Positions 1 to 50,670 of a DNA stretch of 50,670 bases are shown one piece after another (within the stretch, counting starts at the first letter, position 1; each line of letters opens with the position of its first letter). Origin of the DNA: a virus (Duplodnaviria > Caudoviricetes); the IMG/VR virus record IMGVR_UViG_3300030620_000009, positions 1 through 50,670 of that record; one strand, written 5' to 3'. The translations under genes were made by a program, and so were the position numbers. The notes under the pieces were generated by a model. It did no database searches. It had not been told where the DNA came from and saw nothing but the letters and a program-made list of their open reading frames with translations.

Positions 1-361
1 GCTGCCACTCCTTCAGGGTGATCACTGCGTCATCCTTCCTGGGGGGTGGCACACCTCGCGTCTGGTAGACGTGTATTGCCGACATGGCCTCGTCCTCCCT
101 GAGGTTCGCGCGGATGATCACTGTCTCGTTCCACTCGACCATCCCCTCCACATGTGCGTCGTTGATCCGCTGGAGCTCGTGCCGAATCAGCGTCTGTAGC
201 GTCTCCGACTTGGACGTTTGCTCCAACGGTACCTCATAGGTACATGCGGCGCAATCGTCGCACGTTGGGGTAAGTTGACAAGTACACTCCTCGTCTCCAA
301 TCTCCAGGTAACCGTCGTGGATTCTCTCCCGAACCTCTGGGGTCTTGAGTCTACGTGCCAC
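1..361 (-). CDS. Cys-rich hypothetical protein, truncated by window edge (not in ORF track)
   Basis: GTG at 359-361 with SD AAAGGAG behind a leftward promoter; frame open to base 1: VARRLKTPEVRERIHDG...CTCQLTPTCDDCAACTYEVP. Confidence 0.75.
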   Translation of the reverse strand, partial: MARRLKTPEVRERIHDGYLEIGDEECTCQLTPTCDDCAACTYEVPLEQTSKSETLQTLIRHELQRINDAHVEGMVEWNETVIIRANLREDEAMSAIHVYQTRGVPPPRKDDAVITLKEWQ

Positions 362-403
362 TGAAACTCCTTTCGCTACCGCCACCTTTGTGGTTCTACA
401 TCA

Positions 404-433
404 ATTATAACATATCTCCCTATGGAACTGCAA
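404..433 (-). promoter_or_regulatory. sigma70-type promoter, leftward
   Basis: TTGCAG-18nt-TATAAT with TG extended -10 on minus strand. Confidence 0.8.
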
Positions 434-489
434 GTGGGCAACTTGGATGCCCTCAGCCGGCGAATCTCGTTTCGCCCGAAATGGACGGC

Positions 490-519
490 TTGCCTTCCCA
501 GGGGATTCTGTGTTATAAT
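490..519 (+). promoter_or_regulatory. sigma70-type promoter, rightward
   Basis: TTGCCT-18nt-TATAAT (CTGTGTTATAAT), followed by SD AAAGGAGG. Confidence 0.85.
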
Positions 520-548
520 TGATCCAGAAAGGAGGTAAGCGTCACAGG

Positions 549-1184
549 ATGGCGAACAGAATGACACCAGTCCAAGCGGCGAAGATGCTTGGCATCCGTC
601 CACAGATCGTGTATGGGTTCATTCGATCGACCCGGATCGGCACCTACAGCAATCCAGCAGGCAAGACTGCTTTAGTCGACCTTGACGAGGTTGCGAGGGT
701 AGCTGGAGGTGTAAGGCACCATCGAGAGAAGGACCCTGCGACTGGGAAGCCGGTTCGGAAAGCTCCTCCCGTATCGCGTGGTTCGGTCGTTTCTTACCAC
801 GGATACATCAAGGGAATCCGGAAGCAGCGGGAGAAGCCACACAAGGTCGCAGTGGTCACTGAAGTCGTCAACAACGACGACGGGCAGCCGACCTTGATCG
901 CGACCAGGCGTGGAGAGTCTGCTACTATGTATTGGGAGGCAGAGGCTCTCGCGGAACGAATCGCAAAGGGTGCGTGCCATATCGAGTCAGCGGAGACGCT
1001 CCTTGGTGTGATCATGTACTCGTGGACCCACACGGAGAAGATCGAGTTGGCGGCCAGTCTACAATTGTGGGCCGAGGCCAATAAGGTCGATGTTCCCGTC
1101 ATCGAAGAGAAGGAGGCCGAGCAGGACGCTGAGCCGACGGAACCTGAACCAGAACCAGAACCGGAGTATAATACTCCGGAGTAA
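549..1184 (+). CDS. N-terminal excisionase/MerR-like HTH protein with acidic EP-repeat tail
   Basis: MTPVQAAKMLGIRPQIVYGFIR resembles HTH_17; SD AAGGAGGT before ATG 549. Confidence 0.6.
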   Translation: MANRMTPVQAAKMLGIRPQIVYGFIRSTRIGTYSNPAGKTALVDLDEVARVAGGVRHHREKDPATGKPVRKAPPVSRGSVVSYHGYIKGIRKQREKPHKVAVVTEVVNNDDGQPTLIATRRGESATMYWEAEALAERIAKGACHIESAETLLGVIMYSWTHTEKIELAASLQLWAEANKVDVPVIEEKEAEQDAEPTEPEPEPEPEYNTPE

Positions 1185-1196
1185 GAAAGGAGCAAC

Positions 1197-1634
1197 ATGC
1201 CGACGTGGGCTGAGGATGTTGCGACCGAGATCCGAAGGGGCCTCGTCTCCGAGGAGGATATGGACCTCATCGTGCGAGCCATTTCGGACGGTCGCGAGCG
1301 TCTTGCAGCACGCAAGATCCGTGAGATCCGACCTGGTGATGTTGTCCGGTTCGTGAAACTTGGCATGGGTGCTAAGTACATGAACGGGCACACCGCCATC
1401 GTGGAGTCGATCAACTGGAAGACGGTGTGGGTAAGGCTTACACCAGACTCCAAAGCGGCTCTGTCGGGAACGCGATTCGGGCGTTCAAGCAAGATCAAGG
1501 TGTATCCGAACAACATCGAGCTGGCGTTCATCACTGGAACCAGCAGCGAGCCGCCACCGAAGTTGAAGGCAGTGAACCCAGACTGGGATAGCCCGGCAGG
1601 AGCCGGCGAAGATGTGGAGGCATACCGAGGATGA
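1197..1634 (+). CDS. hypothetical protein (SH3/KOW-like beta domain)
   Basis: SD AAAGGAG; IRPGDVVRF...GHTAIVESINWKTVWV pattern. Confidence 0.6.
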   Translation: MPTWAEDVATEIRRGLVSEEDMDLIVRAISDGRERLAARKIREIRPGDVVRFVKLGMGAKYMNGHTAIVESINWKTVWVRLTPDSKAALSGTRFGRSSKIKVYPNNIELAFITGTSSEPPPKLKAVNPDWDSPAGAGEDVEAYRG

Positions 1635-1905
1635 CCTCAAACGGATCCTGGTATCCGTGCCCACACTGTGGGCACTTGAATTCAGTGCGACGGACGCATT
1701 GCGGCAAGTGCAGAAGGAGACTCGCAGGATGAGGACCAACACGGCCCCAACTAACTACCACCAACTGAAGAATCGATGCCCGCGGTGCGGCCACAAGTTG
1801 GAGATGAAGGCCGCACTGTCCAACACATGCACCGTTCAGTTCAAGGACCCCAAACACCCGGAGACGCCTCTTCGATGTGACTGTCGCAAGCATCGACGCC
1901 CCTAG
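1612..1905 (+). CDS. small Zn-binding protein (start uncertain)
   Basis: CPRCGH...C...CDC motif. Confidence 0.5.
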   Translation: MWRHTEDDLKRILVSVPTLWALEFSATDALRQVQKETRRMRTNTAPTNYHQLKNRCPRCGHKLEMKAALSNTCTVQFKDPKHPETPLRCDCRKHRRP

Positions 1906-1914
1906 ACCTTGACC

Positions 1915-1986
1915 ATGAGACTCGTTCCGACAATCCTCTTCACCTTGTTGGTGTTCGTTTGGTTGACGACTCCAGCCCTCTACTAA
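1915..1986 (+). CDS. 23-aa hydrophobic micropeptide
   Basis: MRLVPTILFTLLVFVWLTTPALY fills the gap between neighbouring genes. Confidence 0.35.
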   Translation: MRLVPTILFTLLVFVWLTTPALY

Positions 1987-1992
1987 ACATCC

Positions 1993-2355
1993 ATGCCGCA
2001 CTATCCAACTAAGGCCGCACACATTCGAGCGCTCCTCGCCGAGGGCAAGTCCAAGTCGGAGGCTGCTAGGATCTCAGGCGCCTCATATCCCCAAGTCCAT
2101 GGGATCTACCAAGCGATGACTGGGACCCAACGGAGAGCAGCACTACAACAGCTCCTCCGTCAGGACACCGCGAAGCCCTTCAAACGTGGATCTCGCGTAG
2201 TGCACCAACGTCAGGTGAACCTCTACGACTTTGGCGTCGTCCTACGCTCTGGACCTCACACTACAGTCGTCAGGTTCAGCGGACGTAAACAACTAAGGGA
2301 CCCAGCGGTGTTACACACAAGGGATCTGATTCGTGCACCAGGGAGGAAGTTGTGA
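1993..2355 (+). CDS. HTH DNA-binding protein
   Basis: TKAAHIRALLAEGKSKSEAARISGASYPQVH; related to HTH repeats at 6162-6653. Confidence 0.65.
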   Translation: MPHYPTKAAHIRALLAEGKSKSEAARISGASYPQVHGIYQAMTGTQRRAALQQLLRQDTAKPFKRGSRVVHQRQVNLYDFGVVLRSGPHTTVVRFSGRKQLRDPAVLHTRDLIRAPGRKL

Positions 2356-2558
2356 CTCAGGCTAACAAGGCAAGTGTAAAGAGGATCTTAGACTCCCTTG
2401 AGAGTGTAGGACAATACGTCCATCCACTCCCCGAGGGAACTACAAACCACGACCGCCAGCTAATCCGACTTCACATTCGGAACACCGCCAGAAGATACGG
2501 GTTCCAGGTTACTACGAAGACGACTAAGGTCGACATCGTCGTTGACGTCGTCCGATGA
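2352..2558 (+). CDS. hypothetical protein
   Basis: GTGA coupling, SD GGAGG. Confidence 0.55.
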   Translation: MTQANKASVKRILDSLESVGQYVHPLPEGTTNHDRQLIRLHIRNTARRYGFQVTTKTTKVDIVVDVVR

Positions 2559-2560
2559 TG

Positions 2561-2961
2561 GACGGTGGAGATGGGGGAGATTCTCTCTCTCTCTATCTAT
2601 AGATCTCTCTGTCCTTGATCCTTCTCCCATCTCCTAATGTATCCTTCCCTCCTCTCCAAATTGCTGCTATAGAGAGAGAGAAAGAGAATCTCCCCCATCT
2701 CCCCCGTCTAGTAGTGATAAATTGACACATATCCGGAACGGTCATTCTCGAAAGGCAACAGTTCCCTTGACGCAACTCCGAATTCCCTTGTCCGAGAATC
2801 TCCCCAAGAATCTCCACCCACGTGTACCGAGAATCTCCCCCAATTCCCTGGATTCTCCACCCCGAGTTCGGGTCCGTACTCACATCCGCACGGGAACAAG
2901 AATCTCCCCCCATCTCCCCCGTCTTTGGGGAGATTCTCGGGACACGATGGGGGAGATTCTT
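2561..2961. repeat. probable replication origin: large inverted repeat plus about 8-9 iteron-like (G/A)AGAATCTCCCC copies in both orientations
   Basis: IR arms 2561-2596 and 2669-2708; further motif copies near 2794, 2807, 2829, 2898 (+) and 2927, 2949 (-); lies just upstream of the primase-helicase operon. Confidence 0.75.
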
Positions 2962-2988
2962 TCGCCTAGAGATGCCGAAAAGGCCCTC

Positions 2989-3018
2989 TTGTTTCTTGCC
3001 TAGGACCTGTGTTATAAT
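2989..3018 (+). promoter_or_regulatory. sigma70-type promoter
   Basis: TTGTTT-18nt-TATAAT (CTGTGTTATAAT). Confidence 0.75.
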
Positions 3019-3050
3019 AGGAGAGATCGCCAAACTAGAGAGGAGGACGC

Positions 3051-3413
3051 GTGCCAGAGGTCGCATCGCCATCGTTACAGCGGACTATCCTGCGGCTTGT
3101 ACAAACACACGGAACCATCGAGCGGAGCATCTTGGGGCTTAGGTCGCGCAGCTACGACATGGATAACTGGGAAGCTGTGCTCGATGATTTAGTCGACCGA
3201 GGACTGATCACTGAAGACGCGCACATCCGTGTCGGCAAGAACTCGCGGCGCGGGCAGAAGCGGGCCGTCATCATCTACCGCCTTGGCGGGAATGTCCTTC
3301 TGGACCCTGAGACGGATGTTCACTATGAGGTGCCAGACTTCACCGCCATGACTTCTGAGGAGGTGCAGCAGTTCGTCGGTAAGTTCCCACGGCAGACAGC
3401 CGTTGTATCCTAG
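3051..3413 (+). CDS. winged-helix-like protein, candidate origin-binding or regulatory protein
   Basis: SD GGAGG; LDDLVDRGLI...IIYRL wHTH-like pattern; sits between origin and primase. Confidence 0.5.
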   Translation: MPEVASPSLQRTILRLVQTHGTIERSILGLRSRSYDMDNWEAVLDDLVDRGLITEDAHIRVGKNSRRGQKRAVIIYRLGGNVLLDPETDVHYEVPDFTAMTSEEVQQFVGKFPRQTAVVS

Positions 3414-3422
3414 CCGCGGGAG

Positions 3423-5747
3423 ATGGTTACTCCCCGACTGTCGTCTGCCACGTTGCAGAACCTGAAGCAGTCGGGTCTTACGGAAGCAACCATTGTGGCG
3501 GCCGGGATCAAAGACGAAACGTCCGACGATACAACGGCCCAACTGTTGGCAAAGCACCGTATCGACGCCGGCTACTTCATTCCGTATCTCGACCTGAAAG
3601 GAACACCAACAGGGCACTACCGCATCCGTGTCCTCAAGGGAACACCAGGGTCTCCAAAGTATCTACAACCAGCGAAGGCAGGCAACCACGCTTATGTACC
3701 TGCAGGGCTTCCAGCTGATTGGGAGAAGGATCCTTCAATTCCGGTCGTCATTACTGAGGGAGAGAAGAAGGCACTTGCATCAGCCCAAGGTGGGTTCGTT
3801 ACAATTGGAGTCGGTGGTGTAGACTCATGGAGGTCACGGACGTTTAGGTTCCCTGTCTCAGCGGCATCTCGATCGGGGGATACCCTGATCATCCGTGTGG
3901 AGAATGGACATGCGTCAGAGATCCTGGAGGAAGTTGCACCAGAACTCCTCGAGGTCGAGTGGAACGAGCGACGTGTTGTCCTGATCTACGACAGCGACAC
4001 CAACAACAACCCCGATGTCCAAAGAGCAGCCTTCGACTTTGGTCTGTGGCTAGACATGCAAGGTGCCAAGACGGGCCAGTTCTTCCTCGAAGGGAACAAT
4101 CCCCACAAGGTTGGCCTCGACGATTGGCTCCTCGCCCCATCCAACGGCGAACACCTCTCCGAACTTCTGTATGATCCTGATATCCTCTTCCCCTTTCCAA
4201 TGCCCCCACACCCTCGTCACTTCATCCAGCGGGAGCTTGACGCCAGACCTACCCGTGGTCGCCAGCTCAGGGTCGCAAGAGCTTCCCTCGCGTGGCTCGA
4301 CTCCCAGGGTCGGCGGTACAAGGACTCCCAGGACAACTACTACTTCTTCGAAGAAGCCACTAAAGTTCTCCACCCCTTTCGCCTCGACCAACCAGCACAG
4401 CTACGACAATCCACCTTCGGCATGCTGCTCGTCAACCAACTAGGGATGCAAACCGCCGACACCAATGTTATGTCCAGACTCGGCGACTTGTTTGCCAGCT
4501 ACGAACCAATAACTCAAGTGTCTCCCCGCAGAGTGCTGTCGCATGAGTACGACACGGTCTATTACCAGATTGCCGACGGACGTATTGCACGCATTAGCGG
4601 GGACGGCGTTGAGTTCGTCGATAACGGTACAGACGGTCAGTTATTCCTGCCGGACGCTGTGGTGCCTGTAGATGAGGACGAGCTGGCGGCGGCACTGGCT
4701 CAGACAGGAACCTCGAGGCGTTGGTATGATGCGCTGGAGACTGTCAATCTGCGTCCGATGGGCAGCTTGACAATTGAGCAGACCCGCATCCTCTTAGCAA
4801 CCACATTCTACCTGTCACCGTGGCTTAGTCGGTGGCGCGGGATGATGATGCCTCTGGAGATTGCAGTAGCGGAGCCGAACAGTGGTAAGACATTCCTCTA
4901 CAACCTTCGCAAGGGAGTTCTCACTGGGCATCCTGACCTTGAGGGTCTGCAGGAAGACTTCCGAGGTTGGGTCTCCGCAATCTCTGCTGCGCCTGGAATG
5001 TGGGTCTGTGACAATCTTGGCAGTGTGCGAACGGACTTCTGGCATCGGCTCAACGACGAGCTGGCGCGTATCATTACAGACCCCAATCCAACCATCGAGC
5101 TCCGGAAGCTCTACACTACGTCCAGTGTGGCTCGAGTACCTATCAATACTACGTTCGCCATCACATCTATCAAGAACCCGTTTACTGCACCTGACATTCT
5201 TCAACGGTCTCTCATATTCGAACTTCAGGCCATCCCACTCGACCGACGAAACGGAAACTGGTACCGCGCCCGTATGGCTGCCAGAACGGAATGGTTAGCA
5301 GAACACTTGGTTGTCATCCAGAGGTTCTTGAAGCTCGTTGGTCGGAAGTGGCATCCTGATTACATCTCCGGGTATCGACTGGTGCACTTCGAGCAAGGCC
5401 TCCTTCGGATGGGTGAGGTCTTAGGATGGGGGTCAGAGATGCAGGAGATTGTGAAGGCCTTGCCTGGGGTCGTCGCAGCCACAGTAGCTGAATACGATCC
5501 CATCATTGAAGCCTTGGCCATGTTCACAGAGGAGTGGAAGAGACCAACTGCCTTTATCGGTGATGTTGTCGATTGGGTCCAGGGTGACATGGAGCGTCGC
5601 TACAGTGCCATCAAGACCCTCAGCAACACGATTCTACTGGGGAGGTACATCAAGAGCCATACGTACGACATCGAACAAGCAACTGGAATGACCATCACAC
5701 GACAACACAATACGACGATGCTGAAGATGCCGATGCCGGAGGAATAG
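3423..5747 (+). CDS. primase-helicase (DUF3854/TOPRIM plus C-terminal P-loop ATPase)
   Basis: PKYLQP, ITEGEKKA, GVGGVDSW, IYDSD, KVGLDDWL; Walker A AEPNSGKT, Walker B WVCDN, RKLYT. Confidence 0.85.
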   Translation: MVTPRLSSATLQNLKQSGLTEATIVAAGIKDETSDDTTAQLLAKHRIDAGYFIPYLDLKGTPTGHYRIRVLKGTPGSPKYLQPAKAGNHAYVPAGLPADWEKDPSIPVVITEGEKKALASAQGGFVTIGVGGVDSWRSRTFRFPVSAASRSGDTLIIRVENGHASEILEEVAPELLEVEWNERRVVLIYDSDTNNNPDVQRAAFDFGLWLDMQGAKTGQFFLEGNNPHKVGLDDWLLAPSNGEHLSELLYDPDILFPFPMPPHPRHFIQRELDARPTRGRQLRVARASLAWLDSQGRRYKDSQDNYYFFEEATKVLHPFRLDQPAQLRQSTFGMLLVNQLGMQTADTNVMSRLGDLFASYEPITQVSPRRVLSHEYDTVYYQIADGRIARISGDGVEFVDNGTDGQLFLPDAVVPVDEDELAAALAQTGTSRRWYDALETVNLRPMGSLTIEQTRILLATTFYLSPWLSRWRGMMMPLEIAVAEPNSGKTFLYNLRKGVLTGHPDLEGLQEDFRGWVSAISAAPGMWVCDNLGSVRTDFWHRLNDELARIITDPNPTIELRKLYTTSSVARVPINTTFAITSIKNPFTAPDILQRSLIFELQAIPLDRRNGNWYRARMAARTEWLAEHLVVIQRFLKLVGRKWHPDYISGYRLVHFEQGLLRMGEVLGWGSEMQEIVKALPGVVAATVAEYDPIIEALAMFTEEWKRPTAFIGDVVDWVQGDMERRYSAIKTLSNTILLGRYIKSHTYDIEQATGMTITRQHNTTMLKMPMPEE

Positions 5748-5749
5748 TA

Positions 5750-5857
5750 ATGAAAGTCGAACCTGGGCTGCTTGCCACGTGGGCACTAACCGTAGCCTTC
5801 ATTGTGCTGCTTGTCATGGTGGGAGTCATCATCTATAGCTACCTTCCTCATATGTGA
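5750..5857 (+). CDS. 35-aa single-TM micropeptide
   Basis: MKVEPGLLATWALTVAFIVLLVMVGVIIYSYLPHM; SD GGAGG; abuts primase stop. Confidence 0.55.
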   Translation: MKVEPGLLATWALTVAFIVLLVMVGVIIYSYLPHM

Positions 5858-5984
5858 CCAAACGAAAGCACGGCTTTGGCAGGCTTTCGATGGTCAAAGC
5901 GCGAAAGGGAAGGAGGTGCCTTATGCGGCGCGGGCGTTAGCCCATACCCATGCGCCTGTCTGTAAGTCACTCGAGCGCGACACT

Positions 5985-6021
5985 GGTGGGAGCCTACAGC
6001 AGGATAGGCTCCCACCTTCTT
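5985..6021 (+). terminator. rho-independent terminator
   Basis: 12-bp stem GGTGGGAGCCTA/TAGGCTCCCACC followed by TTCTT. Confidence 0.7.
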
Positions 6022-6048
6022 CACAGACTTGCGCCCCAAATTGCCCTC

Positions 6049-6078
6049 TTGCGTATCCAGATGGGTCTGTGTTATAAT
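6049..6078 (+). promoter_or_regulatory. sigma70-type promoter
   Basis: TTGCGT-18nt-TATAAT (CTGTGTTATAAT). Confidence 0.85.
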
Positions 6079-6161
6079 TAGGACAGTGAAGAGAAGGAAC
6101 TCACAAGAGGACCTTCCGCACGCCGCATAGGCCCGAAGGGGCCGGGAAGGAAGTGAATACG

Positions 6162-6653
6162 ATGGCACGAGGACAGGCAACTGCCGAGGCCCCGGCCGAG
6201 CCGACAACCGAGACTCAGGCCGCAGAACGGCCCGTCAAGGACGTCATTCGCGAGATGTTCGTGGCCGGCAAGTCCCGGAGTGAGATCGCCAAGGCCCTCA
6301 ATGTGTCCTACCAGCGAGTCTTCTCGCTGACCAAGGGGCAGAGCAACGCTGCCACCGCCGAAGGCGGAGCACGGCCGAAGGTCATCCTCGAGGGGCTCGA
6401 GGGCGAGATGGCTCGGTTCAACGGCGTCGCTCGGATCGAGGCGATTCGGACTCTCTTCGGTGAGGGCCACAAGGTCGGCGAAGTCGCCAAGATGGTAGGC
6501 ACGTCCTACCAGATCGTCTTCCAGGCCACACGGAATCTGCGCGAGGCCGCGAAGGCCGGCGAAGAGGCCGAGGGCGAGGAGGTCGAGGAGGGCGAGGCCG
6601 GCGAGGATCTCACCGAGGGCGAGTCGGACGAGGACGAGGACGACGAGTCCTAG
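6162..6653 (+). CDS. tandem double-HTH DNA-binding protein with acidic tail
   Basis: IREMFVAGKSRSEIAKALNVSYQRVF and IRTLFGEGHKVGEVAKMVGTSYQIVF; own promoter; strong GC3 codon bias. Confidence 0.8.
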   Translation: MARGQATAEAPAEPTTETQAAERPVKDVIREMFVAGKSRSEIAKALNVSYQRVFSLTKGQSNAATAEGGARPKVILEGLEGEMARFNGVARIEAIRTLFGEGHKVGEVAKMVGTSYQIVFQATRNLREAAKAGEEAEGEEVEEGEAGEDLTEGESDEDEDDES

Positions 6654-6684
6654 CAGCACCCCGTGGGGGAAGTTCCTGGCAAAG

Positions 6685-6719
6685 GCCCGAAGGAATCGGA
6701 AGGTTCCTTCGGGTCGTTT
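6685..6719 (+). terminator. hairpin, terminator or RNA stability element
   Basis: GCCCGAAGGAATC-GGAA-GGTTCCTTCGGGT stem with GNRA loop, weak U tract. Confidence 0.5.
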
Positions 6720-7122
6720 GCTCTGCCTGGATCCCGGCGAGACCGTAGGGTGGGCACTTTGGGACAGCGGTGACCTAATCGAGTGCGGGCAGTTTAGGGT
6801 GGCGGATACCCTAAACGAGCTTGTGATGTTTGTATCCGGAACTGCCCCTGACCAGATCGTAATGGAGAACTACCGTGTATATGGGCATCGTGCTCAGCAG
6901 CATGTAGGGTCCGAGGTAGTTACCATCCAATACATCGGGGTCATCAAGCTCGTTGCTGAACAACTCAAGATACCGATTACCCTGCAGATGGCTTGGCAAG
7001 CAAAGCAGTTCAACACGGATGCTAAGCTCCGTGCGTGGGGTCTGCATCGCCCGGGTATGGTGCATGCCAATGATGCCATTCGCCACGGGTGCTACTACTA
7101 CCTGTTCAACAAGGCCAGCTGA
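6718..7122 (+). CDS. RuvC-like Holliday junction resolvase (start uncertain, possibly CTG 6676)
   Basis: LDPGETVGWA, IVMENY, HANDAIRH RNase H-fold catalytic motifs. Confidence 0.8.
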   Translation: MLCLDPGETVGWALWDSGDLIECGQFRVADTLNELVMFVSGTAPDQIVMENYRVYGHRAQQHVGSEVVTIQYIGVIKLVAEQLKIPITLQMAWQAKQFNTDAKLRAWGLHRPGMVHANDAIRHGCYYYLFNKAS

Positions 7123-7143
7123 CCCCCTTCCTAATTTGCCCGC

Positions 7144-7173
7144 TTGACTTAGCCCTTGGACCTGTGTTATAAT
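7144..7173 (+). promoter_or_regulatory. sigma70-type promoter
   Basis: TTGACT-18nt-TATAAT (CTGTGTTATAAT). Confidence 0.9.
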
Positions 7174-7206
7174 AGATCTATACAGAAGTCCAGGGAAGGA
7201 GGGCGC

Positions 7207-7578
7207 GTGGTAAGGTGCTCAAGGTGTGGGCACACCATGAAGTGGTCCATCATAGGAATCCAGCCCTGTCAGAACTGTGGGCAGTTCCTGATAATGCCTG
7301 ACCTAGATGTAGCTAGGGCACTCGGGATCTTCGATGTGGACTATGTTCCACCATACATCTGGACGGTTAGGCAAGATGAAGCGGTCCTCATCTTCGATGG
7401 GTTACAGCTCCTAATGGACGTCTTCCAACACCATTTGGCTGACCACACCAGCCATAATGCACCCGATGAGTTGGTGGGGTCTCTGTCAGGGTCGTACGTG
7501 TATGCGAAGATGACCCGCGACAAGTTCCTCAAGATCGTTCCAGACCTTCTTCCGGTCCTAAAGGAACGTGATGGCTGA
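7207..7578 (+). CDS. Zn-ribbon protein
   Basis: CSRCG...CQNCG; SD GGAGG before GTG 7207. Confidence 0.6.
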   Translation: MVRCSRCGHTMKWSIIGIQPCQNCGQFLIMPDLDVARALGIFDVDYVPPYIWTVRQDEAVLIFDGLQLLMDVFQHHLADHTSHNAPDELVGSLSGSYVYAKMTRDKFLKIVPDLLPVLKERDG

Positions 7579-7786
7579 GAAGCACTGCCCCACATGTCGT
7601 TGTGACTACTTCTCGGTTGGGGAGCGTGTTGCTGCGTACGATCATCATGGGGTGCTTCTTGGTCGGGGCCGAGTGACCTCATCACAACGTATGAATGGGC
7701 TTTACATGAAGGTCAGACTTGATGGTGGCGTAGAAGCCATCGTCGCGCAGGAGTCGTGCAAACGACTTGTCCGGGTGAAAGCATGA
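7571..7786 (+). CDS. small SH3-like hypothetical protein
   Basis: coupled ORF; FSVGERV...GRV...VRLD. Confidence 0.5.
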   Translation: MAEKHCPTCRCDYFSVGERVAAYDHHGVLLGRGRVTSSQRMNGLYMKVRLDGGVEAIVAQESCKRLVRVKA

Positions 7787-7956
7787 TATTCCTCCTTGTA
7801 GTCGTCGGATCGTGGTTTCTCGCCACAGGGGCCTCTCTCGTCATTATCTGGACTACTGATCTACCAGCTCTTGAGACTACATCAACAGCCTTCCTGATTG
7901 GTGCGGTCTACGGAATCCTTCTGACCTCAGACCTGAAGAGATGGCGAAGACCATGA
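7783..7956 (+). CDS. small two-TM membrane protein
   Basis: ATGA coupling at both ends; two hydrophobic stretches. Confidence 0.55.
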   Translation: MIFLLVVVGSWFLATGASLVIIWTTDLPALETTSTAFLIGAVYGILLTSDLKRWRRP

Positions 7957-8174
7957 GAGACCTCAGAACACCAGCGGTGCGGGAGAAGATCCACGAGGGT
8001 GGAATGTTCGCCCAAATGATGAACGACCCAGGATGCTCATGTCAGGTCACAACCTGCCTTGAGTGTCCTGGATGCTCCTACGAAGTCCCGGAGGAACTCA
8101 TTGCTCATTGCCCCAAGTGCGGTGAAGCAATTGGTACCTACGGGTGGGACGGTGTAGAACTGTTCGAGTCATGA
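7953..8174 (+). CDS. Cys-rich protein, paralog of ORF 1-361
   Basis: RDLRTPAVREKIHEG...CSCQVTTCLECPGCSYEVP. Confidence 0.65.
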   Translation: MRDLRTPAVREKIHEGGMFAQMMNDPGCSCQVTTCLECPGCSYEVPEELIAHCPKCGEAIGTYGWDGVELFES

Positions 8175-9502
8175 TGTTGAACATTCCTCCTGGCAGAGAA
8201 CTACGACCTTATCAGGTCAAAGCAGCTAATACAATGCTTGCCAGGGAGAGATTCTACTTGGGGGATGACCCTGGTGTAGGTAAGACCCCACCGACCATTG
8301 TTGCAATTGCCTCACTAGGATTCCCAGACACCCTAATTGTCTGTCCGAAGAACGCCATTGGTGTCTGGGAAGCACACCTAGAGGAGTGGTACGGGCACAA
8401 GGCCAAGCTCTACATCTCCGGCCGAGCAAAGTATGCTGACATAGCATCACCAGGAGTCCTTATCACCAACTACGAGCAGCTGGGTGACATTGTAAAGCGT
8501 CGGCAGTACTGGTCCGTAGTTGTCCTGGATGAGGCCCATAAGATCCGGAATAGGAAGACACAGGCGTTCACAAACACCAAGCGGATCTCTGCCAAGTACT
8601 TCTTTCTCCTGTCCGGGACGCCGGTCTTCAAGGGTGCACAGGATCTGTGGGCACCACTCAACGTTCTCGCCCCAATGAAGTTTACCGCCTACTGGCCATT
8701 TGTCGGCAGGTACTGTTTCGAGGACGTCGGTTGGGGTGGAAGTCGGAATGTTTGGGGTGTAAAGGATCCCCTCCAACTTGCCAAGGACCTTTCGCCTTAT
8801 TTCCTCAGGCGGCGCAAGGTAGATGTCCTAACCGATCTGCCTGTGAAGCAGCGAGACAAGATTCCCTTGCATATGACTCCCAAGCAGGCAAAGCATTACG
8901 TGGACCTTGTCAGGGAGATGATGACCGAGACCTCTGAGGGATTGGTCCTTACACCATCGGCTGCCGTTCGAACAGTGCGCCTGCGGGAGCTGCTTGTGAG
9001 TCCGCGGTTGCTGGCCATCGACGACGATGGCGTGGCCGTCCCGGCGCTGATGGAGAAGCTTGAGGAGCGTGGGACTCCGACCTTGGTCTATACACCCTTC
9101 CGAGCGGGTGTACGTGTCATTGCAGAGTATATACGACGGAACAAATGGGCGGCCCTCGAGCTCGTTGGCGGACTTACGCCTTCTCGCACAGCAGCGATTG
9201 TTCGGGAGTTCCAGAATGGAACTGATCCGAATAGGGTTCTGGTTGCAACTGTGTCGATTGGGTCGGCGTGGACTGGGACAGCGGCACAGCAGACTTACTT
9301 TGTCGGCTACGACTGGGCACCGCAGATCAACATCCAGGCGGAAGATCGCATGCACCGATATGGGGGTCGAGGGTATGAGGTTTACTACTTTACCCATCGA
9401 GGAACTATTGACGAGCATGTGATGGATGTTCTGGGTGGGAAGATCACGGTGGAGAATCTGATCGTCAACCACCGGTTGATCTTGGATACAGGGAGGATCT
9501 GA
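8171..9502 (+). CDS. SNF2-family DEAH helicase
   Basis: LRPYQ, GDDPGVGKT, LDEAH, LSGTP, FLRRRK, QAEDRMHRYG. Confidence 0.92.
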   Translation: MMLNIPPGRELRPYQVKAANTMLARERFYLGDDPGVGKTPPTIVAIASLGFPDTLIVCPKNAIGVWEAHLEEWYGHKAKLYISGRAKYADIASPGVLITNYEQLGDIVKRRQYWSVVVLDEAHKIRNRKTQAFTNTKRISAKYFFLLSGTPVFKGAQDLWAPLNVLAPMKFTAYWPFVGRYCFEDVGWGGSRNVWGVKDPLQLAKDLSPYFLRRRKVDVLTDLPVKQRDKIPLHMTPKQAKHYVDLVREMMTETSEGLVLTPSAAVRTVRLRELLVSPRLLAIDDDGVAVPALMEKLEERGTPTLVYTPFRAGVRVIAEYIRRNKWAALELVGGLTPSRTAAIVREFQNGTDPNRVLVATVSIGSAWTGTAAQQTYFVGYDWAPQINIQAEDRMHRYGGRGYEVYYFTHRGTIDEHVMDVLGGKITVENLIVNHRLILDTGRI

Positions 9503-9580
9503 ATGGAAGAAGGTCTCATTGTCGCGTTCTTCTACCTTGGTCTGTATCTGCTTCTTAGGGGTATGATGGGGAGGATCTAG
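9503..9580 (+). CDS. 25-aa TM micropeptide
   Basis: MEEGLIVAFFYLGLYLLLRGMMGRI; SD GGGAGG; TAG/GTG overlap with next gene. Confidence 0.5.
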   Translation: MEEGLIVAFFYLGLYLLLRGMMGRI

Positions 9581-9849
9581 TGGAGTATTGGATTGCGGGC
9601 TTGATTGGGATTGCGTTGGGCATCCCGATTGCGGTGCTCATCGGTCTGGTGGTAGGCTTGGTGATCGTCCGGGACCGTAGGAAGACAATAGATCCGTGGT
9701 CATCGCAGGGGTTACTCTGCCCTGACTGTGGACACCACATCCATCGCCCACGACCTTGCAGCTGGACCTTCGGAGCAGGAAAGAACGAACGGCCTTGTAC
9801 TTGTCCCGCCCACACTCTGGCCGCCCACAAGGTGGAGGCCCAACCGTGA
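9580..9849 (+). CDS. TM-anchored Zn-binding protein
   Basis: N-terminal TM; CPDCGH...C...CTC as in ORF 1612. Confidence 0.6.
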   Translation: MEYWIAGLIGIALGIPIAVLIGLVVGLVIVRDRRKTIDPWSSQGLLCPDCGHHIHRPRPCSWTFGAGKNERPCTCPAHTLAAHKVEAQP

Positions 9850-10157
9850 GCGAAGCGCGTGACATGGAGCGGGCCGCACTGACAGCGATGGAGGCCGCAC
9901 GCGACCTGCGGTCAGCAGTTGCCGCGTTTGCCGAGGAGCGTCGGCTGATGGAATGGGCGGCACAGCGCATCTCTGAGGAGCGCGGACGGCTTGAAGAAGT
10001 CCTCCGAGACGGAGAGAAGGCAATTGAGCCCGGCAAGCCGGAACGCGGCAACCTCATGCGCTTCATCTGCCTGTTCCGCGGTCATCGCTGGGCTGACTGG
10101 ATCGATAACGGTGGGCGACGGGTGTGCGCGCGCTGCGACTATCGGAGGGTTCGATGA
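9846..10157 (+). CDS. coiled-coil protein with C-terminal DUF1660-like Zn motif
   Basis: ICLFRGHRW...CARC; GTGA coupling. Confidence 0.5.
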   Translation: MSEARDMERAALTAMEAARDLRSAVAAFAEERRLMEWAAQRISEERGRLEEVLRDGEKAIEPGKPERGNLMRFICLFRGHRWADWIDNGGRRVCARCDYRRVR

Positions 10158-10630
10158 GCCGAGACCCGCAGAGGGAGGCGCTGGACGCCCTGGTCTTTCC
10201 GATCGGCGAGGGACCGTGGAACCGGATGCAGGCACGGATCGAGGCGATGCCACCCGGCTCCGACCGCGTACAGGCTCTTGTGGACCTCAACGCCATGCTC
10301 ATCGAGCATCGCGCCGCCCTCGAAGCCGAGCCCGTGGGGCTGGACGAGATAAGAAGCCGGATTGTGGCCATGCGTCCTTGGCCTGAGGGTGAGACATTAC
10401 TGCAAGCACTTGAACGTTACGCCGCTACCATCGCTGCCCTCGATACAGAGCCGGAACCTAATTGGCGAAAGGCCATTGCTGAGTCCGACGAGTGGATTGG
10501 CTGGGATACAATCTACTGCTATTGGTGTGGTCAAGTTGAACATGAGGGGCATGTAGACACTTGCACATGGGTTGCTGCCCAGCCCGCCAAAGGAGAAGCT
10601 CAGGAGGGGACCGATGCCAAGGGTGGATAA
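10154..10630 (+). CDS. hypothetical protein
   Basis: ATGA coupling; CYWCG..H..H..C motif. Confidence 0.5.
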   Translation: MSRDPQREALDALVFPIGEGPWNRMQARIEAMPPGSDRVQALVDLNAMLIEHRAALEAEPVGLDEIRSRIVAMRPWPEGETLLQALERYAATIAALDTEPEPNWRKAIAESDEWIGWDTIYCYWCGQVEHEGHVDTCTWVAAQPAKGEAQEGTDAKGG

Positions 10631-10982
10631 GGAGGAGGACCTTCGTTGGAGAGATCAGCTGGGCAAGGTCTACCGCGTGCCCCAGATGACGACGTCACAC
10701 ATCAAGAACTCCATGAAGTACCTCCTGCGCGAGGCGGAACGCCTCCATGATATGCGGACTGTCGGTGCCTTTCAGAAGGTAGTCGATAGTAACGTTGATC
10801 TGGAGAAGGAGGCTAACCAGGCCATGGTCGAGTATTGGTTCGAGCACCTGACTATGACTCCGACGGAGTACGCTCGGCGACTCGATATCATGTGGGCGTT
10901 TCACCACGAGTTGCAGAAGCGTCGGGTACAGTTTGTGAGACTTGCGAGGGAAGGTGTGGCAAACTTCGAGTTTCCGGCATGA
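10614..10982 (+). CDS. hypothetical phage protein
   Basis: SD GGAGG; WRDQLGKVYRVPQMTTSHIKN. Confidence 0.6.
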   Translation: MPRVDKEEDLRWRDQLGKVYRVPQMTTSHIKNSMKYLLREAERLHDMRTVGAFQKVVDSNVDLEKEANQAMVEYWFEHLTMTPTEYARRLDIMWAFHHELQKRRVQFVRLAREGVANFEFPA

Positions 10983-11179
10983 AGACTTACCAGTGCAGCC
11001 GATGCAACAACTGGTTCTCTGCTGATCCGAACCATCCAGGTTACCCAGACCTGCATCGGTGCCGAGCAGACCAAGAGGTGACGCAGTTTGAGCGCCTGGT
11101 GGCAGAAGTTGGACAGGAGTTTGGTATGCCCGCAGAAGTTATAGGCAGGTTGCTGACCCTCGAGACCGAATCTTCTTAG
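10979..11179 (+). CDS. small Zn-binding protein
   Basis: ATGA coupling; CSRC...HRC. Confidence 0.5.
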   Translation: MKTYQCSRCNNWFSADPNHPGYPDLHRCRADQEVTQFERLVAEVGQEFGMPAEVIGRLLTLETESS

Positions 11180-11189
11180 AAAGAGAGGC

Positions 11190-11219
11190 GTGTCATGTTC
11201 CGGCAATCTGTGTTATAAT
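11190..11219 (+). promoter_or_regulatory. extended -10 promoter
   Basis: CTGTGTTATAAT identical to other promoters; -35 GTGTCA at 18 nt. Confidence 0.75.
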
Positions 11220-11225
11220 AGGAGG

Positions 11226-11427
11226 AGAGATGAGCGCTGTGGGGATTACCAGTTCCGACTTCCTGAACAGGTCCACCGTTGGCCGCCTTTCGTTGGATCT
11301 GCTCAGGGAGCCCGACCGAGTGCCTCCCACTGTTGTAGGCTCATCTCCAACAGTGGGTTCGATCGGACTCCCTATGTCTGCGACGACCTTGGTGGCTCTC
11401 CCCCCAGCCGTGGGGTCGTCGCAGACA
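11226..11427 (+). ncRNA. candidate structured RNA with three long tandem hairpins
   Basis: stems 11259-11310, 11305-11373, 11375-11427, each with G-U pairs; directly after promoter. Confidence 0.6.
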
Positions 11428-11434
11428 CCTCTGA

Positions 11435-11851
11435 GTGAAGATCGTGGCTGACCATAGGTCACGCCGACAGAAGCTGCTTGCGGTTATCAACCCAAGATCA
11501 GGCGCGACTGATGGAGAGCGTGCAAACGCACAAGCCGCCCTCGACCGTGTGGATGCAAAGCGTCCTGCTGGAACGTTGTCTCGTGAGGATATCCTTGTTA
11601 GCCCTTCCCAGGAACAAGCTCAGGATCTCTTCGACCGTGCCGTCGATTATGTTGCTCGGAAGTATAAGGTAGACCCGGAAGACCTAAGAGCAGCCGACGA
11701 GTACTTCCGACGCGGAGGACATTCTTGCACTGACCCAGAGCACCAGGAGGGGTGGCACTTCCACGGCATGACACGTGTGCACAAGAACCCACCACGATAC
11801 CGTGAGGGTCAGAAGGTCCGTAGTAACTTCAGAGGGGTGAAGTCCACATGA
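11435..11851 (+). CDS. hypothetical protein with DUF2786-like N-terminus
   Basis: QKLLAVINPRSGATDGERANAQAAL. Confidence 0.55.
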   Translation: MKIVADHRSRRQKLLAVINPRSGATDGERANAQAALDRVDAKRPAGTLSREDILVSPSQEQAQDLFDRAVDYVARKYKVDPEDLRAADEYFRRGGHSCTDPEHQEGWHFHGMTRVHKNPPRYREGQKVRSNFRGVKST

Positions 11852-13044
11852 TCGAGAGCGGACAGCAACGTGATGTGGTAACACCCTTCCTAGAGTGGGA
11901 TCTTCCAGAAACCTCCTCCGGGGATGACCATATCGAGATACACACATCCGACCGAATCTTGTTCAAACGGTGCCGGCGGAAGTGGAACTGGCAAAGCAGC
12001 ATGCGGGAGAATCTTCTTCCCATCGGGCAGGCTGTTGCTCCCCTGTGGTTTGGAACCGGTTGGCACTTCCTGATGGAAGACTACCACGGGTACCAGAAGT
12101 ACCCGACGGTAGATCATGCCATCGTTGCCTTCAAGGATGCGCACAACGCGCGTGAGCTTCCAGACGATCCTAGGGCTTTGCTGGACCTCATGGCAGGCAT
12201 GGCACATTACTACACCGAGGATTGGTTGACATACCATCCAGAACCTTACAAGACCCTGTGGGTGAGCGGGATTCCACAGGTTGAGGTCGACATTGACATC
12301 GACATCACTGACCGACTTCATACCAGATGCTGGGATCGGTACGGTGATTCGGATTGGCTGGAAGGAGTTCTTCAAGGTCGACCTGTCATCTACCGCATGA
12401 CCTTGGATAGGGTGGCAATCGACGAACACGACCTTGTGTACGTTATCGACTATAAGACCGCCCGGCAGGTCGATACCAACAAGCTCTCCAACGACCCTCA
12501 AGTTAGTGCGTACTTCTGGGGTGCGGCCGAGTTCTATGGTGACCGACTCGGTGGTGTTGTTTGGCAGCAACATCTGAAGTCCTTCCCCGAAGACCCTGAG
12601 TGGTTACACTCCTCGCAGCGTTTCAGCATGAATAGGCAGCAGTGCAGGTCTACGTACCCACTGTACCGAAAGGCACTGAAGGAGAAGTACGGCAGGATTC
12701 CAGCGCAGTACGTTGAGTTCCTTGACTGGCTCGCTGAGCAGCAGGGTGACTGGGGCGACCGCTTCGTTCGTCGTGACATTATCCGTCGGAATCCGCATGC
12801 AAGGAGGGCAGAAGAGCAGAAGATACTCGACGAGGTCCTAGATATGCTTGATCCGGGACTTCCACTGTACCCAAACCCGACACGTGACTGTACATGGGAC
12901 TGTCCGTTCAAAGATCCGTGCATTGCAATGGATGACGGCAGCGATATGGACTTCCTCTTGAAGACCTCCTACGAGAAGTGGAAGGGGTACAAGCAGGATT
13001 GGAAGAAGCGTGTCATTCTCCCTGATGGATCGAGGTACGCATGA
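11848..13044 (+). CDS. PD-(D/E)XK exonuclease, Cas4/AddB-like with Fe-S Cys
   Basis: HTSDRILFKRCRRKW, LDRV, IDYKT, C-terminal CTWDCPFKDPC. Confidence 0.85.
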   Translation: MIESGQQRDVVTPFLEWDLPETSSGDDHIEIHTSDRILFKRCRRKWNWQSSMRENLLPIGQAVAPLWFGTGWHFLMEDYHGYQKYPTVDHAIVAFKDAHNARELPDDPRALLDLMAGMAHYYTEDWLTYHPEPYKTLWVSGIPQVEVDIDIDITDRLHTRCWDRYGDSDWLEGVLQGRPVIYRMTLDRVAIDEHDLVYVIDYKTARQVDTNKLSNDPQVSAYFWGAAEFYGDRLGGVVWQQHLKSFPEDPEWLHSSQRFSMNRQQCRSTYPLYRKALKEKYGRIPAQYVEFLDWLAEQQGDWGDRFVRRDIIRRNPHARRAEEQKILDEVLDMLDPGLPLYPNPTRDCTWDCPFKDPCIAMDDGSDMDFLLKTSYEKWKGYKQDWKKRVILPDGSRYA

Positions 13045-14045
13045 TCAACCAAGCGCCTCAGGCACCGCAAGCTACGGCTTTGGTGCAGGCGCCCGCAAAG
13101 CCGAAGTTCGAATTCACCACACCATTGGATGATGAATACCTCAACGCCCTGATCTACGGCGAGTATGGTGTTGGCAAGACCACATGTGCAGCAACTGCTG
13201 CAGACGTCCCAGAGATGCAGGACGTCCTGTACATCGCCGCCGAAGCGGGGGAGAAGGTTCTCAAGCCGTACGCCGCGCGCGGGCACCTCACAGTCGTTCG
13301 GGTCAATAAGTATGCGACGGTGGCCCGCGTCTTCGAGTGGATGGTCCTGCACTGCCGGTACAGGGATGCCGGTGAGACCGAGAAGCTGGCGCAGCTCGAG
13401 TCACTGATCACGGGTGTCGTTCCGACGAAGCCCAAGATGTTCCGGACGGTAGTTCTGGACTCACTCACTGAGATCCAGGTCTACCTGATGTACCAGCTGC
13501 TCGGCATTGAGATTGGCGGGACTCGTCTCGATCTTCCTCCGGATTCGCCGGAGTTCAAGGAGTGGGGGCAGTCTTCCGAGATGATCAAGCTTCTGATCCG
13601 GAGCTTCCGGGATCTGAAGTTGAACGTGATCATCGTGTGCAGCATGGAGGAGAAGGAGGACGAGAAGAAGCGACAACTGAAGCGTCTGCTCCTGCCAGGA
13701 AAGCTGGCCGTCAACGTCCAGGGATTCCTCGACGTCGTAGGATATCTGGACAAGGCCAAGACAGACGCCGGGCCAGCATGGCGACTATGGCTGACGAGTG
13801 GACAGACGTTCCACGCCAAGAACCGCTTTGGACCCACGGCACCTGAGTACATTGACGCACCGAACATGTCCAAGCTCTATGCACTGAACAACCCCAAGGA
13901 GACCACACCCGATGGCAGCAACACCACAGCCCGTCCGACGCCCAGCAGCAACCCCAACCCGACCCGCCCCACAAGCACCCCAGGCCGAGCCCCCGTCCGA
14001 GTCGGAAACGGAGGAAATCGACCCGTTCGCCCAGCAGGACGCTGA
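13041..14045 (+). CDS. AAA_24/Sak4-like ATPase (recombinase)
   Basis: LIYGEYGVGKTT, TVVLDSLTE, DVVGYL, AKNR. Confidence 0.85.
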   Translation: MINQAPQAPQATALVQAPAKPKFEFTTPLDDEYLNALIYGEYGVGKTTCAATAADVPEMQDVLYIAAEAGEKVLKPYAARGHLTVVRVNKYATVARVFEWMVLHCRYRDAGETEKLAQLESLITGVVPTKPKMFRTVVLDSLTEIQVYLMYQLLGIEIGGTRLDLPPDSPEFKEWGQSSEMIKLLIRSFRDLKLNVIIVCSMEEKEDEKKRQLKRLLLPGKLAVNVQGFLDVVGYLDKAKTDAGPAWRLWLTSGQTFHAKNRFGPTAPEYIDAPNMSKLYALNNPKETTPDGSNTTARPTPSSNPNPTRPTSTPGRAPVRVGNGGNRPVRPAGR

Positions 14046-14502
14046 GGCAGCTGCAGGAGTCGGCGACGACGAGGACCTTGAGAACGACGAGTTCGATCTC
14101 TCCGACGTCGAGGCGGTCAGCGGATTCGAGGTCTTCCCAGCCGGAACGTACGACTGCTTCATCGAGTCGTCGGAGTACAAGAAGTCAGCCAAGGGCAACC
14201 GCATGATCGCAAGCGTCCTTCTTGTTCGTCTTCCGGACGCAGAGGAGTACGGTCCGAACCGGCTGTTCCACCACGCGACCTTCGCCGAGAAGACTACGGG
14301 TCGCGCCAAGCATGATCTCAATGTCATGACCAACGGCGAGATCGATTGGGCGCACACACGCCCGGCCCAGATCGCCGAGACCCTTCCGGGTCGCTACTGC
14401 CGTGCCAAGGTGATCATCAAGAACGATGCCACCTACGGCAAGTCGAACAACATCCGGGAGATCCTGCCGCCGGCCGAAGCAATGGGAGGGTTCACCAACT
14501 AG
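13912..14502 (+). CDS. DUF669-like single-stranded DNA-binding protein
   Basis: FEVFPAGTYDCFI, KSAKGNRM, YGKSNNI; SD AAGGAG; follows exonuclease and AAA genes. Confidence 0.75.
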   Translation: MAATPQPVRRPAATPTRPAPQAPQAEPPSESETEEIDPFAQQDAEAAAGVGDDEDLENDEFDLSDVEAVSGFEVFPAGTYDCFIESSEYKKSAKGNRMIASVLLVRLPDAEEYGPNRLFHHATFAEKTTGRAKHDLNVMTNGEIDWAHTRPAQIAETLPGRYCRAKVIIKNDATYGKSNNIREILPPAEAMGGFTN

Positions 14503-14516
14503 TCCACCGCCGGGGA

Positions 14517-14651
14517 TGTTGTGCTGGTTCGTTGGAGTGTGATCGTAGGTTGCACTAACCGTCAACTATGCGCCGTGATTGGGCCGCGGACGTCACACCT
14601 GCCACGACTAACGATTGCCGGTCTATGGTGGCATCGGACGCCAGCATAACA
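14517..14651 (+). ncRNA. candidate multi-branched RNA leader upstream of endolysin
   Basis: closing stem TGTTGTGCTGG/CCAGCATAACA enclosing three hairpins. Confidence 0.45.
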
Positions 14652-14665
14652 GAATAGGAGGGAGT

Positions 14666-15694
14666 TTGGCGACCTACAGAGCAAAGCATCGTAGACAAGC
14701 CGCTGAAGGTACGTGGGCTGCAAAGTACGGCTGCACTGCAGTATCTGCACTCGTAGCAATGGACCAAGCGACCCGCGGTCGAGTCGGACCAGCAATCACT
14801 GCCGATCAGTTCCGTGGTAACCAACCAGACCAAGAGGGTGGAATCGATCTCCACGACGCGCGGATCGCTGCGAACTACTACGGCGTGTCGCTCGAGGTTC
14901 GTGCATCCTACGGTGGCACGACTCCTGCAACCTGGTCAGACTTCACAGCACTTGGACACCCTACAGCCCGCCGCGCCCTCATCGTCCAGGGCGACCATGA
15001 CCGTCTACCTGGAGCCCTCAGGTGTGCTGGGTTCTTGGGTGACCACGCCGTTATGTCGTCCGGTTGGCAGATCGTCGACGGGACTCGGGTCTGGGATATC
15101 AGTAATCCGTTGTGTGCTGGCTGGGTCACATGGCCGGACCACGTTATGAAGGCCTACGTCGAGGCTTTCGCAGGAAGCAATCGTGCATACGTGGCGGCAG
15201 CCCCGCCCACATCGGAGGAGGAAATGCTTGCTGTTGTCCAGGATATCGAAAGGTACCCAAGCCCCCGACACTTCACCGTAAGCAAGGGTACAACACTCAA
15301 CGGATACGACCCTGCCCAGCCTGGCAAAGTCGTCAAGACATTCACTGCCGCCGATGACACTGGTGCAAGGGCAATCGCAGCCGTCGCTATCTCGTGGCCT
15401 GGAACGGTACCAGCTCCAATTCCTCGCGGAGGTCCGTTCCTTCTCGTCGCCGACGGCACGCTCGCGGGCTTATACATCGTCGGTGCCCTCGTCACCCTTA
15501 GCCCCACTGCCCCTCCTGCGACAGGTGACTGCTCCCAGGCTGTTGCAGACGCAGTTGCGCCGCTCAAGGCAGAGATCGAAGACCTGAAAGATCAGGTAAT
15601 GGACGCGGAGCTTGACGCACGTCGCACAGAGTACGACAGGCTCAAGGCAGCCGCCACCGTCTCCATCAAGGTTGAACTCCCTGAGAGGCCATAG
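14666..15694 (+). CDS. probable endolysin with C39-like (papain-fold) cysteine peptidase domain
   Basis: RRQ...GCT...GDHA...SNPL motif order; TTG start with SD GGAGGG; followed by holin-like gene. Confidence 0.65.
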   Translation: MATYRAKHRRQAAEGTWAAKYGCTAVSALVAMDQATRGRVGPAITADQFRGNQPDQEGGIDLHDARIAANYYGVSLEVRASYGGTTPATWSDFTALGHPTARRALIVQGDHDRLPGALRCAGFLGDHAVMSSGWQIVDGTRVWDISNPLCAGWVTWPDHVMKAYVEAFAGSNRAYVAAAPPTSEEEMLAVVQDIERYPSPRHFTVSKGTTLNGYDPAQPGKVVKTFTAADDTGARAIAAVAISWPGTVPAPIPRGGPFLLVADGTLAGLYIVGALVTLSPTAPPATGDCSQAVADAVAPLKAEIEDLKDQVMDAELDARRTEYDRLKAAATVSIKVELPERP

Positions 15695-15699
15695 GAGGA

Positions 15700-15912
15700 A
15701 TGAAGGTGGGTAACTACTCGCTGCGCAACATCTTCACCAAGGAGCCGGTCGCCATCGCAGGCGGACTCAGATCGGTCCTGTTCGTAGCCGTGCTGCTCGG
15801 AGCCGTGCTGCTCGACGAGAAGCAGCTAGCCGGGATCGCGCTCGCGCTCGAGCTCGTACTGGGCCTGTTCGCCCGGCAGTCCTCGACCGGCAACGCGAAC
15901 CTGCCAAAGTGA
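15700..15912 (+). CDS. holin (two TM)
   Basis: KEPVAI...two TMs...ARQS pattern; SD AGGAGG. Confidence 0.7.
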   Translation: MKVGNYSLRNIFTKEPVAIAGGLRSVLFVAVLLGAVLLDEKQLAGIALALELVLGLFARQSSTGNANLPK

Positions 15913-16640
15913 AGGCAGTTGCCCTCCTCTCAGGCGGGCTTGACTCGACAACCCTTGCCTACTATCTCAGGTCCAAGTACGATGCCGAACTAACCTGCCT
16001 GTCCTTCGACTATGGCCAACGCCACAAGAGGGAACTCAGGGCCGCGAAGGAGATCGCCGAAGAGCTCGGGGCTGAACATCACACCGTTGAGCTGCGCGTC
16101 CAAGTCCCACCGCTGGAGCACCTCGTCACCAAAGGTCTCGGCTACATCCTCGGCGGCAGCGCACTTACTGACGAATCAGTCCCCGTTCCCGACGGGCACT
16201 ACGCTGAGGAGTCAATGAAGCAGACGATTGTTCCTAACCGGAACGCGATCATGCTTTCCATTGCCTACGGAGTTGCCGTGGCACGCGGCGCGGAGATGGT
16301 GGCCTTTGCTGCCCACTCTGGTGATCATGCTATCTACCCAGACTGCCGTCCGGAGTTTGTCGAGTATCTGAACTTGGCACTCCGAACTGGGAACACTTGG
16401 GCGACTCCTCAACCTGACCTAGTTGGTCCGTTCCTTCACATGACCAAGAGTGACATTGCCGGGATGGCACGTGACTTAGCAGTTCCAATCGAGAGGACCT
16501 GGTCTTGCTACAAGGGGGAGGAGTATCACTGTGGCGTCTGCGGAACGTGCTACGAAAGGCGGGAGGCCTTCGAAGAAGCGGGAATTGTCGACCCAACTTA
16601 CTACGTCGACAATACCACCCGCTTCGCAGCTCCCTCTTGA
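15909..16640 (+). CDS. queC: 7-cyano-7-deazaguanine synthase
   Basis: LLSGGLDSTT, FDYGQRH, VPNRN, YPDCRPEF, TWSCY...HCGVCGTC. Confidence 0.97.
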   Translation: MKAVALLSGGLDSTTLAYYLRSKYDAELTCLSFDYGQRHKRELRAAKEIAEELGAEHHTVELRVQVPPLEHLVTKGLGYILGGSALTDESVPVPDGHYAEESMKQTIVPNRNAIMLSIAYGVAVARGAEMVAFAAHSGDHAIYPDCRPEFVEYLNLALRTGNTWATPQPDLVGPFLHMTKSDIAGMARDLAVPIERTWSCYKGEEYHCGVCGTCYERREAFEEAGIVDPTYYVDNTTRFAAPS

Positions 16641-16839
16641 GTTTGGAGAGGAGGTCGAGGTAGTTGTCCGATATAGAGGGCAGACGTGGACCGTGAAGGG
16701 CAGCGTCCGCGAGGTCTCCCTGGACCGTGATATTGAGGACATTTCAGGTCCGTACGATGTGTGGTCCGAGTACCGCCCTTCGGGTATTGTTCGATTGGGT
16801 ATTGTTCTGGATCAGAGAAAGGCACTTCTGGAGACATGA
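16531..16839 (+). CDS. hypothetical protein overlapping queC 3' end
   Basis: SD GGAGGAG 7 nt before GTG 16531; ATGA coupling downstream. Confidence 0.5.
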   Translation: MASAERATKGGRPSKKRELSTQLTTSTIPPASQLPLEFGEEVEVVVRYRGQTWTVKGSVREVSLDRDIEDISGPYDVWSEYRPSGIVRLGIVLDQRKALLET

Positions 16840-16976
16840 GCAAGTCCCAGTGGGAGAAGTGTAAGCACAACACCGTCCATAGGATAGAGCAGACCACCAG
16901 ATCTGGTGGGGGCTTCACTGTGTGGAAGTGTTCAACTTGTGGGCTCGAGTTCAAGCCCACCACGAACAAGAACTGA
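16836..16976 (+). CDS. small Zn-ribbon protein
   Basis: CKH...WKCSTCG. Confidence 0.5.
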   Translation: MSKSQWEKCKHNTVHRIEQTTRSGGGFTVWKCSTCGLEFKPTTNKN

Positions 16977-16979
16977 CTC

Positions 16980-17096
16980 ATGAAGTGGGTTCATGCCAAG
17001 GACCCTGAAGATAAGCATCCCGTCGATCCACACTACGCCGCAGATGGTAAGTGGGTGTGTAACACTTGCCGTGAACCGATAAGGGAGGCTAAGTGA
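16980..17096 (+). CDS. 38-aa His/Cys peptide
   Basis: MKWVHAKDPEDKHPVDPHYAADGKWVCNTCREPIREAK; GTGA coupling to next gene. Confidence 0.45.
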   Translation: MKWVHAKDPEDKHPVDPHYAADGKWVCNTCREPIREAK

Positions 17097-17551
17097 ACAG
17101 TCCAGATTGGGGATCGCTAGAATCGATCCAGAAGCAGGCACACGAGATTGCGCAGACACATGGATGGTGGGACACCGCAGACGACTGCAATGTCCCGACT
17201 AAGCTAGCTCTGGCAGCCGGCGAGTTGGTCGGCGAGGCGCTCGAGACCTTCCGGGCCAACAAGATGGAGTTGTACTACCAGTACAAGAACCCGGAGACGG
17301 GTAAACTCCAGAGGATCACGCCGGAGATCCATGCGGAGATGCTTCGGCAGGAGGCGGCGCTTCAGGAAGGTCAGCGGCAGTATAAGCAGGGGGATTTCAA
17401 GCCAGCAGGATTCGGGATCGAACTGGCGGATGCAATCATTCGAATTGGGGACCTTGCTGAGTGGCTCGACATTGACCTTCAGCAGATGGTTCACATCAAG
17501 CAGAACTTCAACAGGACGCGCCCAATGAGACACGGAGGCAAGAAGGTTTGA
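17093..17551 (+). CDS. MazG-like all-alpha NTP pyrophosphatase
   Basis: KLALAAGELVGEALE...IELADAIIRIGDL...NRTRPMRHGGK. Confidence 0.85.
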   Translation: MNSPDWGSLESIQKQAHEIAQTHGWWDTADDCNVPTKLALAAGELVGEALETFRANKMELYYQYKNPETGKLQRITPEIHAEMLRQEAALQEGQRQYKQGDFKPAGFGIELADAIIRIGDLAEWLDIDLQQMVHIKQNFNRTRPMRHGGKKV

Positions 17552-18069
17552 CGTCAATCAGCAAGACGTTCGACTTCCACGCTGCACACCGTCTTCCCAA
17601 CCACGACGGGAAGTGCCGACGCCTCCATGGCCATACCTACCGTGTTGACATTATGATCACGGGTAACATTATCGACACGGAAGGCGACAGTAGCCAGGCA
17701 ATGGTGATCGACTTTGGAGTCCTGAAGGACATCTGGAAGGGGTTCGACGAACACCTTGATCACCACGCCCTCCTCTGGGACAAGGACCCCCTCGTTGATC
17801 TTATCAACGCCGGCGTAGGAAGCTTGGAGGAGTATGGAATTGAGGTTACACCAGTTCCACCTACTGCTGAACACATCGCTGAGATGATCTTCCGAAACCT
17901 GTGGGCGGCACTCGCTGAGCGGCCAGAACCTGTTATCCTGGACGCTGTCCGTGTCTGGGAGACTCCAACCTCGTGGGCGCTATTCGACGGTCGGCACATT
18001 CACATCATTCAGGGCTACGACCCTGGTGCCCCTGAGGGTGACCGAACAGTTATCAGCAAGGTGAACTAA
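17548..18069 (+). CDS. queD: 6-carboxytetrahydropterin synthase
   Basis: FHAAHRL...CRRLHGHTY, DFG, LDH, PTAE, VWETPTSWA. Confidence 0.95.
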   Translation: MTSISKTFDFHAAHRLPNHDGKCRRLHGHTYRVDIMITGNIIDTEGDSSQAMVIDFGVLKDIWKGFDEHLDHHALLWDKDPLVDLINAGVGSLEEYGIEVTPVPPTAEHIAEMIFRNLWAALAERPEPVILDAVRVWETPTSWALFDGRHIHIIQGYDPGAPEGDRTVISKVN

Positions 18070-18839
18070 TGACCACCGATGAGCGTCGATTCGCGGTGGT
18101 GGAGATCTTCGGGCCGACTCTGCAAGGAGAGGGGGCACTAGCGGGAGTGCCTTCACACTTCATCAGGTTTGGTGGATGCGACTTCTCCTGCCACTGGTGT
18201 GACTCCGCACATGCTGTCCTGCCAGAGAACGTACGTCAAGCATCCAAGATGCTGACTGATGAGATCATCATTGCCGTCCTAGAGCTCCGGGATCTGTCGG
18301 CAGATTGGGTGACCCTTTCTGGTGGTAATCCTGCACTGCATGACTTGGGCAAACTCGTGGAGGCGCTACACTCCCTACAGTTCAAGGTGGCAGTCGAGAC
18401 TCAAGGTTCAATGTGGAAGGACTGGCTCTCCTACGTTGATCAGCTTACAGTTAGCCCAAAGCCACCGAGTAGCCGAATGTCCAATGAGTACCTGCCAACC
18501 TTCATGAAGAAGGCTATTGGGGTGGAAGGTAAACACTACACCGATGTACACTCCGAGCGAGCAACCATCTGCTTGAAGGTGCCGGTGTATGATGAGGACG
18601 ACCTCGACTTCGCACTTGGCGTTCATTGGTCGTATCCGGATGTTCCGTTCTACATCAGCATCGTGACCGAAATGGGAGGACTTCGTGGGGACTTCGCCGA
18701 CGGAAGAGTCGACACCGCCGAATCGCTCCTCACCCGCTACCAGCGTGTCGTCCAAGACGTCCTCCGCCGTGGAGTCTCCGACGTCCGAATCCTTCCGCAG
18801 CTCCACTACCTCATCTGGGGGAATCGAACAGGTGTCTGA
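18069..18839 (+). CDS. queE: 7-carboxy-7-deazaguanine synthase (radical SAM)
   Basis: EIFGPTLQGEG, CDFSCHWCD, SGGNP, VETQG, VSPKP, LPQLH. Confidence 0.96.
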   Translation: MTTDERRFAVVEIFGPTLQGEGALAGVPSHFIRFGGCDFSCHWCDSAHAVLPENVRQASKMLTDEIIIAVLELRDLSADWVTLSGGNPALHDLGKLVEALHSLQFKVAVETQGSMWKDWLSYVDQLTVSPKPPSSRMSNEYLPTFMKKAIGVEGKHYTDVHSERATICLKVPVYDEDDLDFALGVHWSYPDVPFYISIVTEMGGLRGDFADGRVDTAESLLTRYQRVVQDVLRRGVSDVRILPQLHYLIWGNRTGV

Positions 18840-19407
18840 CGACGAACCCTTCGACAGCATGGTCAAACACGCAGATAGCATTCTGCAGATTCTGGTTGGC
18901 CCAACGTACAGCAGTGAGCACTTCAAGGACACACCGACAAGGTACGTCAGGATGTTAGCGTCGTTTACGCAGTACACGGAGGCTAACCTTGCTGCCATCC
19001 TCAAGGCAGGATTCGAAGAAACTCAGGACAACATCCTCGTTACCCAACGTCACATCCCCTTTGCAGGTCTTTGTGCACACCACCTACTCCCCTTCTGGGG
19101 AGAGGCCCGACTTGGTTATTTACCCCGGAAGCGGGTCGTCGGACTCTCCAAGTTGGCACGGCTCGTGTTTGCTGCAGGGCGTGTTGCGCCTGGTACCCAG
19201 GAACACATCACCAACCTGATTGCTGACACCCTCTACGACACCCTCGAGCCAATCGGGGTCGGGGTCATAACAACTGCAGCCCATGGCTGTATGGCAGTGC
19301 GAGGTGTAAATGCTCCACAGACTGTAACACAGGTCAATGCGCTTCGTGGCCAAATGCTCCTGAACCCGCAAGCGCGGGCGGAGTTCATGCAAACAGTACA
19401 GGAGTAG
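18832..19407 (+). CDS. folE: GTP cyclohydrolase I
   Basis: DTPTR, LCAHHLLPFWG, GLSKLAR, QE, HGCMAVRGV. Confidence 0.93.
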   Translation: MSDDEPFDSMVKHADSILQILVGPTYSSEHFKDTPTRYVRMLASFTQYTEANLAAILKAGFEETQDNILVTQRHIPFAGLCAHHLLPFWGEARLGYLPRKRVVGLSKLARLVFAAGRVAPGTQEHITNLIADTLYDTLEPIGVGVITTAAHGCMAVRGVNAPQTVTQVNALRGQMLLNPQARAEFMQTVQE

Positions 19408-19411
19408 AACG

Positions 19412-19816
19412 GTGCAGGAGAAGGACGAGACCAGTGGCGAAGACCAGCCTCAGGAAGGACAAGCCAGTTCGACGGAAGAAGCCACAGAAGGAGCGGCCGC
19501 AGGCACTCCGGAAGAGGCAGTCGGCGGAGAGACAGACCAGAAGGATAGTGAAGAGGGAGCGTCGGAAGCTCCTGAAGGAGGAGAGGACACTTCGGGAGAG
19601 GTTGGCGGCCCTGAATCCGAGGCAGAGGAAGCCGAAGGCGAAGGTGGAGACGACAGCGCCGACAGTGGATCCGACGCTGAAGGGGAAGGCGAGAGCGAAG
19701 GCGAAGAAGGAACTCCGGAGCTCTGTGGAGTCGACGGTTGTGTCCGACCACCCCACCCCGCGACGCCGCTCGCGCACTCCTTCGGTCGACAGACCGGCCG
19801 AGACCTCCTCGGGTAG
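19412..19816 (+). CDS. highly acidic protein with C-terminal Cys/His motif
   Basis: SD AGGAG after folE stop; TAG/GTG overlap with next gene; CGVDGC...H...H. Confidence 0.5.
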   Translation: MQEKDETSGEDQPQEGQASSTEEATEGAAAGTPEEAVGGETDQKDSEEGASEAPEGGEDTSGEVGGPESEAEEAEGEGGDDSADSGSDAEGEGESEGEEGTPELCGVDGCVRPPHPATPLAHSFGRQTGRDLLG

Positions 19817-19859
19817 TGTCAGCCAGCGAAAGGTACCTAGCCCTCCTAGAGGAGGCTAG
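19434..19859 (+). CDS. highly basic Arg/Lys-rich protein in overlapping frame
   Basis: open +1 frame with G-ending codons typical of this genome; purine-rich SD-like sequence. Confidence 0.35.
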   Translation: MAKTSLRKDKPVRRKKPQKERPQALRKRQSAERQTRRIVKRERRKLLKEERTLRERLAALNPRQRKPKAKVETTAPTVDPTLKGKARAKAKKELRSSVESTVVSDHPTPRRRSRTPSVDRPAETSSGSVSQRKVPSPPRGG

Positions 19860-20223
19860 TGACCTTCATACCCGCAAGAATCGTGGGTATGCCGGGGATA
19901 GCCCTGACCCCTGGATCAACTTCCGGGGGTCAGAGCGTCTTGGCATTCCGGCATCTGTAGGTTGCGTCATAAGGCTCCAAGACAAAGTTGCACGTGTCGA
20001 GAACCTCATCCGCAATCCAAACAACGATCAGGTCAATGAGTCCATTCGGGACACACTAATGGACCTGGCAGCCTACAGCTACATTGCCATCTGCTTGTTG
20101 GAGGAGGAATGGGCAAGAGAGGAATCAACGTTCCCGAAGACCTCTCCTGCGTCGGACAATACTACCACGACTCAACCGTTGAGGAGTACTACGCCAGTGC
20201 TGCAGATCGGGACGCCAGAGTGA
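19816..20223 (+). CDS. DUF1599/nucleotide-modification-associated domain 1 (all-alpha NTP-PPase-like)
   Basis: KNRGYA...DPWINF...RLQDKVAR...ESIRDTLMDLAAY. Confidence 0.8.
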   Translation: MSASERYLALLEEASDLHTRKNRGYAGDSPDPWINFRGSERLGIPASVGCVIRLQDKVARVENLIRNPNNDQVNESIRDTLMDLAAYSYIAICLLEEEWAREESTFPKTSPASDNTTTTQPLRSTTPVLQIGTPE

Positions 20224-20340
20224 GTCAGCTGCAGTCGCTGGGGCGCTTCCCGGTGCGGTACTTCACAAGCAGCAACGTGCGTTTGGGGTTGACTAGTGTG
20301 TGGGGTCTCCGTTGGACTGAGCCGCGAGGGGAGGACTTGG

Positions 20341-21132
20341 ATGCAATTCGCGCCGGTAGCTAACCTGGCCGGCTACGATCGCCTTGAGGAGTTGGGTCTG
20401 CTTGGAAGTTACCATCTGCTTATTGCGACCGAGGTGGTCAAGGACGTTAGCGCATGGGAGAACTTCTGGTTGGTCCGCGGACCAGTAGATGGAGACCCCG
20501 AGCGCTTCGTTATCATGGACAATGGGCTGATCGAGACAGGCGTTCCAACTGACCCGCAGACACTGAAGGAGGCGGCAGATGCTGTAGAGGCTACCTGCAT
20601 TGTCCTTCCGGATGTTCTGCGGGACTACCACAAGACCCTGAAGGTTGTGTCGGCAGCACTGCCAGAGCTGCAGCGAACGGGATATCCGCTGATGGGGGTG
20701 GTGCAAGGGCGTACATGGGAGGAAGTTGACTACATTGTCGACTTCTACCAGCGGGTTGGAGTTCAGTTTCTTTCAATCCCACGTGTGATGGTAGAAATCT
20801 TCGGATCACGTGTTCCGCTGGTTCACCGCTTCCGACACCGTGGAATGCCGATCCACCTGTTGGGGTTCAGCGAGAACATGTGGGACGATGTCGTCTCTGC
20901 GACCATGTCAGGTGTAATAGGGCTTGACAGTGCGGTTCCCTTGTGGTACCACACATCACTTCCCGAGAGGCCACCTCTGAATGCCGACTTCGGTCGTCGC
21001 CCAAGAGACTACTGGACGACCCCAGGAGATGCGTTCAACTACGACAATGTGGGGAAAGTACGACAGTGGCTGATAGATGCACTGGATGCCCGTACACAGG
21101 AGGAGCGGCAGGGACACGTGGTGACCCCTTAG
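20341..21132 (+). CDS. divergent TGT-fold deazaguanine transglycosylase (DpdA-like)
   Basis: IMDNG, VLPDVL, MGVVQG, LSIP, IHLLG, LDSAVP in TGT motif order; within preQ0 cluster. Confidence 0.75.
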   Translation: MQFAPVANLAGYDRLEELGLLGSYHLLIATEVVKDVSAWENFWLVRGPVDGDPERFVIMDNGLIETGVPTDPQTLKEAADAVEATCIVLPDVLRDYHKTLKVVSAALPELQRTGYPLMGVVQGRTWEEVDYIVDFYQRVGVQFLSIPRVMVEIFGSRVPLVHRFRHRGMPIHLLGFSENMWDDVVSATMSGVIGLDSAVPLWYHTSLPERPPLNADFGRRPRDYWTTPGDAFNYDNVGKVRQWLIDALDARTQEERQGHVVTP

Positions 21133-23450
21133 CTCCGGTCTGTGTCGTTGGAGAAGCACCTGGGGCGGAAGAGCTGCGCACTGGAGTTCCATTCGTCGGG
21201 CAGTCTGGGCGGCTACTCTCAAGAGCACTGATGAAGGTTGGTATCGATGAGGGTCAAGTCTACTTCACGAACGCACTCCGCTGTAGACCTCCAATCGGAC
21301 AAGCCCCGCCGAGGGAGGCGATTGAAGCGTGTCGTTCCCGTCTACTCAGTGAGGTGGGCAGTACACAACGCCGAGTTGTTATCGCCCTTGGCAACTCAGC
21401 AGTGCGCTCGCTACTCAATAACCATTCGCTCAAGATCACGGCGGAGCGTGGTAAGGCTTTCCCGTCCGAACGGGGCGTGGTCGTTGCAGCTCTCCACCCC
21501 GCAGCAGTTCTTCGAGCTTTCGGAGAGTATCCTCGCTTCCTTGCCGACCTTCGTTACGCAGCTGGCTTCCTTGACGGCCAGCAGATCAAGTCTCCTGGAA
21601 CAACCCGCTGGGACCTCGTCACCCCCTTCAACATTCACCGTGTCGTAGACGTCCTCCTCAAGCAGCCCCACCTTGGTGCTGACGTCGAGACCGGCGGGTT
21701 CAATCCAAGATCTGACCTGCTTCTGGTCCTCTCGGTTGCATGGACCACAAACAGGGTTGCTGTCTTTCCAATGCATCACCCACTTGATCGAGAGCGCAAC
21801 CTCCTCGAGCCTTACCACCCACTCGGGCACTCATTCTGGAAGCTCATAAGATACTTCCTTGAGGCCCAGGGACCGCGGTGGATCTGGCACAATGGTAAGT
21901 TCGACACTGCGTTCTTCCACACCTTAGGCATCGACGCTCGGGTCGACGAAGACTGCATGTTGATGCATTATACCCTCAACGAACAGCGCGGCACACACGA
22001 CCTCGCGCAGCTGGGTGGAGATTATCTTGGGGCTCCCAACTGGAAGGATGCAATGGCTCAGGAGGCCATCGCGAAGGGGTACATCAAGAGCAAGCAGGAA
22101 TCATTCGCAAAGATTCCACCATCGATCCTGTACCCCTACAACGCCCGTGACGCAGATGTCACACTACAGCTGTTCCACGAACTGAAGAAGGTGATCACCA
22201 AGCGGCGGAACCTCGGTCTGCCGAAGTTGTATGAGCACCTCCTGATCCCATCTTCCAAGTTCCTCCAGGAAGTAGAGCACACTGGAATGTGGGTGTCGAC
22301 TGAGTACTTAGATCAGGCAGATGAGGTCTACCAGGCACGCGCTGAAGCCGAGCGGTACGACATCCTGAAGGTTGTTGAACCGTTGTGGGACCCACAAGTT
22401 TACGCCAAGACAACGGGTGCTGTCAAGGTCCCTCTGGTGTTCAATCCCGGTAGCCCCAAGCAGAAGCTGTACATCCTCCGTGACGTACTAGGACATCGCA
22501 TTGTCAACACACGTGCAGCGACCCTCGAGGCACTTCCGAAGAACGATCTCGTTGACGCCCTCATGAAGTGGATGAAGACCAACAAGGTAATCACCACCTA
22601 CATCCGTGGAGTTCAGGAGCGCATCGATGAGGATGGGCGAGTTCACGCTACGTATCTTATCCACGGAACTACGACGGGGCGTCTCTCTTCGCGGAACCCC
22701 AATATGCAGAACGTCCCTCGCGACCCGTACGTCAGGAATATCTTCCAAGCTCCTGAAGGTCGGATCCTTGTGGAGCTTGACTACAGTCAAGTGGAACTCC
22801 GGGTTCTTGCAGTCTTCTCGGACGACGCATTCCTGAAGAGTGTTTACCGGGAAGGCCGTGACCTCCACGACGAGGTGTCCACTGCACTCTTCGGTCCCAA
22901 TTTCAGCTCTGAACAAAGAATCAGAGCTAAGTTCCTGAACTTCGGAATCGCTTACGGACGCGGCCCAAAGTCAATTCACGAAGAGTTCGGAATGCCTATT
23001 GAAGAGGCATCAAAGATGATTCGTGATTGGTTCAGAAGGGCACCTCAAGCCGCTTCTTACATCGACGAATGTCGTCGAGCTCCTATAGAAGGGCGTCAGC
23101 TGAAGACTCCCTTTGGACGTAGAAGGCGTTTCACCTTGGTGACGCGGAACAACCTGGTCCCCATCCAGAATGAAGCCGTCAACTTTGCCATTCAAAGCAC
23201 TGCCTCAGATTTGACCCTTTTGAGTGCAATAAGGATGCGAGATCGCTTGGTCAATAAGTGGGAGGCTCACGTAACGAATCTCGTTCATGACTCAATTCTG
23301 GTGGAGGCTCCTGAGGATGGGGACTTGGATGGAATGATCGCTTACGCCAAGGAGGTCATGCAGCAGTTGCCGACCACCATTCTACATACCGACGTCCCCT
23401 TTGAGGTGGACGCTAAGGTGGGGAAGAAATGGGGAGACTTCAAGGGATGA
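21066..23450 (+). CDS. family-4 uracil-DNA glycosylase domain fused to family A DNA polymerase
   Basis: UDG: CTGC, GEAPG, PFVG, TNALRCRPP, LHPA; Exo: DVET, HNGKFD, YNARD; Pol: DYSQVELR, RAKFLNFGIAYG, VHDSI. Confidence 0.93.
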   Translation: MADRCTGCPYTGGAAGTRGDPLAPVCVVGEAPGAEELRTGVPFVGQSGRLLSRALMKVGIDEGQVYFTNALRCRPPIGQAPPREAIEACRSRLLSEVGSTQRRVVIALGNSAVRSLLNNHSLKITAERGKAFPSERGVVVAALHPAAVLRAFGEYPRFLADLRYAAGFLDGQQIKSPGTTRWDLVTPFNIHRVVDVLLKQPHLGADVETGGFNPRSDLLLVLSVAWTTNRVAVFPMHHPLDRERNLLEPYHPLGHSFWKLIRYFLEAQGPRWIWHNGKFDTAFFHTLGIDARVDEDCMLMHYTLNEQRGTHDLAQLGGDYLGAPNWKDAMAQEAIAKGYIKSKQESFAKIPPSILYPYNARDADVTLQLFHELKKVITKRRNLGLPKLYEHLLIPSSKFLQEVEHTGMWVSTEYLDQADEVYQARAEAERYDILKVVEPLWDPQVYAKTTGAVKVPLVFNPGSPKQKLYILRDVLGHRIVNTRAATLEALPKNDLVDALMKWMKTNKVITTYIRGVQERIDEDGRVHATYLIHGTTTGRLSSRNPNMQNVPRDPYVRNIFQAPEGRILVELDYSQVELRVLAVFSDDAFLKSVYREGRDLHDEVSTALFGPNFSSEQRIRAKFLNFGIAYGRGPKSIHEEFGMPIEEASKMIRDWFRRAPQAASYIDECRRAPIEGRQLKTPFGRRRRFTLVTRNNLVPIQNEAVNFAIQSTASDLTLLSAIRMRDRLVNKWEAHVTNLVHDSILVEAPEDGDLDGMIAYAKEVMQQLPTTILHTDVPFEVDAKVGKKWGDFKG

Positions 23451-23725
23451 CGGGAGATCGAGCAGTACGACGCCTCAAGTCGCGGCCAATCGGGGCGTAC
23501 AAAGCCCCCAAGACCAGGTACCTCTGCCGACTGTGCAGCTACCACTGCGACTCCCTGAGTGCGGGCTTTGCACACTCCCAACTCCTTCATGGCCCCTGGC
23601 CAGCCGCCGAAGGAGGATCAGCCGGAGCGGCGTACGCACTCAAGCTCTCCGCGCAGGCGCGAGCGAATGGGGTAGCACACCCACGTGGCGGCAAAGTTCA
23701 CTTGCCACAGTGGCGAAGTAATTAG
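23447..23725 (+). CDS. small protein with C2H2-type zinc finger
   Basis: YLCRLCSYHCDSLSAGFAHSQLLH; ATGA coupling to polymerase. Confidence 0.55.
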   Translation: MTGDRAVRRLKSRPIGAYKAPKTRYLCRLCSYHCDSLSAGFAHSQLLHGPWPAAEGGSAGAAYALKLSAQARANGVAHPRGGKVHLPQWRSN

Positions 23726-24444
23726 TCTGTTCGGACGGTCAGTGACACGACTAGGTCGGATGTCGATGTGTAGGTAGGTGTACCACGAGCTACCAGGACT
23801 CCGAAGAGTGAAGTACCGGGCAGCACGTAAGGATGGTCAAGTACCTTCGTCGCAACTGAGTTGTCACTGAAGTCTGCGTAGTCTGTTGCTTCGATCGGAA
23901 CAACACCTACACAATCCGCAAGCTCGGCATCGGTCGGATCGAAGATGAGGTTGTCCGTGGGTGCAGCAGGTGCAGCAGCGAAGAGAACCAGGTCGAGAGC
24001 TGCTATCTGCTGACCCTTATCGACGATCGTGACTGACTCCAGCAAGCCGGTTAGGATGCCGGTCCGCGCAACGCCTGCAAAGGTAAGGAGGGCTCCGACT
24101 GCGTCCTTGGCGGTGTAAGCTACTCCGCTGGAGATCGTAGGGGTTTGCGCAACTCGAACACGACGCCTCTGTGTGTCTACAAACAGGCGACCTTCAGCAT
24201 CGACGATGAGGGGTCGAGCCGTATCTGTTCCTGTTCGATCAACACCACCCGCTACAACAATCCCATCGGAGGCAACGAATTCATCGGCGTCCTGATGTGT
24301 AGCTGCACCTTGCCAACCGGCATCCTGATCAAGACCGACATCCTTGATGCCGATCATCAACTTCACACGAGCAATTCCATCGTCGGCGTATCCGGTATCC
24401 GTAGACTGCAGGTCGGTGTTCTTGATGGATGCTGGTCCTGCCAT
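23722..24444 (-). CDS. probable virion/tail-associated protein
   Basis: last gene of structural arm; SD GGAGAGG; beta-rich. Confidence 0.6.
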   Translation of the reverse strand: MAGPASIKNTDLQSTDTGYADDGIARVKLMIGIKDVGLDQDAGWQGAATHQDADEFVASDGIVVAGGVDRTGTDTARPLIVDAEGRLFVDTQRRRVRVAQTPTISSGVAYTAKDAVGALLTFAGVARTGILTGLLESVTIVDKGQQIAALDLVLFAAAPAAPTDNLIFDPTDAELADCVGVVPIEATDYADFSDNSVATKVLDHPYVLPGTSLFGVLVARGTPTYTSTSDLVVSLTVRTD

Positions 24445-24453
24445 TTCCCTCTC

Positions 24454-27400
24454 CTACGTTACTAGCCACGGACTTGATACGGCAAACAGGATCTTCTGGG
24501 GTGAAGTTACACCAAAGACCTGTTCTCCGAACTCTTCGGCGTATGTCTGGAGGTCTGCTACGTCCCAGCCATGCCAGGTTGTACATAGAGGATCACCAAC
24601 GATGATGCGGCCGCTTACCTGAGACGGTAAGAGAATGATTGCATGGTTGTCCTCGAAGTTTGCCTGGCACTTTACGTAGGTTGGTAGCTCTCCATAGTCT
24701 CCTTGGAGGATGACTGCCCTTCCTTCACCTAGAGCACTAAGAACTTGCGCCCAAGTCTGCCCGCTACGAACACCGAGAACCTGATTCCAGTGCCGCCATG
24801 CCTGTCGAACATTGTCCAGGCTTGTACCTGGACTACCGCTTGCACCGCCAATGTCGGCCTCACTCTTTCCGCACCACGGTATAAGTTCACCGCCCCAGAC
24901 TTGTGTAGCTCCACGTGTCTGCCAATCGAGAGCCATCGCGCCCGCTTCAAGGGTGCAGATGAAGGCGTCTAAGGTTGTTGTTGGATCACCAATCTGACGG
25001 CGGAAGATCGGCAGGTAATGCGGAGTGAAGGGTAGGAACCCCCCGCATGCAGCGCAGGTACCAGGAGGAGGAGCGGTATCGATTCTCTTGCGTCCTGTTA
25101 GCCTGTTTACAAGCCAGAAGATTCCGTGTGGCTCATTGTGGCTTGGATCCTCTACCTCAGTCTCCTGGTTGAACTGGGCCTGAATCTGCTGTGTGAGTTC
25201 TGGAAACTGAGCAGACGTGATATTGAATGTAAGTTGCAGCTTCTCGTCCGGACCAGGAAGCATAGCGGCTACGTCATCATAGAAGGGGTAAGTATCAGGA
25301 GGCCCGAAGGTGGTGTTCGGGTCATTGTCGTTCGAACTGTGACTTACCAGAACGGTACCAACATAATCTGGGCCGCTAGGCTGGTTTGGTTCCCAATTGC
25401 CTTGCTCCAGTTGGTAACTGCTTTCCTCATCGCCAACGTCACCAGACAGCATGGATGAGCCCTTGACCCGAACAGAGAGGACCTCAATAACGTCGGGGTC
25501 AAGCTCTTCAGGTTGGGCATACGTCAGGAATGTACGACGACGAATGCCTCCGGGTGGGTTAGGAAGTCCATTGAAGCCATTGACGTGTTCATCATGCGGA
25601 ACATCCGTATATGCAGTCCCGTGGGTCCACTCATACTCCTCAGTTATGAAGTTCCATGAGACGGCCCAGATGTCTGACGGGTTGTTGATTGTATCCTGAA
25701 CCTCAACCTGCTCTGTCTCATTCTCCAAAGTCGACTCACCGCAGAGATCGAGTGGTGGGTCTCCTTGTGAGATCGTGATGCTCTGGAAGCGAACCTCAGC
25801 TGCTACGCTGCCAGCTGTCAGCTGAATGAATGTGTCCGTTAGATTACCGTCACCGTCAGCCTGCTCGTCCCATGAAGATGGTTCAGTTCCCTGCCACAGT
25901 CGGACAAAGGTTCGCTGCAAGGTTCCGCCGAAGGGTCCAGCTCCAGGAGTTTCCTCATACCGAAACCTTACGCCAAATGCCTGGTTCCAGTCAATTCCGC
26001 TAACAGGAACAATTATACCGGAGAAGTCGTACTCATCGTCTGTAGGTCTAATCTCTACGTAGGGCCCTGAGTGGTCAATCAGAAGGGTCGCATCCGTAAA
26101 GCTACCCACGAATCTAACTGAGTAGGCAACTTCGTAGGGAACCCCTAGTGGCTCAAAGCCTTCTAGGACATCGCAAGCAGCAGTCGTGAACTTTGCGTCA
26201 GCTGCTGATAGACGTCCTTCGCCGGTGAGGACTTCGACCACCGACGACAAACCGGCGGGATCATCTGTATTGTGCGACCAAGAGGGTGGAGTACCGGGAG
26301 TTGAGGGTTCACCCCAATCTCCTACTGAATCATCCTCGAAGTCTTCCCATGTACAAGTGGATTCACCACCGCATCCCAACTCCTCAAGGGTGTTAGGATC
26401 TGCTGGAGCGACCTTGAAGTCATCGAACTGCCAAAGAATGACCTCGTCTTCGTCATTCTCGCTTGTAACAGCGAAGTAAGTTGTAAGGGTGAAGTCACCC
26501 ATTGGATCGAACCACGTTCCATCGTCAGCTTCAAGACTCCAACCAGGCTTTACTTCGCCGTCCCTCCATACACGAACAGCCTTGCGGGCATTCGATCCGT
26601 TCTTTGCAACGAGCAGTTCAACAGTATGCCATGCACCTGTCACCCAGTCAGTCTTCTCGAACTGGCCGTTGTCGTGATCTACGAAACCTGCCCAGGAGGG
26701 AGGTTCGGTACTGACATCCATCTGTAGATCGGTCGTGTAAGCGCCTGTACCGATAGACCAATCTACCCTGGTGGTATCAAAGGCTCCGTAGGCCCGTGTA
26801 AACCGGAACCGGAAAGAGTAAATGCATGAGTCAAGCCAAACCGAGTTGGCGTCCCCGGGTATCGCAAGCTCTTCGATATGGGTGACCAGGATGTCGCCGT
26901 CATTGAATTGAGCCCAGCCAACACCTGCATTCACGATCGCCAAGATGGAAGCGTGACTACTCTCATTGTACTCAACACCACACGACGCTGTATCCCATCC
27001 GGTCGTATTACGATCGTTGAAGTCGTCGATAATAAACAAACTACCGGCCTGACCGAGCTCATTGCAGCAATCGCATGAGGGAACAGGATCAGGAGTCGGT
27101 GGGTCATCACGTGGGCCAAAGACGTGAACAGCCTTCGACCGACCCTTGTAATGTGAACGTTGGAAGAACGGCCCACGCAGCTCGGAGTCGTGAAGGGTTG
27201 GACTACGCTCATCGACGTAGATGGCGTGCCCACGGCCTCTATATCTGGCCCCCTCAGCTGATAATGGGCCAGTGGGGACAACTGAGGTGAGTTGATTGTC
27301 TACATGGATGATTCGTTCGCCGTGGTAACCAGGCTTCGAGAAGCCAGTAGCAGGTGTTCCTACGAGAGCCGAGATACCTCTAGCTGTCGGGGCAATTCCT

Positions 27401-29370
27401 AACGCAGCCAAAGCGTAGCGTGCGGCTACAATTTCGCCTGCACCAACGGCAGTTGGGCCAAATGCGAAACCTGCCAGTCCAGAGCCAGCACGACTTGGAC
27501 TTCCTCGAACTGCAGTAGGCAGGGCAGCAAGGCCAGCAAGGTCTGCGCCGACCTTGGAGGCGATGCCTGGAGCTGTTGGCAGGCTAACAAGTTTACTGGT
27601 GCCCTCGAAGTCTGATGGGAGTTGCCCAACAGAGGTCGGCTCGAAGGCTACGCCGCCGAGGGCAGATCCTTCCTTGGCAGCAGAACCGGGTGAAGATGCA
27701 CCAGAGATGAGGCCAGCAAGAGAGCTACCCGTAGCTGACTCCGGAGCAGCTGCAGCATATACAGATGCCCCTGCGTGGGTAACTCGTACCTCGCCGCTCG
27801 CAGTATCAATAATGTAGCCTACCGCCAAATCGAGGCTAGAAGCAGACCACTGATCTTGCGTTGAAGGATCCTGTAGATATGCTCGCTGTCTCTTCGGGTA
27901 CCCACTGATGAGGTTCGCTGAGGATTGTGTATGCAGATAGGTGGTGTTCGCCTTGGTCCGCAGGCGGCCTGTGTGATTAGCTAGTTGCCTCAGTGCAAGC
28001 TCGGGTACTACCCCGTAAATTGGATCTTCGAGCCCTGCATCCACTGCTGAGCGCAATTGGGCAGTATAGAAGGCACCGACTGTACTTGATGCAACGTATG
28101 TAGTGTCTCCATCTGTGTCTGGATCATCAACGTCAGTGTACGCCCCTGTGAAGTTGCTGTTCTCAGCTTCATCTACAGGAGGAAGCCAGAATACAACTCC
28201 TTGCTCAGGAAGCGCATACAATGCCAGCACAGCATCGTCAATAATGATCTCCGCTGGCTCATGTGTGGCTCCAAACCTAAAGATGCCAGGACCGGTGGTA
28301 GCAAGGGTCGCAGTCGTCGTAGAGGCTACAGGCGTTCCGTCAATAACTAGGCTTATCTTCGCTGCACCTGCGTCATCTAAATCCTCACCGATAATGACAA
28401 GGTCATACCACTGATTCGGTGTAGGTTGCCATTCGGAGCCAACGAGGTTTGTTTCCCCATAGGTCAACTGATATCCGGTTTCAGTACCACGCAAGGCAAT
28501 GCGGCTAAGGAGTACCTCTACGATATTGTGGTAGAATGGAGCCATTGTCGTGCCGTACGCAACGTGCTTGAAACGCATTCTGGCGTAGACAGAGTTCGGG
28601 GTTTGGGGATTGTTGTTGGCTCCATCGAAGCGGACACCACGCTGCGACCCCCACTCCGCATCAACCAGATTCGTCTGGTTTACAGGAGTTATCTTGATCC
28701 AAAGGGCTTTGAGTCCGGGGGTATAAGAGCGATCGGAGTCTCGTGTGATAAGGGGGCTTGTCTCACGTGGACTCTCTCCACCGACCATAGTCACGATCTG
28801 CGGGACTACAACGAAGGTCTCGGTGAACCGAATCCATGAGTCGCCAGATGCAGAAGCTGTCTTCCCAGCATACGTCATTGACGCAGTGTGGCCAGAGGCC
28901 ATATCACCGCCAGCATCATTGATGAAGACTCGGATGCGGAGACGATCACCACGTTTGACCGCGGTCGAGGTTGGACTAGCAGTCCAGTTACGGGCTGCCA
29001 AAGAGGTTCCTAGCTCAGTGCCGTGCTCGGAGTTGATGATCGTTGACTTGACGGCGTAGTTCGCGTCACATAGCTCAACGATCACCTGCATGCCAGCATT
29101 GGCCTGCATGGCACTTTCTTCGGCCCACAGGTTGAAGGTGATGTCTCCGGAGATGGTGATGGCATCGAGCGGCGGGCTATACCACTCCAGAACGTTACCA
29201 GCACCCGACACTCGGCACTGGACGCCGCTAGTGGGCCCGGTAACCGTATTAGTCGTGGAAGTCGCTACTCCGCTCCCTCGACGTGTGTTGGCGAGGAGCG
29301 AGGTAGTACTCGCAGTATCTATATCGAAGCGAGACAGTTGAGACTGATTGAGGAAGAGATCAGTCGCCAT
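24454..29370 (-). CDS. large multidomain tail/receptor-binding protein with C-terminal C39-like peptidase
   Basis: 1638 aa downstream of tape measure; beta-sandwich-like domains, about 6 Gly/Ala 20-aa repeats, C-terminal RRQ..CT..HA..DPLC. Confidence 0.75.
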   Translation of the reverse strand: MATDLFLNQSQLSRFDIDTASTTSLLANTRRGSGVATSTTNTVTGPTSGVQCRVSGAGNVLEWYSPPLDAITISGDITFNLWAEESAMQANAGMQVIVELCDANYAVKSTIINSEHGTELGTSLAARNWTASPTSTAVKRGDRLRIRVFINDAGGDMASGHTASMTYAGKTASASGDSWIRFTETFVVVPQIVTMVGGESPRETSPLITRDSDRSYTPGLKALWIKITPVNQTNLVDAEWGSQRGVRFDGANNNPQTPNSVYARMRFKHVAYGTTMAPFYHNIVEVLLSRIALRGTETGYQLTYGETNLVGSEWQPTPNQWYDLVIIGEDLDDAGAAKISLVIDGTPVASTTTATLATTGPGIFRFGATHEPAEIIIDDAVLALYALPEQGVVFWLPPVDEAENSNFTGAYTDVDDPDTDGDTTYVASSTVGAFYTAQLRSAVDAGLEDPIYGVVPELALRQLANHTGRLRTKANTTYLHTQSSANLISGYPKRQRAYLQDPSTQDQWSASSLDLAVGYIIDTASGEVRVTHAGASVYAAAAPESATGSSLAGLISGASSPGSAAKEGSALGGVAFEPTSVGQLPSDFEGTSKLVSLPTAPGIASKVGADLAGLAALPTAVRGSPSRAGSGLAGFAFGPTAVGAGEIVAARYALAALGIAPTARGISALVGTPATGFSKPGYHGERIIHVDNQLTSVVPTGPLSAEGARYRGRGHAIYVDERSPTLHDSELRGPFFQRSHYKGRSKAVHVFGPRDDPPTPDPVPSCDCCNELGQAGSLFIIDDFNDRNTTGWDTASCGVEYNESSHASILAIVNAGVGWAQFNDGDILVTHIEELAIPGDANSVWLDSCIYSFRFRFTRAYGAFDTTRVDWSIGTGAYTTDLQMDVSTEPPSWAGFVDHDNGQFEKTDWVTGAWHTVELLVAKNGSNARKAVRVWRDGEVKPGWSLEADDGTWFDPMGDFTLTTYFAVTSENDEDEVILWQFDDFKVAPADPNTLEELGCGGESTCTWEDFEDDSVGDWGEPSTPGTPPSWSHNTDDPAGLSSVVEVLTGEGRLSAADAKFTTAACDVLEGFEPLGVPYEVAYSVRFVGSFTDATLLIDHSGPYVEIRPTDDEYDFSGIIVPVSGIDWNQAFGVRFRYEETPGAGPFGGTLQRTFVRLWQGTEPSSWDEQADGDGNLTDTFIQLTAGSVAAEVRFQSITISQGDPPLDLCGESTLENETEQVEVQDTINNPSDIWAVSWNFITEEYEWTHGTAYTDVPHDEHVNGFNGLPNPPGGIRRRTFLTYAQPEELDPDVIEVLSVRVKGSSMLSGDVGDEESSYQLEQGNWEPNQPSGPDYVGTVLVSHSSNDNDPNTTFGPPDTYPFYDDVAAMLPGPDEKLQLTFNITSAQFPELTQQIQAQFNQETEVEDPSHNEPHGIFWLVNRLTGRKRIDTAPPPGTCAACGGFLPFTPHYLPIFRRQIGDPTTTLDAFICTLEAGAMALDWQTRGATQVWGGELIPWCGKSEADIGGASGSPGTSLDNVRQAWRHWNQVLGVRSGQTWAQVLSALGEGRAVILQGDYGELPTYVKCQANFEDNHAIILLPSQVSGRIIVGDPLCTTWHGWDVADLQTYAEEFGEQVFGVTSPQKILFAVSSPWLVT

Positions 29371-29578
29371 GGCGATGCCACGGGCGAGGGGAGCGTCGCT
29401 CTGCGTTTAGGTCATGCCACGGCCAACCGTCGAGCCAGAAGATGACGCGCTTCCACCACGGAGTCTGAAGAGTATCGAAGCGCTGATCGTGGTCCGACAG
29501 GCGCTGCTCAAGAACACTAATACGTGCCTCGAAGGACTCGGTGATCACACGAGCCTCTTCCGAGAGGTACTGCATCAC
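29360..29578 (-). CDS. small coiled-coil protein
   Basis: coupled ORF; EARISVLEQRL, PWWKR. Confidence 0.5.
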   Translation of the reverse strand: MMQYLSEEARVITESFEARISVLEQRLSDHDQRFDTLQTPWWKRVIFWLDGWPWHDLNAERRSPRPWHRHGD

Positions 29579-31455
29579 TCAACCGGAACGTCGGCAAAGA
29601 TGAAGTAGACAAGTCCAGTCATCGCGCCAGTCGTCAGGACGGTTCGTGCCCGACCCTCACTATCGGTAGCGCTTACCTCAGGAATCAAAGAACCCTGACC
29701 AGTAATCAAGGTACCAGCCGAGTTGTAAACCTCGAGGGTCCACTTGACCACCTTACCTGGGATACGCCAAGGTGCCCCTGCCTTATCGGTAAGCTGCGCT
29801 GTAATGGTTTGTGTTGAGTTAGGTCCAGGTGCAAGGTCAAAGGTATCAATGACGACACGGTTGACAGGCGGCGGCCATCTAACATCCCCACCCCCCTTAG
29901 GAGGCTGCATGGTATATCGACTGGTTGGACCATCACCCCAGTCAATAGTGTACTCACGAACATCCGCTCCAGGAATCAAAGTCGTTGATACACGCTGAAT
30001 TACGAAGTACTTTCCGTTCAGCGTTGCGGGGAGACGTGAGTCAGTTATCTGTACAAGCTGACCCGCTCTCCATCCATCGACTCCTGAGACCTTGCACGAC
30101 CCTCGAAGGGTAGGAACACTTCCTCTGTAGAGCGCTTGTCCGCCGAGGGCGTCTCTCTTTGCTCTGGTGGTCGAGACAGGGGCTCGAAGGTAGGCCTGAC
30201 GTTTGTTGAGGTCCTGTACTGCGTCATTTACCCACCCCGAGCCCCCCACGCCAACTTCTGGTTCAACGACTGTCTCAACATACTTCTCGACGGTGATAGA
30301 CCCGTACCCGAAGTAGTTGGTGTCATTGTCGACTAGGAACCCCTGCTTGGGTCCTGAGGTCATCTGCCAGAAGTGCCCACCCTTGCCATTGGCCGAGTTG
30401 AACGGAACCCGGATGAAGACGACGTCGTAGGGACCTCCTGGCCCGAAGTTCTCGAAGGTCGAGCTGATAAGACCGTTGGCCTGCTTCTGCCATATCTTGG
30501 TGGAGGATAGAAAGGTTAGCCTGAACTTCTCAGTAGTAAGGGATCCATACCCTTGAGGGTCGATGAAGATGGTTTCGCCTACAGGATCGATGGCTGGTGC
30601 ATTGTACACAAATCCTGTACCACCTTGAACGTAGACCTGTTCAGGCATTGCATGTCCGTCGAACGTAAACGACAGCTCCCGGAATCCAACCTTGAACGCA
30701 CCTATCTCGTCGTTGTTTAGGTTGTAAGGTGAGATGGGTAGAAGTCCGGGATTGGCCTCCGGCAACATGAGCGCTGATAGGGAGTTGGGACTGTTAGGGT
30801 CACCACCCAGACCAGCCATTTGCTGGGCCAGCTCCTGCCATGCCGGAATAGCTACCCAGTGAAACTTCAAGTCGGGATCGAGCCAGAACTGGAGGTTCTG
30901 TGCTATTTGGGAAGCCAACTCCTCAAGTGCACTCTGTAGATCGCTGTACTGCCAGCTGAGCATAGGAAAGTCAACGAGGTACTCTCCTACAAACTCATCG
31001 GTGTCGACGGCTTGGCCGTCCACACGGAAGTACTTATCGAACAGGTGCTGGATGGTAAGTCGGTCTGTGCGCAGCGAATGGGCGTTGATGTCAATGTTGA
31101 CGTAGTCACCTAGTCCGTCGACGTCCTGCCAGGTAACACCATCCAGGGCACCAATGAGCCTCTGGGGCTTCTGGTCATTGTAGTCAACACAGTCCAGCTT
31201 CCACTTCCGCCACGGCATTCCTGTCGGCAGTTCCAGAGGCGTTCGGATGATCTCACCGCGGAACAGAACATGACCCGTTGAGCGGACTTCCGCCTTCACA
31301 TCCCAATGTGGCTGCGGCTCCCAGGTGTTAGTACGATCCTGAACGGTCAGTGTAGCGCGCCCCGTACCGCCAAGGATCTCCTCAGGGGTAAGCGACCACT
31401 CCATATCGTCGCTTGCCTCGACATGGTTGACGGTCAACAGGATCGGCGTGGGCAT
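29575..31455 (-). CDS. tail tip/hub protein with C-terminal Ig-like (Big_1-like) domain
   Basis: follows tape measure; LFRGEI, FWLDPDLKFHW, GWRAGQLV; TITAQLTD..G..IPG..V...TDSEGRA. Confidence 0.7.
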   Translation of the reverse strand: MPTPILLTVNHVEASDDMEWSLTPEEILGGTGRATLTVQDRTNTWEPQPHWDVKAEVRSTGHVLFRGEIIRTPLELPTGMPWRKWKLDCVDYNDQKPQRLIGALDGVTWQDVDGLGDYVNIDINAHSLRTDRLTIQHLFDKYFRVDGQAVDTDEFVGEYLVDFPMLSWQYSDLQSALEELASQIAQNLQFWLDPDLKFHWVAIPAWQELAQQMAGLGGDPNSPNSLSALMLPEANPGLLPISPYNLNNDEIGAFKVGFRELSFTFDGHAMPEQVYVQGGTGFVYNAPAIDPVGETIFIDPQGYGSLTTEKFRLTFLSSTKIWQKQANGLISSTFENFGPGGPYDVVFIRVPFNSANGKGGHFWQMTSGPKQGFLVDNDTNYFGYGSITVEKYVETVVEPEVGVGGSGWVNDAVQDLNKRQAYLRAPVSTTRAKRDALGGQALYRGSVPTLRGSCKVSGVDGWRAGQLVQITDSRLPATLNGKYFVIQRVSTTLIPGADVREYTIDWGDGPTSRYTMQPPKGGGDVRWPPPVNRVVIDTFDLAPGPNSTQTITAQLTDKAGAPWRIPGKVVKWTLEVYNSAGTLITGQGSLIPEVSATDSEGRARTVLTTGAMTGLVYFIFADVPVE

Positions 31456-34400
31456 TACCTAAGTGACCCTGTTGAAGGAAGATGTCGTTCTCCGTACACA
31501 GTATCCTGGACGTACAACTGCTGATCCGTCCACTCTGCCAGTTTCTCCTCCCCGACCTGAAGGATAATCGTACCACCACCTCGACCGCCTATATCACCAA
31601 GAGTACGGGTAACAACATCAGATGATCCGCCTGCAACCGGAGTGATGGTCGTAGGCGACATTGGTCGTGATCCGACCTCGCGAAGTAGACTCGCAATGTT
31701 GGCTGGTGGGACCATCTCATCCTTGTGGAGCAATGCAAGAAGGTTGTCCTCAAGGATGTGCCAGGCTCCTCCCTGGAATGGCAGTGCACGGTTCGTAGGC
31801 CTGACAGTCGGAGAGGTGTCGGGTAGGGGTGTTTGTACATGGTAGCCTGGAATGAGGTCTGCGTAGAGCCTCATAGCTTCGTAGGCAGCCAGGACATTCT
31901 CCTTTAGCCCGTCCACGAACATGGAAGTAAGCAGAGACCCTGCATCCTTGTAAGTGATGCCGTAGCCTTCCAGCAGGGCGATTATCTGGTCCTGGGTGGT
32001 CTGCCACTCCTGCGGGTGCTTTGCCAGTTCTCTCTGCAGTAACTCTAACTGCCGGTCGAAGCTCTCTTGCTGGAATTCATGGCGACGATCTTCGGCAATG
32101 CGCTGCGCTTCGGCAACAGCATCGTTGGCTTCCTTCTGCTGGTCAATCCGATCAGTTGCTGCGTCCACTTGCGCCTGCATGTCATCAATATGGGTCTGCG
32201 CAAGGAAGTCCTGGAGCGCAAGGATAGCGTCTCGTTGTGCCTTTGGATCTGAGGCTTCACGAACTGCTTCGCGGAGTCTGAACTCTTCGATCTTGCGACG
32301 CTGGAAGTCAAGAGCCTTCTGTGCCTCAGTGACCGGGGACTGGATGAGTGCAGCCTTGGCATCCAGGATGGCATTCTTCTGCCGCCGAGCATCGTCGATC
32401 GCCTGGAGATTCCTTTGGTGCAGTGCATCGAAGTAACGGTGGGCAGCTGACCGAATCTCCGAGAAGGCGGTGGACAACGAAGATAGAGCACTGCTCTTCT
32501 GGGAGGTACGCTCAAGCTCCTTGTTGACGTCCTCCATAGCGCGGCGAACTGCATCAGCGGCTGGCCGGAATCGCTCCCACGGTGGTGTTGGGTCGAACGC
32601 ATCCATGAATGCTTGTGCCCGCGCAGACTCGCTCAGGTACCCATCCTCGACACCGTCAGCAAGCGCGCGCCCCGCATTGAGGCCCTTCGAGTAGGCTCCC
32701 TCCGTCAGCACATCTAGGCGCTCTGTGATAAGCTTGATCGTCGCCTCCGTTTGGGCAACTACTGCAGGGTCACCAGACTGCATCCCTGCGGCGATGTTTG
32801 CGTGGTGCAGCATACCGAAGAGGCGTGCAATCTCGACCTGTGGGTCGAGCTGTGCACGGACCATCTCACCAAGGGTCCTCAATGCCTCAAGAGGTGCAGA
32901 CTGGGCTTCGCGGATGCCCTCTGCCATCTCTTGCATAGCAGCCCCACCAGACTGCCGAGAGGCTGTGCGGACACCTTCCAAGGACGTGCCGAACCGCTCA
33001 ACTAGGTCTTCTACCTGCCCAATTACCGTATCTGCCCCCAGCTTCAACTGCGCCTGGAGATCTGCAAGAGGATCGACTTCGGTACCCCCCATTTCGGCGG
33101 CCTTACGGTTGATCTCCGCTTCGGCAAGAGTCATGTCGGTTATGAGCTGGTTCAGTGCATCCTGGAGACCATCCGCCAGACCCTTGAACATCTCCCCGAC
33201 GATCGGAATGGAGGCAGCCGCTTCAACAATGCCCTTGATGGCGTTGATGGCATGATACTCAAGGACCCGGAATCCTTGAGCAACTCGGTCGAAGTTCAGA
33301 AGAAGGAGCGCAACAGCTGCAATGATGGCCGCGATAGCTGCTATGACTACCCCACCCAGCAGGAGACCGATTGCACCACCGATCCGGCCCAGTGCCGCGA
33401 GTGCACCCGCCAAGCCTGTTACACCAACAGCGGCTGTTGTTGTCGTTACGGTAAGTCCTGCGATGGCGGCGTTCAAGGCGTTGAACAGGATAATGTTCGC
33501 CAGGGCGGCACCTGCTGACATCACAAGTGATGCCACAAACCTGCCGGTTATGATTAGCGCCAGCGCCTCAATGAGGGGTATCAGGAGTCCTGATCCAGCT
33601 ATTGCACCTCCCAGAGCCCCTACGAACTCCATGAGCCCCGACACGGCAGGTCCGAGGGAGTTACGCATGCCACCAATACTCTCGTTCCAGATAATGCCGA
33701 GGGTGCTAATTGCAATAACCAGTGGAATGAACCGGGCGGTCAGGGCACCTGTTCCAATCGTTAGTGCGTTTACGGCTAGTGCTGCACCGTACAACCGGGG
33801 GATGAGTCCGTATGCAAGTGCAAACCCGATAGCGTGAATGACAGGAATGACATAACGTCCACCACCGCCAATGAAGAAGTCAGCAATGGCAACCGTTCCT
33901 TCGGATAACGCCCGGAACAGGGGGTCGACCGCGGACGAGATCGTTTCAAGGGCCGCATCTCGGATGGTTGAGAAGGCTCCCTGTGCAGTCCTTGCCTGCC
34001 GCGCCATCATTCCTTCCCATCGCGCCATACCATCCAGGATAGATTGGATGGCTACATCTGCAGGGATTAGACCACGTTCCGCGAGGTCCCGTGTCTCCTG
34101 AACAGACTTCCCAATTGCTTCTGCTAGGAACTGCCACGCGGGAATGTTGGCTTCAGTGAGCTGCCGCATATCCTGTGCGTTGACACGTCCTGCCGTTCGC
34201 ATCTGCCCAAGGGCTAGGGTGATACGATCAATGTGCTCAGTTGTTCCACCGAGGGCGGCTACAGCATCACCGACCCGACGTAGGATGGGCAACGCCTCAT
34301 CAGCAGCGAATCCCAACGCGATTAGGCGCTGAACGGCATCTACAAGGCCCGTAAACTCGAACGGCGTAACCTCAGCGAACCGCAGCATGCGTTCAATGAA

Positions 34401-35153
34401 GTTGCCTGCGTTCTCCGCATTACCTAGGAGGGTCTCAAAGGCTATATTGGCCTGCTCAAGTCGGCTATTGAAGCCTAATAGTGCATTGCCAAGGAACCCG
34501 AAGACGTTGGTAACTGCAACGCCGCCACTGAAGGCAAAGGCCATTGAGAGGACGCGACTCATAAACGAGCCGCGCTCGGCTGAGAACAGGGCAGCATTGC
34601 CAACCTGCCGCAGAGCAGCAGTAGCACGGTTGGCTGGGCCAGGAATACCCCCTAAGCTTCCAGCAAGACCTCCAGCGGCACCCCCCGCCCGGGCCATAGG
34701 CGGTCCGGCTCCCGCAGCTGCACCACCAACTGCGCCGATGCCCATTGCAGCGCGGCCCGCAATTGGCCCCGCCATTGCAAGGGCACCATTGGCACCGCGA
34801 ATGCCAGCAACAAGGGGCCCAGCTGCTGCAGATGCCTGACGCATCGCTTCAGCTGCAGCCTGCTGAGCAGTTACAACTGGACCAGTTGACCTTGCGACAC
34901 CGGCGTTGATGTCAGTGATAATTTGGCCGGTCTGTTGGGTCTGTTGAGCCATCCCCAGAATTCCGGCCTGGGCACTAGAAGCACTCTGAATGATTCGGGA
35001 GCTCGCCATCTGCGTAGCATCAGCAGCGCGAGACATTGATCGGGAGACGTCAGATGCAAACTGGCTTGCGTCCTGTTGCCCCGCACGCAGCCCAGCGCCA
35101 AATGCACCCCGATCAATACCCAGCCGCAGAAGTAGACTAGCGAGGGTTGCCAC
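31455..35153 (-). CDS. tape measure protein
   Basis: 1232 aa Ala/Gly-rich; LEQANIAFETLLG...TPFEF tape-measure motif; hydrophobic middle; coiled coils. Confidence 0.92.
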   Translation of the reverse strand: MATLASLLLRLGIDRGAFGAGLRAGQQDASQFASDVSRSMSRAADATQMASSRIIQSASSAQAGILGMAQQTQQTGQIITDINAGVARSTGPVVTAQQAAAEAMRQASAAAGPLVAGIRGANGALAMAGPIAGRAAMGIGAVGGAAAGAGPPMARAGGAAGGLAGSLGGIPGPANRATAALRQVGNAALFSAERGSFMSRVLSMAFAFSGGVAVTNVFGFLGNALLGFNSRLEQANIAFETLLGNAENAGNFIERMLRFAEVTPFEFTGLVDAVQRLIALGFAADEALPILRRVGDAVAALGGTTEHIDRITLALGQMRTAGRVNAQDMRQLTEANIPAWQFLAEAIGKSVQETRDLAERGLIPADVAIQSILDGMARWEGMMARQARTAQGAFSTIRDAALETISSAVDPLFRALSEGTVAIADFFIGGGGRYVIPVIHAIGFALAYGLIPRLYGAALAVNALTIGTGALTARFIPLVIAISTLGIIWNESIGGMRNSLGPAVSGLMEFVGALGGAIAGSGLLIPLIEALALIITGRFVASLVMSAGAALANIILFNALNAAIAGLTVTTTTAAVGVTGLAGALAALGRIGGAIGLLLGGVVIAAIAAIIAAVALLLLNFDRVAQGFRVLEYHAINAIKGIVEAAASIPIVGEMFKGLADGLQDALNQLITDMTLAEAEINRKAAEMGGTEVDPLADLQAQLKLGADTVIGQVEDLVERFGTSLEGVRTASRQSGGAAMQEMAEGIREAQSAPLEALRTLGEMVRAQLDPQVEIARLFGMLHHANIAAGMQSGDPAVVAQTEATIKLITERLDVLTEGAYSKGLNAGRALADGVEDGYLSESARAQAFMDAFDPTPPWERFRPAADAVRRAMEDVNKELERTSQKSSALSSLSTAFSEIRSAAHRYFDALHQRNLQAIDDARRQKNAILDAKAALIQSPVTEAQKALDFQRRKIEEFRLREAVREASDPKAQRDAILALQDFLAQTHIDDMQAQVDAATDRIDQQKEANDAVAEAQRIAEDRRHEFQQESFDRQLELLQRELAKHPQEWQTTQDQIIALLEGYGITYKDAGSLLTSMFVDGLKENVLAAYEAMRLYADLIPGYHVQTPLPDTSPTVRPTNRALPFQGGAWHILEDNLLALLHKDEMVPPANIASLLREVGSRPMSPTTITPVAGGSSDVVTRTLGDIGGRGGGTIILQVGEEKLAEWTDQQLYVQDTVYGERHLPSTGSLR

Positions 35154-35496
35154 GGTTCCTCACAACGCCACCAAGCCGTGAGAACACAGATCCTGCCTTT
35201 CCCTTCAGCTGCTCCTTCTTGGCCTCCACATCGGCCTCGGTTTCGGGACCCCACTTGACAAGGAAGTCAGAGACCTTGAACTTGCCCGCCTCCTTTGGGT
35301 GGAGGGCCACCGTTATGAAGTATGCAAGCTGCGCGAAGAGGTAATCTTGTCGGTCAGGTCCTACCGGCTCCAGTCTATTGTACGCAATCCACTCGGTGAA
35401 TTGATGACTTCCTACTCGTCGCTGGAATCGGGCGACGTCTGGTTCCCCGAAAGCAAGTGCAAGTCGGAGCCAGAATCGTCGCTCTGGTCTTCCCCC
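35137..35496 (-). CDS. tail assembly chaperone -1 frameshift extension (gpGT-like)
   Basis: slippery G GGG GAA at 35496-35490; -1 frame RRFWLRLALAFG...FTEWIAYNRLEPVG to TAG 35137. Confidence 0.85.
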   Translation of the reverse strand, partial: GGRPERRFWLRLALAFGEPDVARFQRRVGSHQFTEWIAYNRLEPVGPDRQDYLFAQLAYFITVALHPKEAGKFKVSDFLVKWGPETEADVEAKKEQLKGKAGSVFSRLGGVVRNRGNPR

Positions 35497-35888
35497 AGTT
35501 CCTTGGTCAGCTCCTCCACATCTTGTGGCGTGAGTCGTGACAAACGCTGTGCAACGTCATAGACCCGCTCGAGCGCCGTAGCGGACTTCTGACCAAGAGC
35601 TGGAACGTCCTTCTCGGTGAACAGCAGCTTACCTCCGGGCTTGTCCACTAGACTCTGTGCAACAAGCTTGGCCCGGAAGTTGGTAACGTTGGTCTCCAAC
35701 TTTCTCCCCCTCTGAATAACCAACGACCCCTCGAAGGCATCGCGAGCTGTACCTGTCAGCCCCTGGACAATGACTGTTCCACCCCACTCAGGAACATGAA
35801 CCTGTTCCCAGGGCAGAACTGGATTGCCTTCGGCATCCAGTTCGGCCTTGAGGATCTCATCACGTGAAAGGATGTGCGGCGTTTCCAT
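35412..35888 (-). CDS. tail assembly chaperone (gpG-like)
   Basis: LSRDEIL, VPEWGG, LTGTARDAFE, LVD..GK.LFT; SD AAGGAG. Confidence 0.88.
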   Translation of the reverse strand: METPHILSRDEILKAELDAEGNPVLPWEQVHVPEWGGTVIVQGLTGTARDAFEGSLVIQRGRKLETNVTNFRAKLVAQSLVDKPGGKLLFTEKDVPALGQKSATALERVYDVAQRLSRLTPQDVEELTKELGEDQSDDSGSDLHLLSGNQTSPDSSDE

Positions 35889-35904
35889 CCCAGTAACTCC
35901 TTTA

Positions 35905-36342
35905 CTACGGCTGCGCCTGCAGAACAGGCGGTCCACTGACCTTGATCGTGACGGCGGCATTGAGTACACCCGCCACCGGGGCCGTCTGGTCGAATCCGAC
36001 CACGTACCCCGAGAAGGCCCACATCTGATCATCGGCGTCGTTGAGAAGGAGCCGGAAGTTCCGAAGAGTTCGGTCGTTCAGGTCCTTCAGGAGACCCGTC
36101 GTCTGATCGAGCGTCGGGTCTGTTGGGTTGAAGTTGCAGTCGAAGGTCACATTCCCCGACCGGCGGATTGACGGAATGACCTCCTCATAGCCGCCTGCCG
36201 ACGACTGGTTGGTGACGTCAATGACGTCTAGCTTGATCTCCGGTCCACGAATGTCCTTGACCTCGGCCACCGTGGTGAAGACCTCGGGGCCACCCCCATC
36301 TCCAACCTGGAGCAGGAAGCCCGGACCGCTAGCTCGGCTCAT
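35905..36342 (-). CDS. major tail (tube) protein
   Basis: GDGGGPEVFTTVAEV, IDVT, GNVTFDCNF, IKVSGPP. Confidence 0.9.
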   Translation of the reverse strand: MSRASGPGFLLQVGDGGGPEVFTTVAEVKDIRGPEIKLDVIDVTNQSSAGGYEEVIPSIRRSGNVTFDCNFNPTDPTLDQTTGLLKDLNDRTLRNFRLLLNDADDQMWAFSGYVVGFDQTAPVAGVLNAAVTIKVSGPPVLQAQP

Positions 36343-36370
36343 GAATACTGTACCTCCTTCAGATCCCTAC

Positions 36371-36742
36371 CTACGGCAACTTCAGAACAGCGAACTCGAC
36401 CTCTGCGTTGTCCGCCTCGAAGTAGATCTTCCCAGCATCGGGCGCTCCAGTTCTGCGGAAACCAGCTGTCGGGTAGGGGCCAAAGAATGCGATCTCGCCG
36501 GCCCCAACGGAGTAGCCTGTGACATCACCTGACCGACCATTGACTGGGACGGATGTGATGGTCACAGTATGTGGAGTAGCACCAACGTTCCAGGCGAGAA
36601 TCACCTCCTTACCTGTGCAGTCAGTCATCTCATCGTTGGTTGTGTCCGCCGCCACGAACGCGAGGTCGAGCGAGTCGGCCGGCGGCTGCAGCGCTGGATA
36701 AGCCAACTGCAGCGCCTCAGGAGCATGATTTACACGAGGCAT
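36371..36742 (-). CDS. conserved structural protein upstream of tail tube
   Basis: position; NVGATPHTVTI, VGAGEIAFFGP. Confidence 0.6.
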   Translation of the reverse strand: MPRVNHAPEALQLAYPALQPPADSLDLAFVAADTTNDEMTDCTGKEVILAWNVGATPHTVTITSVPVNGRSGDVTGYSVGAGEIAFFGPYPTAGFRRTGAPDAGKIYFEADNAEVEFAVLKLP

Positions 36743-36745
36743 GTG

Positions 36746-37039
36746 CTAGACTCCTTCAAGCCATGAGCTTGGGTGCAACTTCCCAATGTGGTCGTCGATC
36801 TCGAACTGCCCCTCAGCCGCAGTGCGCTTCACGACCCGATGAGCACACTGAGGGCACTTGAACAATGGGAGATCATGCCAGGTTCCAACCTGGTAAAGTG
36901 CTTGCTCCTCAGGCTCAACAGCTGGCACCACCTCCTCAACGGGTACTTCTTCCTCCTCAGGTTCGGGCTGAGGTTCAGGCTCGGCCTGTGGATGATCAGG
37001 CTGAAAGTCAAACGTTGTCGTAACTACTTCTTCGGTCAT
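36746..37039 (-). CDS. acidic protein with C-terminal CxxC...H...H
   Basis: coupled ORF; FKCPQC...HIGKLH. Confidence 0.55.
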   Translation of the reverse strand: MTEEVVTTTFDFQPDHPQAEPEPQPEPEEEEVPVEEVVPAVEPEEQALYQVGTWHDLPLFKCPQCAHRVVKRTAAEGQFEIDDHIGKLHPSSWLEGV

Positions 37040-37410
37040 GTTGCCTCCTCAGCATCTGTCCAGGCCAATGTCTCCAGGCGACGCCGGAACAAACCTGTTT
37101 CTTCCTCCTGGTGGTCCATCTCTTCATCGACCCACCCATTGAAGGATGTACCAGATGCCTTGGCAATTGCAACAGCCAAGGCGACTGCGTCATCGTAGAC
37201 AAGTGCCCAGCAGTCCCACCTATAACGCGGCCGCGTCATCTTCGCCCCCTGCTGTGTCAGCACACGGGGAGAGCTGATGAGTCTGTAAGTGGCCGCCGGG
37301 AGAGTAGGATTGGCTGGCAATCGCAGTGGGTAGATTCGGTCCCCTGCGATTGATGCAACCGCAGAGTTGCCCATAATCTCGGATGCAAGCGTCGCTTCAA
37401 AGATGGTCAT
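37036..37410 (-). CDS. tail terminator/completion protein (DUF3168-like)
   Basis: GDRIYPLRLP, LPAATY..IS, DCWA. Confidence 0.8.
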   Translation of the reverse strand: MTIFEATLASEIMGNSAVASIAGDRIYPLRLPANPTLPAATYRLISSPRVLTQQGAKMTRPRYRWDCWALVYDDAVALAVAIAKASGTSFNGWVDEEMDHQEEETGLFRRRLETLAWTDAEEAT

Positions 37411-37838
37411 CTTGCGATGGCCTCCACGATCAGGGCGTCGAGCTTGGCAACAGCCAGTTCGATGGCGTTGGGGACTCCTTCATCGAACGCTGGCTGTGCT
37501 GAGGGTCGAGCTGCCATTGTAGAGGTCCCGAATTCGAGTGCCTCTGGGTAAGGAAACCCATCGGGACTTACGGCATCTGTGAGGATGTCAAGCGCCGCAA
37601 TTCCGAATTCGTCGATGTCTCCACGTTCCACACGGATGCTGCCGTGATATCGTCCTGTGGAATGTGGATGACCCGAACCAGGCTGAGGCACCTTCTCCTT
37701 CCACTTGCGCGCGATGAGTTCAGCTCCAGGAATTAGGGCTTCGGTGATGCGCTCGGACTCGACAACGTCGATGAGCCTGTCGATCCTCAGGTCAAGCGCA
37801 TCGACGCCTTGCCATGATGCGGTAAGTCGAAGGGTCAC
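37407..37838 (-). CDS. HK97 gp10-like neck protein
   Basis: TGRYHGSI, LEFGTSTMAARPSAQPAFD. Confidence 0.85.
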   Translation of the reverse strand: MTLRLTASWQGVDALDLRIDRLIDVVESERITEALIPGAELIARKWKEKVPQPGSGHPHSTGRYHGSIRVERGDIDEFGIAALDILTDAVSPDGFPYPEALEFGTSTMAARPSAQPAFDEGVPNAIELAVAKLDALIVEAIAR

Positions 37839-38257
37839 TTGAACCCCTCCGACCCTGGTGTAATGACACGTCCAGTGAAGGTTGTCATCACTCCGGCACT
37901 GTCAGACACCACACCACTGATGTCGATTGCCTGACCGTCTGACATCAAGGCGCGCATGTCAGGGCGGACGTTGGGGTAGTGCCCATTCAGGATGACAACG
38001 TATGTGTCGGTCGCAGCAATGATATCGGCTGTGCTCATCTCCCTGCCTTGCCGTTGTGCTGACTCTGGCACTCCTCGGCGGCATGGAACGTTTACGAGCC
38101 CTACTACATCCGTCCAAGCAGCCGGACTAGTAAACCCACCGCTGGGTGTTCGGCTTGAACCGTCGTTCCGCCTCTGGAGGGTAACCTTCATGGGGAAGAA
38201 CCCACGACTTTCCAGATTCTTGATGAGCCTTGGGTGGACCAGAGAGCCACGCCGCAT
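37835..38257 (-). CDS. head closure (stopper) protein
   Basis: position and size; VTLQR, VILNGHYPNV. Confidence 0.6.
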   Translation of the reverse strand: MRRGSLVHPRLIKNLESRGFFPMKVTLQRRNDGSSRTPSGGFTSPAAWTDVVGLVNVPCRRGVPESAQRQGREMSTADIIAATDTYVVILNGHYPNVRPDMRALMSDGQAIDISGVVSDSAGVMTTFTGRVITPGSEGFK

Positions 38258-38988
38258 CAGACTAGCTCCCTCTGGACCTGCTTGAGAAGGCGCTCACGGT
38301 ACGTGAAGTCGTTGAAGACGTGCTCAGCCCAGTCGAACAGTTCCTCGCTGGTCATGTTCTCAACCGCGCGCTCACGGTAACTCTTGGCCAGGGCGATCAA
38401 CTGCTCAGCCTGTCGAGGGCCATCGGTCCAAAGGTCGAGGATCTTGATCCGCTTCTGAACGTAGATCTCACTCGCCGCAATGACTTCCAGTCCCTGAGCG
38501 GCCGCATAGAAGATGTTTCCACCGTTCAGGTCGAGGAAAGCCTGGATCTCATCGTCTGTGAAGATCCACTCCCCACGAACGTCTGTATCCTGAGCAAGGA
38601 GACGAACCTTACCCTGGTCTGTTGCCGGATCGTATGTCTGGGGCGCTGGCTCGTGCCCAAGTGCACGGACGACACGGACGAACAACGTCCCGTAGGCAAG
38701 AGGACGCTGGTCGCCTGTTGTTGCCCATAGAGACCAGTCAAGGGTTGCTGAGGCCGTAATTCCGTCCGTGTCGGTTGGAATGAGCGCAACTTCTGCCAGA
38801 CCTTGGGGACCGTTCGTTACCGTTGCAGTCTTGGTGATGTGGGGTACTGAATCTCTAACTGACAGCCACGCCCGGAACTCGAGATCCACGCCGGTAATGT
38901 CGATAGGATTGCCGTCTACATCCAAGACCGGTCCGATGGCGAACGTCTCATCTGCGCCGGCGAACATCTCGAGGGCTTGCTCAGCCAT
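38257..38988 (-). CDS. BppU-like domain fused to head-tail adaptor
   Basis: N-term GNPIDITG...QG...LIPTDT...GTLFV; C-term KVRLLAQDTD...FTDDEIQAFL...AAAQGLEVIA. Confidence 0.65.
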   Translation of the reverse strand: MAEQALEMFAGADETFAIGPVLDVDGNPIDITGVDLEFRAWLSVRDSVPHITKTATVTNGPQGLAEVALIPTDTDGITASATLDWSLWATTGDQRPLAYGTLFVRVVRALGHEPAPQTYDPATDQGKVRLLAQDTDVRGEWIFTDDEIQAFLDLNGGNIFYAAAQGLEVIAASEIYVQKRIKILDLWTDGPRQAEQLIALAKSYRERAVENMTSEELFDWAEHVFNDFTYRERLLKQVQRELV

Positions 38989-41051
38989 TACTTGACCTCC
39001 GCCGTTTCACGACTGCCAGATACAACAGGTGCATTGTAGGGTTGTCCAACAATACCTGCGCTCCAAGGGGTTCCAACAACAGCCGCGGTTGCATCGTCTG
39101 GCACCTTCTTAGCCCCAGCCAGCACTGTTGTAGTCATCGCCATTAGGACTGCAACAGCGCCTGAACGTCCCGTCGGCCCAGCTTGAACAGTCGGATCAGT
39201 TACACCACCAGCAGCTGCTGATCCTTCAGCAGCCTTAGCCGCGTTGACTGGTGGTAGCGCAAGTAGACCTGCAAGTGCAGATCCACGCGCATGCTTGTTG
39301 CCGCTGCTGACTGGAACAAGAACTTCTTCTGCACGTGTTCGACTGGCTACAAGCTCAAGGGATGCAGATGTTGGTAGTCCTGACAGTCCTGCAAGGTTGC
39401 TGCCTACACCAGTCTTAGTACCTGCATTACTCGGTGTCGCTGCAATACCTGCATTACTGCTACCAACAGCTCCCTTCGCCGCGTGGCTAGTTGTCTGACC
39501 AACGAGTCCTGCAGTCCCTACACCACTCTTTGCGGTAGAGGCTTGAGCCGCTACAGCTCCAACTACACCACCAAGCGCCCGCCCGACTGCATGCTTGGTG
39601 CCTGCAGCTTCAGCAGTGAAGACGAGGCCAGCCCCACTCTCGCCACCTACGATCTCAGCAGTAGCTGCTGTTGGAAGGGTTACAAGACCCGCTTCGCTCT
39701 CGCCGGTTGCAGCCTTAGCTCCTGCATCAGTCGGAGCACCGGAAAGGCCACCTTCACCTGACCCAGCTGCGCTCTTAGCCCCGCTAGAGGTGGGCTGGTT
39801 AGCCAGCCCACCTAGAGCAACACCAGATGCAGCCCTTGCTCCACTGGATGTTGGAGCAGTAGCTAACCCAGTGAGTGCCTCCGCCTGAACGACCTGTATA
39901 CCAGGGGCGGTTGGAACGACAACAAGGCCTGAGAGATCTGTACCTGAAGTAGACTTGAAGCCACTGCCTAGCGGTTGGCTAACCAGGCCGGCGAGATCAG
40001 AGCCGGAGGTAGATCTTACACCTGAGGAGGCTGTAGCGCCGGCTACACCAGTAAGGCCACTACCGGCTCGACTTGTTGTCCCACTCAGTGAGGTTGGAGT
40101 AGGTGCAAGACTAGCTGCACTCGATCCGGCTCGTGCAGTCGGCCCGATCAGGGACGAGGGGCCTGCAGTCAGCCCTCCTAACGCATGACCAACTGCCTGC
40201 TTGATGCCCGGTGAGGTTGGATTGGAGCTGATGCCTGCTAGGGCTAATCCTTCACCGACCTCAGGGATTGTGCCAACAGCTGTTGGGCCCGAGGCAATGC
40301 CGGCCAGGTCTGCACCTGTTACACTCTTCTGGCCAAGGGCTGTCGGAGTGCTGCTGATGCCTGCCGAGCCTGCTCCACCACGAGCGGAGGTCGCAGCCGC
40401 TGTTGACGCTCCAACGACACCTGCCAAAGTACGTTCAAATGCCTGCTTCTTACCGGGTGCAGTAGGTGCACCAACGACTCCCGCCAGATCGGAACCGGTA
40501 GCAGATTCGGCTCCAACCCAAGGACCCTCTATGTAGGTCGCGGTGGTCCCGAGGTCGAGGGTGGTGTTCTGGTTCTGATGCTGATTGCCGTTGACGATGT
40601 TTAGAACAAAGGCGAAGCGATCAGTGGCGCTTCCTGCTGCGGGGTTCCAGGTTCTCGTCGCCGTCTTGAGCCCGGTGCCGCTATTTGAGTCCCAGGTGAC
40701 CTGCGACCCGACCGTATTGCGCTCACTGGTAGCGAGGTCGCTCGACAGGGCGTGGAACGCTGAGTTCGCCCCCATGGCGCAGTCGGAGCCCGTCGCATTG
40801 ACGCTGATAACGGCGCGGTAGGTCCCGGCCGGCCAGTCGTCACTGTTGGGCTCATTGGCCGGGACGGCCCAGGCAAAGCGCGCTGCATCGGTCGCCTTGA
40901 CGTTCGTTACGGTATCCGTTGCCGAGGTCAGCGCCCCGCTATCGAGCAGCGCCTGGTTCTCGATGTCGGCGGTGACAGCCCCAATGGCGAGTGCGACGCT
41001 ATCGAGATAGTAGGTCTTGGTCACGTCAGCGGACCCACTCCGTCCAGACAC
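38988..41051 (-). CDS. fibre-like protein with about 22 tandem 20-21 aa repeats
   Basis: repeat consensus GxxLAG(L/V)xxxPTxxGxK after a ~180-aa beta-rich N-terminal domain. Confidence 0.7.
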   Translation of the reverse strand: MSGRSGSADVTKTYYLDSVALAIGAVTADIENQALLDSGALTSATDTVTNVKATDAARFAWAVPANEPNSDDWPAGTYRAVISVNATGSDCAMGANSAFHALSSDLATSERNTVGSQVTWDSNSGTGLKTATRTWNPAAGSATDRFAFVLNIVNGNQHQNQNTTLDLGTTATYIEGPWVGAESATGSDLAGVVGAPTAPGKKQAFERTLAGVVGASTAAATSARGGAGSAGISSTPTALGQKSVTGADLAGIASGPTAVGTIPEVGEGLALAGISSNPTSPGIKQAVGHALGGLTAGPSSLIGPTARAGSSAASLAPTPTSLSGTTSRAGSGLTGVAGATASSGVRSTSGSDLAGLVSQPLGSGFKSTSGTDLSGLVVVPTAPGIQVVQAEALTGLATAPTSSGARAASGVALGGLANQPTSSGAKSAAGSGEGGLSGAPTDAGAKAATGESEAGLVTLPTAATAEIVGGESGAGLVFTAEAAGTKHAVGRALGGVVGAVAAQASTAKSGVGTAGLVGQTTSHAAKGAVGSSNAGIAATPSNAGTKTGVGSNLAGLSGLPTSASLELVASRTRAEEVLVPVSSGNKHARGSALAGLLALPPVNAAKAAEGSAAAGGVTDPTVQAGPTGRSGAVAVLMAMTTTVLAGAKKVPDDATAAVVGTPWSAGIVGQPYNAPVVSGSRETAEVK

Positions 41052-41550
41052 GGACCGACTGGCGTGCGACGTGCTCGGACAACTTCTCGTCCGTCACCCA
41101 CACGCCATGCCGGGCATTCGGCGGCGCGACAAACTCGATCCGCGGATGCGTGACATGCAGCCCGCCCGAGGTAGAACCCAGGATTGGTTCATCGTGCCAG
41201 AACTCGACGGTCTGACGTGTGTTTACCTGTCCGCCGTAACGCAGATCGGGGGCGGGATCGAGGAAGGTCCAGCGAGACGCGACGTAAGGGGTTGGAGCTG
41301 GGTCGTCGGGGTCATCATCCCAGACGGTGACGCGGCAGCCGCCCGGAATGTCCTCGACGCTGTAGTGGTCGTGCCCGCTGAACACGACACCCTGCACGTC
41401 GAGTGCGAGGATCCAGCCCGGCGCGTCGTCGGCGCCACCGAACTCGCCGGACGCTGGAACTGGACGCGTCGACAGGCTCGGCCAATCAGCCGAGTCGATC
41501 TCCTCCCAGTCGAGAGGGTTCAGGCGCGTCCACTGGACAAGGATCTTCAT
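41026..41550 (-). CDS. hypothetical Trp/Asp-rich protein
   Basis: in-operon ORF, GC-richer than neighbours. Confidence 0.55.
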   Translation of the reverse strand: MKILVQWTRLNPLDWEEIDSADWPSLSTRPVPASGEFGGADDAPGWILALDVQGVVFSGHDHYSVEDIPGGCRVTVWDDDPDDPAPTPYVASRWTFLDPAPDLRYGGQVNTRQTVEFWHDEPILGSTSGGLHVTHPRIEFVAPPNARHGVWVTDEKLSEHVARQSVRVWTEWVR

Positions 41551-41561
41551 CTCAAGCCGGA

Positions 41562-42176
41562 TTACGCTCCGACGAGCGGGATGTCGAGGTCTGCGACCTG
41601 ATAGGTGCCCTGCCCAGCGAAGACTTCCGGGGTGATCTTGTGAACCAGCCCACCACCATCGGAGGTCAGTGTGATTGCTGCACCACCCTGCGTTGCACTC
41701 ACCTGGAAGGTGTCACCAGACACGCCGACGACCCAGTAGATCGTTCCTTCGGTGATGCCAGTCGGAAGAACCGACCCTGCACCGAGGTCCCAGAAGACAA
41801 CACGGTCGTCGTTGGAGTAACCGTGTGCGTCGCAGGTAAAGAGATCACCTGTGTCAGCAGCGGTGAACGGCTTCGGCGAGTCTGCGACTGCCTGAAGAGG
41901 CCACATACCACGGAAGACACCGGCAGTAACTGCCGACCACGAACCAACGAAGGCTACGGTTGCGCCCGCCGGAATATCAAAGGTCTCGGCACCCGAGATG
42001 GACACACTTCCTGCGGCAGCAGCTCCCCACGCCACAGCCTGCCGTGCGTAGGCAGGTGCACCGCCAGTAAGCTCGTTCCCACCTGCGTTGTCATACGCAG
42101 AATGAAGTGAAAGGTGGGACATCAACGCCACCATAGCGTCGAGTCCTGTGTTCTTGACCAGATCGGTAACAGGCAC
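41562..42176 (-). CDS. virion fibre-associated protein
   Basis: LSLHSA...NELTGGAPAYARQAVAW...FDIPAG motif typical of small phage fibre proteins; SD AGGAGG. Confidence 0.65.
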   Translation of the reverse strand: MPVTDLVKNTGLDAMVALMSHLSLHSAYDNAGGNELTGGAPAYARQAVAWGAAAAGSVSISGAETFDIPAGATVAFVGSWSAVTAGVFRGMWPLQAVADSPKPFTAADTGDLFTCDAHGYSNDDRVVFWDLGAGSVLPTGITEGTIYWVVGVSGDTFQVSATQGGAAITLTSDGGGLVHKITPEVFAGQGTYQVADLDIPLVGA

Positions 42177-42207
42177 CGGTGATTCCTCCTGCCTCTATTG
42201 TGAATTG

Positions 42208-42284
42208 ACCTTGTGGAGACCCCAACCCGTCTCTAAGGACACGCCGCGATCCTCGAGCGTGCAGGGTTAGAGTCTCCACGAGGT
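42208..42284 (-). ncRNA. structured intergenic RNA element after capsid genes
   Basis: 16-bp stem GTGGAGACTCTAACCC/GGGTTGGGGTCTCCAC with two G-U pairs on minus strand, enclosing an inner hairpin. Confidence 0.5.
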
Positions 42285-42318
42285 GGCCCAAACTACGGCG
42301 TACATCTGGGCCATCACG

Positions 42319-42504
42319 TTACGTCTCGATGAGGTTCGCCGTCCGCAGAGCAGCGAGGAGCTCGTCGATCTTGTCGCTGATGGCCTGAACCTGCGCCTCA
42401 GTCGGCGGATCTGAGATGTCCTGATCCAGGTTAGCTACAGCAGCAGCCTGGCTGAGATCCCTGATAGCCGTCGGCCAAGCCGCGCTACTGTACTCTCCAC
42501 CCAT
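42319..42504 (-). CDS. small head-fibre-like trimerisation protein
   Basis: QAAAVANL...KIDELLAALRTANLI. Confidence 0.6.
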   Translation of the reverse strand: MGGEYSSAAWPTAIRDLSQAAAVANLDQDISDPPTEAQVQAISDKIDELLAALRTANLIET

Positions 42505-43685
42505 CAGACTGCTCCGGTACCCTTAGAGGCAACTGCCATCTTCGGGTCAACCTGCGTTCCGCCGTAGACGTGCCGCAGCTTGTACTCGAGGGAGTCGGTG
42601 TCGAAGTCACCGTCCATCGGGTTGATCTCTCCACCACCACCGATCCGAAGGGCGTTCGGCGACTTCATGAACATCTCCGGGGTCTCATGCCCCCGAAGCT
42701 TGGCCATGATCAACGCCGGGCGTGTCGAACCGGTACTTGCGAACAGGAACCACGCGGTGTTACCCGACGTGGTGTTGATGATCGGGAGGTACCAGTTGAC
42801 GGCGAGGCGGGTTCGCCGCCGCATCCAGTTGGCCACGTGCAGCTGCTGGTCACTCAGGCCACCGTTTGTGTTCAGCCACAGCTCGGTTGCATTGAGGATG
42901 TTCTCCGCAACGACCTCGAGTGCTGGCGGAACAACCAGCTCGACCATCTCGATGACGATTGGCTCGCCATCGACATCGACCTGCTTCGACAGGACAATGA
43001 AGGCCTGCTGCAACGCATCGATCGTCAACGCGGGGTTGTCCGTCGATGCACCGTTGGCGATGTTGACCAGGTTCTTGTTGGTGTTGGAGAAGAACGTGCT
43101 GTCCGGACCCGTTGAGGTCACAAACAGTCCGGTCCCGAACTTCTCCTCTGAACGGCGGGCCGCTCGACCAAGGCGCTCCGGGATGTCCTTCAACGCATCC
43201 AGGTCATCGTTGATCATGGTCTCCCATGAGAACGGAATGACCCGGCCGTACTTGGACACCGAATAGACGTACTGCCCTTCGGACAGTGCCTCCATCGGGT
43301 ACTCTTCCCGCTGACCGACAGGAGAGAGTGTGGACTCCGCTCCATCGACGGTGAAGAGCTTGGCCTGTCGGAAGTCTCGAACCGTCCTCATGGTGATGTA
43401 GTTGTCGATCGTGCTTGGCGTCTCGGCATACTTGCCGAGAAGCTGCCGATCGAGAATGTCACCAAAGAGGAGCGGGAAGTCGGACGTCGTCATCGCCTCG
43501 CGAAGGAAGATCGCGTGCCGTCGACCTTCATACACATCTGCGATGAATTCCGCTGCCTCCCGAAGACGGGTCAAGTACTGCGGGTCGGGGTCTCGGCGAC
43601 CAAGCCTGAGCCCTTCCGTTCCAAAGAGCCTCTGTGGAGAAGCCTCAAAGGACCGGAGGGTCTCAACAAGCTGGAGAAACTCCAT
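42504..43685 (-). CDS. major capsid protein (HK97 fold, Mu gpT-like)
   Basis: TTSDFPLLF, VRDFR, KYGR...SWETMINDDL, LVVPPALE, FDTDSLEYKLRH. Confidence 0.92.
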   Translation of the reverse strand: MEFLQLVETLRSFEASPQRLFGTEGLRLGRRDPDPQYLTRLREAAEFIADVYEGRRHAIFLREAMTTSDFPLLFGDILDRQLLGKYAETPSTIDNYITMRTVRDFRQAKLFTVDGAESTLSPVGQREEYPMEALSEGQYVYSVSKYGRVIPFSWETMINDDLDALKDIPERLGRAARRSEEKFGTGLFVTSTGPDSTFFSNTNKNLVNIANGASTDNPALTIDALQQAFIVLSKQVDVDGEPIVIEMVELVVPPALEVVAENILNATELWLNTNGGLSDQQLHVANWMRRRTRLAVNWYLPIINTTSGNTAWFLFASTGSTRPALIMAKLRGHETPEMFMKSPNALRIGGGGEINPMDGDFDTDSLEYKLRHVYGGTQVDPKMAVASKGTGAV

Positions 43686-43697
43686 GTCTCGGCCTCC

Positions 43698-44048
43698 TCA
43701 GTACCCGATCACGACTTCGATCGTGCCCGTTCCAGCGGATGCAACTGATCCGTTGGCGTAGCCAAATCGAACGCCTGTGTCTTTCTTGTTGATCTTCGGT
43801 GTGTCTGCGTTGGTGAAGTAGAGAATGTCACCAGGAGCAACTGCCGAGTTGCCGACCTGATCAACACCACCCACTGCCAGCTTGTAGACACCACCGAAAT
43901 CCATGGTGCACAGCCCATCACCACCAAGGTCATCCTCTGCGACACCGGGCCGCTGGCCAATTCGTCCAGGTGCTCCCGAGGTCGCAGCCCCCTCTGTCGG
44001 CGTCACCCGAAGGTGACGTCCGTTCTCACGGGACTGGTTTGTTGCCAT
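43698..44048 (-). CDS. capsid cement/decoration protein (DUF2190-like)
   Basis: MATN..., SGAP..IG..GVA, GVYKL, GDILY, FGYA. Confidence 0.8.
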   Translation of the reverse strand: MATNQSRENGRHLRVTPTEGAATSGAPGRIGQRPGVAEDDLGGDGLCTMDFGGVYKLAVGGVDQVGNSAVAPGDILYFTNADTPKINKKDTGVRFGYANGSVASAGTGTIEVVIGY

Positions 44049-45400
44049 TAGTTGGCCCTCCCTGCAACACCGATCTTGGCTTCCTTCTCAGTGAGGCCAA
44101 GACGGCTGAGGGCGGTCTCGAGCCCCTTCTGGGCCTCCTCGATTGGAACGGGTGACCCACCTGGCTCAGATCCGCCACCCATTCCATAGACGCGGGCGGT
44201 GCCGGCAGCCTGCGACAGGTACTTGAGCTCGGCCTGAACGGCCTCGGTAATCTTGGTGACGAACGCCTCAGAGTCGATCACGCCGTCCTTCACGGGCGGG
44301 TTTGCCGACAGAGACTCGATCAGGCGAGTCTTCGTCATCTCCGGAACGTTGGGGATCCGGTCGATGGCTTCCTTCACAAGATCGCGTGCGTCACGAAGAA
44401 TGAGGACCTCCTGGAGCCTGGCGGTAGTCGTCTTCGACTCCTTGAGCTCCTGGAGGATTGGGTCGGTCGCCGTTCGCACCGCCTCCTGAATCACCGTCGT
44501 AATCTCGGGTGTCACAGTCGAAGGTGGAGTGGTCGGTGGCGACGCGGGCTCCTTGATCTGATCTCCCACGGTAGCCTCCTGAATGGGGATGTCTGGACCA
44601 GCATCGGTATGTCGGCCACGAGCGGCCTCGAAGAGTGAAACAACTTGCCCACCAGCACCGGGCAATGTTACGAAGTCGATGCTGTTCATGACCGATGGTA
44701 AGATGCTCTCGACAATCTGTCCCTTTCTGCCCTCCGCTTCTCCTTCTGACGCTGCTCCGAAGGCTCGGATTGACGTCCCAATATGTGCTGCCAACTCATC
44801 GACAGGACCCTTATAGGCCTCGAAGACCTTGGCGTTGGCATATAAACCAGGTCCTGTAGGCCCCGACCGATCGAACTTGGCATCTGTGACCAGCTCGGCA
44901 GCCAAGTCGTCCAATGACCGTTCGGGCCGCTCCTTAGCTTCGGTCTCGGTAGGGTGATCCCAGTACATCTTCGTTCCCTTCGGGAACCCTGTGGGACCAT
45001 GCCTCTCGAGGATCTTCTCGCCGTAGTACCCCGTCGTACCCCAACCAGGCTGGATGAGCTTGACGGTAATGGTGTTGTCAGCCTTGAGTGCCTTCTCCTC
45101 CAGGAGCACAATCCGACCAAGGTTGGCGTTCGGATCGTCCTTTGACTCGTAGAGGTACGGCTGCAGCTCATCCGTACTGGTTCCGGCCTCAGCAAGCTCC
45201 ATGTCGACCCACTGCATCCAGAAGTTGTAAGCCTTCTGCATCTTAGCAAGCTGATCAGCCTCGTCCACCTCATGAGCCATGCACCGAAGCATGTCTGCCC
45301 CGATCCGCTGCCCCTCTGCAGCCTGTACTGCAGCCGAGCTATAGGGACCCGCCTCTCGAAGGTGAATCAAACGCAGAGCCCGGTCAATGACGTCCATCAC
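44048..45400 (-). CDS. prohead protease with C-terminal scaffold
   Basis: LIQPGWG, MYWDHPT, IGTSIRA, SIDFVTLPGAGG; helical C-terminus. Confidence 0.85.
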   Translation of the reverse strand: MMDVIDRALRLIHLREAGPYSSAAVQAAEGQRIGADMLRCMAHEVDEADQLAKMQKAYNFWMQWVDMELAEAGTSTDELQPYLYESKDDPNANLGRIVLLEEKALKADNTITVKLIQPGWGTTGYYGEKILERHGPTGFPKGTKMYWDHPTETEAKERPERSLDDLAAELVTDAKFDRSGPTGPGLYANAKVFEAYKGPVDELAAHIGTSIRAFGAASEGEAEGRKGQIVESILPSVMNSIDFVTLPGAGGQVVSLFEAARGRHTDAGPDIPIQEATVGDQIKEPASPPTTPPSTVTPEITTVIQEAVRTATDPILQELKESKTTTARLQEVLILRDARDLVKEAIDRIPNVPEMTKTRLIESLSANPPVKDGVIDSEAFVTKITEAVQAELKYLSQAAGTARVYGMGGGSEPGGSPVPIEEAQKGLETALSRLGLTEKEAKIGVAGRAN

Positions 45401-47223
45401 TTCTTACCTCGCGGCGGTGTTGTACCCCTCATGCGCTGGGAGTCCTTATCACTTTGGAATCCCCCTGTAGGACCCTGCTGAGCCGCCCCTGTCGTGAATG
45501 GATCGGCAGGGCCTGAATTACCCTCGTTCCGCATCGAGGGCGGAGGAGGAGCAACCTTGTGAGTTGCCTTGACAACTTCGTTGTCACTAACCTTCGAATC
45601 CTTCGGGGGTACAGGAAGCGGAGCACCTGTAATCTGATCGACCCCCGGTGACTCTTCCTCCTCAGTGTCAAAGTACTCAGCACCTTCAGGGAGCAACTCA
45701 TCGAGGAGCGCATCGGCGTTATCCACGTTCAACGCCTTGAACAGAAGCCCAATGAGTGTCCTATCTGACATTGTGCCTGCAGTCTGCTGTCCGTTGAGCG
45801 TCGCAGCCTGCACGACTGCCTGGACTCGTGGAAGTATATCATGCTCCAGGATGGCTGGGAAGTCAACGTTGATCTGGACGTCCTCTTCCTCCAGATCTAC
45901 GTTCGCGTCCGTACCCGCACCCAGATTGACGATTGCTGCCTCACCCAGCACAATCGTCTGCGCTTCACGCACTGCCGCCTCAACCACTTGCGGGAGAGAA
46001 CTAATAGGTCCGTCAACAGACCTCCTAGCCTTCCGAACAACAAATGTCAGGATGTCCCTGTAGACATCAGCCCAGAGCTCCTGCCGAGTTTGCATCTTGA
46101 GCTCAGTTGGCCGGTCGAGGGTACGGCTGGTGGCGTAGTTGCCGACACTGGAGTCGCCAGTCAGGATGGTCTCGGGAATGCCGGTGCCTGCACTCACCAT
46201 AAGCCAGAGGCGGCGGCCTTCTTCAGGATTGGGCTGGGCACCTGCAGTCCTAATGGGCTCGAGTAACTGCCCAGCCTGCTGAATCCAGGTAGACCCGGCC
46301 GTAGCGGGTGGATTCTTCTCAAGTGCAGATGCGCCACTATTGGCGCCGAGGGTCGTTCCCATCTTGGTCTTGGCATTCTTGACCGCGTTGGGCCCTGTAA
46401 CTGTTAGCTTGAACGCAAACCTGGCGAGGGCTCGGCGAATAGTCGCATAGTCCTCGAGGTCGTTCTTGACTGCCATTGCCCAGTCGAGGGACGCGTAGTG
46501 CTCGGGGATGCCGAACCGCATGTCTCCCAAACGTCCGACTGCAACGTGGTAAACCGGAGAGTCCCACAACACCTTGGATTCACCAAAGGATGCAGGCTTC
46601 ACCTGAGGGTCATACAGCCAATCGGGGTAATACTCCCGAACACCCTTCTTCTCCTCGAGTCTCCCGGTCTGTGGGTTGAACTCCATGCGATTGTACTGTC
46701 GCACGTAGTACCACGGCTCTGCCGCGTCATCTGGGTTCCGAATGACGTCCTCGCACTCTTCGACCGGGAACGTACGGACCTGCACCTTCCCCGCGAGCTG
46801 GTTTGTGAACAGGACGATGAACAGGTTCGACTTGGTCTGGAGCTCGACTTCCTTCTCGGACTGGGCCTGCTTACCTGTTAGAACCTTCCGGTTTCGGCGG
46901 TCCTTGAGGAAGGACTGAACAACTTTGTTGACGCCTGGGTCAGGTGAATGAATTGTTACACCTTGTCCCCAAACATAGTGCGCCTGAACATCCGTTGCGT
47001 GGCGGATTAGGGGATTCTTGAGGTAGGCCATGACGGCCATCAACGTAATCTTGCGGAGGCCCTCGCGGCTGAACTCACGCTGTGCCTGACTCGCAAGACG
47101 AACCCATCCTGCATCTTCAACTGCCAACTCCAACTCGGCGAATCGCTCCTCCAGAAGCTGGATCGTCTGATCAGACTGGTAGAGTGCCTCTTGGAGCTGC
47201 GCCTTGGTTGCTACGCGTGCCAC
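45397..47223 (-). CDS. portal protein
   Basis: position; NPLIRHA...VWGQGV, RFGIPE, GIPETILTGD..GNYATSRTL. Confidence 0.85.
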   Translation of the reverse strand: MARVATKAQLQEALYQSDQTIQLLEERFAELELAVEDAGWVRLASQAQREFSREGLRKITLMAVMAYLKNPLIRHATDVQAHYVWGQGVTIHSPDPGVNKVVQSFLKDRRNRKVLTGKQAQSEKEVELQTKSNLFIVLFTNQLAGKVQVRTFPVEECEDVIRNPDDAAEPWYYVRQYNRMEFNPQTGRLEEKKGVREYYPDWLYDPQVKPASFGESKVLWDSPVYHVAVGRLGDMRFGIPEHYASLDWAMAVKNDLEDYATIRRALARFAFKLTVTGPNAVKNAKTKMGTTLGANSGASALEKNPPATAGSTWIQQAGQLLEPIRTAGAQPNPEEGRRLWLMVSAGTGIPETILTGDSSVGNYATSRTLDRPTELKMQTRQELWADVYRDILTFVVRKARRSVDGPISSLPQVVEAAVREAQTIVLGEAAIVNLGAGTDANVDLEEEDVQINVDFPAILEHDILPRVQAVVQAATLNGQQTAGTMSDRTLIGLLFKALNVDNADALLDELLPEGAEYFDTEEEESPGVDQITGAPLPVPPKDSKVSDNEVVKATHKVAPPPPSMRNEGNSGPADPFTTGAAQQGPTGGFQSDKDSQRMRGTTPPRGKK

Positions 47224-47224
47224 T

Positions 47225-47533
47225 TCAAGACCTCACGTCGTCCAGAACACGAAGGAGTCCTGCGGCAGCGAAAGAGCCCCAGGCGAGTCCTGACAGAACC
47301 GGCCGAAGAGCTGAGGGAAGGTCAAGAGGTTCACGAAGCACCGCCAGCGTAAGTGAAGCACTCGCGGTCAACGCGCAAAGGAACAATGGGAAGTCGTTCA
47401 GAAGTTCCCGTCTTGACCGTGAGTCTCGGTAGGTGCGCCATGTAATTACGGAGCGAAGAACCACAAGCGTCCAGAAGAGAACCGCTCCCCCTGCCCACGC
47501 AACACCAGCTACAACCGTGACCCAGTCGTTCAT
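47225..47533 (-). CDS. three-TM membrane protein
   Basis: ATGA coupling; three hydrophobic segments. Confidence 0.6.
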   Translation of the reverse strand: MNDWVTVVAGVAWAGGAVLFWTLVVLRSVITWRTYRDSRSRRELLNDFPLFLCALTASASLTLAVLREPLDLPSALRPVLSGLAWGSFAAAGLLRVLDDVRS

Positions 47534-47739
47534 CGTAGCAGCTTCTTCCCTGCCTCGACTCCGAGGAATAGAAGGGCGGTCCCGAGAATAAGCCCGAGTT
47601 GAATACTGTCGAGTGCGAAGTCCGGAGACATGACATCCAGGACGAACAGGATAGCAACAAGGGCGATGAGCAGGAGACCACTTGCCGTGCGTGCACGACC
47701 AAAGTACGGCTTCCCATTGTGGGGGTCATGCCCTTCCAT
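47530..47739 (-). CDS. two-TM holin-like membrane protein
   Basis: two TMs with basic C-terminus (GKKLLR). Confidence 0.55.
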   Translation of the reverse strand: MEGHDPHNGKPYFGRARTASGLLLIALVAILFVLDVMSPDFALDSIQLGLILGTALLFLGVEAGKKLLR

Positions 47740-47851
47740 GCGGCCTTTCCCAGAATCGTGCAAGCCACGGAGTTACGAAGTGATCCAGCACGATGTACAC
47801 TGGGAAGGCCAGCGCAAATCCCAACAGGAGGCTTGGTCCATCTATCTGCAC
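47726..47851 (-). CDS. 41-aa single-TM peptide (not in ORF track)
   Basis: SD GAGGGG; MQIDGPSLLLGFALAFPVYIVLDHFVTPWLARFWERPHGRA. Confidence 0.5.
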   Translation of the reverse strand: MQIDGPSLLLGFALAFPVYIVLDHFVTPWLARFWERPHGRA

Positions 47852-47862
47852 GTCGTCACCCC

Positions 47863-49413
47863 TCAGTATGGGCTGATGTGCACGTACTCATCGTGCACCA
47901 CCATAACTTCGTCAGGTTCCGGGATCAATGCAAATGCCGTTACCACTGCATCGCCGTAGTCAGTACTCCGTCCGAGCCGCTTTCGGAGAACATCCTTGGA
48001 CTCTACCTGAATCTTCGACCCGGACGTTACACGCCAGTGAGGTGCCGTCAGATCACCTACCAACATATCGTGGGGCGGCAGCTCGATACTGAACCCATTC
48101 GTAGGGTCGAGCAACTCCCGAAGGGTCCACCATGCGGCAGACCGCTGGTTTGTGAACCCCAACTCGCCTGTAATGTCAACTTGATCAGTCTTGGCTGCGG
48201 CATTGAAGGGGAAGACGTCAATTCCGTCCTCGAGCAGCTTATCGACCATCGGACCGCCGATGCCAATAACGTCGACTGCTGTATACCCCTCTCCATGCCC
48301 GAATGCCCTGTGGATTCCCTTCAGAACACCGACAGTTGCCATCGAATCAGCCTGGATATAGTCGCGGATCTCCCGGATTACATGCCCAAACCGGACCGCA
48401 ATTGTGGTCTTATCCTCACCGGAACGCGCCGGATCACAAGAAGAACATGTGTATTCCGGAAGCAAATCGCGGGAATCCAGGCCCTTTCGGCGTCGGTAAT
48501 CTGCGTCAAACCGCTCCTTCCACCGCTCCATCGCCTGCTCAACCCACGTGAGGGGAATGACGCTATCAGCGTCGGCGGTTGCAAACTCACCAAGAACACG
48601 GTTCTGATAGACTGCAGAGTTGAGGCCCCACTGCTTCGCACGTTGATCAGCCCATTCACGACTGATTCGGCCAGCAGCAATGCACTGATCGAGGGTCACA
48701 TGGATAACGTGCCAGTCCTCGTAGCCCGGCTTGCGTGTCTGAATCTCCCAGAAGCGGCCGTTCGGTTCACCAGGAGTACTGATGGCGAGGGCATAGGCCT
48801 CTGCGACAGTATCGCGGCCAGCGCCAGAGAACGCGCCCTCGGAAGCGTCGAACGTACCCGCCGCGATGGCCTTGCTCTCGTCGTAGAGGTAGAAGAGCCG
48901 GTCCGCGTGGGCGCCCTCGATGAGCTCCGGGACGTCGGATGCTGCCGCGAATGCCTGTCCCGTCTTCAGCTTCAGATTCAGGGACATCAGCTCTGACCGA
49001 CTGTTGTAAGGTCGTCTTCCAAGCTTGTCCCATCGAAGCTTCCTTGCCCACTTGTGAATCTCGGGCCAGAGGAACTTATCCAACTGTCGCCAGGCAGATG
49101 CGGTTGAAGGTATCTTCCAGTCAAGACCCTCGCGTGTGTTCGCGAACCACAACATAGCCCACGCCGCCGTTGCAGTCTTACCCAGGCCGTGCGGCCCACG
49201 AACACACACACGCTTGTGCTCTGGGATGGCCGACAGTATCTCCTCCTGGTAGTCTGTCGGTGCGTTCGCTCCATCGTCGCCGAAGTCGATCATGTCGTAG
49301 ACCCAGGCGACCGGATCATACATGTAGATGGACGGCTGTGGATCCAGAAGGTCTGCAGCAACTAAGAAGGGGTTGGCAGCTGCCGGGCCTACCAACCCCT
49401 CATAGCCGTACAT
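47863..49413 (-). CDS. terL: terminase large subunit
   Basis: VRGPHGLGKT, YLYDES, ISTP, RVLGEF, DPARSGEDKT, DVIGIG, RSTDYGDA. Confidence 0.93.
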   Translation of the reverse strand: MYGYEGLVGPAAANPFLVAADLLDPQPSIYMYDPVAWVYDMIDFGDDGANAPTDYQEEILSAIPEHKRVCVRGPHGLGKTATAAWAMLWFANTREGLDWKIPSTASAWRQLDKFLWPEIHKWARKLRWDKLGRRPYNSRSELMSLNLKLKTGQAFAAASDVPELIEGAHADRLFYLYDESKAIAAGTFDASEGAFSGAGRDTVAEAYALAISTPGEPNGRFWEIQTRKPGYEDWHVIHVTLDQCIAAGRISREWADQRAKQWGLNSAVYQNRVLGEFATADADSVIPLTWVEQAMERWKERFDADYRRRKGLDSRDLLPEYTCSSCDPARSGEDKTTIAVRFGHVIREIRDYIQADSMATVGVLKGIHRAFGHGEGYTAVDVIGIGGPMVDKLLEDGIDVFPFNAAAKTDQVDITGELGFTNQRSAAWWTLRELLDPTNGFSIELPPHDMLVGDLTAPHWRVTSGSKIQVESKDVLRKRLGRSTDYGDAVVTAFALIPEPDEVMVVHDEYVHISPY

Positions 49414-50291
49414 CAGTCTGTGGTCCCGGCTCCGACCGACTGCGAGGGCCCGATACCCTCCGTCCGACCCAGTCGTGCCCGATCACGCATCTTCGACCGC
49501 TGAGCTGCCCTATATGCTTGATTAGCAGCCCGGCCTGGCGCGTCCAACCGTGCCATGTACTGATCCATCGCCGGATTATATGGGATCAGTTCACCCTCCA
49601 CCTCAACAGAGGTCGTTGGTGTTCCCTCCAAGTCAGGTACAAGAGAGCGAAGATGTTGCCCGAGGAGCTGCTGTGCAATCTTCTGCTGTCCGCTGGTCAA
49701 ACCTAGTACATCTGCTCCGAGGACTGACTTGAGCGCCCGAACCATAGCACGCGCCTGCATCTCGGCCAACTTGACGAGGGCCTCGTCAATTCCAATGTCC
49801 AACGCCATCTTAGCCGACTTTGCAGCCCGCTCTTGCCAGAGGGCAAAGAGTTCGTGTGTCTGCTTCGCCTTGGCGAATCCCTCGCTGCCAGGATCGGTGA
49901 GCGCCTCGACGTCGACCTCAACGACCAAATCCTTGGTCGCGGCTGCCATCGCAGCAGCCGTATGCACTTGCTCAAGTAGGACCTCTCGGGGATCCTTCTT
50001 GGTAGCGCGATCGAGGTCGAGGCGCTTCACCAGAGCGGCCGCCCTGACAATCCCATCCCGGATGACAGCGAGCCGCTTGGTCTGCGGAGCAGCGCCTCCA
50101 TGGAAGCGACAAACATCGGTGCCGGGGAGGGGGGACAACCCACACCGACGCTTTCCACCCGCAACCGTAGCCCAGCACCTGGGGCGACCACCAGCAGTTC
50201 GAGCCTGCTCAGCAAACAATGACCGAGTGCCAAGGGTCTGCTGAAGGTACCGCTTGCGTCTGTACGCATTCTGGTGGCTCCACGCTCCCAC
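49413..50291 (-). CDS. terS: terminase small subunit with HGG Zn motif (start uncertain)
   Basis: RCWA...RC...VCRFHGGAAPQ; TGATG coupling to terL. Confidence 0.7.
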   Translation of the reverse strand: MGAWSHQNAYRRKRYLQQTLGTRSLFAEQARTAGGRPRCWATVAGGKRRCGLSPLPGTDVCRFHGGAAPQTKRLAVIRDGIVRAAALVKRLDLDRATKKDPREVLLEQVHTAAAMAAATKDLVVEVDVEALTDPGSEGFAKAKQTHELFALWQERAAKSAKMALDIGIDEALVKLAEMQARAMVRALKSVLGADVLGLTSGQQKIAQQLLGQHLRSLVPDLEGTPTTSVEVEGELIPYNPAMDQYMARLDAPGRAANQAYRAAQRSKMRDRARLGRTEGIGPSQSVGAGTTD

Positions 50292-50322
50292 GCTAATCGC
50301 AACCCAGGTGCTCCATATCATG

Positions 50323-50352
50323 ATTATAGAGCTGCGCGACGGCAAATTGCAA
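50323..50352 (-). promoter_or_regulatory. promoter for morphogenesis arm
   Basis: TTGCAA-18nt-TATAAT on minus strand preceded by GGCCCTC. Confidence 0.75.
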
Positions 50353-50554
50353 GAGGGCCCTTTGTCTAGGCAAAGAGTTTGGTCGACCAAACAAGCCCCC
50401 TGAATAGGGGACACCCCCGTGTGCTCGTTTGTCACACTCCGGTCAACACCCGGGGGCGCCGGCTCCCTTCCCCCAAACATTCACCCGGGGGTGCGTAGCT
50501 AATGGAGGGCACCTTGCGTTACGATGCAAGGCGAAGTCCTCCGCCGATTCGGGG

Positions 50555-50583
50555 TTGACGCAAGCGCGCTTCCGCTATATAAT
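50555..50583 (+). promoter_or_regulatory. sigma70-type promoter, rightward
   Basis: TTGACG-17nt-TATAAT. Confidence 0.85.
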
Positions 50584-50656
50584 AGAAGTATGGAAAGGGG
50601 GAGGGGTTACAGAAAGTAATCCACACCCTCTCCAGTAGTACATAAGGAGTACTACA

Positions 50657-50670
50657 ATGGCTACCATCTC
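50657..50670 (+). CDS. start of gene truncated by window edge
   Basis: SD TAAGGAG then ATGGCTACCATC. Confidence 0.6.

What the first reader, a model, noticed from the sequence alone, without database searches (positions are those of the whole stretch)
11226..11427. Promoter-driven three-hairpin RNA with a switchable junction and a C6 loop
Seen: H1 11259-11310 (17 bp, one mismatch); H2 11305-11373 (long interrupted stem, core CCCACTGTTG/CAACAGTGGG); H3 11375-11427 (about 22 bp, loop CTCCCCCC). H1 and H2 compete for AGGGAG (11305-11310). The H2 apex GCTCATCTC is complementary to the transcript's own 5' GAGATGAGC. The overlapping 73-aa ORF looks like a by-product, since its SD lies upstream of the likely TSS. 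Known: C-rich loops (actinobacterial 6C RNA, cuckoo RNAs) can pair with G-rich RBS regions, and long stems are RNase III substrates. Inference: an undescribed phage sRNA or riboregulator gating the recombination-lysis-deazaguanine-polymerase operon.
Basis: partly seen in the sequence, partly recalled or inferred. Interest (0 to 1): 0.7.

Follow-up and report, generated by a model that had tools for sequence, protein, structure and literature searches.

The report
Orphan three-hairpin leader after a phage promoter
A soil phage carries a roughly 200-base, apparently non-coding stretch of three strong hairpins right after one of its own promoters and just ahead of its DNA-recombination genes; it is probably a structured RNA leader controlling those genes, but it has no relatives, so its function cannot be confirmed from sequence.

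Summary
H1, H2 and H3 are at the stated coordinates. Each folds far better than shuffles (z -4.6, -4.8, -6.0), as does the whole region (z -4.79). It ranks 2nd of 2019 windows in the genome. The promoter is real beyond chance: TGTTATAAT occurs 6 times against 0.21 expected, in one aligned family.

The 73-aa ORF is an orphan and lacks the phage's coding signature.

The sRNA reading is not shown:
- There is no U-tract terminator.
- H3 ends 8 nt before the next gene.
- The minus strand folds equally well (z -4.70).
- Rfam has no match.
- No homologue exists in anything I could fetch, so covariation cannot be tested.
- The nearest relative in hand (L082) has a different gene at this position.

My best reading (about 0.45) is a cis-acting structured leader of the promoter's transcript. 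It would be an RNase III processing, stability or read-through control element at the head of the 12-kb DNA-metabolism operon.

A sister clade carries a different, covarying structured element at the same genomic position. That supports the reading by analogy only; homology was tested and not found. Interest is modest.

The parts
11190..11219 (+). Promoter P11211: -35-like GTGTCA (11190-11195), 18-nt spacer, extended -10 TGTTATAAT (11211-11219)
   Evidence: Consensus scan, 10 of 12 matches plus TG. TGNTATAAT occurs 6 times against 0.21 expected. The six sites align as one family; this copy has the weakest -35 and upstream part.
11220..11229 (+). Purine run AGGAGGAGAG directly after the -10. 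It is an SD-like sequence for ORF73, but lies at or upstream of the expected transcription start (about 11225-11227)
   Evidence: Sequence. Promoter P3010 has the same TATAAT-AGGAGAGAT with no start codon behind it. The position of the start is inferred from the usual 6-8 nt distance, not measured.
11227..11235 (+). 5' segment GAGATGAGC, exact complement of the H2 apex
   Evidence: Sequence. Paired in the 202-nt MFE, not in the 255-nt MFE. 28 of 2000 shuffles give 9 nt or more.
11259..11310 (+). Hairpin H1
   Evidence: -25.8 kcal/mol, z -4.57 on +; -21.8 kcal/mol, z -2.91 on -. 20 pairs, 3 of them G-U.
11305..11373 (+). Hairpin H2, with its apex at 11339-11347. It shares 11305-11310 with H1
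   Evidence: -37.3 kcal/mol, z -4.80 on +; -44.0 kcal/mol, z -6.80 on -. Inverted repeat I10.
11375..11427 (+). Hairpin H3: 14-bp perfect arms extended by G-U pairs, a small apical helix, and the loop CUCCCCCC at 11398-11405
   Evidence: Inverted repeat I2, 100% complementary. -34.9 kcal/mol, z -6.00 on +; -32.9 kcal/mol, z -5.21 on -. No T-run follows.
11230..11451 (+). 73-codon ORF across the hairpins, probably not a protein gene. Its stop overlaps GTG 11444 of the next gene (GTGGCTGA)
   Evidence: Orphan. No Pfam or PHROG family. No coding signature. Three of six frames are open here.
11435..11851 (+). First gene after the element: 138 aa from GTG 11435, or 135 aa from GTG 11444 as in the source's gene call. 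Function unknown, and no clear SD
   Evidence: Coding signature present, +0.199. Orphan, with the stored form 135 aa long. No family.

Best explanation
The stretch 11226-11434 is a non-coding, cis-acting structured RNA leader. Host RNA polymerase starts at the phage's own extended -10 promoter P11211, just downstream of the AGGAGG. It transcribes three long hairpins of 20-26 pairs each before reaching the first gene of the roughly 12-kb operon. That operon carries an unknown 138-aa gene, a Cas4-like exonuclease, Sak4, a DUF669 protein, the deazaguanine genes and DNA polymerase A.

The hairpins most likely act on the RNA itself. They are long enough to be RNase III substrates, and after cutting or as they stand would set the stability and translatability of the downstream message. 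H3 abuts the SD-poor start of the 138-aa gene. They may also hold back read-through into the operon.

Shown: the promoter family, the structure and its significance, and the lack of coding signal.

Inferred: the transcription start, that the RNA rather than the DNA is the active form, and every functional step.
For: - The promoter is one of six conserved TGTGTTATAAT promoters, all in the early region on the gene strand. It is the last one before a 12-kb run of + strand genes with no further copy.
- Structure: z -4.79 for the whole region and -4.6 to -6.0 per hairpin. It persists in a longer context (z -4.53). The region ranks 2nd of 2019 windows.
- ORF73 shows no protein signal. The flanking small ORFs (66, 136, 138 and 168 aa) do score as coding.
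- The + strand forms more pairs and more G-U pairs than the - strand: 67 pairs with 7 G-U against 62 pairs with 3 G-U.
- Stem lengths of 20, 26 and 21 pairs are close to the 22-nt minimum RNase III target size quoted in PMC5371410 (passages read). That paper also lists lambda, T7 and T3 sites and RBS-unmasking cases.
- By analogy, a sister clade (L002, L003, L004, L083, L084, L088) has a different, strongly structured intercistronic element at the head of the same gene block. In it 94% of cells are paired, 9 of 44 pairs show compensatory change, and G-U pairs lie on the gene strand.
Against: - No homologue was found, so there is no covariation and no evidence of selection on the pairs.
- The minus strand folds as well overall, and H2 is clearly better on it (-44.0 against -37.3 kcal/mol). 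That is what a DNA palindrome would give.
- P11211 has the poorest -35 and upstream part of the family.
- ORF73 has the best SD-ATG arrangement among the starts listed, and its stop overlaps the next gene's GTG. A translated leader ORF is therefore not excluded, above all on read-through transcripts from upstream promoters.
- Equally strong single hairpins occur inside real genes of this phage, for example 19881-19950 at -43 kcal/mol.
- Covariance models of the sister-clade element do not recognise this region.
- The nearest relative in hand lacks any counterpart.
Confidence: 0.45

Rival explanations
1. A discrete trans-acting small RNA of about 200 nt. It would run from P11211 to H3, and its C-rich H3 loop would pair with G-rich ribosome-binding sites of phage or host messages.
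For: A promoter followed by three stable hairpins. An 8-nt loop with six C's on a 21-pair stem. The C-rich loops of 6C RNA do bind G-rich RBS regions (PMC6486639, passages read).
Against: There is no U-tract after H3, and no terminator-like site was called in 11226-11430. Mycobacterial RNA polymerase did not stop at hairpins without U-tracts in vitro (PMC3993855, abstract). H3 ends 8 nt before the next gene. Only 1 of 3 loops is C-rich. Rfam gave no hit to 6C or any other family at E up to 10. GGGGGAG sites number 13 against 11.9 expected, and I placed none at a start codon.
Confidence: 0.12
2. A tail-less terminator or attenuator cluster. The hairpins would stop early transcription and most P11211 transcripts, much like lambda PR'-6S RNA-tR' (recalled, not looked up). 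A phage factor would then allow read-through into the middle operon.
For: The cluster starts 80 nt after the stop of the upstream gene, with gaps under 15 nt between hairpins. This fits the 'hairpin cluster' termination units proposed in PMC8355165 (abstract). The promoter-before-hairpins layout would give a timing switch. The terminase is nearest to Streptomyces and Actinoplanes phages, at 52% and 50% identity.
Against: There is no U-tract. The phage's own terminator-like hairpins at 5985-6016 and 6684-6715 are followed by T-rich tails. Experimental work argues against tail-less termination (PMC3993855, abstract). No antiterminator gene was identified. The host is unknown.
Confidence: 0.1
3. 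ORF73 is translated, either as a small orphan protein or as a leader ORF. Its translation would open H3 and be coupled to the SD-poor 138-aa gene.
For: AGGAGG lies 4 nt before the ATG. The stop overlaps GTG 11444 as GTGGCTGA. The source's gene caller called it. Transcripts from upstream promoters would contain the SD.
Against: No homologue among 5.8 billion clustered proteins or 1.84 billion representatives. The 8 other hits are multi-stretch low-complexity matches in proteins of 598-2098 aa. The codon-frame score sits at about the 2nd percentile of real chunks. The same purine run follows promoter P3010 without an ORF. An open frame of 73 codons is not rare at this GC content (my estimate is about 9% per frame), and 3 of 6 frames are open here.
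Confidence: 0.15
4. A DNA-level element: three adjacent palindromes serving as protein-binding or cruciform sites for regulation, replication or recombination next to the recombination genes.
For: Both strands fold equally well, and H2 folds better on the minus strand. The H3 apex TCTCCCCC matches the core of the GAGAATCTCCCCC iterons at 2554-2961. About 870 nt (the 66-aa ORF, promoter, hairpins and 138-aa gene) are extra here compared with relatives such as L009, where the 136-aa ORF's homologue lies directly before the exonuclease.
Against: Palindromes of 52-69 bp with loops of 6-25 nt are unlike usual operator or recombinase sites (my knowledge). Outside the iteron cluster the 8-mer occurs 3 times, about the 2.9 expected by chance. 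The iteron cluster itself is the better origin candidate. The 5'-to-apex complementarity and the G-U excess on the + strand have no meaning for duplex DNA.
Confidence: 0.1
5. No function: a decayed remnant or chance by-product of a hypervariable region.
For: It is unique to this genome. The whole stretch 9580-11848 has almost no homologues in 160 related loci. There is no variation data.
Against: Three adjacent hairpins each at z of -4.6 or lower, together with a family promoter, are unlikely leftovers.
Confidence: 0.08

Closest known systems
RNase III processing sites in phage early and intercistronic RNA (T7, T3, lambda N-leader and cIII)
   Same: Long hairpins of about two helical turns, interrupted by internal loops, in non-coding stretches of a phage operon. 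One sits just before a gene start. PMC5371410 (passages) gives 22 nt as the minimum target and names lambda, T7 and T3 sites.
   Different: No sequence relation was tested or known. There are three in a row directly after a promoter. Cleavage is untested and the host is unknown.
HK022 putL/putR antitermination RNAs
   Same: A promoter-proximal structured nascent RNA ahead of a long phage operon. put acts over at least 10 kb (PMC9378689, passages).
   Different: put is about 70 nt with two stem-loops and a defined tertiary fold that binds the RNA polymerase beta' zinc-binding domain. Here there are three long, near-perfect hairpins over 200 nt. No sequence or model match is available, and activity cannot be tested.
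Actinobacterial 6C RNA (Rfam 6C)
   Same: A C-rich apical loop on a stable stem. The 6C loops pair with G-rich RBS regions (PMC6486639, passages).
   Different: No covariance-model hit. Only one C-rich loop. The element is phage-borne, has no terminator, and has no enriched G-rich targets.
Lambda PR'-6S RNA-tR' unit (recalled from my own knowledge; my search for it failed on syntax)
   Same: A constitutive promoter followed by a short structured transcript of about 200 nt, placed ahead of a long operon.
   Different: tR' is a canonical terminator, and Q and its qut site are defined. Here there is neither a U-tract nor a known antiterminator.
Sister-clade structured intercistronic element (L002 1242-1399, L003 1241-1402, L004 3813-3940, L083 3500-3692, L084 222-412)
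   Same: It sits at the same place in the genome, at the head of the exonuclease gene block. It is strongly structured (-72 to -113 kcal/mol), made of long hairpins, and has no Rfam match.
   Different: It follows a stop codon directly, without a promoter. It has the invariant motifs GCTGCTCCCCGGAG and CTCCAGGSCGGCTCCGC, which the window lacks. Its models score the window's element at 9.7 bits (E 0.72), or not at all.

Membership tests
Any Rfam 15 family (including 6C, cuckoo, ribozymes, riboswitches) | Covariance-model match at or near the gathering score | tested here: not met
   cmscan of 10500-12200 on both strands at E up to 10 gave only two chance-level hits: bZIP intron at 18.4 bits (gathering score 41) and mir-3913 at 17.6 bits (gathering score 100).
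6C RNA | Conserved cytosine-rich loops on more than one stem-loop (loops L2 and L3 in PMC6486639) | tested here: not met
   Only the H3 loop is C-rich. The H1 and H2 apices are not.
Canonical intrinsic terminator | GC-rich hairpin immediately followed by a U-tract | tested here: not met
   No terminator-like site in 11226-11430. The tails after H1, H2 and H3 are CCCGACC, ATGTCTG and CCTCTGAG.
RNase III substrate | Double-stranded stretch of about 22 nt or more | tested here: met
   Predicted pairs: 20 in H1, 26 in H2, 21 in H3. This is prediction only.
RNase III substrate | Cleavage by RNase III | not testable with these tools
   Needs an in vitro or in vivo assay.
HK022 put-type antitermination RNA | About 70 nt, two stem-loops, just downstream of an early promoter | tested here: inconclusive
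   The promoter-proximal position is shared. The size and the number and kind of hairpins differ.
HK022 put-type antitermination RNA | Terminator read-through activity through binding to RNA polymerase | not testable with these tools
   Functional assay needed.
Sister-clade structured element (models R1 and R2 built here) | Match to the covariance model, and the invariant motifs | tested here: not met
   R1 gives 9.7 bits, E 0.72, rank 6 of 29 weak hits. R2 gives no hit at E up to 10 in the element. The motifs are absent at up to 3 mismatches in the region.
Protein-coding gene (ORF73) | Homologues or a family match | tested here: not met
   Only itself. No Pfam or PHROG family.
Protein-coding gene (ORF73) | Codon and frame composition of the genome's genes | tested here: not met
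   Score -0.026 against a mean of 0.18 (sd 0.086). 2.4% of 125 real chunks fall below 0.
Protein-coding gene (ORF73) | Start codon with a Shine-Dalgarno sequence | tested here: met
   AGGAGG at 11220-11225, ATG at 11230. It probably lies upstream of the P11211 start, which is inference.
Retron-type msr/msd RNA | Adjacent reverse transcriptase | tested here: not met
   No RVT_1 match in the 50.7-kb record, which is 91% complete.

The most novel reading that the evidence does not exclude
The leader is a dual-purpose phage riboregulator. As a nascent RNA it would act on RNA polymerase or on termination to license the 12-kb DNA-metabolism operon, working like put without being a put relative. After RNase III cutting it would release a stable H3 hairpin whose C6 loop titrates G-rich ribosome-binding sites of host messages. 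Together with the unrelated covarying element at the same position in a sister clade, this would point to a recurrent, fast-evolving class of RNA switches at the early-to-middle boundary of these soil phages.
Probability: 0.08. Interest if true: 0.7.

Novelty: new member of a known kind. Interest (0 to 1): 0.33.

Why it matters
If the leader does control entry into the recombination, deazaguanine and polymerase operon, it would be an RNA-level timing device in an uncultured soil phage lineage whose regulation is otherwise unknown. It would also show that such devices turn over so fast that even 70%-identical relatives lack them. In practical terms, the 73-aa gene call here is probably spurious. 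The six-member promoter family gives a usable map of early transcription. As it stands this is a single-genome prediction without comparative or expression support.

Tried and rejected
Searches for homologues of the element or its flanks all came back empty:
- blastn of 10500-12500 against 50,697 phage records: no match.
- Exact-pattern scans of IMG/VR for the H3 arms: 0 hits.
- The same for the H2 core: 2 hits, both unrelated AT-rich terminators.
- The search for related loci with the exonuclease alone and with the 138-aa protein: none.
- The search for related loci with an exonuclease alignment: 80 viral, 80 metagenome and 2 genome loci. Only L082 is close (70%), and it has a 315-aa ORF instead of the element.
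- tblastn of 11 window proteins against 160 loci: 0 hits for ORF73, orf66, orf138, orf168, orf133, orf89 and orf359.
- The 65-69% identical relatives P0003, P0005-P0012 could not be fetched, because the tool that finds encoding contigs is closed.

Sequencing runs: no RNA holder was listed. Four soil DNA runs from 2 studies hold identical sequence with no variants.

Homology to the sister-clade element was rejected. The by-eye similarity of the H3 loop to its loop is not supported.

A retron reading was rejected, since there is no reverse transcriptase.

tRNA or tmRNA: none in the window.

The H3 loop as an extra iteron is at chance level.

C-loop targets in the phage are at chance level.

Host assignment stays unresolved.

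The Atlas look-up of the 135-aa protein gave only sub-0.9 leads.

Supplements of the cited papers were not opened.

Full report
CONTEXT

The window is a complete IMG/VR virus record of 50,670 bp, estimated 91% complete. Coded runs link it to soil metagenomes.

Genes run on the + strand from about 0.5 to 23.7 kb and on the - strand beyond that. Around the finding lie:
- an SNF2-type helicase (8144-9502);
- a run of small orphan ORFs (9580-11179);
- the element itself;
- an orphan 138-aa ORF;
- a Cas4-like PD-(D/E)XK exonuclease (11848-13044);
- a Sak4-like AAA_24 protein and a DUF669 protein;
- QueC, QueD (PTPS), a radical-SAM protein, GTP cyclohydrolase I and a DUF1599 protein;
- a family A DNA polymerase with an N-terminal UDG-like domain.

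The host is unresolved. The terminase is 52% and 50% identical to those of Streptomyces and Actinoplanes phages. The polymerase and exonuclease are about 36-37% identical to those of Brevundimonas phages.

Each beats every one of 200 dinucleotide shuffles on the + strand:
- H1: -25.8 kcal/mol, z -4.57.
- H2: -37.3 kcal/mol, z -4.80.
- H3: -34.9 kcal/mol, z -6.00.

The 202-nt region folds at -96.1 kcal/mol, z -4.79. In a 255-nt context that reaches into the next gene, all three hairpins persist (z -4.53).

Against the genome's own background:
- Window 11251-11450 ranks 2nd of 2019 overlapping 200-nt windows after correction for GC.
- H2 and H3 are two of the 15 strongest 70-nt hairpin clusters.
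- Comparable single hairpins do occur inside real genes. The strongest of all (19881-19950, -43 kcal/mol) lies in the DUF1599 gene.

- H1 and H2 do share AGGGAG at 11305-11310.
- The 5' GAGATGAGC is the exact complement of the H2 apex. That is a 1.4% event in shuffles (28 of 2000). It is used in the 202-nt MFE but not in the 255-nt MFE. The 'switch' is possible but not robustly predicted.

THE PROMOTER IS REAL BEYOND CHANCE

TGNTATAAT occurs six times in the window against 0.21 expected, and 0 of 100 shuffles reached six. The sites are at 404 (-), 511, 3010, 6070, 7165 and 11211.

The six sites align as one family: CTTGcc, 18 nt, cTGTGTTATAAT, mostly with AAATTGCCC upstream. P11211 keeps the extended -10 but has the weakest -35 (GTGTCA) and upstream part.

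It is the last copy before about 12 kb of + strand genes.

The purine run AGGAGGAGAG begins one base after the -10. A start at the usual distance (inference) would therefore leave ORF73's Shine-Dalgarno sequence out of the transcript. Promoter P3010 is followed by the same AGGAGAGAT with no ORF behind it. The purine run may therefore be a promoter-family feature rather than a ribosome-binding site.

ORF73 IS PROBABLY NOT A GENE

- It has no relative among 5.8 billion clustered proteins.
- An exhaustive phmmer search of 1.84 billion representatives found itself plus eight large proteins (598-2098 aa). Each was matched in 4-12 stretches, which is low-complexity P/S/T/V/G similarity.
- It has no Pfam or PHROG family.
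- Its GC by codon position is flat (0.60/0.58/0.62), whereas the phage's genes have GC2 near 0.43.
- Its in-frame codon likelihood does not beat the other frames. The score is -0.026, against a mean of 0.18 (sd 0.086) for 125 real 73-codon chunks, of which 2.4% fall below 0.
- The neighbouring small ORFs do score as coding.

Against this, the SD-ATG is excellent and the stop overlaps GTG 11444 of the next gene. A translated leader ORF on read-through transcripts therefore remains possible.

NO COMPARATIVE TEST IS POSSIBLE

Every route to homologues of the element or of its flanking orphan genes was empty.

The only close relative with DNA in hand is L082, whose exonuclease is 70% identical. 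It has a 98-aa and a 315-aa ORF where the window has the 66-aa ORF, the promoter, the hairpins and the 138-aa ORF.

In L009/L087, the homologue of the window's 136-aa ORF lies directly before the exonuclease. About 870 nt, including the element, are therefore extra in this phage.

Closer relatives exist as protein records (65-69% identity), but their contigs could not be fetched.

The four runs holding the sequence are DNA and identical, so there is no population variation either.

STRAND

The minus strand folds as well overall (z -4.70). H1 and H3 are better on +, and H2 is better on -.

The + strand forms 67 pairs with 7 G-U. The - strand forms 62 pairs with 3 G-U. That is a weak lean to the + strand. 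All genes and the promoter are on +.

A LEAD FROM A SISTER CLADE

I scanned the 700 nt upstream of the exonuclease in 88 distinct related loci. Only 3 (L083, L004, L034) had any 70-nt window at -33 kcal/mol or below.

L083 and L004, together with L002, L003, L084 and L088, share a 128-193-nt element. L268, L177 and L243 repeat three of those contigs. Its features:
- It has two or three long hairpins, at -72 to -113 kcal/mol.
- The motifs GCTGCTCCCCGGAG and CTCCAGGSCGGCTCCGC are invariant.
- 94% of cells are paired.
- 9 of 44 pairs show compensatory change.
- The covariation score is 0.255 against 0.147 in shuffles (0 of 500 as high), and it collapses when the partners are slid.
- Several pairs are G-U on the gene strand, so it is an RNA structure.
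- It sits between a stop codon and the next SD at the head of the exonuclease gene block. In L004 and L083 that is directly before the exonuclease. In L002 and L003 it is about 2.6 kb upstream, before a four-gene block.
- It has no Rfam match.

The window's element is not a detectable relative of it:
- Model R1 gives 9.7 bits (E 0.72), ranked 6th among weak hits to any hairpin-rich region.
- The stem-only model R2 does not hit H3 at E up to 10.
- The motifs are absent.
- R1 finds only its six source loci among 160.

I therefore use it only as an analogy. In this phage group, structured RNA at this boundary recurs, with different sequences.

MECHANISM

The most economical reading is a cis-acting leader. 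P11211 transcripts would begin at about 11226 and carry three hairpins of 20-26 pairs. They would then run straight into the SD-poor 138-aa gene and the operon.

Stems of this length are unusual for sRNAs or terminators. They fit RNase III substrates, for which 22 nt is the minimum (PMC5371410, passages). Phage lambda, T7 and T3 messages are classic targets, including cases where cutting unmasks an RBS.

Rivals:
- A put-like action on RNA polymerase (PMC9378689, passages) cannot be excluded, but it shares only the position.
- A terminator role is weakened by the missing U-tract (PMC3993855, abstract), although hairpin clusters have been proposed as termination units (PMC8355165, abstract).
- The discrete-sRNA and 6C-like reading has one C-rich loop in its favour. 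Against it are the absent terminator, the absent Rfam hit and the chance-level number of targets.
- A DNA-level role fits the strand symmetry but little else.

VERDICT

This is a real, statistically strong, promoter-proximal, probably non-coding hairpin cluster found in a single genome. It is most likely a structured leader or processing element of a known general kind. The specific sRNA claim is unproven, and the decisive comparative test is not possible with the data in reach.

Noticed in passing
window 404-412 (-), 511-519, 3010-3018, 6070-6078, 7165-7173, 11211-11219: A six-member family of extended -10 promoters (CTTGcc, 18 nt, cTGTGTTATAAT, mostly with AAATTGCCC upstream). All lie in the first 11.2 kb, and 404(-) and 511(+) are divergent. 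None lies in the late, minus-strand half, so late genes must use another signal.
   Followed up: partly
window 2554-2961: A cluster of about nine direct and inverted copies of GAGAATCTCCCCC(ATCTCC), just upstream of promoter P3010 and a DUF3854-containing 774-aa gene. It is the most structured 200-nt window in the genome (z -3.62). It looks like an iteron-type origin or operator array.
   Followed up: partly
L002 1242-1399; L003 1241-1402; L004 3813-3940; L083 3500-3692; L084 222-412 (L088 = L083, L268 = L004): An undescribed structured intercistronic RNA element in a sister clade of soil phages. It has no Rfam hit. Its motifs GCTGCTCCCCGGAG and CTCCAGGSCGGCTCCGC are invariant. 9 of 44 pairs show compensatory change, 94% of cells are paired, and G-U pairs lie on the gene strand. 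It sits at the head of the exonuclease gene block. It deserves its own look.
   Followed up: partly
window 19881-19950: The strongest hairpin of the genome (-43 kcal/mol, 12-bp perfect core) lies inside the DUF1599 (nucleotide modification associated) gene, not in an intergenic gap.
   Followed up: partly
window 46228-46278 (-): The best match in the window to the sister clade's stem-C model R2 (19.1 bits, rough E about 0.01). It is a hairpin ending in CCCAAU inside the 608-aa late gene. This is borderline and may be chance.
   Followed up: no
window 15909-23450: The deazaguanine DNA-modification gene set: QueC, PTPS/QueD, radical-SAM QueE-like, GTP cyclohydrolase I, DUF1599 and a 278-aa ORF without a family. 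It is followed by a family A polymerase that carries an N-terminal uracil-DNA-glycosylase-superfamily domain.
   Followed up: partly
window 9580-11851 against L082 1-1274 and L009 3532-4001: The stretch between the SNF2 helicase and the exonuclease is hypervariable. 6 of 7 small ORFs there have no tblastn hit in 160 related loci, and relatives carry different genes or none at this place.
   Followed up: partly
window 5985-6016 and 6684-6715: Two hairpins followed by T-rich tails, each lying upstream of a family promoter (P6070 and P7165). They are the phage's likely true terminators and a contrast to the tail-less H1-H3.
   Followed up: partly

Follow-up and report, generated by a model that had tools for sequence, protein, structure and literature searches.

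Viruses of methanogens open the wall of their host with the clan-CA-like cysteine peptidases PeiW, PeiP and PeiR, and an N-terminal papain-family cysteine protease is found in the endolysin of mycobacteriophages, where it is described as Lysin A 'N5'; its annotation in actinobacteriophages is 'lysin A, protease C39 domain' (for example Bxz2 gp11, and gp55 of Gordonia phage RedRaider). The HHpred neighbours of N5 given in a section of PMC3314691 are a C39-like peptidase of B. anthracis and staphopains. According to a part of PMC12821328, C39 lysins of actinophages usually have a glycosidase or amidase partner, either as a domain or as a separate gene. Use of one catalytic family for exit and entry is known from staphylococcal phages, in which a CHAP domain is N-terminal in the endolysin and is also present in the tail hydrolase of the virion. 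[quoted passage not shown]

The record IMGVR_UViG_3300030620_000009, analysed over its length of 50,670 nt (the window), is the near-complete genome of a siphovirus-type phage with a CheckV completeness of 91%. As in Lysin A, a cysteine peptidase domain is predicted at the N-terminus of its endolysin, and a related domain ends a long tail protein. Both genes lie where the preliminary description had placed them (ORFs 14615/14666-15694 on the plus strand and 24454-29370 on the minus strand). The features are as follows.

14666-15694, plus strand: endolysin gene, 342 aa (P0003), assigned from the ORF, an AGGAGG motif and its predicted catalytic and binding domains
14675-15205, plus strand: predicted papain-fold cysteine peptidase domain at the lysin N-terminus, aa ~4-180, from AF2, Foldseek, conservation and profile alignment
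15212-15514, plus strand: all-beta domain at the lysin C-terminus, aa ~183-283, putatively cell-wall-binding, from recurrence in other lysins and AF2
15700-15912, plus strand: 70-aa ORF with two hydrophobic helices, holin candidate by position and an AGGAGGA motif
23722-24444, minus strand: conserved 240-aa neighbour, the gene that comes next after the tail protein gene
24454-29370, minus strand: 1638-aa tail protein (P0002), second gene after that for the tape measure protein
24469-25017, minus strand: predicted papain-fold cysteine peptidase domain at the C-terminus of the tail protein, aa 1452-1634, from homology and conservation
29575-31455, minus strand: 626-aa tail protein, by its position between the tape measure and 1638-aa protein genes
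31455-35153, minus strand: tape measure protein, 1232 aa, from Pfam TMP_3 and tblastn

The two peptidase domains and their family

The preliminary description had aligned the two domains motif by motif, and every pair that it listed (RRQ, GCT/ICT, AMDQATRG/ALDWQTRG, LEVR/LGVR, TW, RALIVQGD..LP/RAVILQGD..LP, LRC/VKC, DHA/NHA, SNPLC/GDPLC and YVEAF/YAEEF) is present in pairwise and multiple alignments. BLASTP of the lysin sequence P0001 (21-185) against P0002 (1452-1614) gave 49 identities in 175 positions (28%, E 2e-9), and when P0003 was compared with all six frames of the record, the sole second match was at 24526-25002 on the minus strand (E 7.9e-8). Each domain is also recognised by a profile of the other architecture. 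P0003 scored 64.5 bits against an HMM built from 49 tail-type domains with P0002 left out, and P0002 scored 198.1 bits against an HMM built from 85 lysin-type domains with P0003 and its four closest kin left out, whereas the top scores of 400 shuffled controls were only 4.5-5.5 bits. Judged by these comparisons, the N-terminal domain of the lysin is homologous to the C-terminal ~185 aa of the tail protein.

In the AF2 model of the lysin peptidase domain (pLDDT 77, pTM 0.80) C23 is on a helix (17-36) and H127 on a strand (126-137), which corresponds to the nucleophile helix and His strand of clan CA. A Foldseek search of the PDB returned 13 matches at E<=0.001, with staphopain first and Alr0975 among them. 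At weaker E values came further papain-fold proteins, including cathepsins, the C39 domain of PCAT1, 3erv ('C39-like peptidase') and the pseudomurein endoisopeptidase PeiR (TMq 0.56, rmsd 4.3, E 3.4e-3). In BFVD there were 12 matches at E<=0.001, including the endolysin of Gordonia phage OneUp, two mycobacteriophage Lysin A proteins and large proteins annotated as 'morphogenesis protein 1 ... hydrolase'; a 'tail tape measure' protein came next (E 2.1e-3). The predicted fold is papain-like (clan CA) and closest to the structures of staphopain, C39-like peptidases and PeiR, in agreement with the papain/C39-like fold proposed earlier.

Candidate catalytic residues are Q11, C23, H127 and N147 in the lysin domain and Q1459, C1472, H1576 and D1593 in the tail domain. 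In an alignment with cathepsin B-like proteases (E 1.2e-4), the Q, C, H and D/N positions of the family profile coincide with the catalytic Q, C, H and N. Among 100 short proteins Q is kept in 95, C in 97 and H in all, with D (89) or N (11) at the fourth position, and in 49 long proteins C, H and D are invariant and Q is found in 48. The Gln-Cys-His-Asp/Asn set is near-universal over about 400 metagenomic cluster representatives. Both domains contain an extra cysteine pair (C120/C150 in the lysin, C1568/C1596 in the tail protein), for which a disulfide had been suggested. These cysteines co-vary: both occur in 118 of 149 aligned sequences, neither in 26 and one alone in 5.

The family comprises about 400 clusters at 50% identity and is metagenome-only; tblastn found no relative of either window protein in 50,697 phage records. 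P0001 and P0002 matched no Pfam family at E<=1, including Peptidase_C39_2 (PF13529), CHAP and NLPC_P60, and PF13529 gave nothing in the six reading frames of the record at E<=10, though 7 control genomes were positive. PF13529 is matched at E<=0.001 by 11 of 149 relatives (9 of the 100 short proteins and 2 of the 49 long ones), and the other 138 fail. In the Atlas the neighbours of the domain are Peptidase_C39_2 clusters, some of which also contain GH25 or PG_binding domains.

A set of 151 family proteins consists of 90 short ones with an N-terminal domain, 50 long ones with the domain at the extreme C-terminus and 11 of other arrangement. In a tree of 140 rows the short/long label is explained by only 2 changes. 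The sequences thus separate into two old clades, one for each architecture, and by their placement each of the two window copies belongs to its own clade and they are not a recent duplication. The earlier idea of one domain used for both exit and entry is upheld as far as homology is concerned, but recent copying within the genome is not, since the copies fall in these two clades. Both types are present together in contigs L010 and L013 as well, where 2.2 kb separate the tail gene from the lysin gene downstream of it. The lysin-type homologues of these contigs are in canonical lysis-cassette positions, followed by ORFs with 2-3 TM segments, and are 35-40% identical to the tail domain of the window, so that the two roles appear to use near-interchangeable sequences.

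Endolysin and tail genes

P0003 starts at a TTG at 14666, 5 nt after AGGAGG, and the database protein has the same start; an alternative TTG upstream at 14615 would give 359 aa. The C-terminal domain of ~95 aa recurs in 12 other proteins, where it stands behind Peptidase_M23 (3), Glyco_hydro_25 (3), Amidase_2 (1) or no Pfam domain (5). Its AF2 model has a pLDDT of 81, and the best Foldseek matches are SH3b-type wall-binding domains, which are weak (best E 0.14, with no match at E<=0.001). It is followed by a tail of ~55 aa rich in Ala and charged residues. The combination of a catalytic domain with a shuffled, putatively wall-binding domain identifies the 342-aa protein, at the level of sequence, as a modular endolysin, and the context of its L010 and L013 homologues agrees with this assignment, which had been made before. 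The 70-aa ORF begins 6 nt after the lysin stop, with AGGAGGA before it. Its two-helix product has no Pfam match and is likely the holin. That the record has no glycosidase, amidase or spanin-like gene, as first noted, was borne out by comparison of 52 ORFs with Pfam, six-frame searches with Amidase_2 and GH25 and a lipobox scan, which gave no plausible lipoprotein spanin.

The lysin gene is flanked by DUF669 and QueC genes. Genes for replication and DNA modification surround it, and the structural genes are on the other strand, an arrangement that differs from the canonical position of a lysis cassette. The replication module (PolA, SNF2 helicase, AAA_24, DUF669, PD-(D/E)XK) is of bacterial-phage type, and the best matches of PolA are bacterial phages. 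For the large terminase, identity to the terminases of Streptomyces and Actinoplanes phages is 52% and 50%, respectively. The best matches of the major capsid protein (41.3%) and the portal (39.5%) are from Methanoculleus virus Blf4, an archaeal virus.

The tail genes are arranged as tape measure, 626-aa protein and 1638-aa protein, and contig L005 has the same order, with a 641-aa protein and an 843-aa protein that ends in the peptidase domain. The tape measure protein matches Pfam TMP_3 (E 1.2e-28) and, by tblastn, annotated tape measure proteins. This position and the synteny with L005 corroborate the initial assignment of P0002 as a tail protein. P0002 has no Pfam, PHROG or PDB sequence match and contains Gly/Ala-rich repeats around aa 540-680. 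For the 626-aa protein the only Pfam hit is Invasin_D3, below threshold, and no phage or PDB match was found. The 240-aa gene has no Pfam match; in L010 and L013 homologues with 48-52% identity over ~80 aa come next after the tail gene. By homology to the endolysin domain, and with its catalytic residues intact, the C-terminal domain of P0002 would be a wall-degrading catalytic domain.

Proposed roles, substrate and host

In view of these data we consider it probable that the phage uses a two-module endolysin, a likely holin and, as a virion-associated wall hydrolase, a paralogous peptidase at the tail tip. The N-terminal clan-CA (C39_2-like) peptidase of the endolysin would act through Gln11 (oxyanion), Cys23, His127 and Asn147, with the beta-rich C-terminal domain anchoring the enzyme to the wall and the 70-aa membrane protein releasing it. 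The 1638-aa protein would be a tail-tip protein whose terminal peptidase, with an intact Gln-Cys-His-Asp set, could cut the peptide stems or cross-bridges of peptidoglycan locally at infection. Homology, fold, conserved catalytic residues, domain shuffling and gene order are what the analysis shows; from these we infer the peptidoglycan substrate, the bond cleaved, the presence of the peptidase in the virion, the role of the holin and a Gram-positive-type host. Glyco_hydro_25, Amidase_2 and Peptidase_M23 enzymes all act on murein, and a binding domain common to such proteins and the lysin suggests ordinary murein as the substrate. A passage of PMC8223927 describes Peptidase_C39_2 and GH25 catalytic domains as restricted to phages of Gram-positive bacteria. 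The host is probably a Gram-positive-type bacterium.

The preliminary description took breaching of the envelope by a peptidase alone as a sign of an S-layer or atypical wall. The peptidase might cut a proteinaceous or atypical envelope, such as an S-layer or pseudomurein-like wall, of an unusual-walled monoderm, for example a member of the Chloroflexota or a methanogenic archaeon. The lack of a detectable glycosidase or amidase, the kinship of capsid and portal with Blf4 and the Foldseek match to PeiR are in its favour. However, peptidase-only lysins are ordinary and common, and the shared binding domain belongs with enzymes that need murein. Blf4 itself has no peptidase domain at E<=1, and the terminase and replication genes, including PolA, point to bacterial phages. 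We regard such an envelope as quite unlikely, and no datum obtained points to Chloroflexota, which had been offered as a guess. It is likewise very unlikely that the 342-aa protein is an accessory wall-active protein, with the true endolysin encoded by one of the ORFs without assignable function (of 687, 450 and 278 aa, and others) or in the ~9% of the genome that the record lacks. The gene position between DUF669 and QueC would fit this, but the catalytic and binding architecture, the small TM ORF that follows directly behind a strong ribosome-binding site, the canonical cassette positions of the L010 and L013 homologues and the finding of no further muralytic domain in the 52 ORFs or six-frame searches argue against it.

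For the tail copy, a different role can be considered. The canonical function of C39 peptidases is leader-peptide processing by cleavage behind Gly-Gly, and auto-cleavage occurs in some tail-tip proteins. The domain might then be a self-processing or maturation protease of P0002, with its Gly/Ala-rich repeats, or a catalytically idle adhesion module, and the lysin copy alone would attack the wall. This is unlikely in view of the conservation of the Q-C-H-D set in 48-49 of 49 tail-type domains, the paralogue fused to a putative wall-binding domain, the similarity of the L010 and L013 lysins to the tail domain and the virion-associated hydrolases of the same fold found in BFVD.

Beyond the preferred assignment of endolysin, holin and tail-tip hydrolase, it is possible, if doubtful, that the peptidases are a clan-CA family of their own, for which neither Pfam nor PHROG has a usable profile, and that with an uncatalogued SH3b-like binding domain they form the entire wall-breaching equipment, at exit as at entry, of an uncultured siphovirus lineage sharing head genes with Blf4. 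Such a lineage would cleave nothing but peptide bonds, perhaps in a cross-link that is new as a lysin target. Phages of this kind seem to be without an endolysin because current Pfam and PHROG annotation detects neither the peptidase nor the binding domain. With this family the papain-fold (C39-like) lysin domains gain a sizeable branch, so far known from metagenomes only, and a new candidate wall-binding domain is added. Its members are also candidates for peptidase-only enzymes against Gram-positive-type walls. As a clear natural example, three independent contigs each keep the one catalytic family in two stable forms, as lysin and as tail tip of the same genome. The finding leaves the concepts of phage entry and lysis unchanged.

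Relation to described systems

The HHpred neighbours of N5 are the structures matched by the lysin model, and these shared fold neighbours make a distant relationship of the window domain to N5 likely. In sequence, our profile A2 found nothing at E<=10 in the whole Bxz2 record, and hhalign of A2 with Bxz2 gp11 gave a probability of 0.5%. The glycosidase or amidase partner that is usual for the actinophage proteins was not found in the window record. Peptidase_C39_2 (clan Peptidase_CA) has the same fold and residue order, but the window copies fail its HMM even at E<=10. The likeness to the Pei peptidases is at the level of fold only, with no PDB sequence match to the Pei proteins, and the window differs from them in a binding domain common to murein hydrolases and in replication genes of bacterial-phage type.

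The staphylococcal CHAP enzymes follow the same exit-and-entry logic. They belong to a different family, as the two window proteins have no CHAP or NlpC/P60 Pfam match, and amidase or Lyz_2 domains are present in them too. Activity of the staphylococcal enzymes was established by experiment; that of the window peptidases is predicted. C39-like lysin domains and the reuse of one domain in endolysin and tail were known before; the sequence family is new and its use is already familiar.

Genome layout and the genes around the lysin and tail protein

The record is linear, with 50,670 b, 57% GC and a CheckV completeness of 91%, and no tRNA genes were found in the window. Its genes are arranged as follows.

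50480 down to 23722, minus strand: siphovirus-type morphogenesis module
Start of this module, minus strand: small-terminase-like and large terminase genes
Same module, minus strand: portal gene, then cement protein and Phage_capsid_4 capsid genes
47225-47763, minus strand: terminase-portal interval of the head module (comparison with Methanoculleus virus Blf4)
45397-47223, minus strand: portal gene (same comparison)
42504-43685, minus strand: capsid gene (same comparison)
Same module, minus strand: tail completion and tail tube proteins
Same module, minus strand: tape measure, 1232 aa (TMP_3, E 1.2e-28)
After the tape measure, minus strand: 626-aa protein, the 1638-aa protein P0002, 240-aa protein
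Plus strand: replication and DNA-modification genes
Plus strand, upstream of the 342-aa lysin: DUF3854 primase-like, SNF2 helicase, PD-(D/E)XK nuclease, AAA_24, DUF669
Plus strand, downstream of the lysin: QueC, QueD (PTPS), radical-SAM QueE-like, GTP cyclohydrolase I, DUF1599, UDG-PolA fusion
15909-16640, plus strand: QueC
17548-18069, plus strand: PTPS/QueD
18069-18839, plus strand: radical-SAM QueE-like gene
18685-19407, plus strand: GTP cyclohydrolase I
19738-20223, plus strand: DUF1599 'nucleotide modification associated' ORF

The large terminase shares 52% identity with that of Streptomyces phage TurkishDelight and 50% with that of Actinoplanes phage phiAsp2. The plus-strand genes from 15909 to 20223 form a 7-deazaguanine (preQ0-type) synthesis cluster, which suggests that the DNA is modified; no DpdA/TGT-like transglycosylase was recognized in the window, and two ORFs of 152 aa (17093-17551) and 278 aa (20296-21132) gave no Pfam match. 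The 835-aa product of 20943-23450 (plus strand) fuses a UDG-superfamily domain (aa 60-194) to a 3'-5' exonuclease and a family A DNA polymerase, with top phage matches in Brevundimonas and Bacillus-group phages. Between the head and tail genes lies a 687-aa ORF (38988-41051, minus strand) that matched nothing in Pfam, among PDB sequences or in 50,697 phage records and may have a lytic or decoration role. The same phage records returned no tblastn match for this protein, for the 626-aa protein, for P0002 or for P0001, the lysin read from an upstream TTG.

By its gene context P0002 is a predicted tail protein, which may be either the hub (Tal) or a fibre. Its gene is the second after the tape measure, the order of tape measure, a protein of about 630 aa and a peptidase-ended protein recurs in the outside contig L005, and a counterpart of the downstream 240-aa gene follows the tail gene in contigs L010 and L013. 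For its N-terminal 1450 aa, nothing matched in Pfam, PHROGs, the PDB or the phage records. The first 680 aa or so are absent from most other family members, which start at a repeated 'Y.G.S.AIHV' motif. Within the N-terminal part of the tail protein (window 27300-29300, minus strand), the first module, of about 170 aa, is duplicated in the L013 homologue (L013 3186-6452), where aa 46-211 and aa 242-425 each match window 28786-29292.

A strong ribosome-binding site serves the lysin start at TTG 14666, and 6 nt past the lysin stop begins a 70-aa ORF that is preceded by an AGGAGGA of its own and encodes two hydrophobic helices. Promoter and terminator sites around the gene were no more numerous than in shuffled sequences. 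The lysin-type homologue is likewise followed by an ORF with two transmembrane helices in L010 and with three in L013, and in both contigs the tail-type and lysin-type genes share a strand, with the lysin-type gene 2.2 kb further downstream. Compared with this arrangement, the window's lysis cassette appears to have moved. The window pair of lysin and holin candidate (14666-15912, plus strand) lies between DUF669 and QueC in the replication and modification arm; the structural genes are on the other strand. L010 and L013 have three or four genes between tail gene and lysin that are without counterpart in the window.

Homology, fold and active site of the peptidase domain

The preliminary description had reported that the N-terminal domain of the endolysin and the end of the tail protein align motif by motif. 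BLASTP bears this out, aligning residues 21-185 of P0001 with residues 1452-1614 of P0002 at E 2e-9 with 49/175 identities (28%), and so do cross-architecture profiles; every motif pair then listed is visible in the BLASTP alignment and in A1, an alignment of four peptidase sequences. When the whole record was searched in six frames with the lysin, the 3' end of the tail gene was the sole second match (E 7.9e-8). In the cross-architecture control, a profile was built on one architecture alone, either lysin type (short, domain N-terminal) or tail type (long, domain C-terminal), and then scored against the other. The window lysin reached 64.5 bits against a profile of 49 tail-type domains from which P0002 was left out, and the tail protein 198.1 bits against one of 85 lysin-type domains that left out P0003 (the 342-aa lysin), P0004, P0005, P0011 and P0012. 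Since the best score of shuffled controls (n=400) was 4.5-5.5 bits, the homology is beyond chance.

The assignment of the domain as papain/C39-like holds at the level of fold and clan, because structural matches, an alignment to known proteases and residue conservation all agree with it; formal membership of Peptidase_C39_2 (PF13529) does not hold. An AlphaFold2 model calculated from A1 (pTM 0.80, mean pLDDT 77.4) gave 13 Foldseek matches in the PDB at E<=0.001, which are staphopains, the phytochelatin-synthase-like protein Alr0975 and one 'P210 CD lyase' entry. Weaker matches were the C39 peptidase domain of PCAT1 (E 2.5e-3), cathepsins, a 'putative C39-like peptidase' of B. anthracis (3erv, E 3.0e-3, TMq 0.52) and the pseudomurein endoisopeptidase PeiR (TMq 0.56, E 3.4e-3). 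A profile of 100 short relatives (A2) matched cathepsin B-like proteases in the PDB (E 1.2e-4), and in this alignment the Gln, Cys, His and Asp of the family fall on the oxyanion Gln, the nucleophile Cys, the His and the Asn. Among the matches listed, the 100 short relatives retain Gln in 95, Cys in 97 and His in all 100, with Asp (89) or Asn (11) at the fourth position; the corresponding counts for 49 long relatives, again among the matches listed, are 48, 49, 49 and 49. The window lysin carries Asn at the fourth position, as does papain.

Sequence databases recognize the family poorly. Neither window copy matched PF13529 even at E<=10, Pfam and PHROGs returned nothing for the lysin or the tail protein, and phmmer against the PDB gave a chance match only. 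Among the matches listed, Peptidase_C39_2 was found at E<=0.001 in 9/100 short and 2/49 long relatives, and PHROGs matched one of the 100 relatives, to an 'amidase' family. The neighbours in the ESM Atlas are Peptidase_C39_2 clusters, some of them joined to PG_binding domains or GH25. A profile from A3, an alignment including one M23-bearing member, produced only sub-threshold M23 matches in the PDB; these were traced to that single member and rejected.

Two further cysteines (C120/C150 in the lysin, C1568/C1596 in the tail protein) had been proposed to form a disulfide. Both are present in 118 of 149 aligned sequences (among the matches listed), neither in 26 and one only in 5, a co-occurrence that is inflated by shared ancestry and lends the predicted disulfide indirect support.

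Family, architectures and recurrence of the pairing

When 1.84 billion representatives were searched exhaustively with a profile, 398 proteins matched at E<=0.001; of these, 160 reached E<=1e-10 and 53 reached E<=1e-30. Architectures were sampled from 150 listed proteins of the 398 together with the two of the window, and 151 of these 152 had a full domain match. Among the matches listed, 90/151 are proteins of about 260-340 aa with the domain N-terminal, 50/151 are proteins of 486-2454 aa that end in the domain, and 11/151 have another layout. On an unrooted FastTree of the 151 domains (among the matches listed), with local support values, the short/long label requires 2 changes over 140 labelled rows; with the other layouts as a third group there are 8 and 5 changes, against shuffled means of 47.6 and 42.1. 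One well-supported clade of 14 lysin-type sequences includes the window lysin, and the window tail domain groups with tail-type sequences. By this separation into type groups the two copies are old paralogues, not a recent copy made within the genome.

Tail-type copies are carried by six distinct outside contigs (L005, L010, L012, L013, L014 and L015; L011, a second entry of the 14,895-b contig L005, was not counted). Two of the six, L010 and L013, also hold a lysin-type copy, so that both copies occur together in three genomes counting the window; the other four end 0.4-1.8 kb past the tail gene and are uninformative on this point. The L010 and L013 lysins are 35-40% identical to the window tail domain, closer than the window's own lysin, which is a divergent member. 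A locus search with A3 found one IMG/VR locus. The scan of genome contigs found one locus as well, L003 (76,653 b; the stretch with the domain has 66.8% GC), which holds the lysin type only and belongs to a MAG with the title 'uncultured Thermotogae bacterium'. This MAG is the only one of 151 sampled genomes of its phylum to have the domain, and L003 is probably viral or prophage DNA that was binned wrongly.

Binding domain, host and relation to known systems

A search with lysin residues 180-290 alone found 11 other proteins, and P0006 was added from a separate search. They have in common with the lysin a strongly conserved C-terminal domain of about 95 aa with 12 invariant columns. The Pfam domain preceding it is Peptidase_M23 in 3/12 (P0007, P0159, P0162), Glyco_hydro_25 in 3/12 (P0161, P0163, P0165) and Amidase_2 in 1/12 (P0167); in 5/12 there is none. 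The arrangement of the 342-aa protein is, as predicted from such comparisons, that of a classical endolysin, a catalytic domain shuffled onto a common putative wall-binding domain. The binding domain was modelled as an all-beta module (pTM 0.68, pLDDT 81.4) that matched nothing in the PDB at E<=0.001. Its weak best matches (E 0.14-1.4) are a Listeria autolysin, lysin Ly7917, the SH3b domains of ALE-1 and lysostaphin, staphylococcal autolysin repeats and phage endolysin binding domains, a resemblance to known wall-binding domains that is suggestive only. The N-domains of P0006, P0166 and P0168 lack a Pfam match and show a Cys...GH...DPLAP pattern resembling the C...H...GDPLC of the family; in these proteins the binding domain may carry a further, more remote branch of the peptidase. 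A different unassigned N-domain, with His-rich motifs, is common to P0160 and P0164.

The preliminary description had recognized no glycosidase, amidase or spanin, and this absence was borne out. Pfam detected no other muralytic domain in the 52 window ORFs, six-frame Amidase_2 and GH25 searches of the record were negative with positive control genomes, and no credible lipoprotein spanin was found, the four lipobox matches all lying inside other genes. It had gone on to propose a host with an atypical wall or S-layer. The binding domain also serves muramidase, MurNAc-L-Ala amidase and M23 endopeptidase families, and these shuffling data argue for a target lineage with ordinary murein. Nothing was obtained in favour of the guess that the host belongs to the Chloroflexota. 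According to one report, Peptidase_C39_2 and GH25 catalytic domains are exclusive to phages of Gram-positive bacteria (PMC8223927).

The best matches among the 50,697 phage records were to an archaeal virus, Methanoculleus virus Blf4 (capsid 41.3%, portal 39.5%), followed for both proteins by actinobacteriophages. In both the window and Blf4, two small ORFs separate terminase and portal; those of the window encode 2-TM proteins. The idea of an archaeal virus, raised by the capsid and portal matches, was rejected as the main reading because Blf4 lacks the peptidase domain, because the affinities of terminase and PolA are with bacterial phages and because the binding domain accompanies murein hydrolases. 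Bacterial and archaeal viruses seem to have this head module in common.

In sum, the shared domain is confirmed and the structural reading supported; the ecological reading, with an atypical wall or S-layer and a Chloroflexota host, is not supported. The new element is a large uncatalogued C39-like peptidase family with a companion binding domain, both in established use. The available part of the literature on C39-type domains in tail proteins gave no account of this lysin/tail pairing, which is not proof of its absence. On the lysin side, Payne and Hatfull defined the 'N5' cysteine protease domain of mycobacteriophage Lysin A through HHpred matches to a B. anthracis C39-like peptidase and staphopains (PMC3314691). 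The window model matches the same structures; an A2 profile search of the Bxz2 record and hhalign detected no relation to N5 at the sequence level. In the accessible portions of further records, 'lysin A, protease C39 domain' is an annotation in Gordonia phages (PMC12821328, PMC10868165, PMC9583778) and Peptidase_C39_2 is included in standard endolysin domain lists (PMC5017753). Matches of the model in BFVD were the endolysin of Gordonia phage OneUp, two mycobacteriophage Lysin A proteins and cyanophage 'lysozymes', and on the virion side large 'morphogenesis protein 1 ... hydrolase' proteins and one tape-measure protein; the fold has therefore already been seen in both lysins and virion proteins. 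A precedent for the double use is CHAP, a cysteine peptidase type that staphylococcal phages DW2 and K have in their endolysin as well as in their tail hydrolase (PMC4124061). The window phage is like these phages in having one peptidase type in lysin and tail.

Follow-up and report, generated by a model that had tools for sequence, protein, structure and literature searches.

The described systems closest to the locus analyzed here are those of phages with a DpdA3 enzyme, a minimal TGT-like barrel of about 260 aa (Hutinet 2023, NAR, PMC10516641). As far as the accessible part of that paper reports, all DpdA3 phages tested (CP220, phiST and vB_FspM_immuto_2-6A) are completely modified, and no DpdA3 enzyme has a demonstrated activity on any substrate, the authors’ own tests in E. 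coli having failed. The bDpdA/DpdA1 systems comprise the dpd cluster of Salmonella Montevideo (PDB 7UI4) and the phage DpdA1 enzymes of 9g, CAjan and iggy; for bDpdA, the available portion of the published account describes three active-site aspartates as invariant in TGT and DpdA (PMC10164549). The model for a pre-replicative route is cyanophage S-2L with its PurZ-MazZ-DatZ Z-genome cluster (Czernecki et al. 2021, PMC8342488), in which MazZ is (d)GTP-specific and supplies dGMP for the nucleotide-level base conversion of Z-genome phages, its residues I56 and D60 touching the guanine. A further point of comparison is the UDG-fused family-A polymerases of the N4-like, SPO1-like and SP15-like phage groups, in which an N-terminal UDG is joined to an exonuclease and PolA (Missoury et al. 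2026, PMC13697223); the accessible text connects these groups either with thymidine hypermodification or with no modification known so far.

Here, we analyze a window of 50,670 nucleotides (IMG/VR record IMGVR_UViG_3300030620_000009; CheckV completeness 91%), the whole record being used for six-frame family searches. The best explanation of the gene module at 15909-23450 is that it forms the DNA hypermodification set of a tailed soil phage, and we give that reading as a whole, exchange within DNA included, slightly better than an even chance. Because the preQ0 genes and a DpdA3-type enzyme adjoin the DNA polymerase gene, the phage most likely exchanges guanine for 7-deazaguanine in its own DNA, evading host restriction. 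This kind of system is already known, i.e., deazaguanine DNA modification with a DpdA3-type enzyme, and is found here in another phage. The same modification had been put forward in the original prediction, sensibly so given the complete preQ0 pathway and a TGT-superfamily enzyme tightly coupled to UDG-PolA.

Genes of the module and the preQ0 pathway

All of the genes named by the original prediction for 15909-23450 were recovered on the + strand, with significant model matches, as follows:

15909-16640, + strand: queC, 7-cyano-7-deazaguanine (preQ0) synthase, 243 aa (Pfam QueC, E 1.4e-60)
17093-17551, + strand: MazG-like all-alpha nucleoside-triphosphate pyrophosphohydrolase, 152 aa (phrog_3301 ‘pyrophosphatase’, E 6.9e-28)
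17548-18069, + strand: queD, 6-carboxytetrahydropterin synthase (Pfam PTPS, E 1.1e-33)
18069-18839, + strand: queE, radical-SAM 7-carboxy-7-deazaguanine synthase (TIGR03365, 235.8 bits against a cut-off of 206)
18832-19407 (ORF open from 18685), + strand: folE, GTP cyclohydrolase I (Pfam GTP_cyclohydroI, E 1.4e-45)
19738 (TTG) or 19816 (GTG) to 20223, + strand: DUF1599 / ‘nucleotide modification associated domain 1’ protein (phrog_1485, E 1e-15)
20341-21132, + strand: TGT-fold enzyme, candidate deazaguanine transglycosylase of the DpdA3 family, 263 aa (fold, hhalign and profile matches)
21066-23450 (open from 20943), + strand: single protein with UDG (family-4-type), 3'-5' exonuclease and family-A DNA polymerase domains (Pfam)

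FolE, QueD, QueE and QueC convert GTP to the free base preQ0, and the window proteins are assigned to these four families by their model matches. All four match above or near the curated cut-offs, in line with the earlier claim of complete genes. QueC reaches 189 bits with TIGR00364 (cut-off 150; six-frame match 203 bits) and has no fused glutamine amidotransferase domain in its 243 residues, QueD reaches 87.9 bits with TIGR03367, slightly below the cut-off of 89.25, and QueE also matches Radical_SAM (Pfam, E 1.1e-7). FolE, in which the GTP_cyclohydroI match begins at ORF residue 62, probably starts at GTG 18832 (GGGGGA upstream) or ATG 18859. Six-frame family searches of the 91%-complete record found no QueF, the QueF model giving with FolE a known T-fold cross-match of 18.7 bits, under the cut-off; neither did they find TGT (PF01702), GATase_7 or DUF5591/ArcS, so that queF, arcS and Gat-queC are absent, as had been stated. 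Since QueF, ArcS, Gat-QueC and a canonical TGT are missing from the record, the expected end product is preQ0, and on the best reading preQ0 made from GTP enters the phage DNA as dPreQ0, an anti-restriction mark. The precursor pathway is the one used by bDpdA/DpdA1 systems, for which protection from restriction is likewise the proposed role, whereas phiST, which makes dDG, has no QueC; the window, with its QueC, lacks a DpdL-like second QueD.

The DpdA3-type enzyme

The 263-aa protein, whose gene starts at an ATG with a GAGG-type ribosome-binding site, found no match in sequence searches of Pfam, NCBIfam, PHROG and the PDB. Its AF2 model (pLDDT 95.6) is a minimal TIM barrel for which Foldseek against the PDB ranks tRNA-guanine transglycosylases at the top (E about 1e-7). 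Third in BFVD is a 259-aa phiST protein of similar predicted structure (TM 0.68/0.69), taken from its length and organism to be CGPG_00065. In hhalign, the window enzyme matches CGPG_00065 with 98.4% (E 8e-15, 222 columns) and a DpdA3-like protein from Bacillus phage BSP7 with 99.65% (E 5e-25); a single-linkage BLAST cluster spanning 82 loci takes in the phiST protein, and a profile match to the DpdA structure 7ui4_A (E 0.0026) aligns the HLLG and the IDS nucleophile regions. Judged by these alignments, the enzyme is homologous over its full length to the DpdA3 subfamily as described in the accessible part of its publication (Hutinet 2023, PMC10516641). It had been called divergent DpdA-like: membership in the TGT superfamily holds, but the protein is not an orphan.

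Both the size of about 260 aa and the minimal barrel are shared with phiST DpdA3, the ‘DN’ and ‘(I/T)DS’ motifs of the two enzymes align, and in both phages the gene has the deazaguanine synthesis genes on one side and the polymerase gene on the other, a MazG gene being close by. The differences are nevertheless considerable: identity is just 19%, there is no direct BLAST link (tblastn leads from the window protein to 3 phage records and from the phiST protein to 11, with an overlap of 0), a quick tree places the window enzyme in a separate 55-row clade apart from phiST, and the gene beside DpdA3 is an AAA_18 kinase-like gene in phiST and DUF1599 in the window. With bDpdA/DpdA1 the enzyme shares the superfamily and, by inference, the double-displacement chemistry, but it lacks their Zn site (CxCx2Cx22H) and their insertions; its length is about 260 aa, theirs about 400 aa. 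It also lacks their ParB-like ATPase partner DpdB, an absence that counts against exchange at the DNA level. The Pfam DpdA model PF23859 gives a weak match in 3 of 62 family members and leaves the window protein unmatched, and hhalign against the TGT-annotated phage DpdA of Mufasa8 gives 0.1%.

The motif reads ‘MDNG’ and the protein has a single Cys, which agrees with the TGT-fold enzyme with a DN motif and without C-terminal Zn cysteines that had been predicted. Residues D60, N61, E65, P90, D91, G175, D183, D196 and N236 are invariant among the 62 members, and the CxCxxC motif is absent from the family, one column being Cys in 48 of the 62 rows. ‘DN(G/S)’ and the missing Zn site were considered as peculiarities of the window enzyme and rejected as such, both being family-wide. 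The family is mostly acidic (pI <6 in 49 of 62 members, against 9.0 for the TGT-annotated phage DpdA), which again counts against a DNA-level reading.

Coupling to the polymerase and conserved gene order

The polymerase ORF matches UDG (E 1.1e-27), DNA_pol_A_exo1 (E 3.2e-15) and DNA_pol_A (E 5.8e-74) in Pfam. The conserved N-terminal C-x2-C of its UDG domain is encoded upstream of the stop codon of the DpdA3-like gene and the nearest start is GTG 21066, the likely start of the protein; the overlap of the two genes that had been noted earlier is then 67 nt. The UDG motifs GE(A/S)PG and HP are kept in 36 relatives, with E30 nearly invariant and P32 and H144 invariant. Compared with the accessible description of UDG-fused phage polymerases (PMC13697223), the window protein has the same domain arrangement and retains UDG motifs A and B, which the active SPO1-like and SP15-like enzymes also keep; at 794 aa it is without large insertions, and its fusion belongs to a deazaguanine module.

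QueC/D/E, FolE, DpdA3-like and PolA recur together in that order, which is also found in the cultured phages StAshley (Brevundimonas), Youna2 (Weizmannia) and BSP7 (Bacillus). Within the 77 related IMG/VR loci that have enough flank, PolA starts <=700 bp downstream of the DpdA3-like gene in 68, and 63 of these have a UDG match. Upstream, the conserved replication module also takes in the region 11848-14502 (counts are of related IMG/VR loci with the gene upstream of the que genes):

11848-13044, + strand: PD-(D/E)XK exonuclease (Pfam), 46 of 80
13041-14045, + strand: AAA_24 ATPase (Pfam), 47 of 80
13912-14502, + strand: DUF669 protein (Pfam), 19 of 80

MazG-like and DUF1599 proteins

Of the two NTP pyrophosphatases originally predicted, the MazG-like protein is supported by phrog_3301. 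It has no Pfam hit, the MazG model included, and one source labels its homologues ‘NTP pyrophosphatase (non-canonical NTP hydrolase)’. Against the PDB, its family profile best matches 7ody_A, MazZ of S-2L (E 8.2e-5), followed by 4qgp and DCTPP1; E110, D113, I116 and D120 align with MazZ E50, D53, I56 and D60, the guanine-contact positions among them, over a match that spans just 37 residues and from which specificity does not follow. A MazG-like pyrophosphohydrolase inside a base-replacement cluster is common to S-2L and the window, but the window has neither PurZ nor DatZ, its replacement enzyme is a TGT-fold transglycosylase instead of a nucleotide synthetase, and its MazG type is not kept among its relatives (0 of 80 related loci). 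The DUF1599 protein is not supported as a second pyrophosphatase: in hhalign it reaches 0.4% with the MazG-like protein, and Foldseek with its AF2 model (pLDDT 87.9), a predicted four-helix bundle, finds nothing in the PDB at E <= 0.001. It matches PF07659 with E 9.9e-5, its 23 bits falling short of the cut-off of 25, and has an Atlas score of 0.96 to DUF1599 clusters. No nucleotide kinase, phosphoribosyltransferase (PRTase) or ribonucleotide reductase (RNR) was found among the window ORFs scanned (AAA_18 and Pribosyltran in six frames, other window ORFs by family scans).

Proposed mechanism and alternatives

We propose that FolE, QueD, QueE and QueC would make free preQ0 from GTP and that the 263-aa enzyme would swap guanine for it via the two aspartates used by TGT/DpdA, the alignment suggesting a general acid/base role for the D of ‘DN’ and a nucleophilic one for that of ‘IDS’. 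The substrate would most likely be phage DNA that the neighboring, translationally coupled UDG-PolA is making or has just made; exchange at the DNA level is the step that we favor by a modest measure. Going by the published behavior of DpdA3 phages, dPreQ0 is probably present at a high level and may replace much or all of the dG of virion DNA. The MazG-like and DUF1599 proteins may be lineage-specific accessories that tune the nucleotide pool outside the core. Absence of the window’s MazG type from all 80 related loci, with kinases or PRTases in few of them, fits a mechanism of base synthesis and transglycosylase alone. If this is true, virion DNA bearing dPreQ0 would resist restriction enzymes.

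Exchange could instead precede replication, as the original prediction had it, a route that we consider rather less likely: the MazG-like enzyme would turn dGTP into dGMP, the TGT-fold enzyme would convert this to dPreQ0-MP, host or phage kinases would raise it to the triphosphate, and PolA would incorporate it while dGTP is low. To our knowledge, no member of the TGT superfamily acts on mononucleotides, and the window ORFs scanned supply no kinase, PRTase or RNR for such a route. Yet a MazG-like enzyme with MazZ as its best solved relative would be counter-productive if dGTP has to be incorporated first. The module repeatedly includes pyrophosphatases, and these come from three families without sequence relationship (phiST-type MazG in 16 related loci, the PF18909 dATP/dGTP diphosphohydrolase in 11, and the window’s own), which counts against DNA-level exchange, as do P-loop kinase-like genes beside DpdA3 in several lineages. 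AAA_18 genes of this kind directly adjoin DpdA3 in phiST and MA9V-3, and dNK-type kinases lie directly downstream of it in L066, L068 and L074; the adjoining kinase-like genes of Youna2, BSP7, L011, L014 and L073 give weak P-loop matches only. An acidic enzyme without Zn site or insertions would also suit this route. The dNTP pool would offer an easier way to the complete replacement seen in every DpdA3 phage tested, and the ADG nucleoside is reported from the cytoplasm of infected cells (both from the accessible part of PMC10516641, the latter as quoted there). A modified-dGTP route was earlier proposed for Campylobacter phages (Hutinet 2019, PMC6884629, in its available part), and the sole ground in the accessible 2023 argument against it is that DpdA is present. 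Kinases and PRTases in the relatives are otherwise explicable, by guanine salvage to GTP for FolE, by a DpdB-like ATPase role or by a general dNTP supply beside RNR and ThyX, and dGTP depletion lies outside the conserved core because the window’s MazG type is missing from the related loci.

An RNA target, with preQ0 serving queuosine in host or phage tRNA and the TGT-fold enzyme in the role of a tRNA-guanine transglycosylase, is highly improbable. The que genes are those of the tRNA queuosine pathway and the best solved fold matches of the enzyme are tRNA-guanine transglycosylases; the TGT Pfam model, however, matches neither the window nor any of the 62 family members, the 263-aa enzyme has no Zn subdomain or C-terminal parts, and in 68 of 77 loci its gene is part of the replication module and immediately precedes PolA. 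Its homologue family, moreover, occurs in phages that the accessible part of PMC10516641 describes as having fully modified DNA. It is unlikely, too, that the DNA carries another derivative, such as dADG or a base tailored further, or that modification is low and site-specific, as might result from an unrecognized tailoring enzyme or a sequence-specific enzyme of this clade. Precedents in the available parts of PMC6884629 and PMC10516641 are the unexpected dADG of Salmonella phage 7-11 and DpdA subfamilies that range from 0.02% to 100% modification; the separation of the window clade from phiST and several window ORFs without any family in Pfam, PHROG or NCBIfam point in the same direction. 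These family-less ORFs, however, are singletons among the 80 related loci, and the known tailoring families searched (QueF, ArcS/DUF5591 and GATase_7) are absent.

Small unassigned ORFs

The small ORFs interspersed with the pathway genes are:

16531-16839, + strand: ORF of 102 aa, coding uncertain
16761-16976, + strand: ORF of 71 aa with CxxC pairs, overlapping the former, coding uncertain
19412-19816, + strand: orf134, very acidic low-complexity protein, pI 4.05 (translation)

None of the three has a match in Pfam, PHROG or NCBIfam. A basic ORF (19434-19859, pI 11.9) overlaps orf134 in another frame, and either frame may code. Because orf359, orf70, orf71/102, orf134/141 and orf106 have no counterpart in the 80 related loci, the small ORFs, once suggested for further tailoring, are poor candidates for core tailoring. 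As a lead only, orf359 and orf70 resemble a lysis pair rather than tailoring genes.

Gene content of the phage record

The window, a record of 50,670 bp with an estimated completeness of 91%, carries a deazaguanine module of DpdA3 type that includes the complete preQ0 pathway. Because it encodes terminase, portal, head protease/capsid and tape-measure genes, which lie in its right half on the minus strand, it belongs to a tailed phage. The replication block occupies the plus strand from ~8.1 kb to 23.5 kb and includes the following genes:

8144-9502 (+), SNF2-type helicase
between the helicase and the que stretch (+), PD-(D/E)XK exonuclease, AAA_24 ATPase and DUF669 protein (Pfam)
15909-16640 (+), QueC
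17093-17551 (+), MazG-like protein
17548-18069 (+), QueD
18069-18839 (+), QueE
start at GTG 18832 or ATG 18859, end at 19407 (+), FolE
ending at 20223 (+), DUF1599 protein
20341-21132 (+), DpdA3-like ORF of 263 aa
ending at 23450 (+), UDG, 3'-5' exonuclease and family-A polymerase (PolA) in one ORF

The gene set of the original prediction, which had also reported no queF, arcS or Gat-queC, was borne out by family-model matches and six-frame searches: the QueF, TGT, GATase_7 and DUF5591 (ArcS) models had zero matches in a six-frame search of the record, the QueF model giving only the expected sub-threshold T-fold cross-match inside FolE. Comparison of the region with 50,697 records by blastn returned only short QueC matches, in four Arthrobacter phage records, and thus no close cultured relative. 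The stretch is present in four soil-metagenome runs from two studies, in all cases as assembled contigs, and the sequencing-run search found no RNA run carrying it.

The 263-residue protein and the DpdA3 branch

The 263-aa protein has no direct match in Pfam, NCBIfam, PHROGs or the PDB sequences. Among 1.84 billion cluster representatives, all of them scanned, there are nevertheless 1129 relatives at E <= 0.001 (47 of them at E <= 1e-30), almost all of 250-290 aa, and nine residues are invariant in a 62-sequence alignment of the family (D60, N61, E65, P90, D91, G175, D183, D196 and N236). With this alignment, AlphaFold2 predicts a confident (beta/alpha)8 barrel (pLDDT 95.6, pTM 0.92), for which the top 50 Foldseek matches in the PDB are all tRNA-guanine transglycosylases (E from 1.3e-7, TM 0.48-0.59). 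When predicted viral structures are compared, a 259-aa protein of Cellulophaga phage phiST ranks third (TM 0.68/0.69). It is probably the product of CGPG_00065, a gene of that length which the phiST record places after the deazaguanine genes on one side and the polymerase region on the other; the CGPG_00065 product is the protein named DpdA3 in a passage of Hutinet et al., 2023 (PMC10516641).

Profile comparisons (with phiST, BSP7 and 7ui4_A) place the protein in the DpdA3 branch of the TGT/DpdA superfamily. The 62-sequence family profile aligned by hhalign with CGPG_00065 over 222 columns (98.4%, E 8e-15), the DN and (I/T)DS motifs being in register, and with a Bacillus phage BSP7 protein at 99.65% (E 5e-25). 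The BSP7 protein was reached from phiST by tblastn and bridges phiST and the window family, and the phiST protein and the window family share one single-linkage BLAST cluster. The best PDB match of the family profile is the Salmonella DNA-guanine transglycosylase DpdA (bDpdA; 7ui4_A, E 0.0026), with the HLLG and IDS regions aligned; against a TGT-annotated phage DpdA (Mufasa8) the profile reached 0.1%. A single-protein scan of bacterial and archaeal genomes, which reaches close relatives only, gave 51 pattern matches and 0 relatives.

The catalytic core of the TGT/DpdA superfamily has three invariant aspartates, which serve as general acid/base, in base recognition and as nucleophile. D60, D91 and D196 are invariant in all 62 family members, and D196, of the "IDS" motif, is aligned with the IDS of 7ui4_A. 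From their strand positions in the model, D60 and D91 would be equivalent to Asp95 and Asp130 of bDpdA. D196 is the predicted nucleophile and D60 the predicted acid/base. [quoted passage not shown] The Zn site is absent here: the window protein has a single Cys in its 263 aa and no CxCxxC, and one alignment column is Cys in 48 of the 62 members. Because it is without this Zn site and the insertions, the protein falls outside bDpdA/DpdA1. That group has the Zn site, the insertions, a Pfam DpdA match and a ParB-like DpdB partner, whereas the window protein has none of these: it matches 0 Pfam families at E <= 1, and the record has no match to ParB_N (the DpdB-type ATPase partner). Across the family, DpdA PF23859 is matched by three of the 62 members (best E 0.02) and TGT PF01702 by none. 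Membership of DpdA4 was also rejected, there being no match above cut-off: its model, DUF6610 (PF20314), matches seven of the 62 members weakly (best E 0.0024) and not the window protein, and Youna2 and BSP7, at 19.2 and 17.3 bits, are both below the cut-off of 27.

The original prediction had labelled the protein a divergent DpdA-like enzyme with DN for DSG and no Zn site. Each of these points is correct, but they are not oddities of this phage: judged from the 62 members and phiST, the DpdA3 branch is characterised by "DN" in place of "DSG", by its small size and by the lack of a Zn site. Among the matches listed in a full-text literature search for "DpdA3", only Hutinet 2023 and the preprint concern phages; the others concern yeast.

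Conserved gene order and the UDG-PolA gene

IMG/VR yielded 106 loci with a gene for a relative of the DpdA3-like protein, and the best 80 of the 106 were compared by tblastn with the window proteins. The common layout is PD-(D/E)XK - AAA_24 - (DUF669) - QueC - QueD - QueE - FolE - DpdA3-like - UDG/PolA. The DpdA3-like gene is almost always linked to UDG-PolA: in 68 of the 77 loci with >=800 bp downstream, PolA starts <=700 bp downstream of it, and 63 of those 68 have a UDG match, counts that come from related phages and are not independent events. The nine loci without PolA in this interval are L008, L066, L068, L070, L072, L074, L079, L080 and L081. In the 60 loci with >=5 kb upstream, tblastn, which is weak for the short QueD, detected QueC in at least 50, QueE in at least 51, FolE in at least 51 and QueD in at least 37; all four were found in at least 29 of the 60, and QueC was absent by this search from 10.

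Brevundimonas phage StAshley, Weizmannia phage Youna2 and Bacillus phage BSP7 have the same gene order, and in all three the DpdA3-like gene is annotated "hypothetical protein". The arrangement spans phages of Pseudomonadota, Bacillota and, with phiST and MA9V-3, Bacteroidota hosts. A quick maximum-likelihood tree, from which 11 of 84 rows were removed as identical duplicates and ORFs <200 aa were excluded, places the window and StAshley in a 55-row clade (SH-aLRT 98), to which Brevundimonas phage MaInes, a further cultured carrier of the module, also belongs; across the midpoint root are phiST beside MA9V-3 and Youna2 beside BSP7. Searching the main text of the Youna2 and MA9V-3 papers by terms brought up nothing on DNA modification. 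In phiST (NC_020842), the 3.8 kb at 41524-45347 is without an annotated feature, CGPG_00063 being missing from the table. A passage of Hutinet 2023 places the phiST polymerase gene in this stretch (PMC10516641); tblastn with the window PolA found nothing in it.

UDG, exonuclease and PolA domains are encoded in one ORF of the window (Pfam), with the motifs "VVGEAPG", "HPAAVLR" and "CTGC" conserved across 36 relatives. We take GE[A/S]PG to be UDG motif A and HP... to be motif B; with these, an N-terminal Cys pair, the exonuclease and PolA, the protein has the features of a family-4-type UDG-PolA. GTG 21066 is the most likely start of the polymerase, because the UDG C-x2-C and GE(A/S)PG elements are conserved at the N-terminus of the relatives and because no start codon lies between the stop of the DpdA-like gene and these elements. 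With this start the DpdA3-like and polymerase genes overlap by 67 nt, which upholds the overlap of the two genes first noted from the sequence. A complex prediction from alignments for DpdA3-like residues 1-258 and PolA residues 165-794, leaving out the UDG domain, scored 0.00 and carries no weight. Two relatives have UDG-PolA ORFs of 1092 aa (L063, 9677-12955) and 1162 aa (L081, 2390-5878), as against ~800 aa elsewhere, a length suggestive of sizeable insertions, either an intein or an additional domain.

Nucleotide-pool genes in the window and its relatives

The MazG-like protein matches PHROG 3301 "pyrophosphatase" (E 6.9e-28), its homologues are named NTP pyrophosphatase by one source, and Pfam MazG (PF03819) does not match it. 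The best PDB match of a 42-sequence profile is MazZ of cyanophage S-2L (7ody_A, E 8.2e-5, over 37 residues), followed by 4qgp (a pyrophosphatase) and DCTPP1; E44, E48, E110 and D113 are invariant in the family and E51 nearly so. The protein is thus predicted to be a MazG-like all-alpha NTP pyrophosphohydrolase. MazZ is (d)GTP-specific and feeds dGMP into nucleotide-level base conversion, its I56 and D60 contacting guanine (PMC8342488). E110, D113, I116 and D120 of the window family are aligned opposite E50, D53, I56 and D60 of MazZ, and a preference for dGTP may be taken as a lead, not a demonstration.

The original prediction had counted two NTP pyrophosphatases, the second being the DUF1599 protein, and this count is not supported. 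Membership of DUF1599 (PF07659) is supported and the protein is predicted to form a four-helix bundle, but a role as a pyrophosphatase was rejected for want of significant MazG-type similarity and of the acidic metal-binding motif: hhalign against the window MazG-like protein gave 0.4%, Foldseek of the model against the PDB returned some MazG-like entries at E > 1 and no match at E <= 0.001, and the invariant residues (H19, K22, Y26, D32, N36, R54, K58, R61, E76 and D84) include no EExxE.

None of the 80 related loci has a MazG of the window's own type. Sixteen of them carry a phiST-type MazG, which in most cases lies after QueC and before the DpdA3-like gene, and 11 carry a protein with an N-terminal PF18909 "dATP/dGTP diphosphohydrolase" (MazZ-2/DUF550-like type), adjoining RNR and ThyX genes, which has no BLASTP similarity to the window protein. 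Phosphoribosyltransferases are encoded in seven related loci, and a Vut_1/YhhQ membrane protein, of the preQ0 or queuosine-precursor transporter family, near the DpdA3-like gene in nine, which suggests that some of these relatives may import preQ0 or a related base. Kinases of dNK/AAA_28 type lie directly downstream of the DpdA3-like gene in L066, L068 and L074; an AAA_18/AAA_33 kinase-like gene directly precedes DpdA3 in phiST and MA9V-3, and weak P-loop matches directly precede the DpdA3-like gene in Youna2, BSP7, L011, L014 and L073. Other deazaguanine phages lack homologues of the phiST gene, CGPG_00066, according to a passage of Hutinet 2023 (PMC10516641). The window itself encodes no Vut_1/YhhQ, phosphoribosyltransferase, dNK-type kinase or AAA_18 kinase.

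Nucleotide-pool and transport genes near DpdA3-like genes in related loci
L017, L019, L035, L036, L041, L044, L050, L053, L055, L061, L062: PF18909 protein, 3.6-6 kb downstream
L069-L072, L076-L079, L082: Vut_1/YhhQ protein, 0.3-4.7 kb upstream
L003 (phiST), 46381-46860: kinase-like gene beside DpdA3 (CGPG_00066)
L087 (MA9V-3), 6528-6998: kinase-like gene beside DpdA3
L002 (Youna2), 7408-7959: weak P-loop gene beside the DpdA3-like gene
L086 (BSP7), 6339-6902: weak P-loop gene beside the DpdA3-like gene
L066, 9663-10295: kinase gene beside the DpdA3-like gene

Exchange on DNA or in the nucleotide pool

FolE, QueD, QueE and QueC convert GTP to preQ0, and TGT/DpdA enzymes swap guanine for a 7-deazaguanine via a covalent aspartyl-ribose intermediate. 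In the window, the genes for the four preQ0 enzymes and the DpdA3-family barrel all run in the same direction and form one compact block, with the polymerase gene at its end. We propose that these four enzymes would make preQ0 and that the DpdA3-like barrel would exchange guanine for it on DNA, during or soon after synthesis. The level of modification is probably high, since substitution is complete in each of the three DpdA3 phages measured to date, as stated in a passage of Hutinet 2023 (PMC10516641). The product in DNA would be dPreQ0, given the presence of QueC and the absence of the downstream tailoring families searched for (QueF, GATase_7, DUF5591). We lean slightly towards exchange on DNA over a pre-replicative route because base synthesis, barrel and polymerase are the sole universally conserved parts of the module, because the window encodes no kinase for a modified monophosphate and because, to our knowledge, every characterised member of the TGT/DpdA superfamily acts on a polynucleotide.

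Insertion of the deazaguanine at the level of the nucleotide pool, before replication, was the route of the original prediction. We consider it rather unlikely but still a serious rival, given that DpdA's additions for handling nucleic acid are absent from the DpdA3-like enzyme, that most of the family is acidic (pI <6 in 49 of 62 members), that the cluster in the window includes a MazZ-like enzyme, that DpdA3 genes of several lineages repeatedly have pyrophosphatases and kinases for nucleotides or nucleosides as neighbours, and that complete replacement is easier via the pool. The idea is not new; passages of two papers show it being raised earlier for Campylobacter phages (PMC6884629) and discounted in 2023 with the reasoning that DpdA is never absent (PMC10516641). 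A specific form of it, in which DpdA3-type proteins are nucleotide-pool enzymes that exchange guanine for 7-deazaguanine on dGMP supplied from dGTP by a MazZ-like pyrophosphatase, and UDG-PolA then builds the modified genome, strikes us as unlikely. If true, it would constitute a pre-replicative purine-replacement pathway analogous to that of the Z-genome, and pool-level exchange would explain the complete replacement of G in DpdA3 phages. Exchange on DNA is the reading that we prefer; DpdA3 activity is not known to have been reconstituted, and the published tests of DpdA3 in E. coli failed (PMC10516641).

Significance of the DpdA3 branch

Deazaguanine-modified DNA is a major means by which phages escape restriction enzymes and some CRISPR nucleases. 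DpdA3 is the subfamily tied to complete guanine replacement, with few phages assigned to it in print, and the window enzyme falls in a very large, mostly unannotated branch of 1129 representative clusters (E <= 0.001) that exposes a gap in the coverage of Pfam, NCBIfam and PHROG. What is added here is the size of this branch, members of which may already stand in Data S1 of Hutinet 2023, its near-obligate linkage to UDG-PolA and its recurrent yet non-orthologous nucleotide-pool genes. Cultured phages of the harmless hosts Brevundimonas, Weizmannia and Bacillus subtilis carry the module and offer tractable systems for the question of DNA versus pool.

Other ORFs of the window

Several ORFs in or near the cluster (orf359, orf70, orf71/102, orf134/141 and orf106) have no counterpart in the 80 related loci by tblastn/BLAST. 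The nearest Atlas neighbours of orf359 (14615-15694, +) are Peptidase_C39-like clusters (score 0.86, a lead only), and the 70-aa ORF that follows it (15700-15912, +) encodes a hydrophobic protein; the two resemble an endolysin-holin pair set into the replication block, with DUF669 before it and QueC after it. The gap between FolE and DUF1599 (19412-19859, +) holds two overlapping frames, either of which may be the coding one. The first would give a very acidic protein rich in E/G/S/D (pI 4.05), conceivably DNA-mimic-like, and its stop shares one base with a GTG that may be the start of DUF1599; the product of the second would be very basic (pI 11.9). Adjoining the tape-measure gene, ORFs of 1638 aa (24454-29370, -) and 626 aa (29575-31455, -) have no PHROG match at E <= 1e-5 and presumably represent an unsampled type of tail or host-recognition protein. 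Finally, the primase/helicase of the window's replication module may be a 774-aa protein (3423-5747, +) that has no PHROG match and bears a DUF3854 domain (E 1.4e-13).
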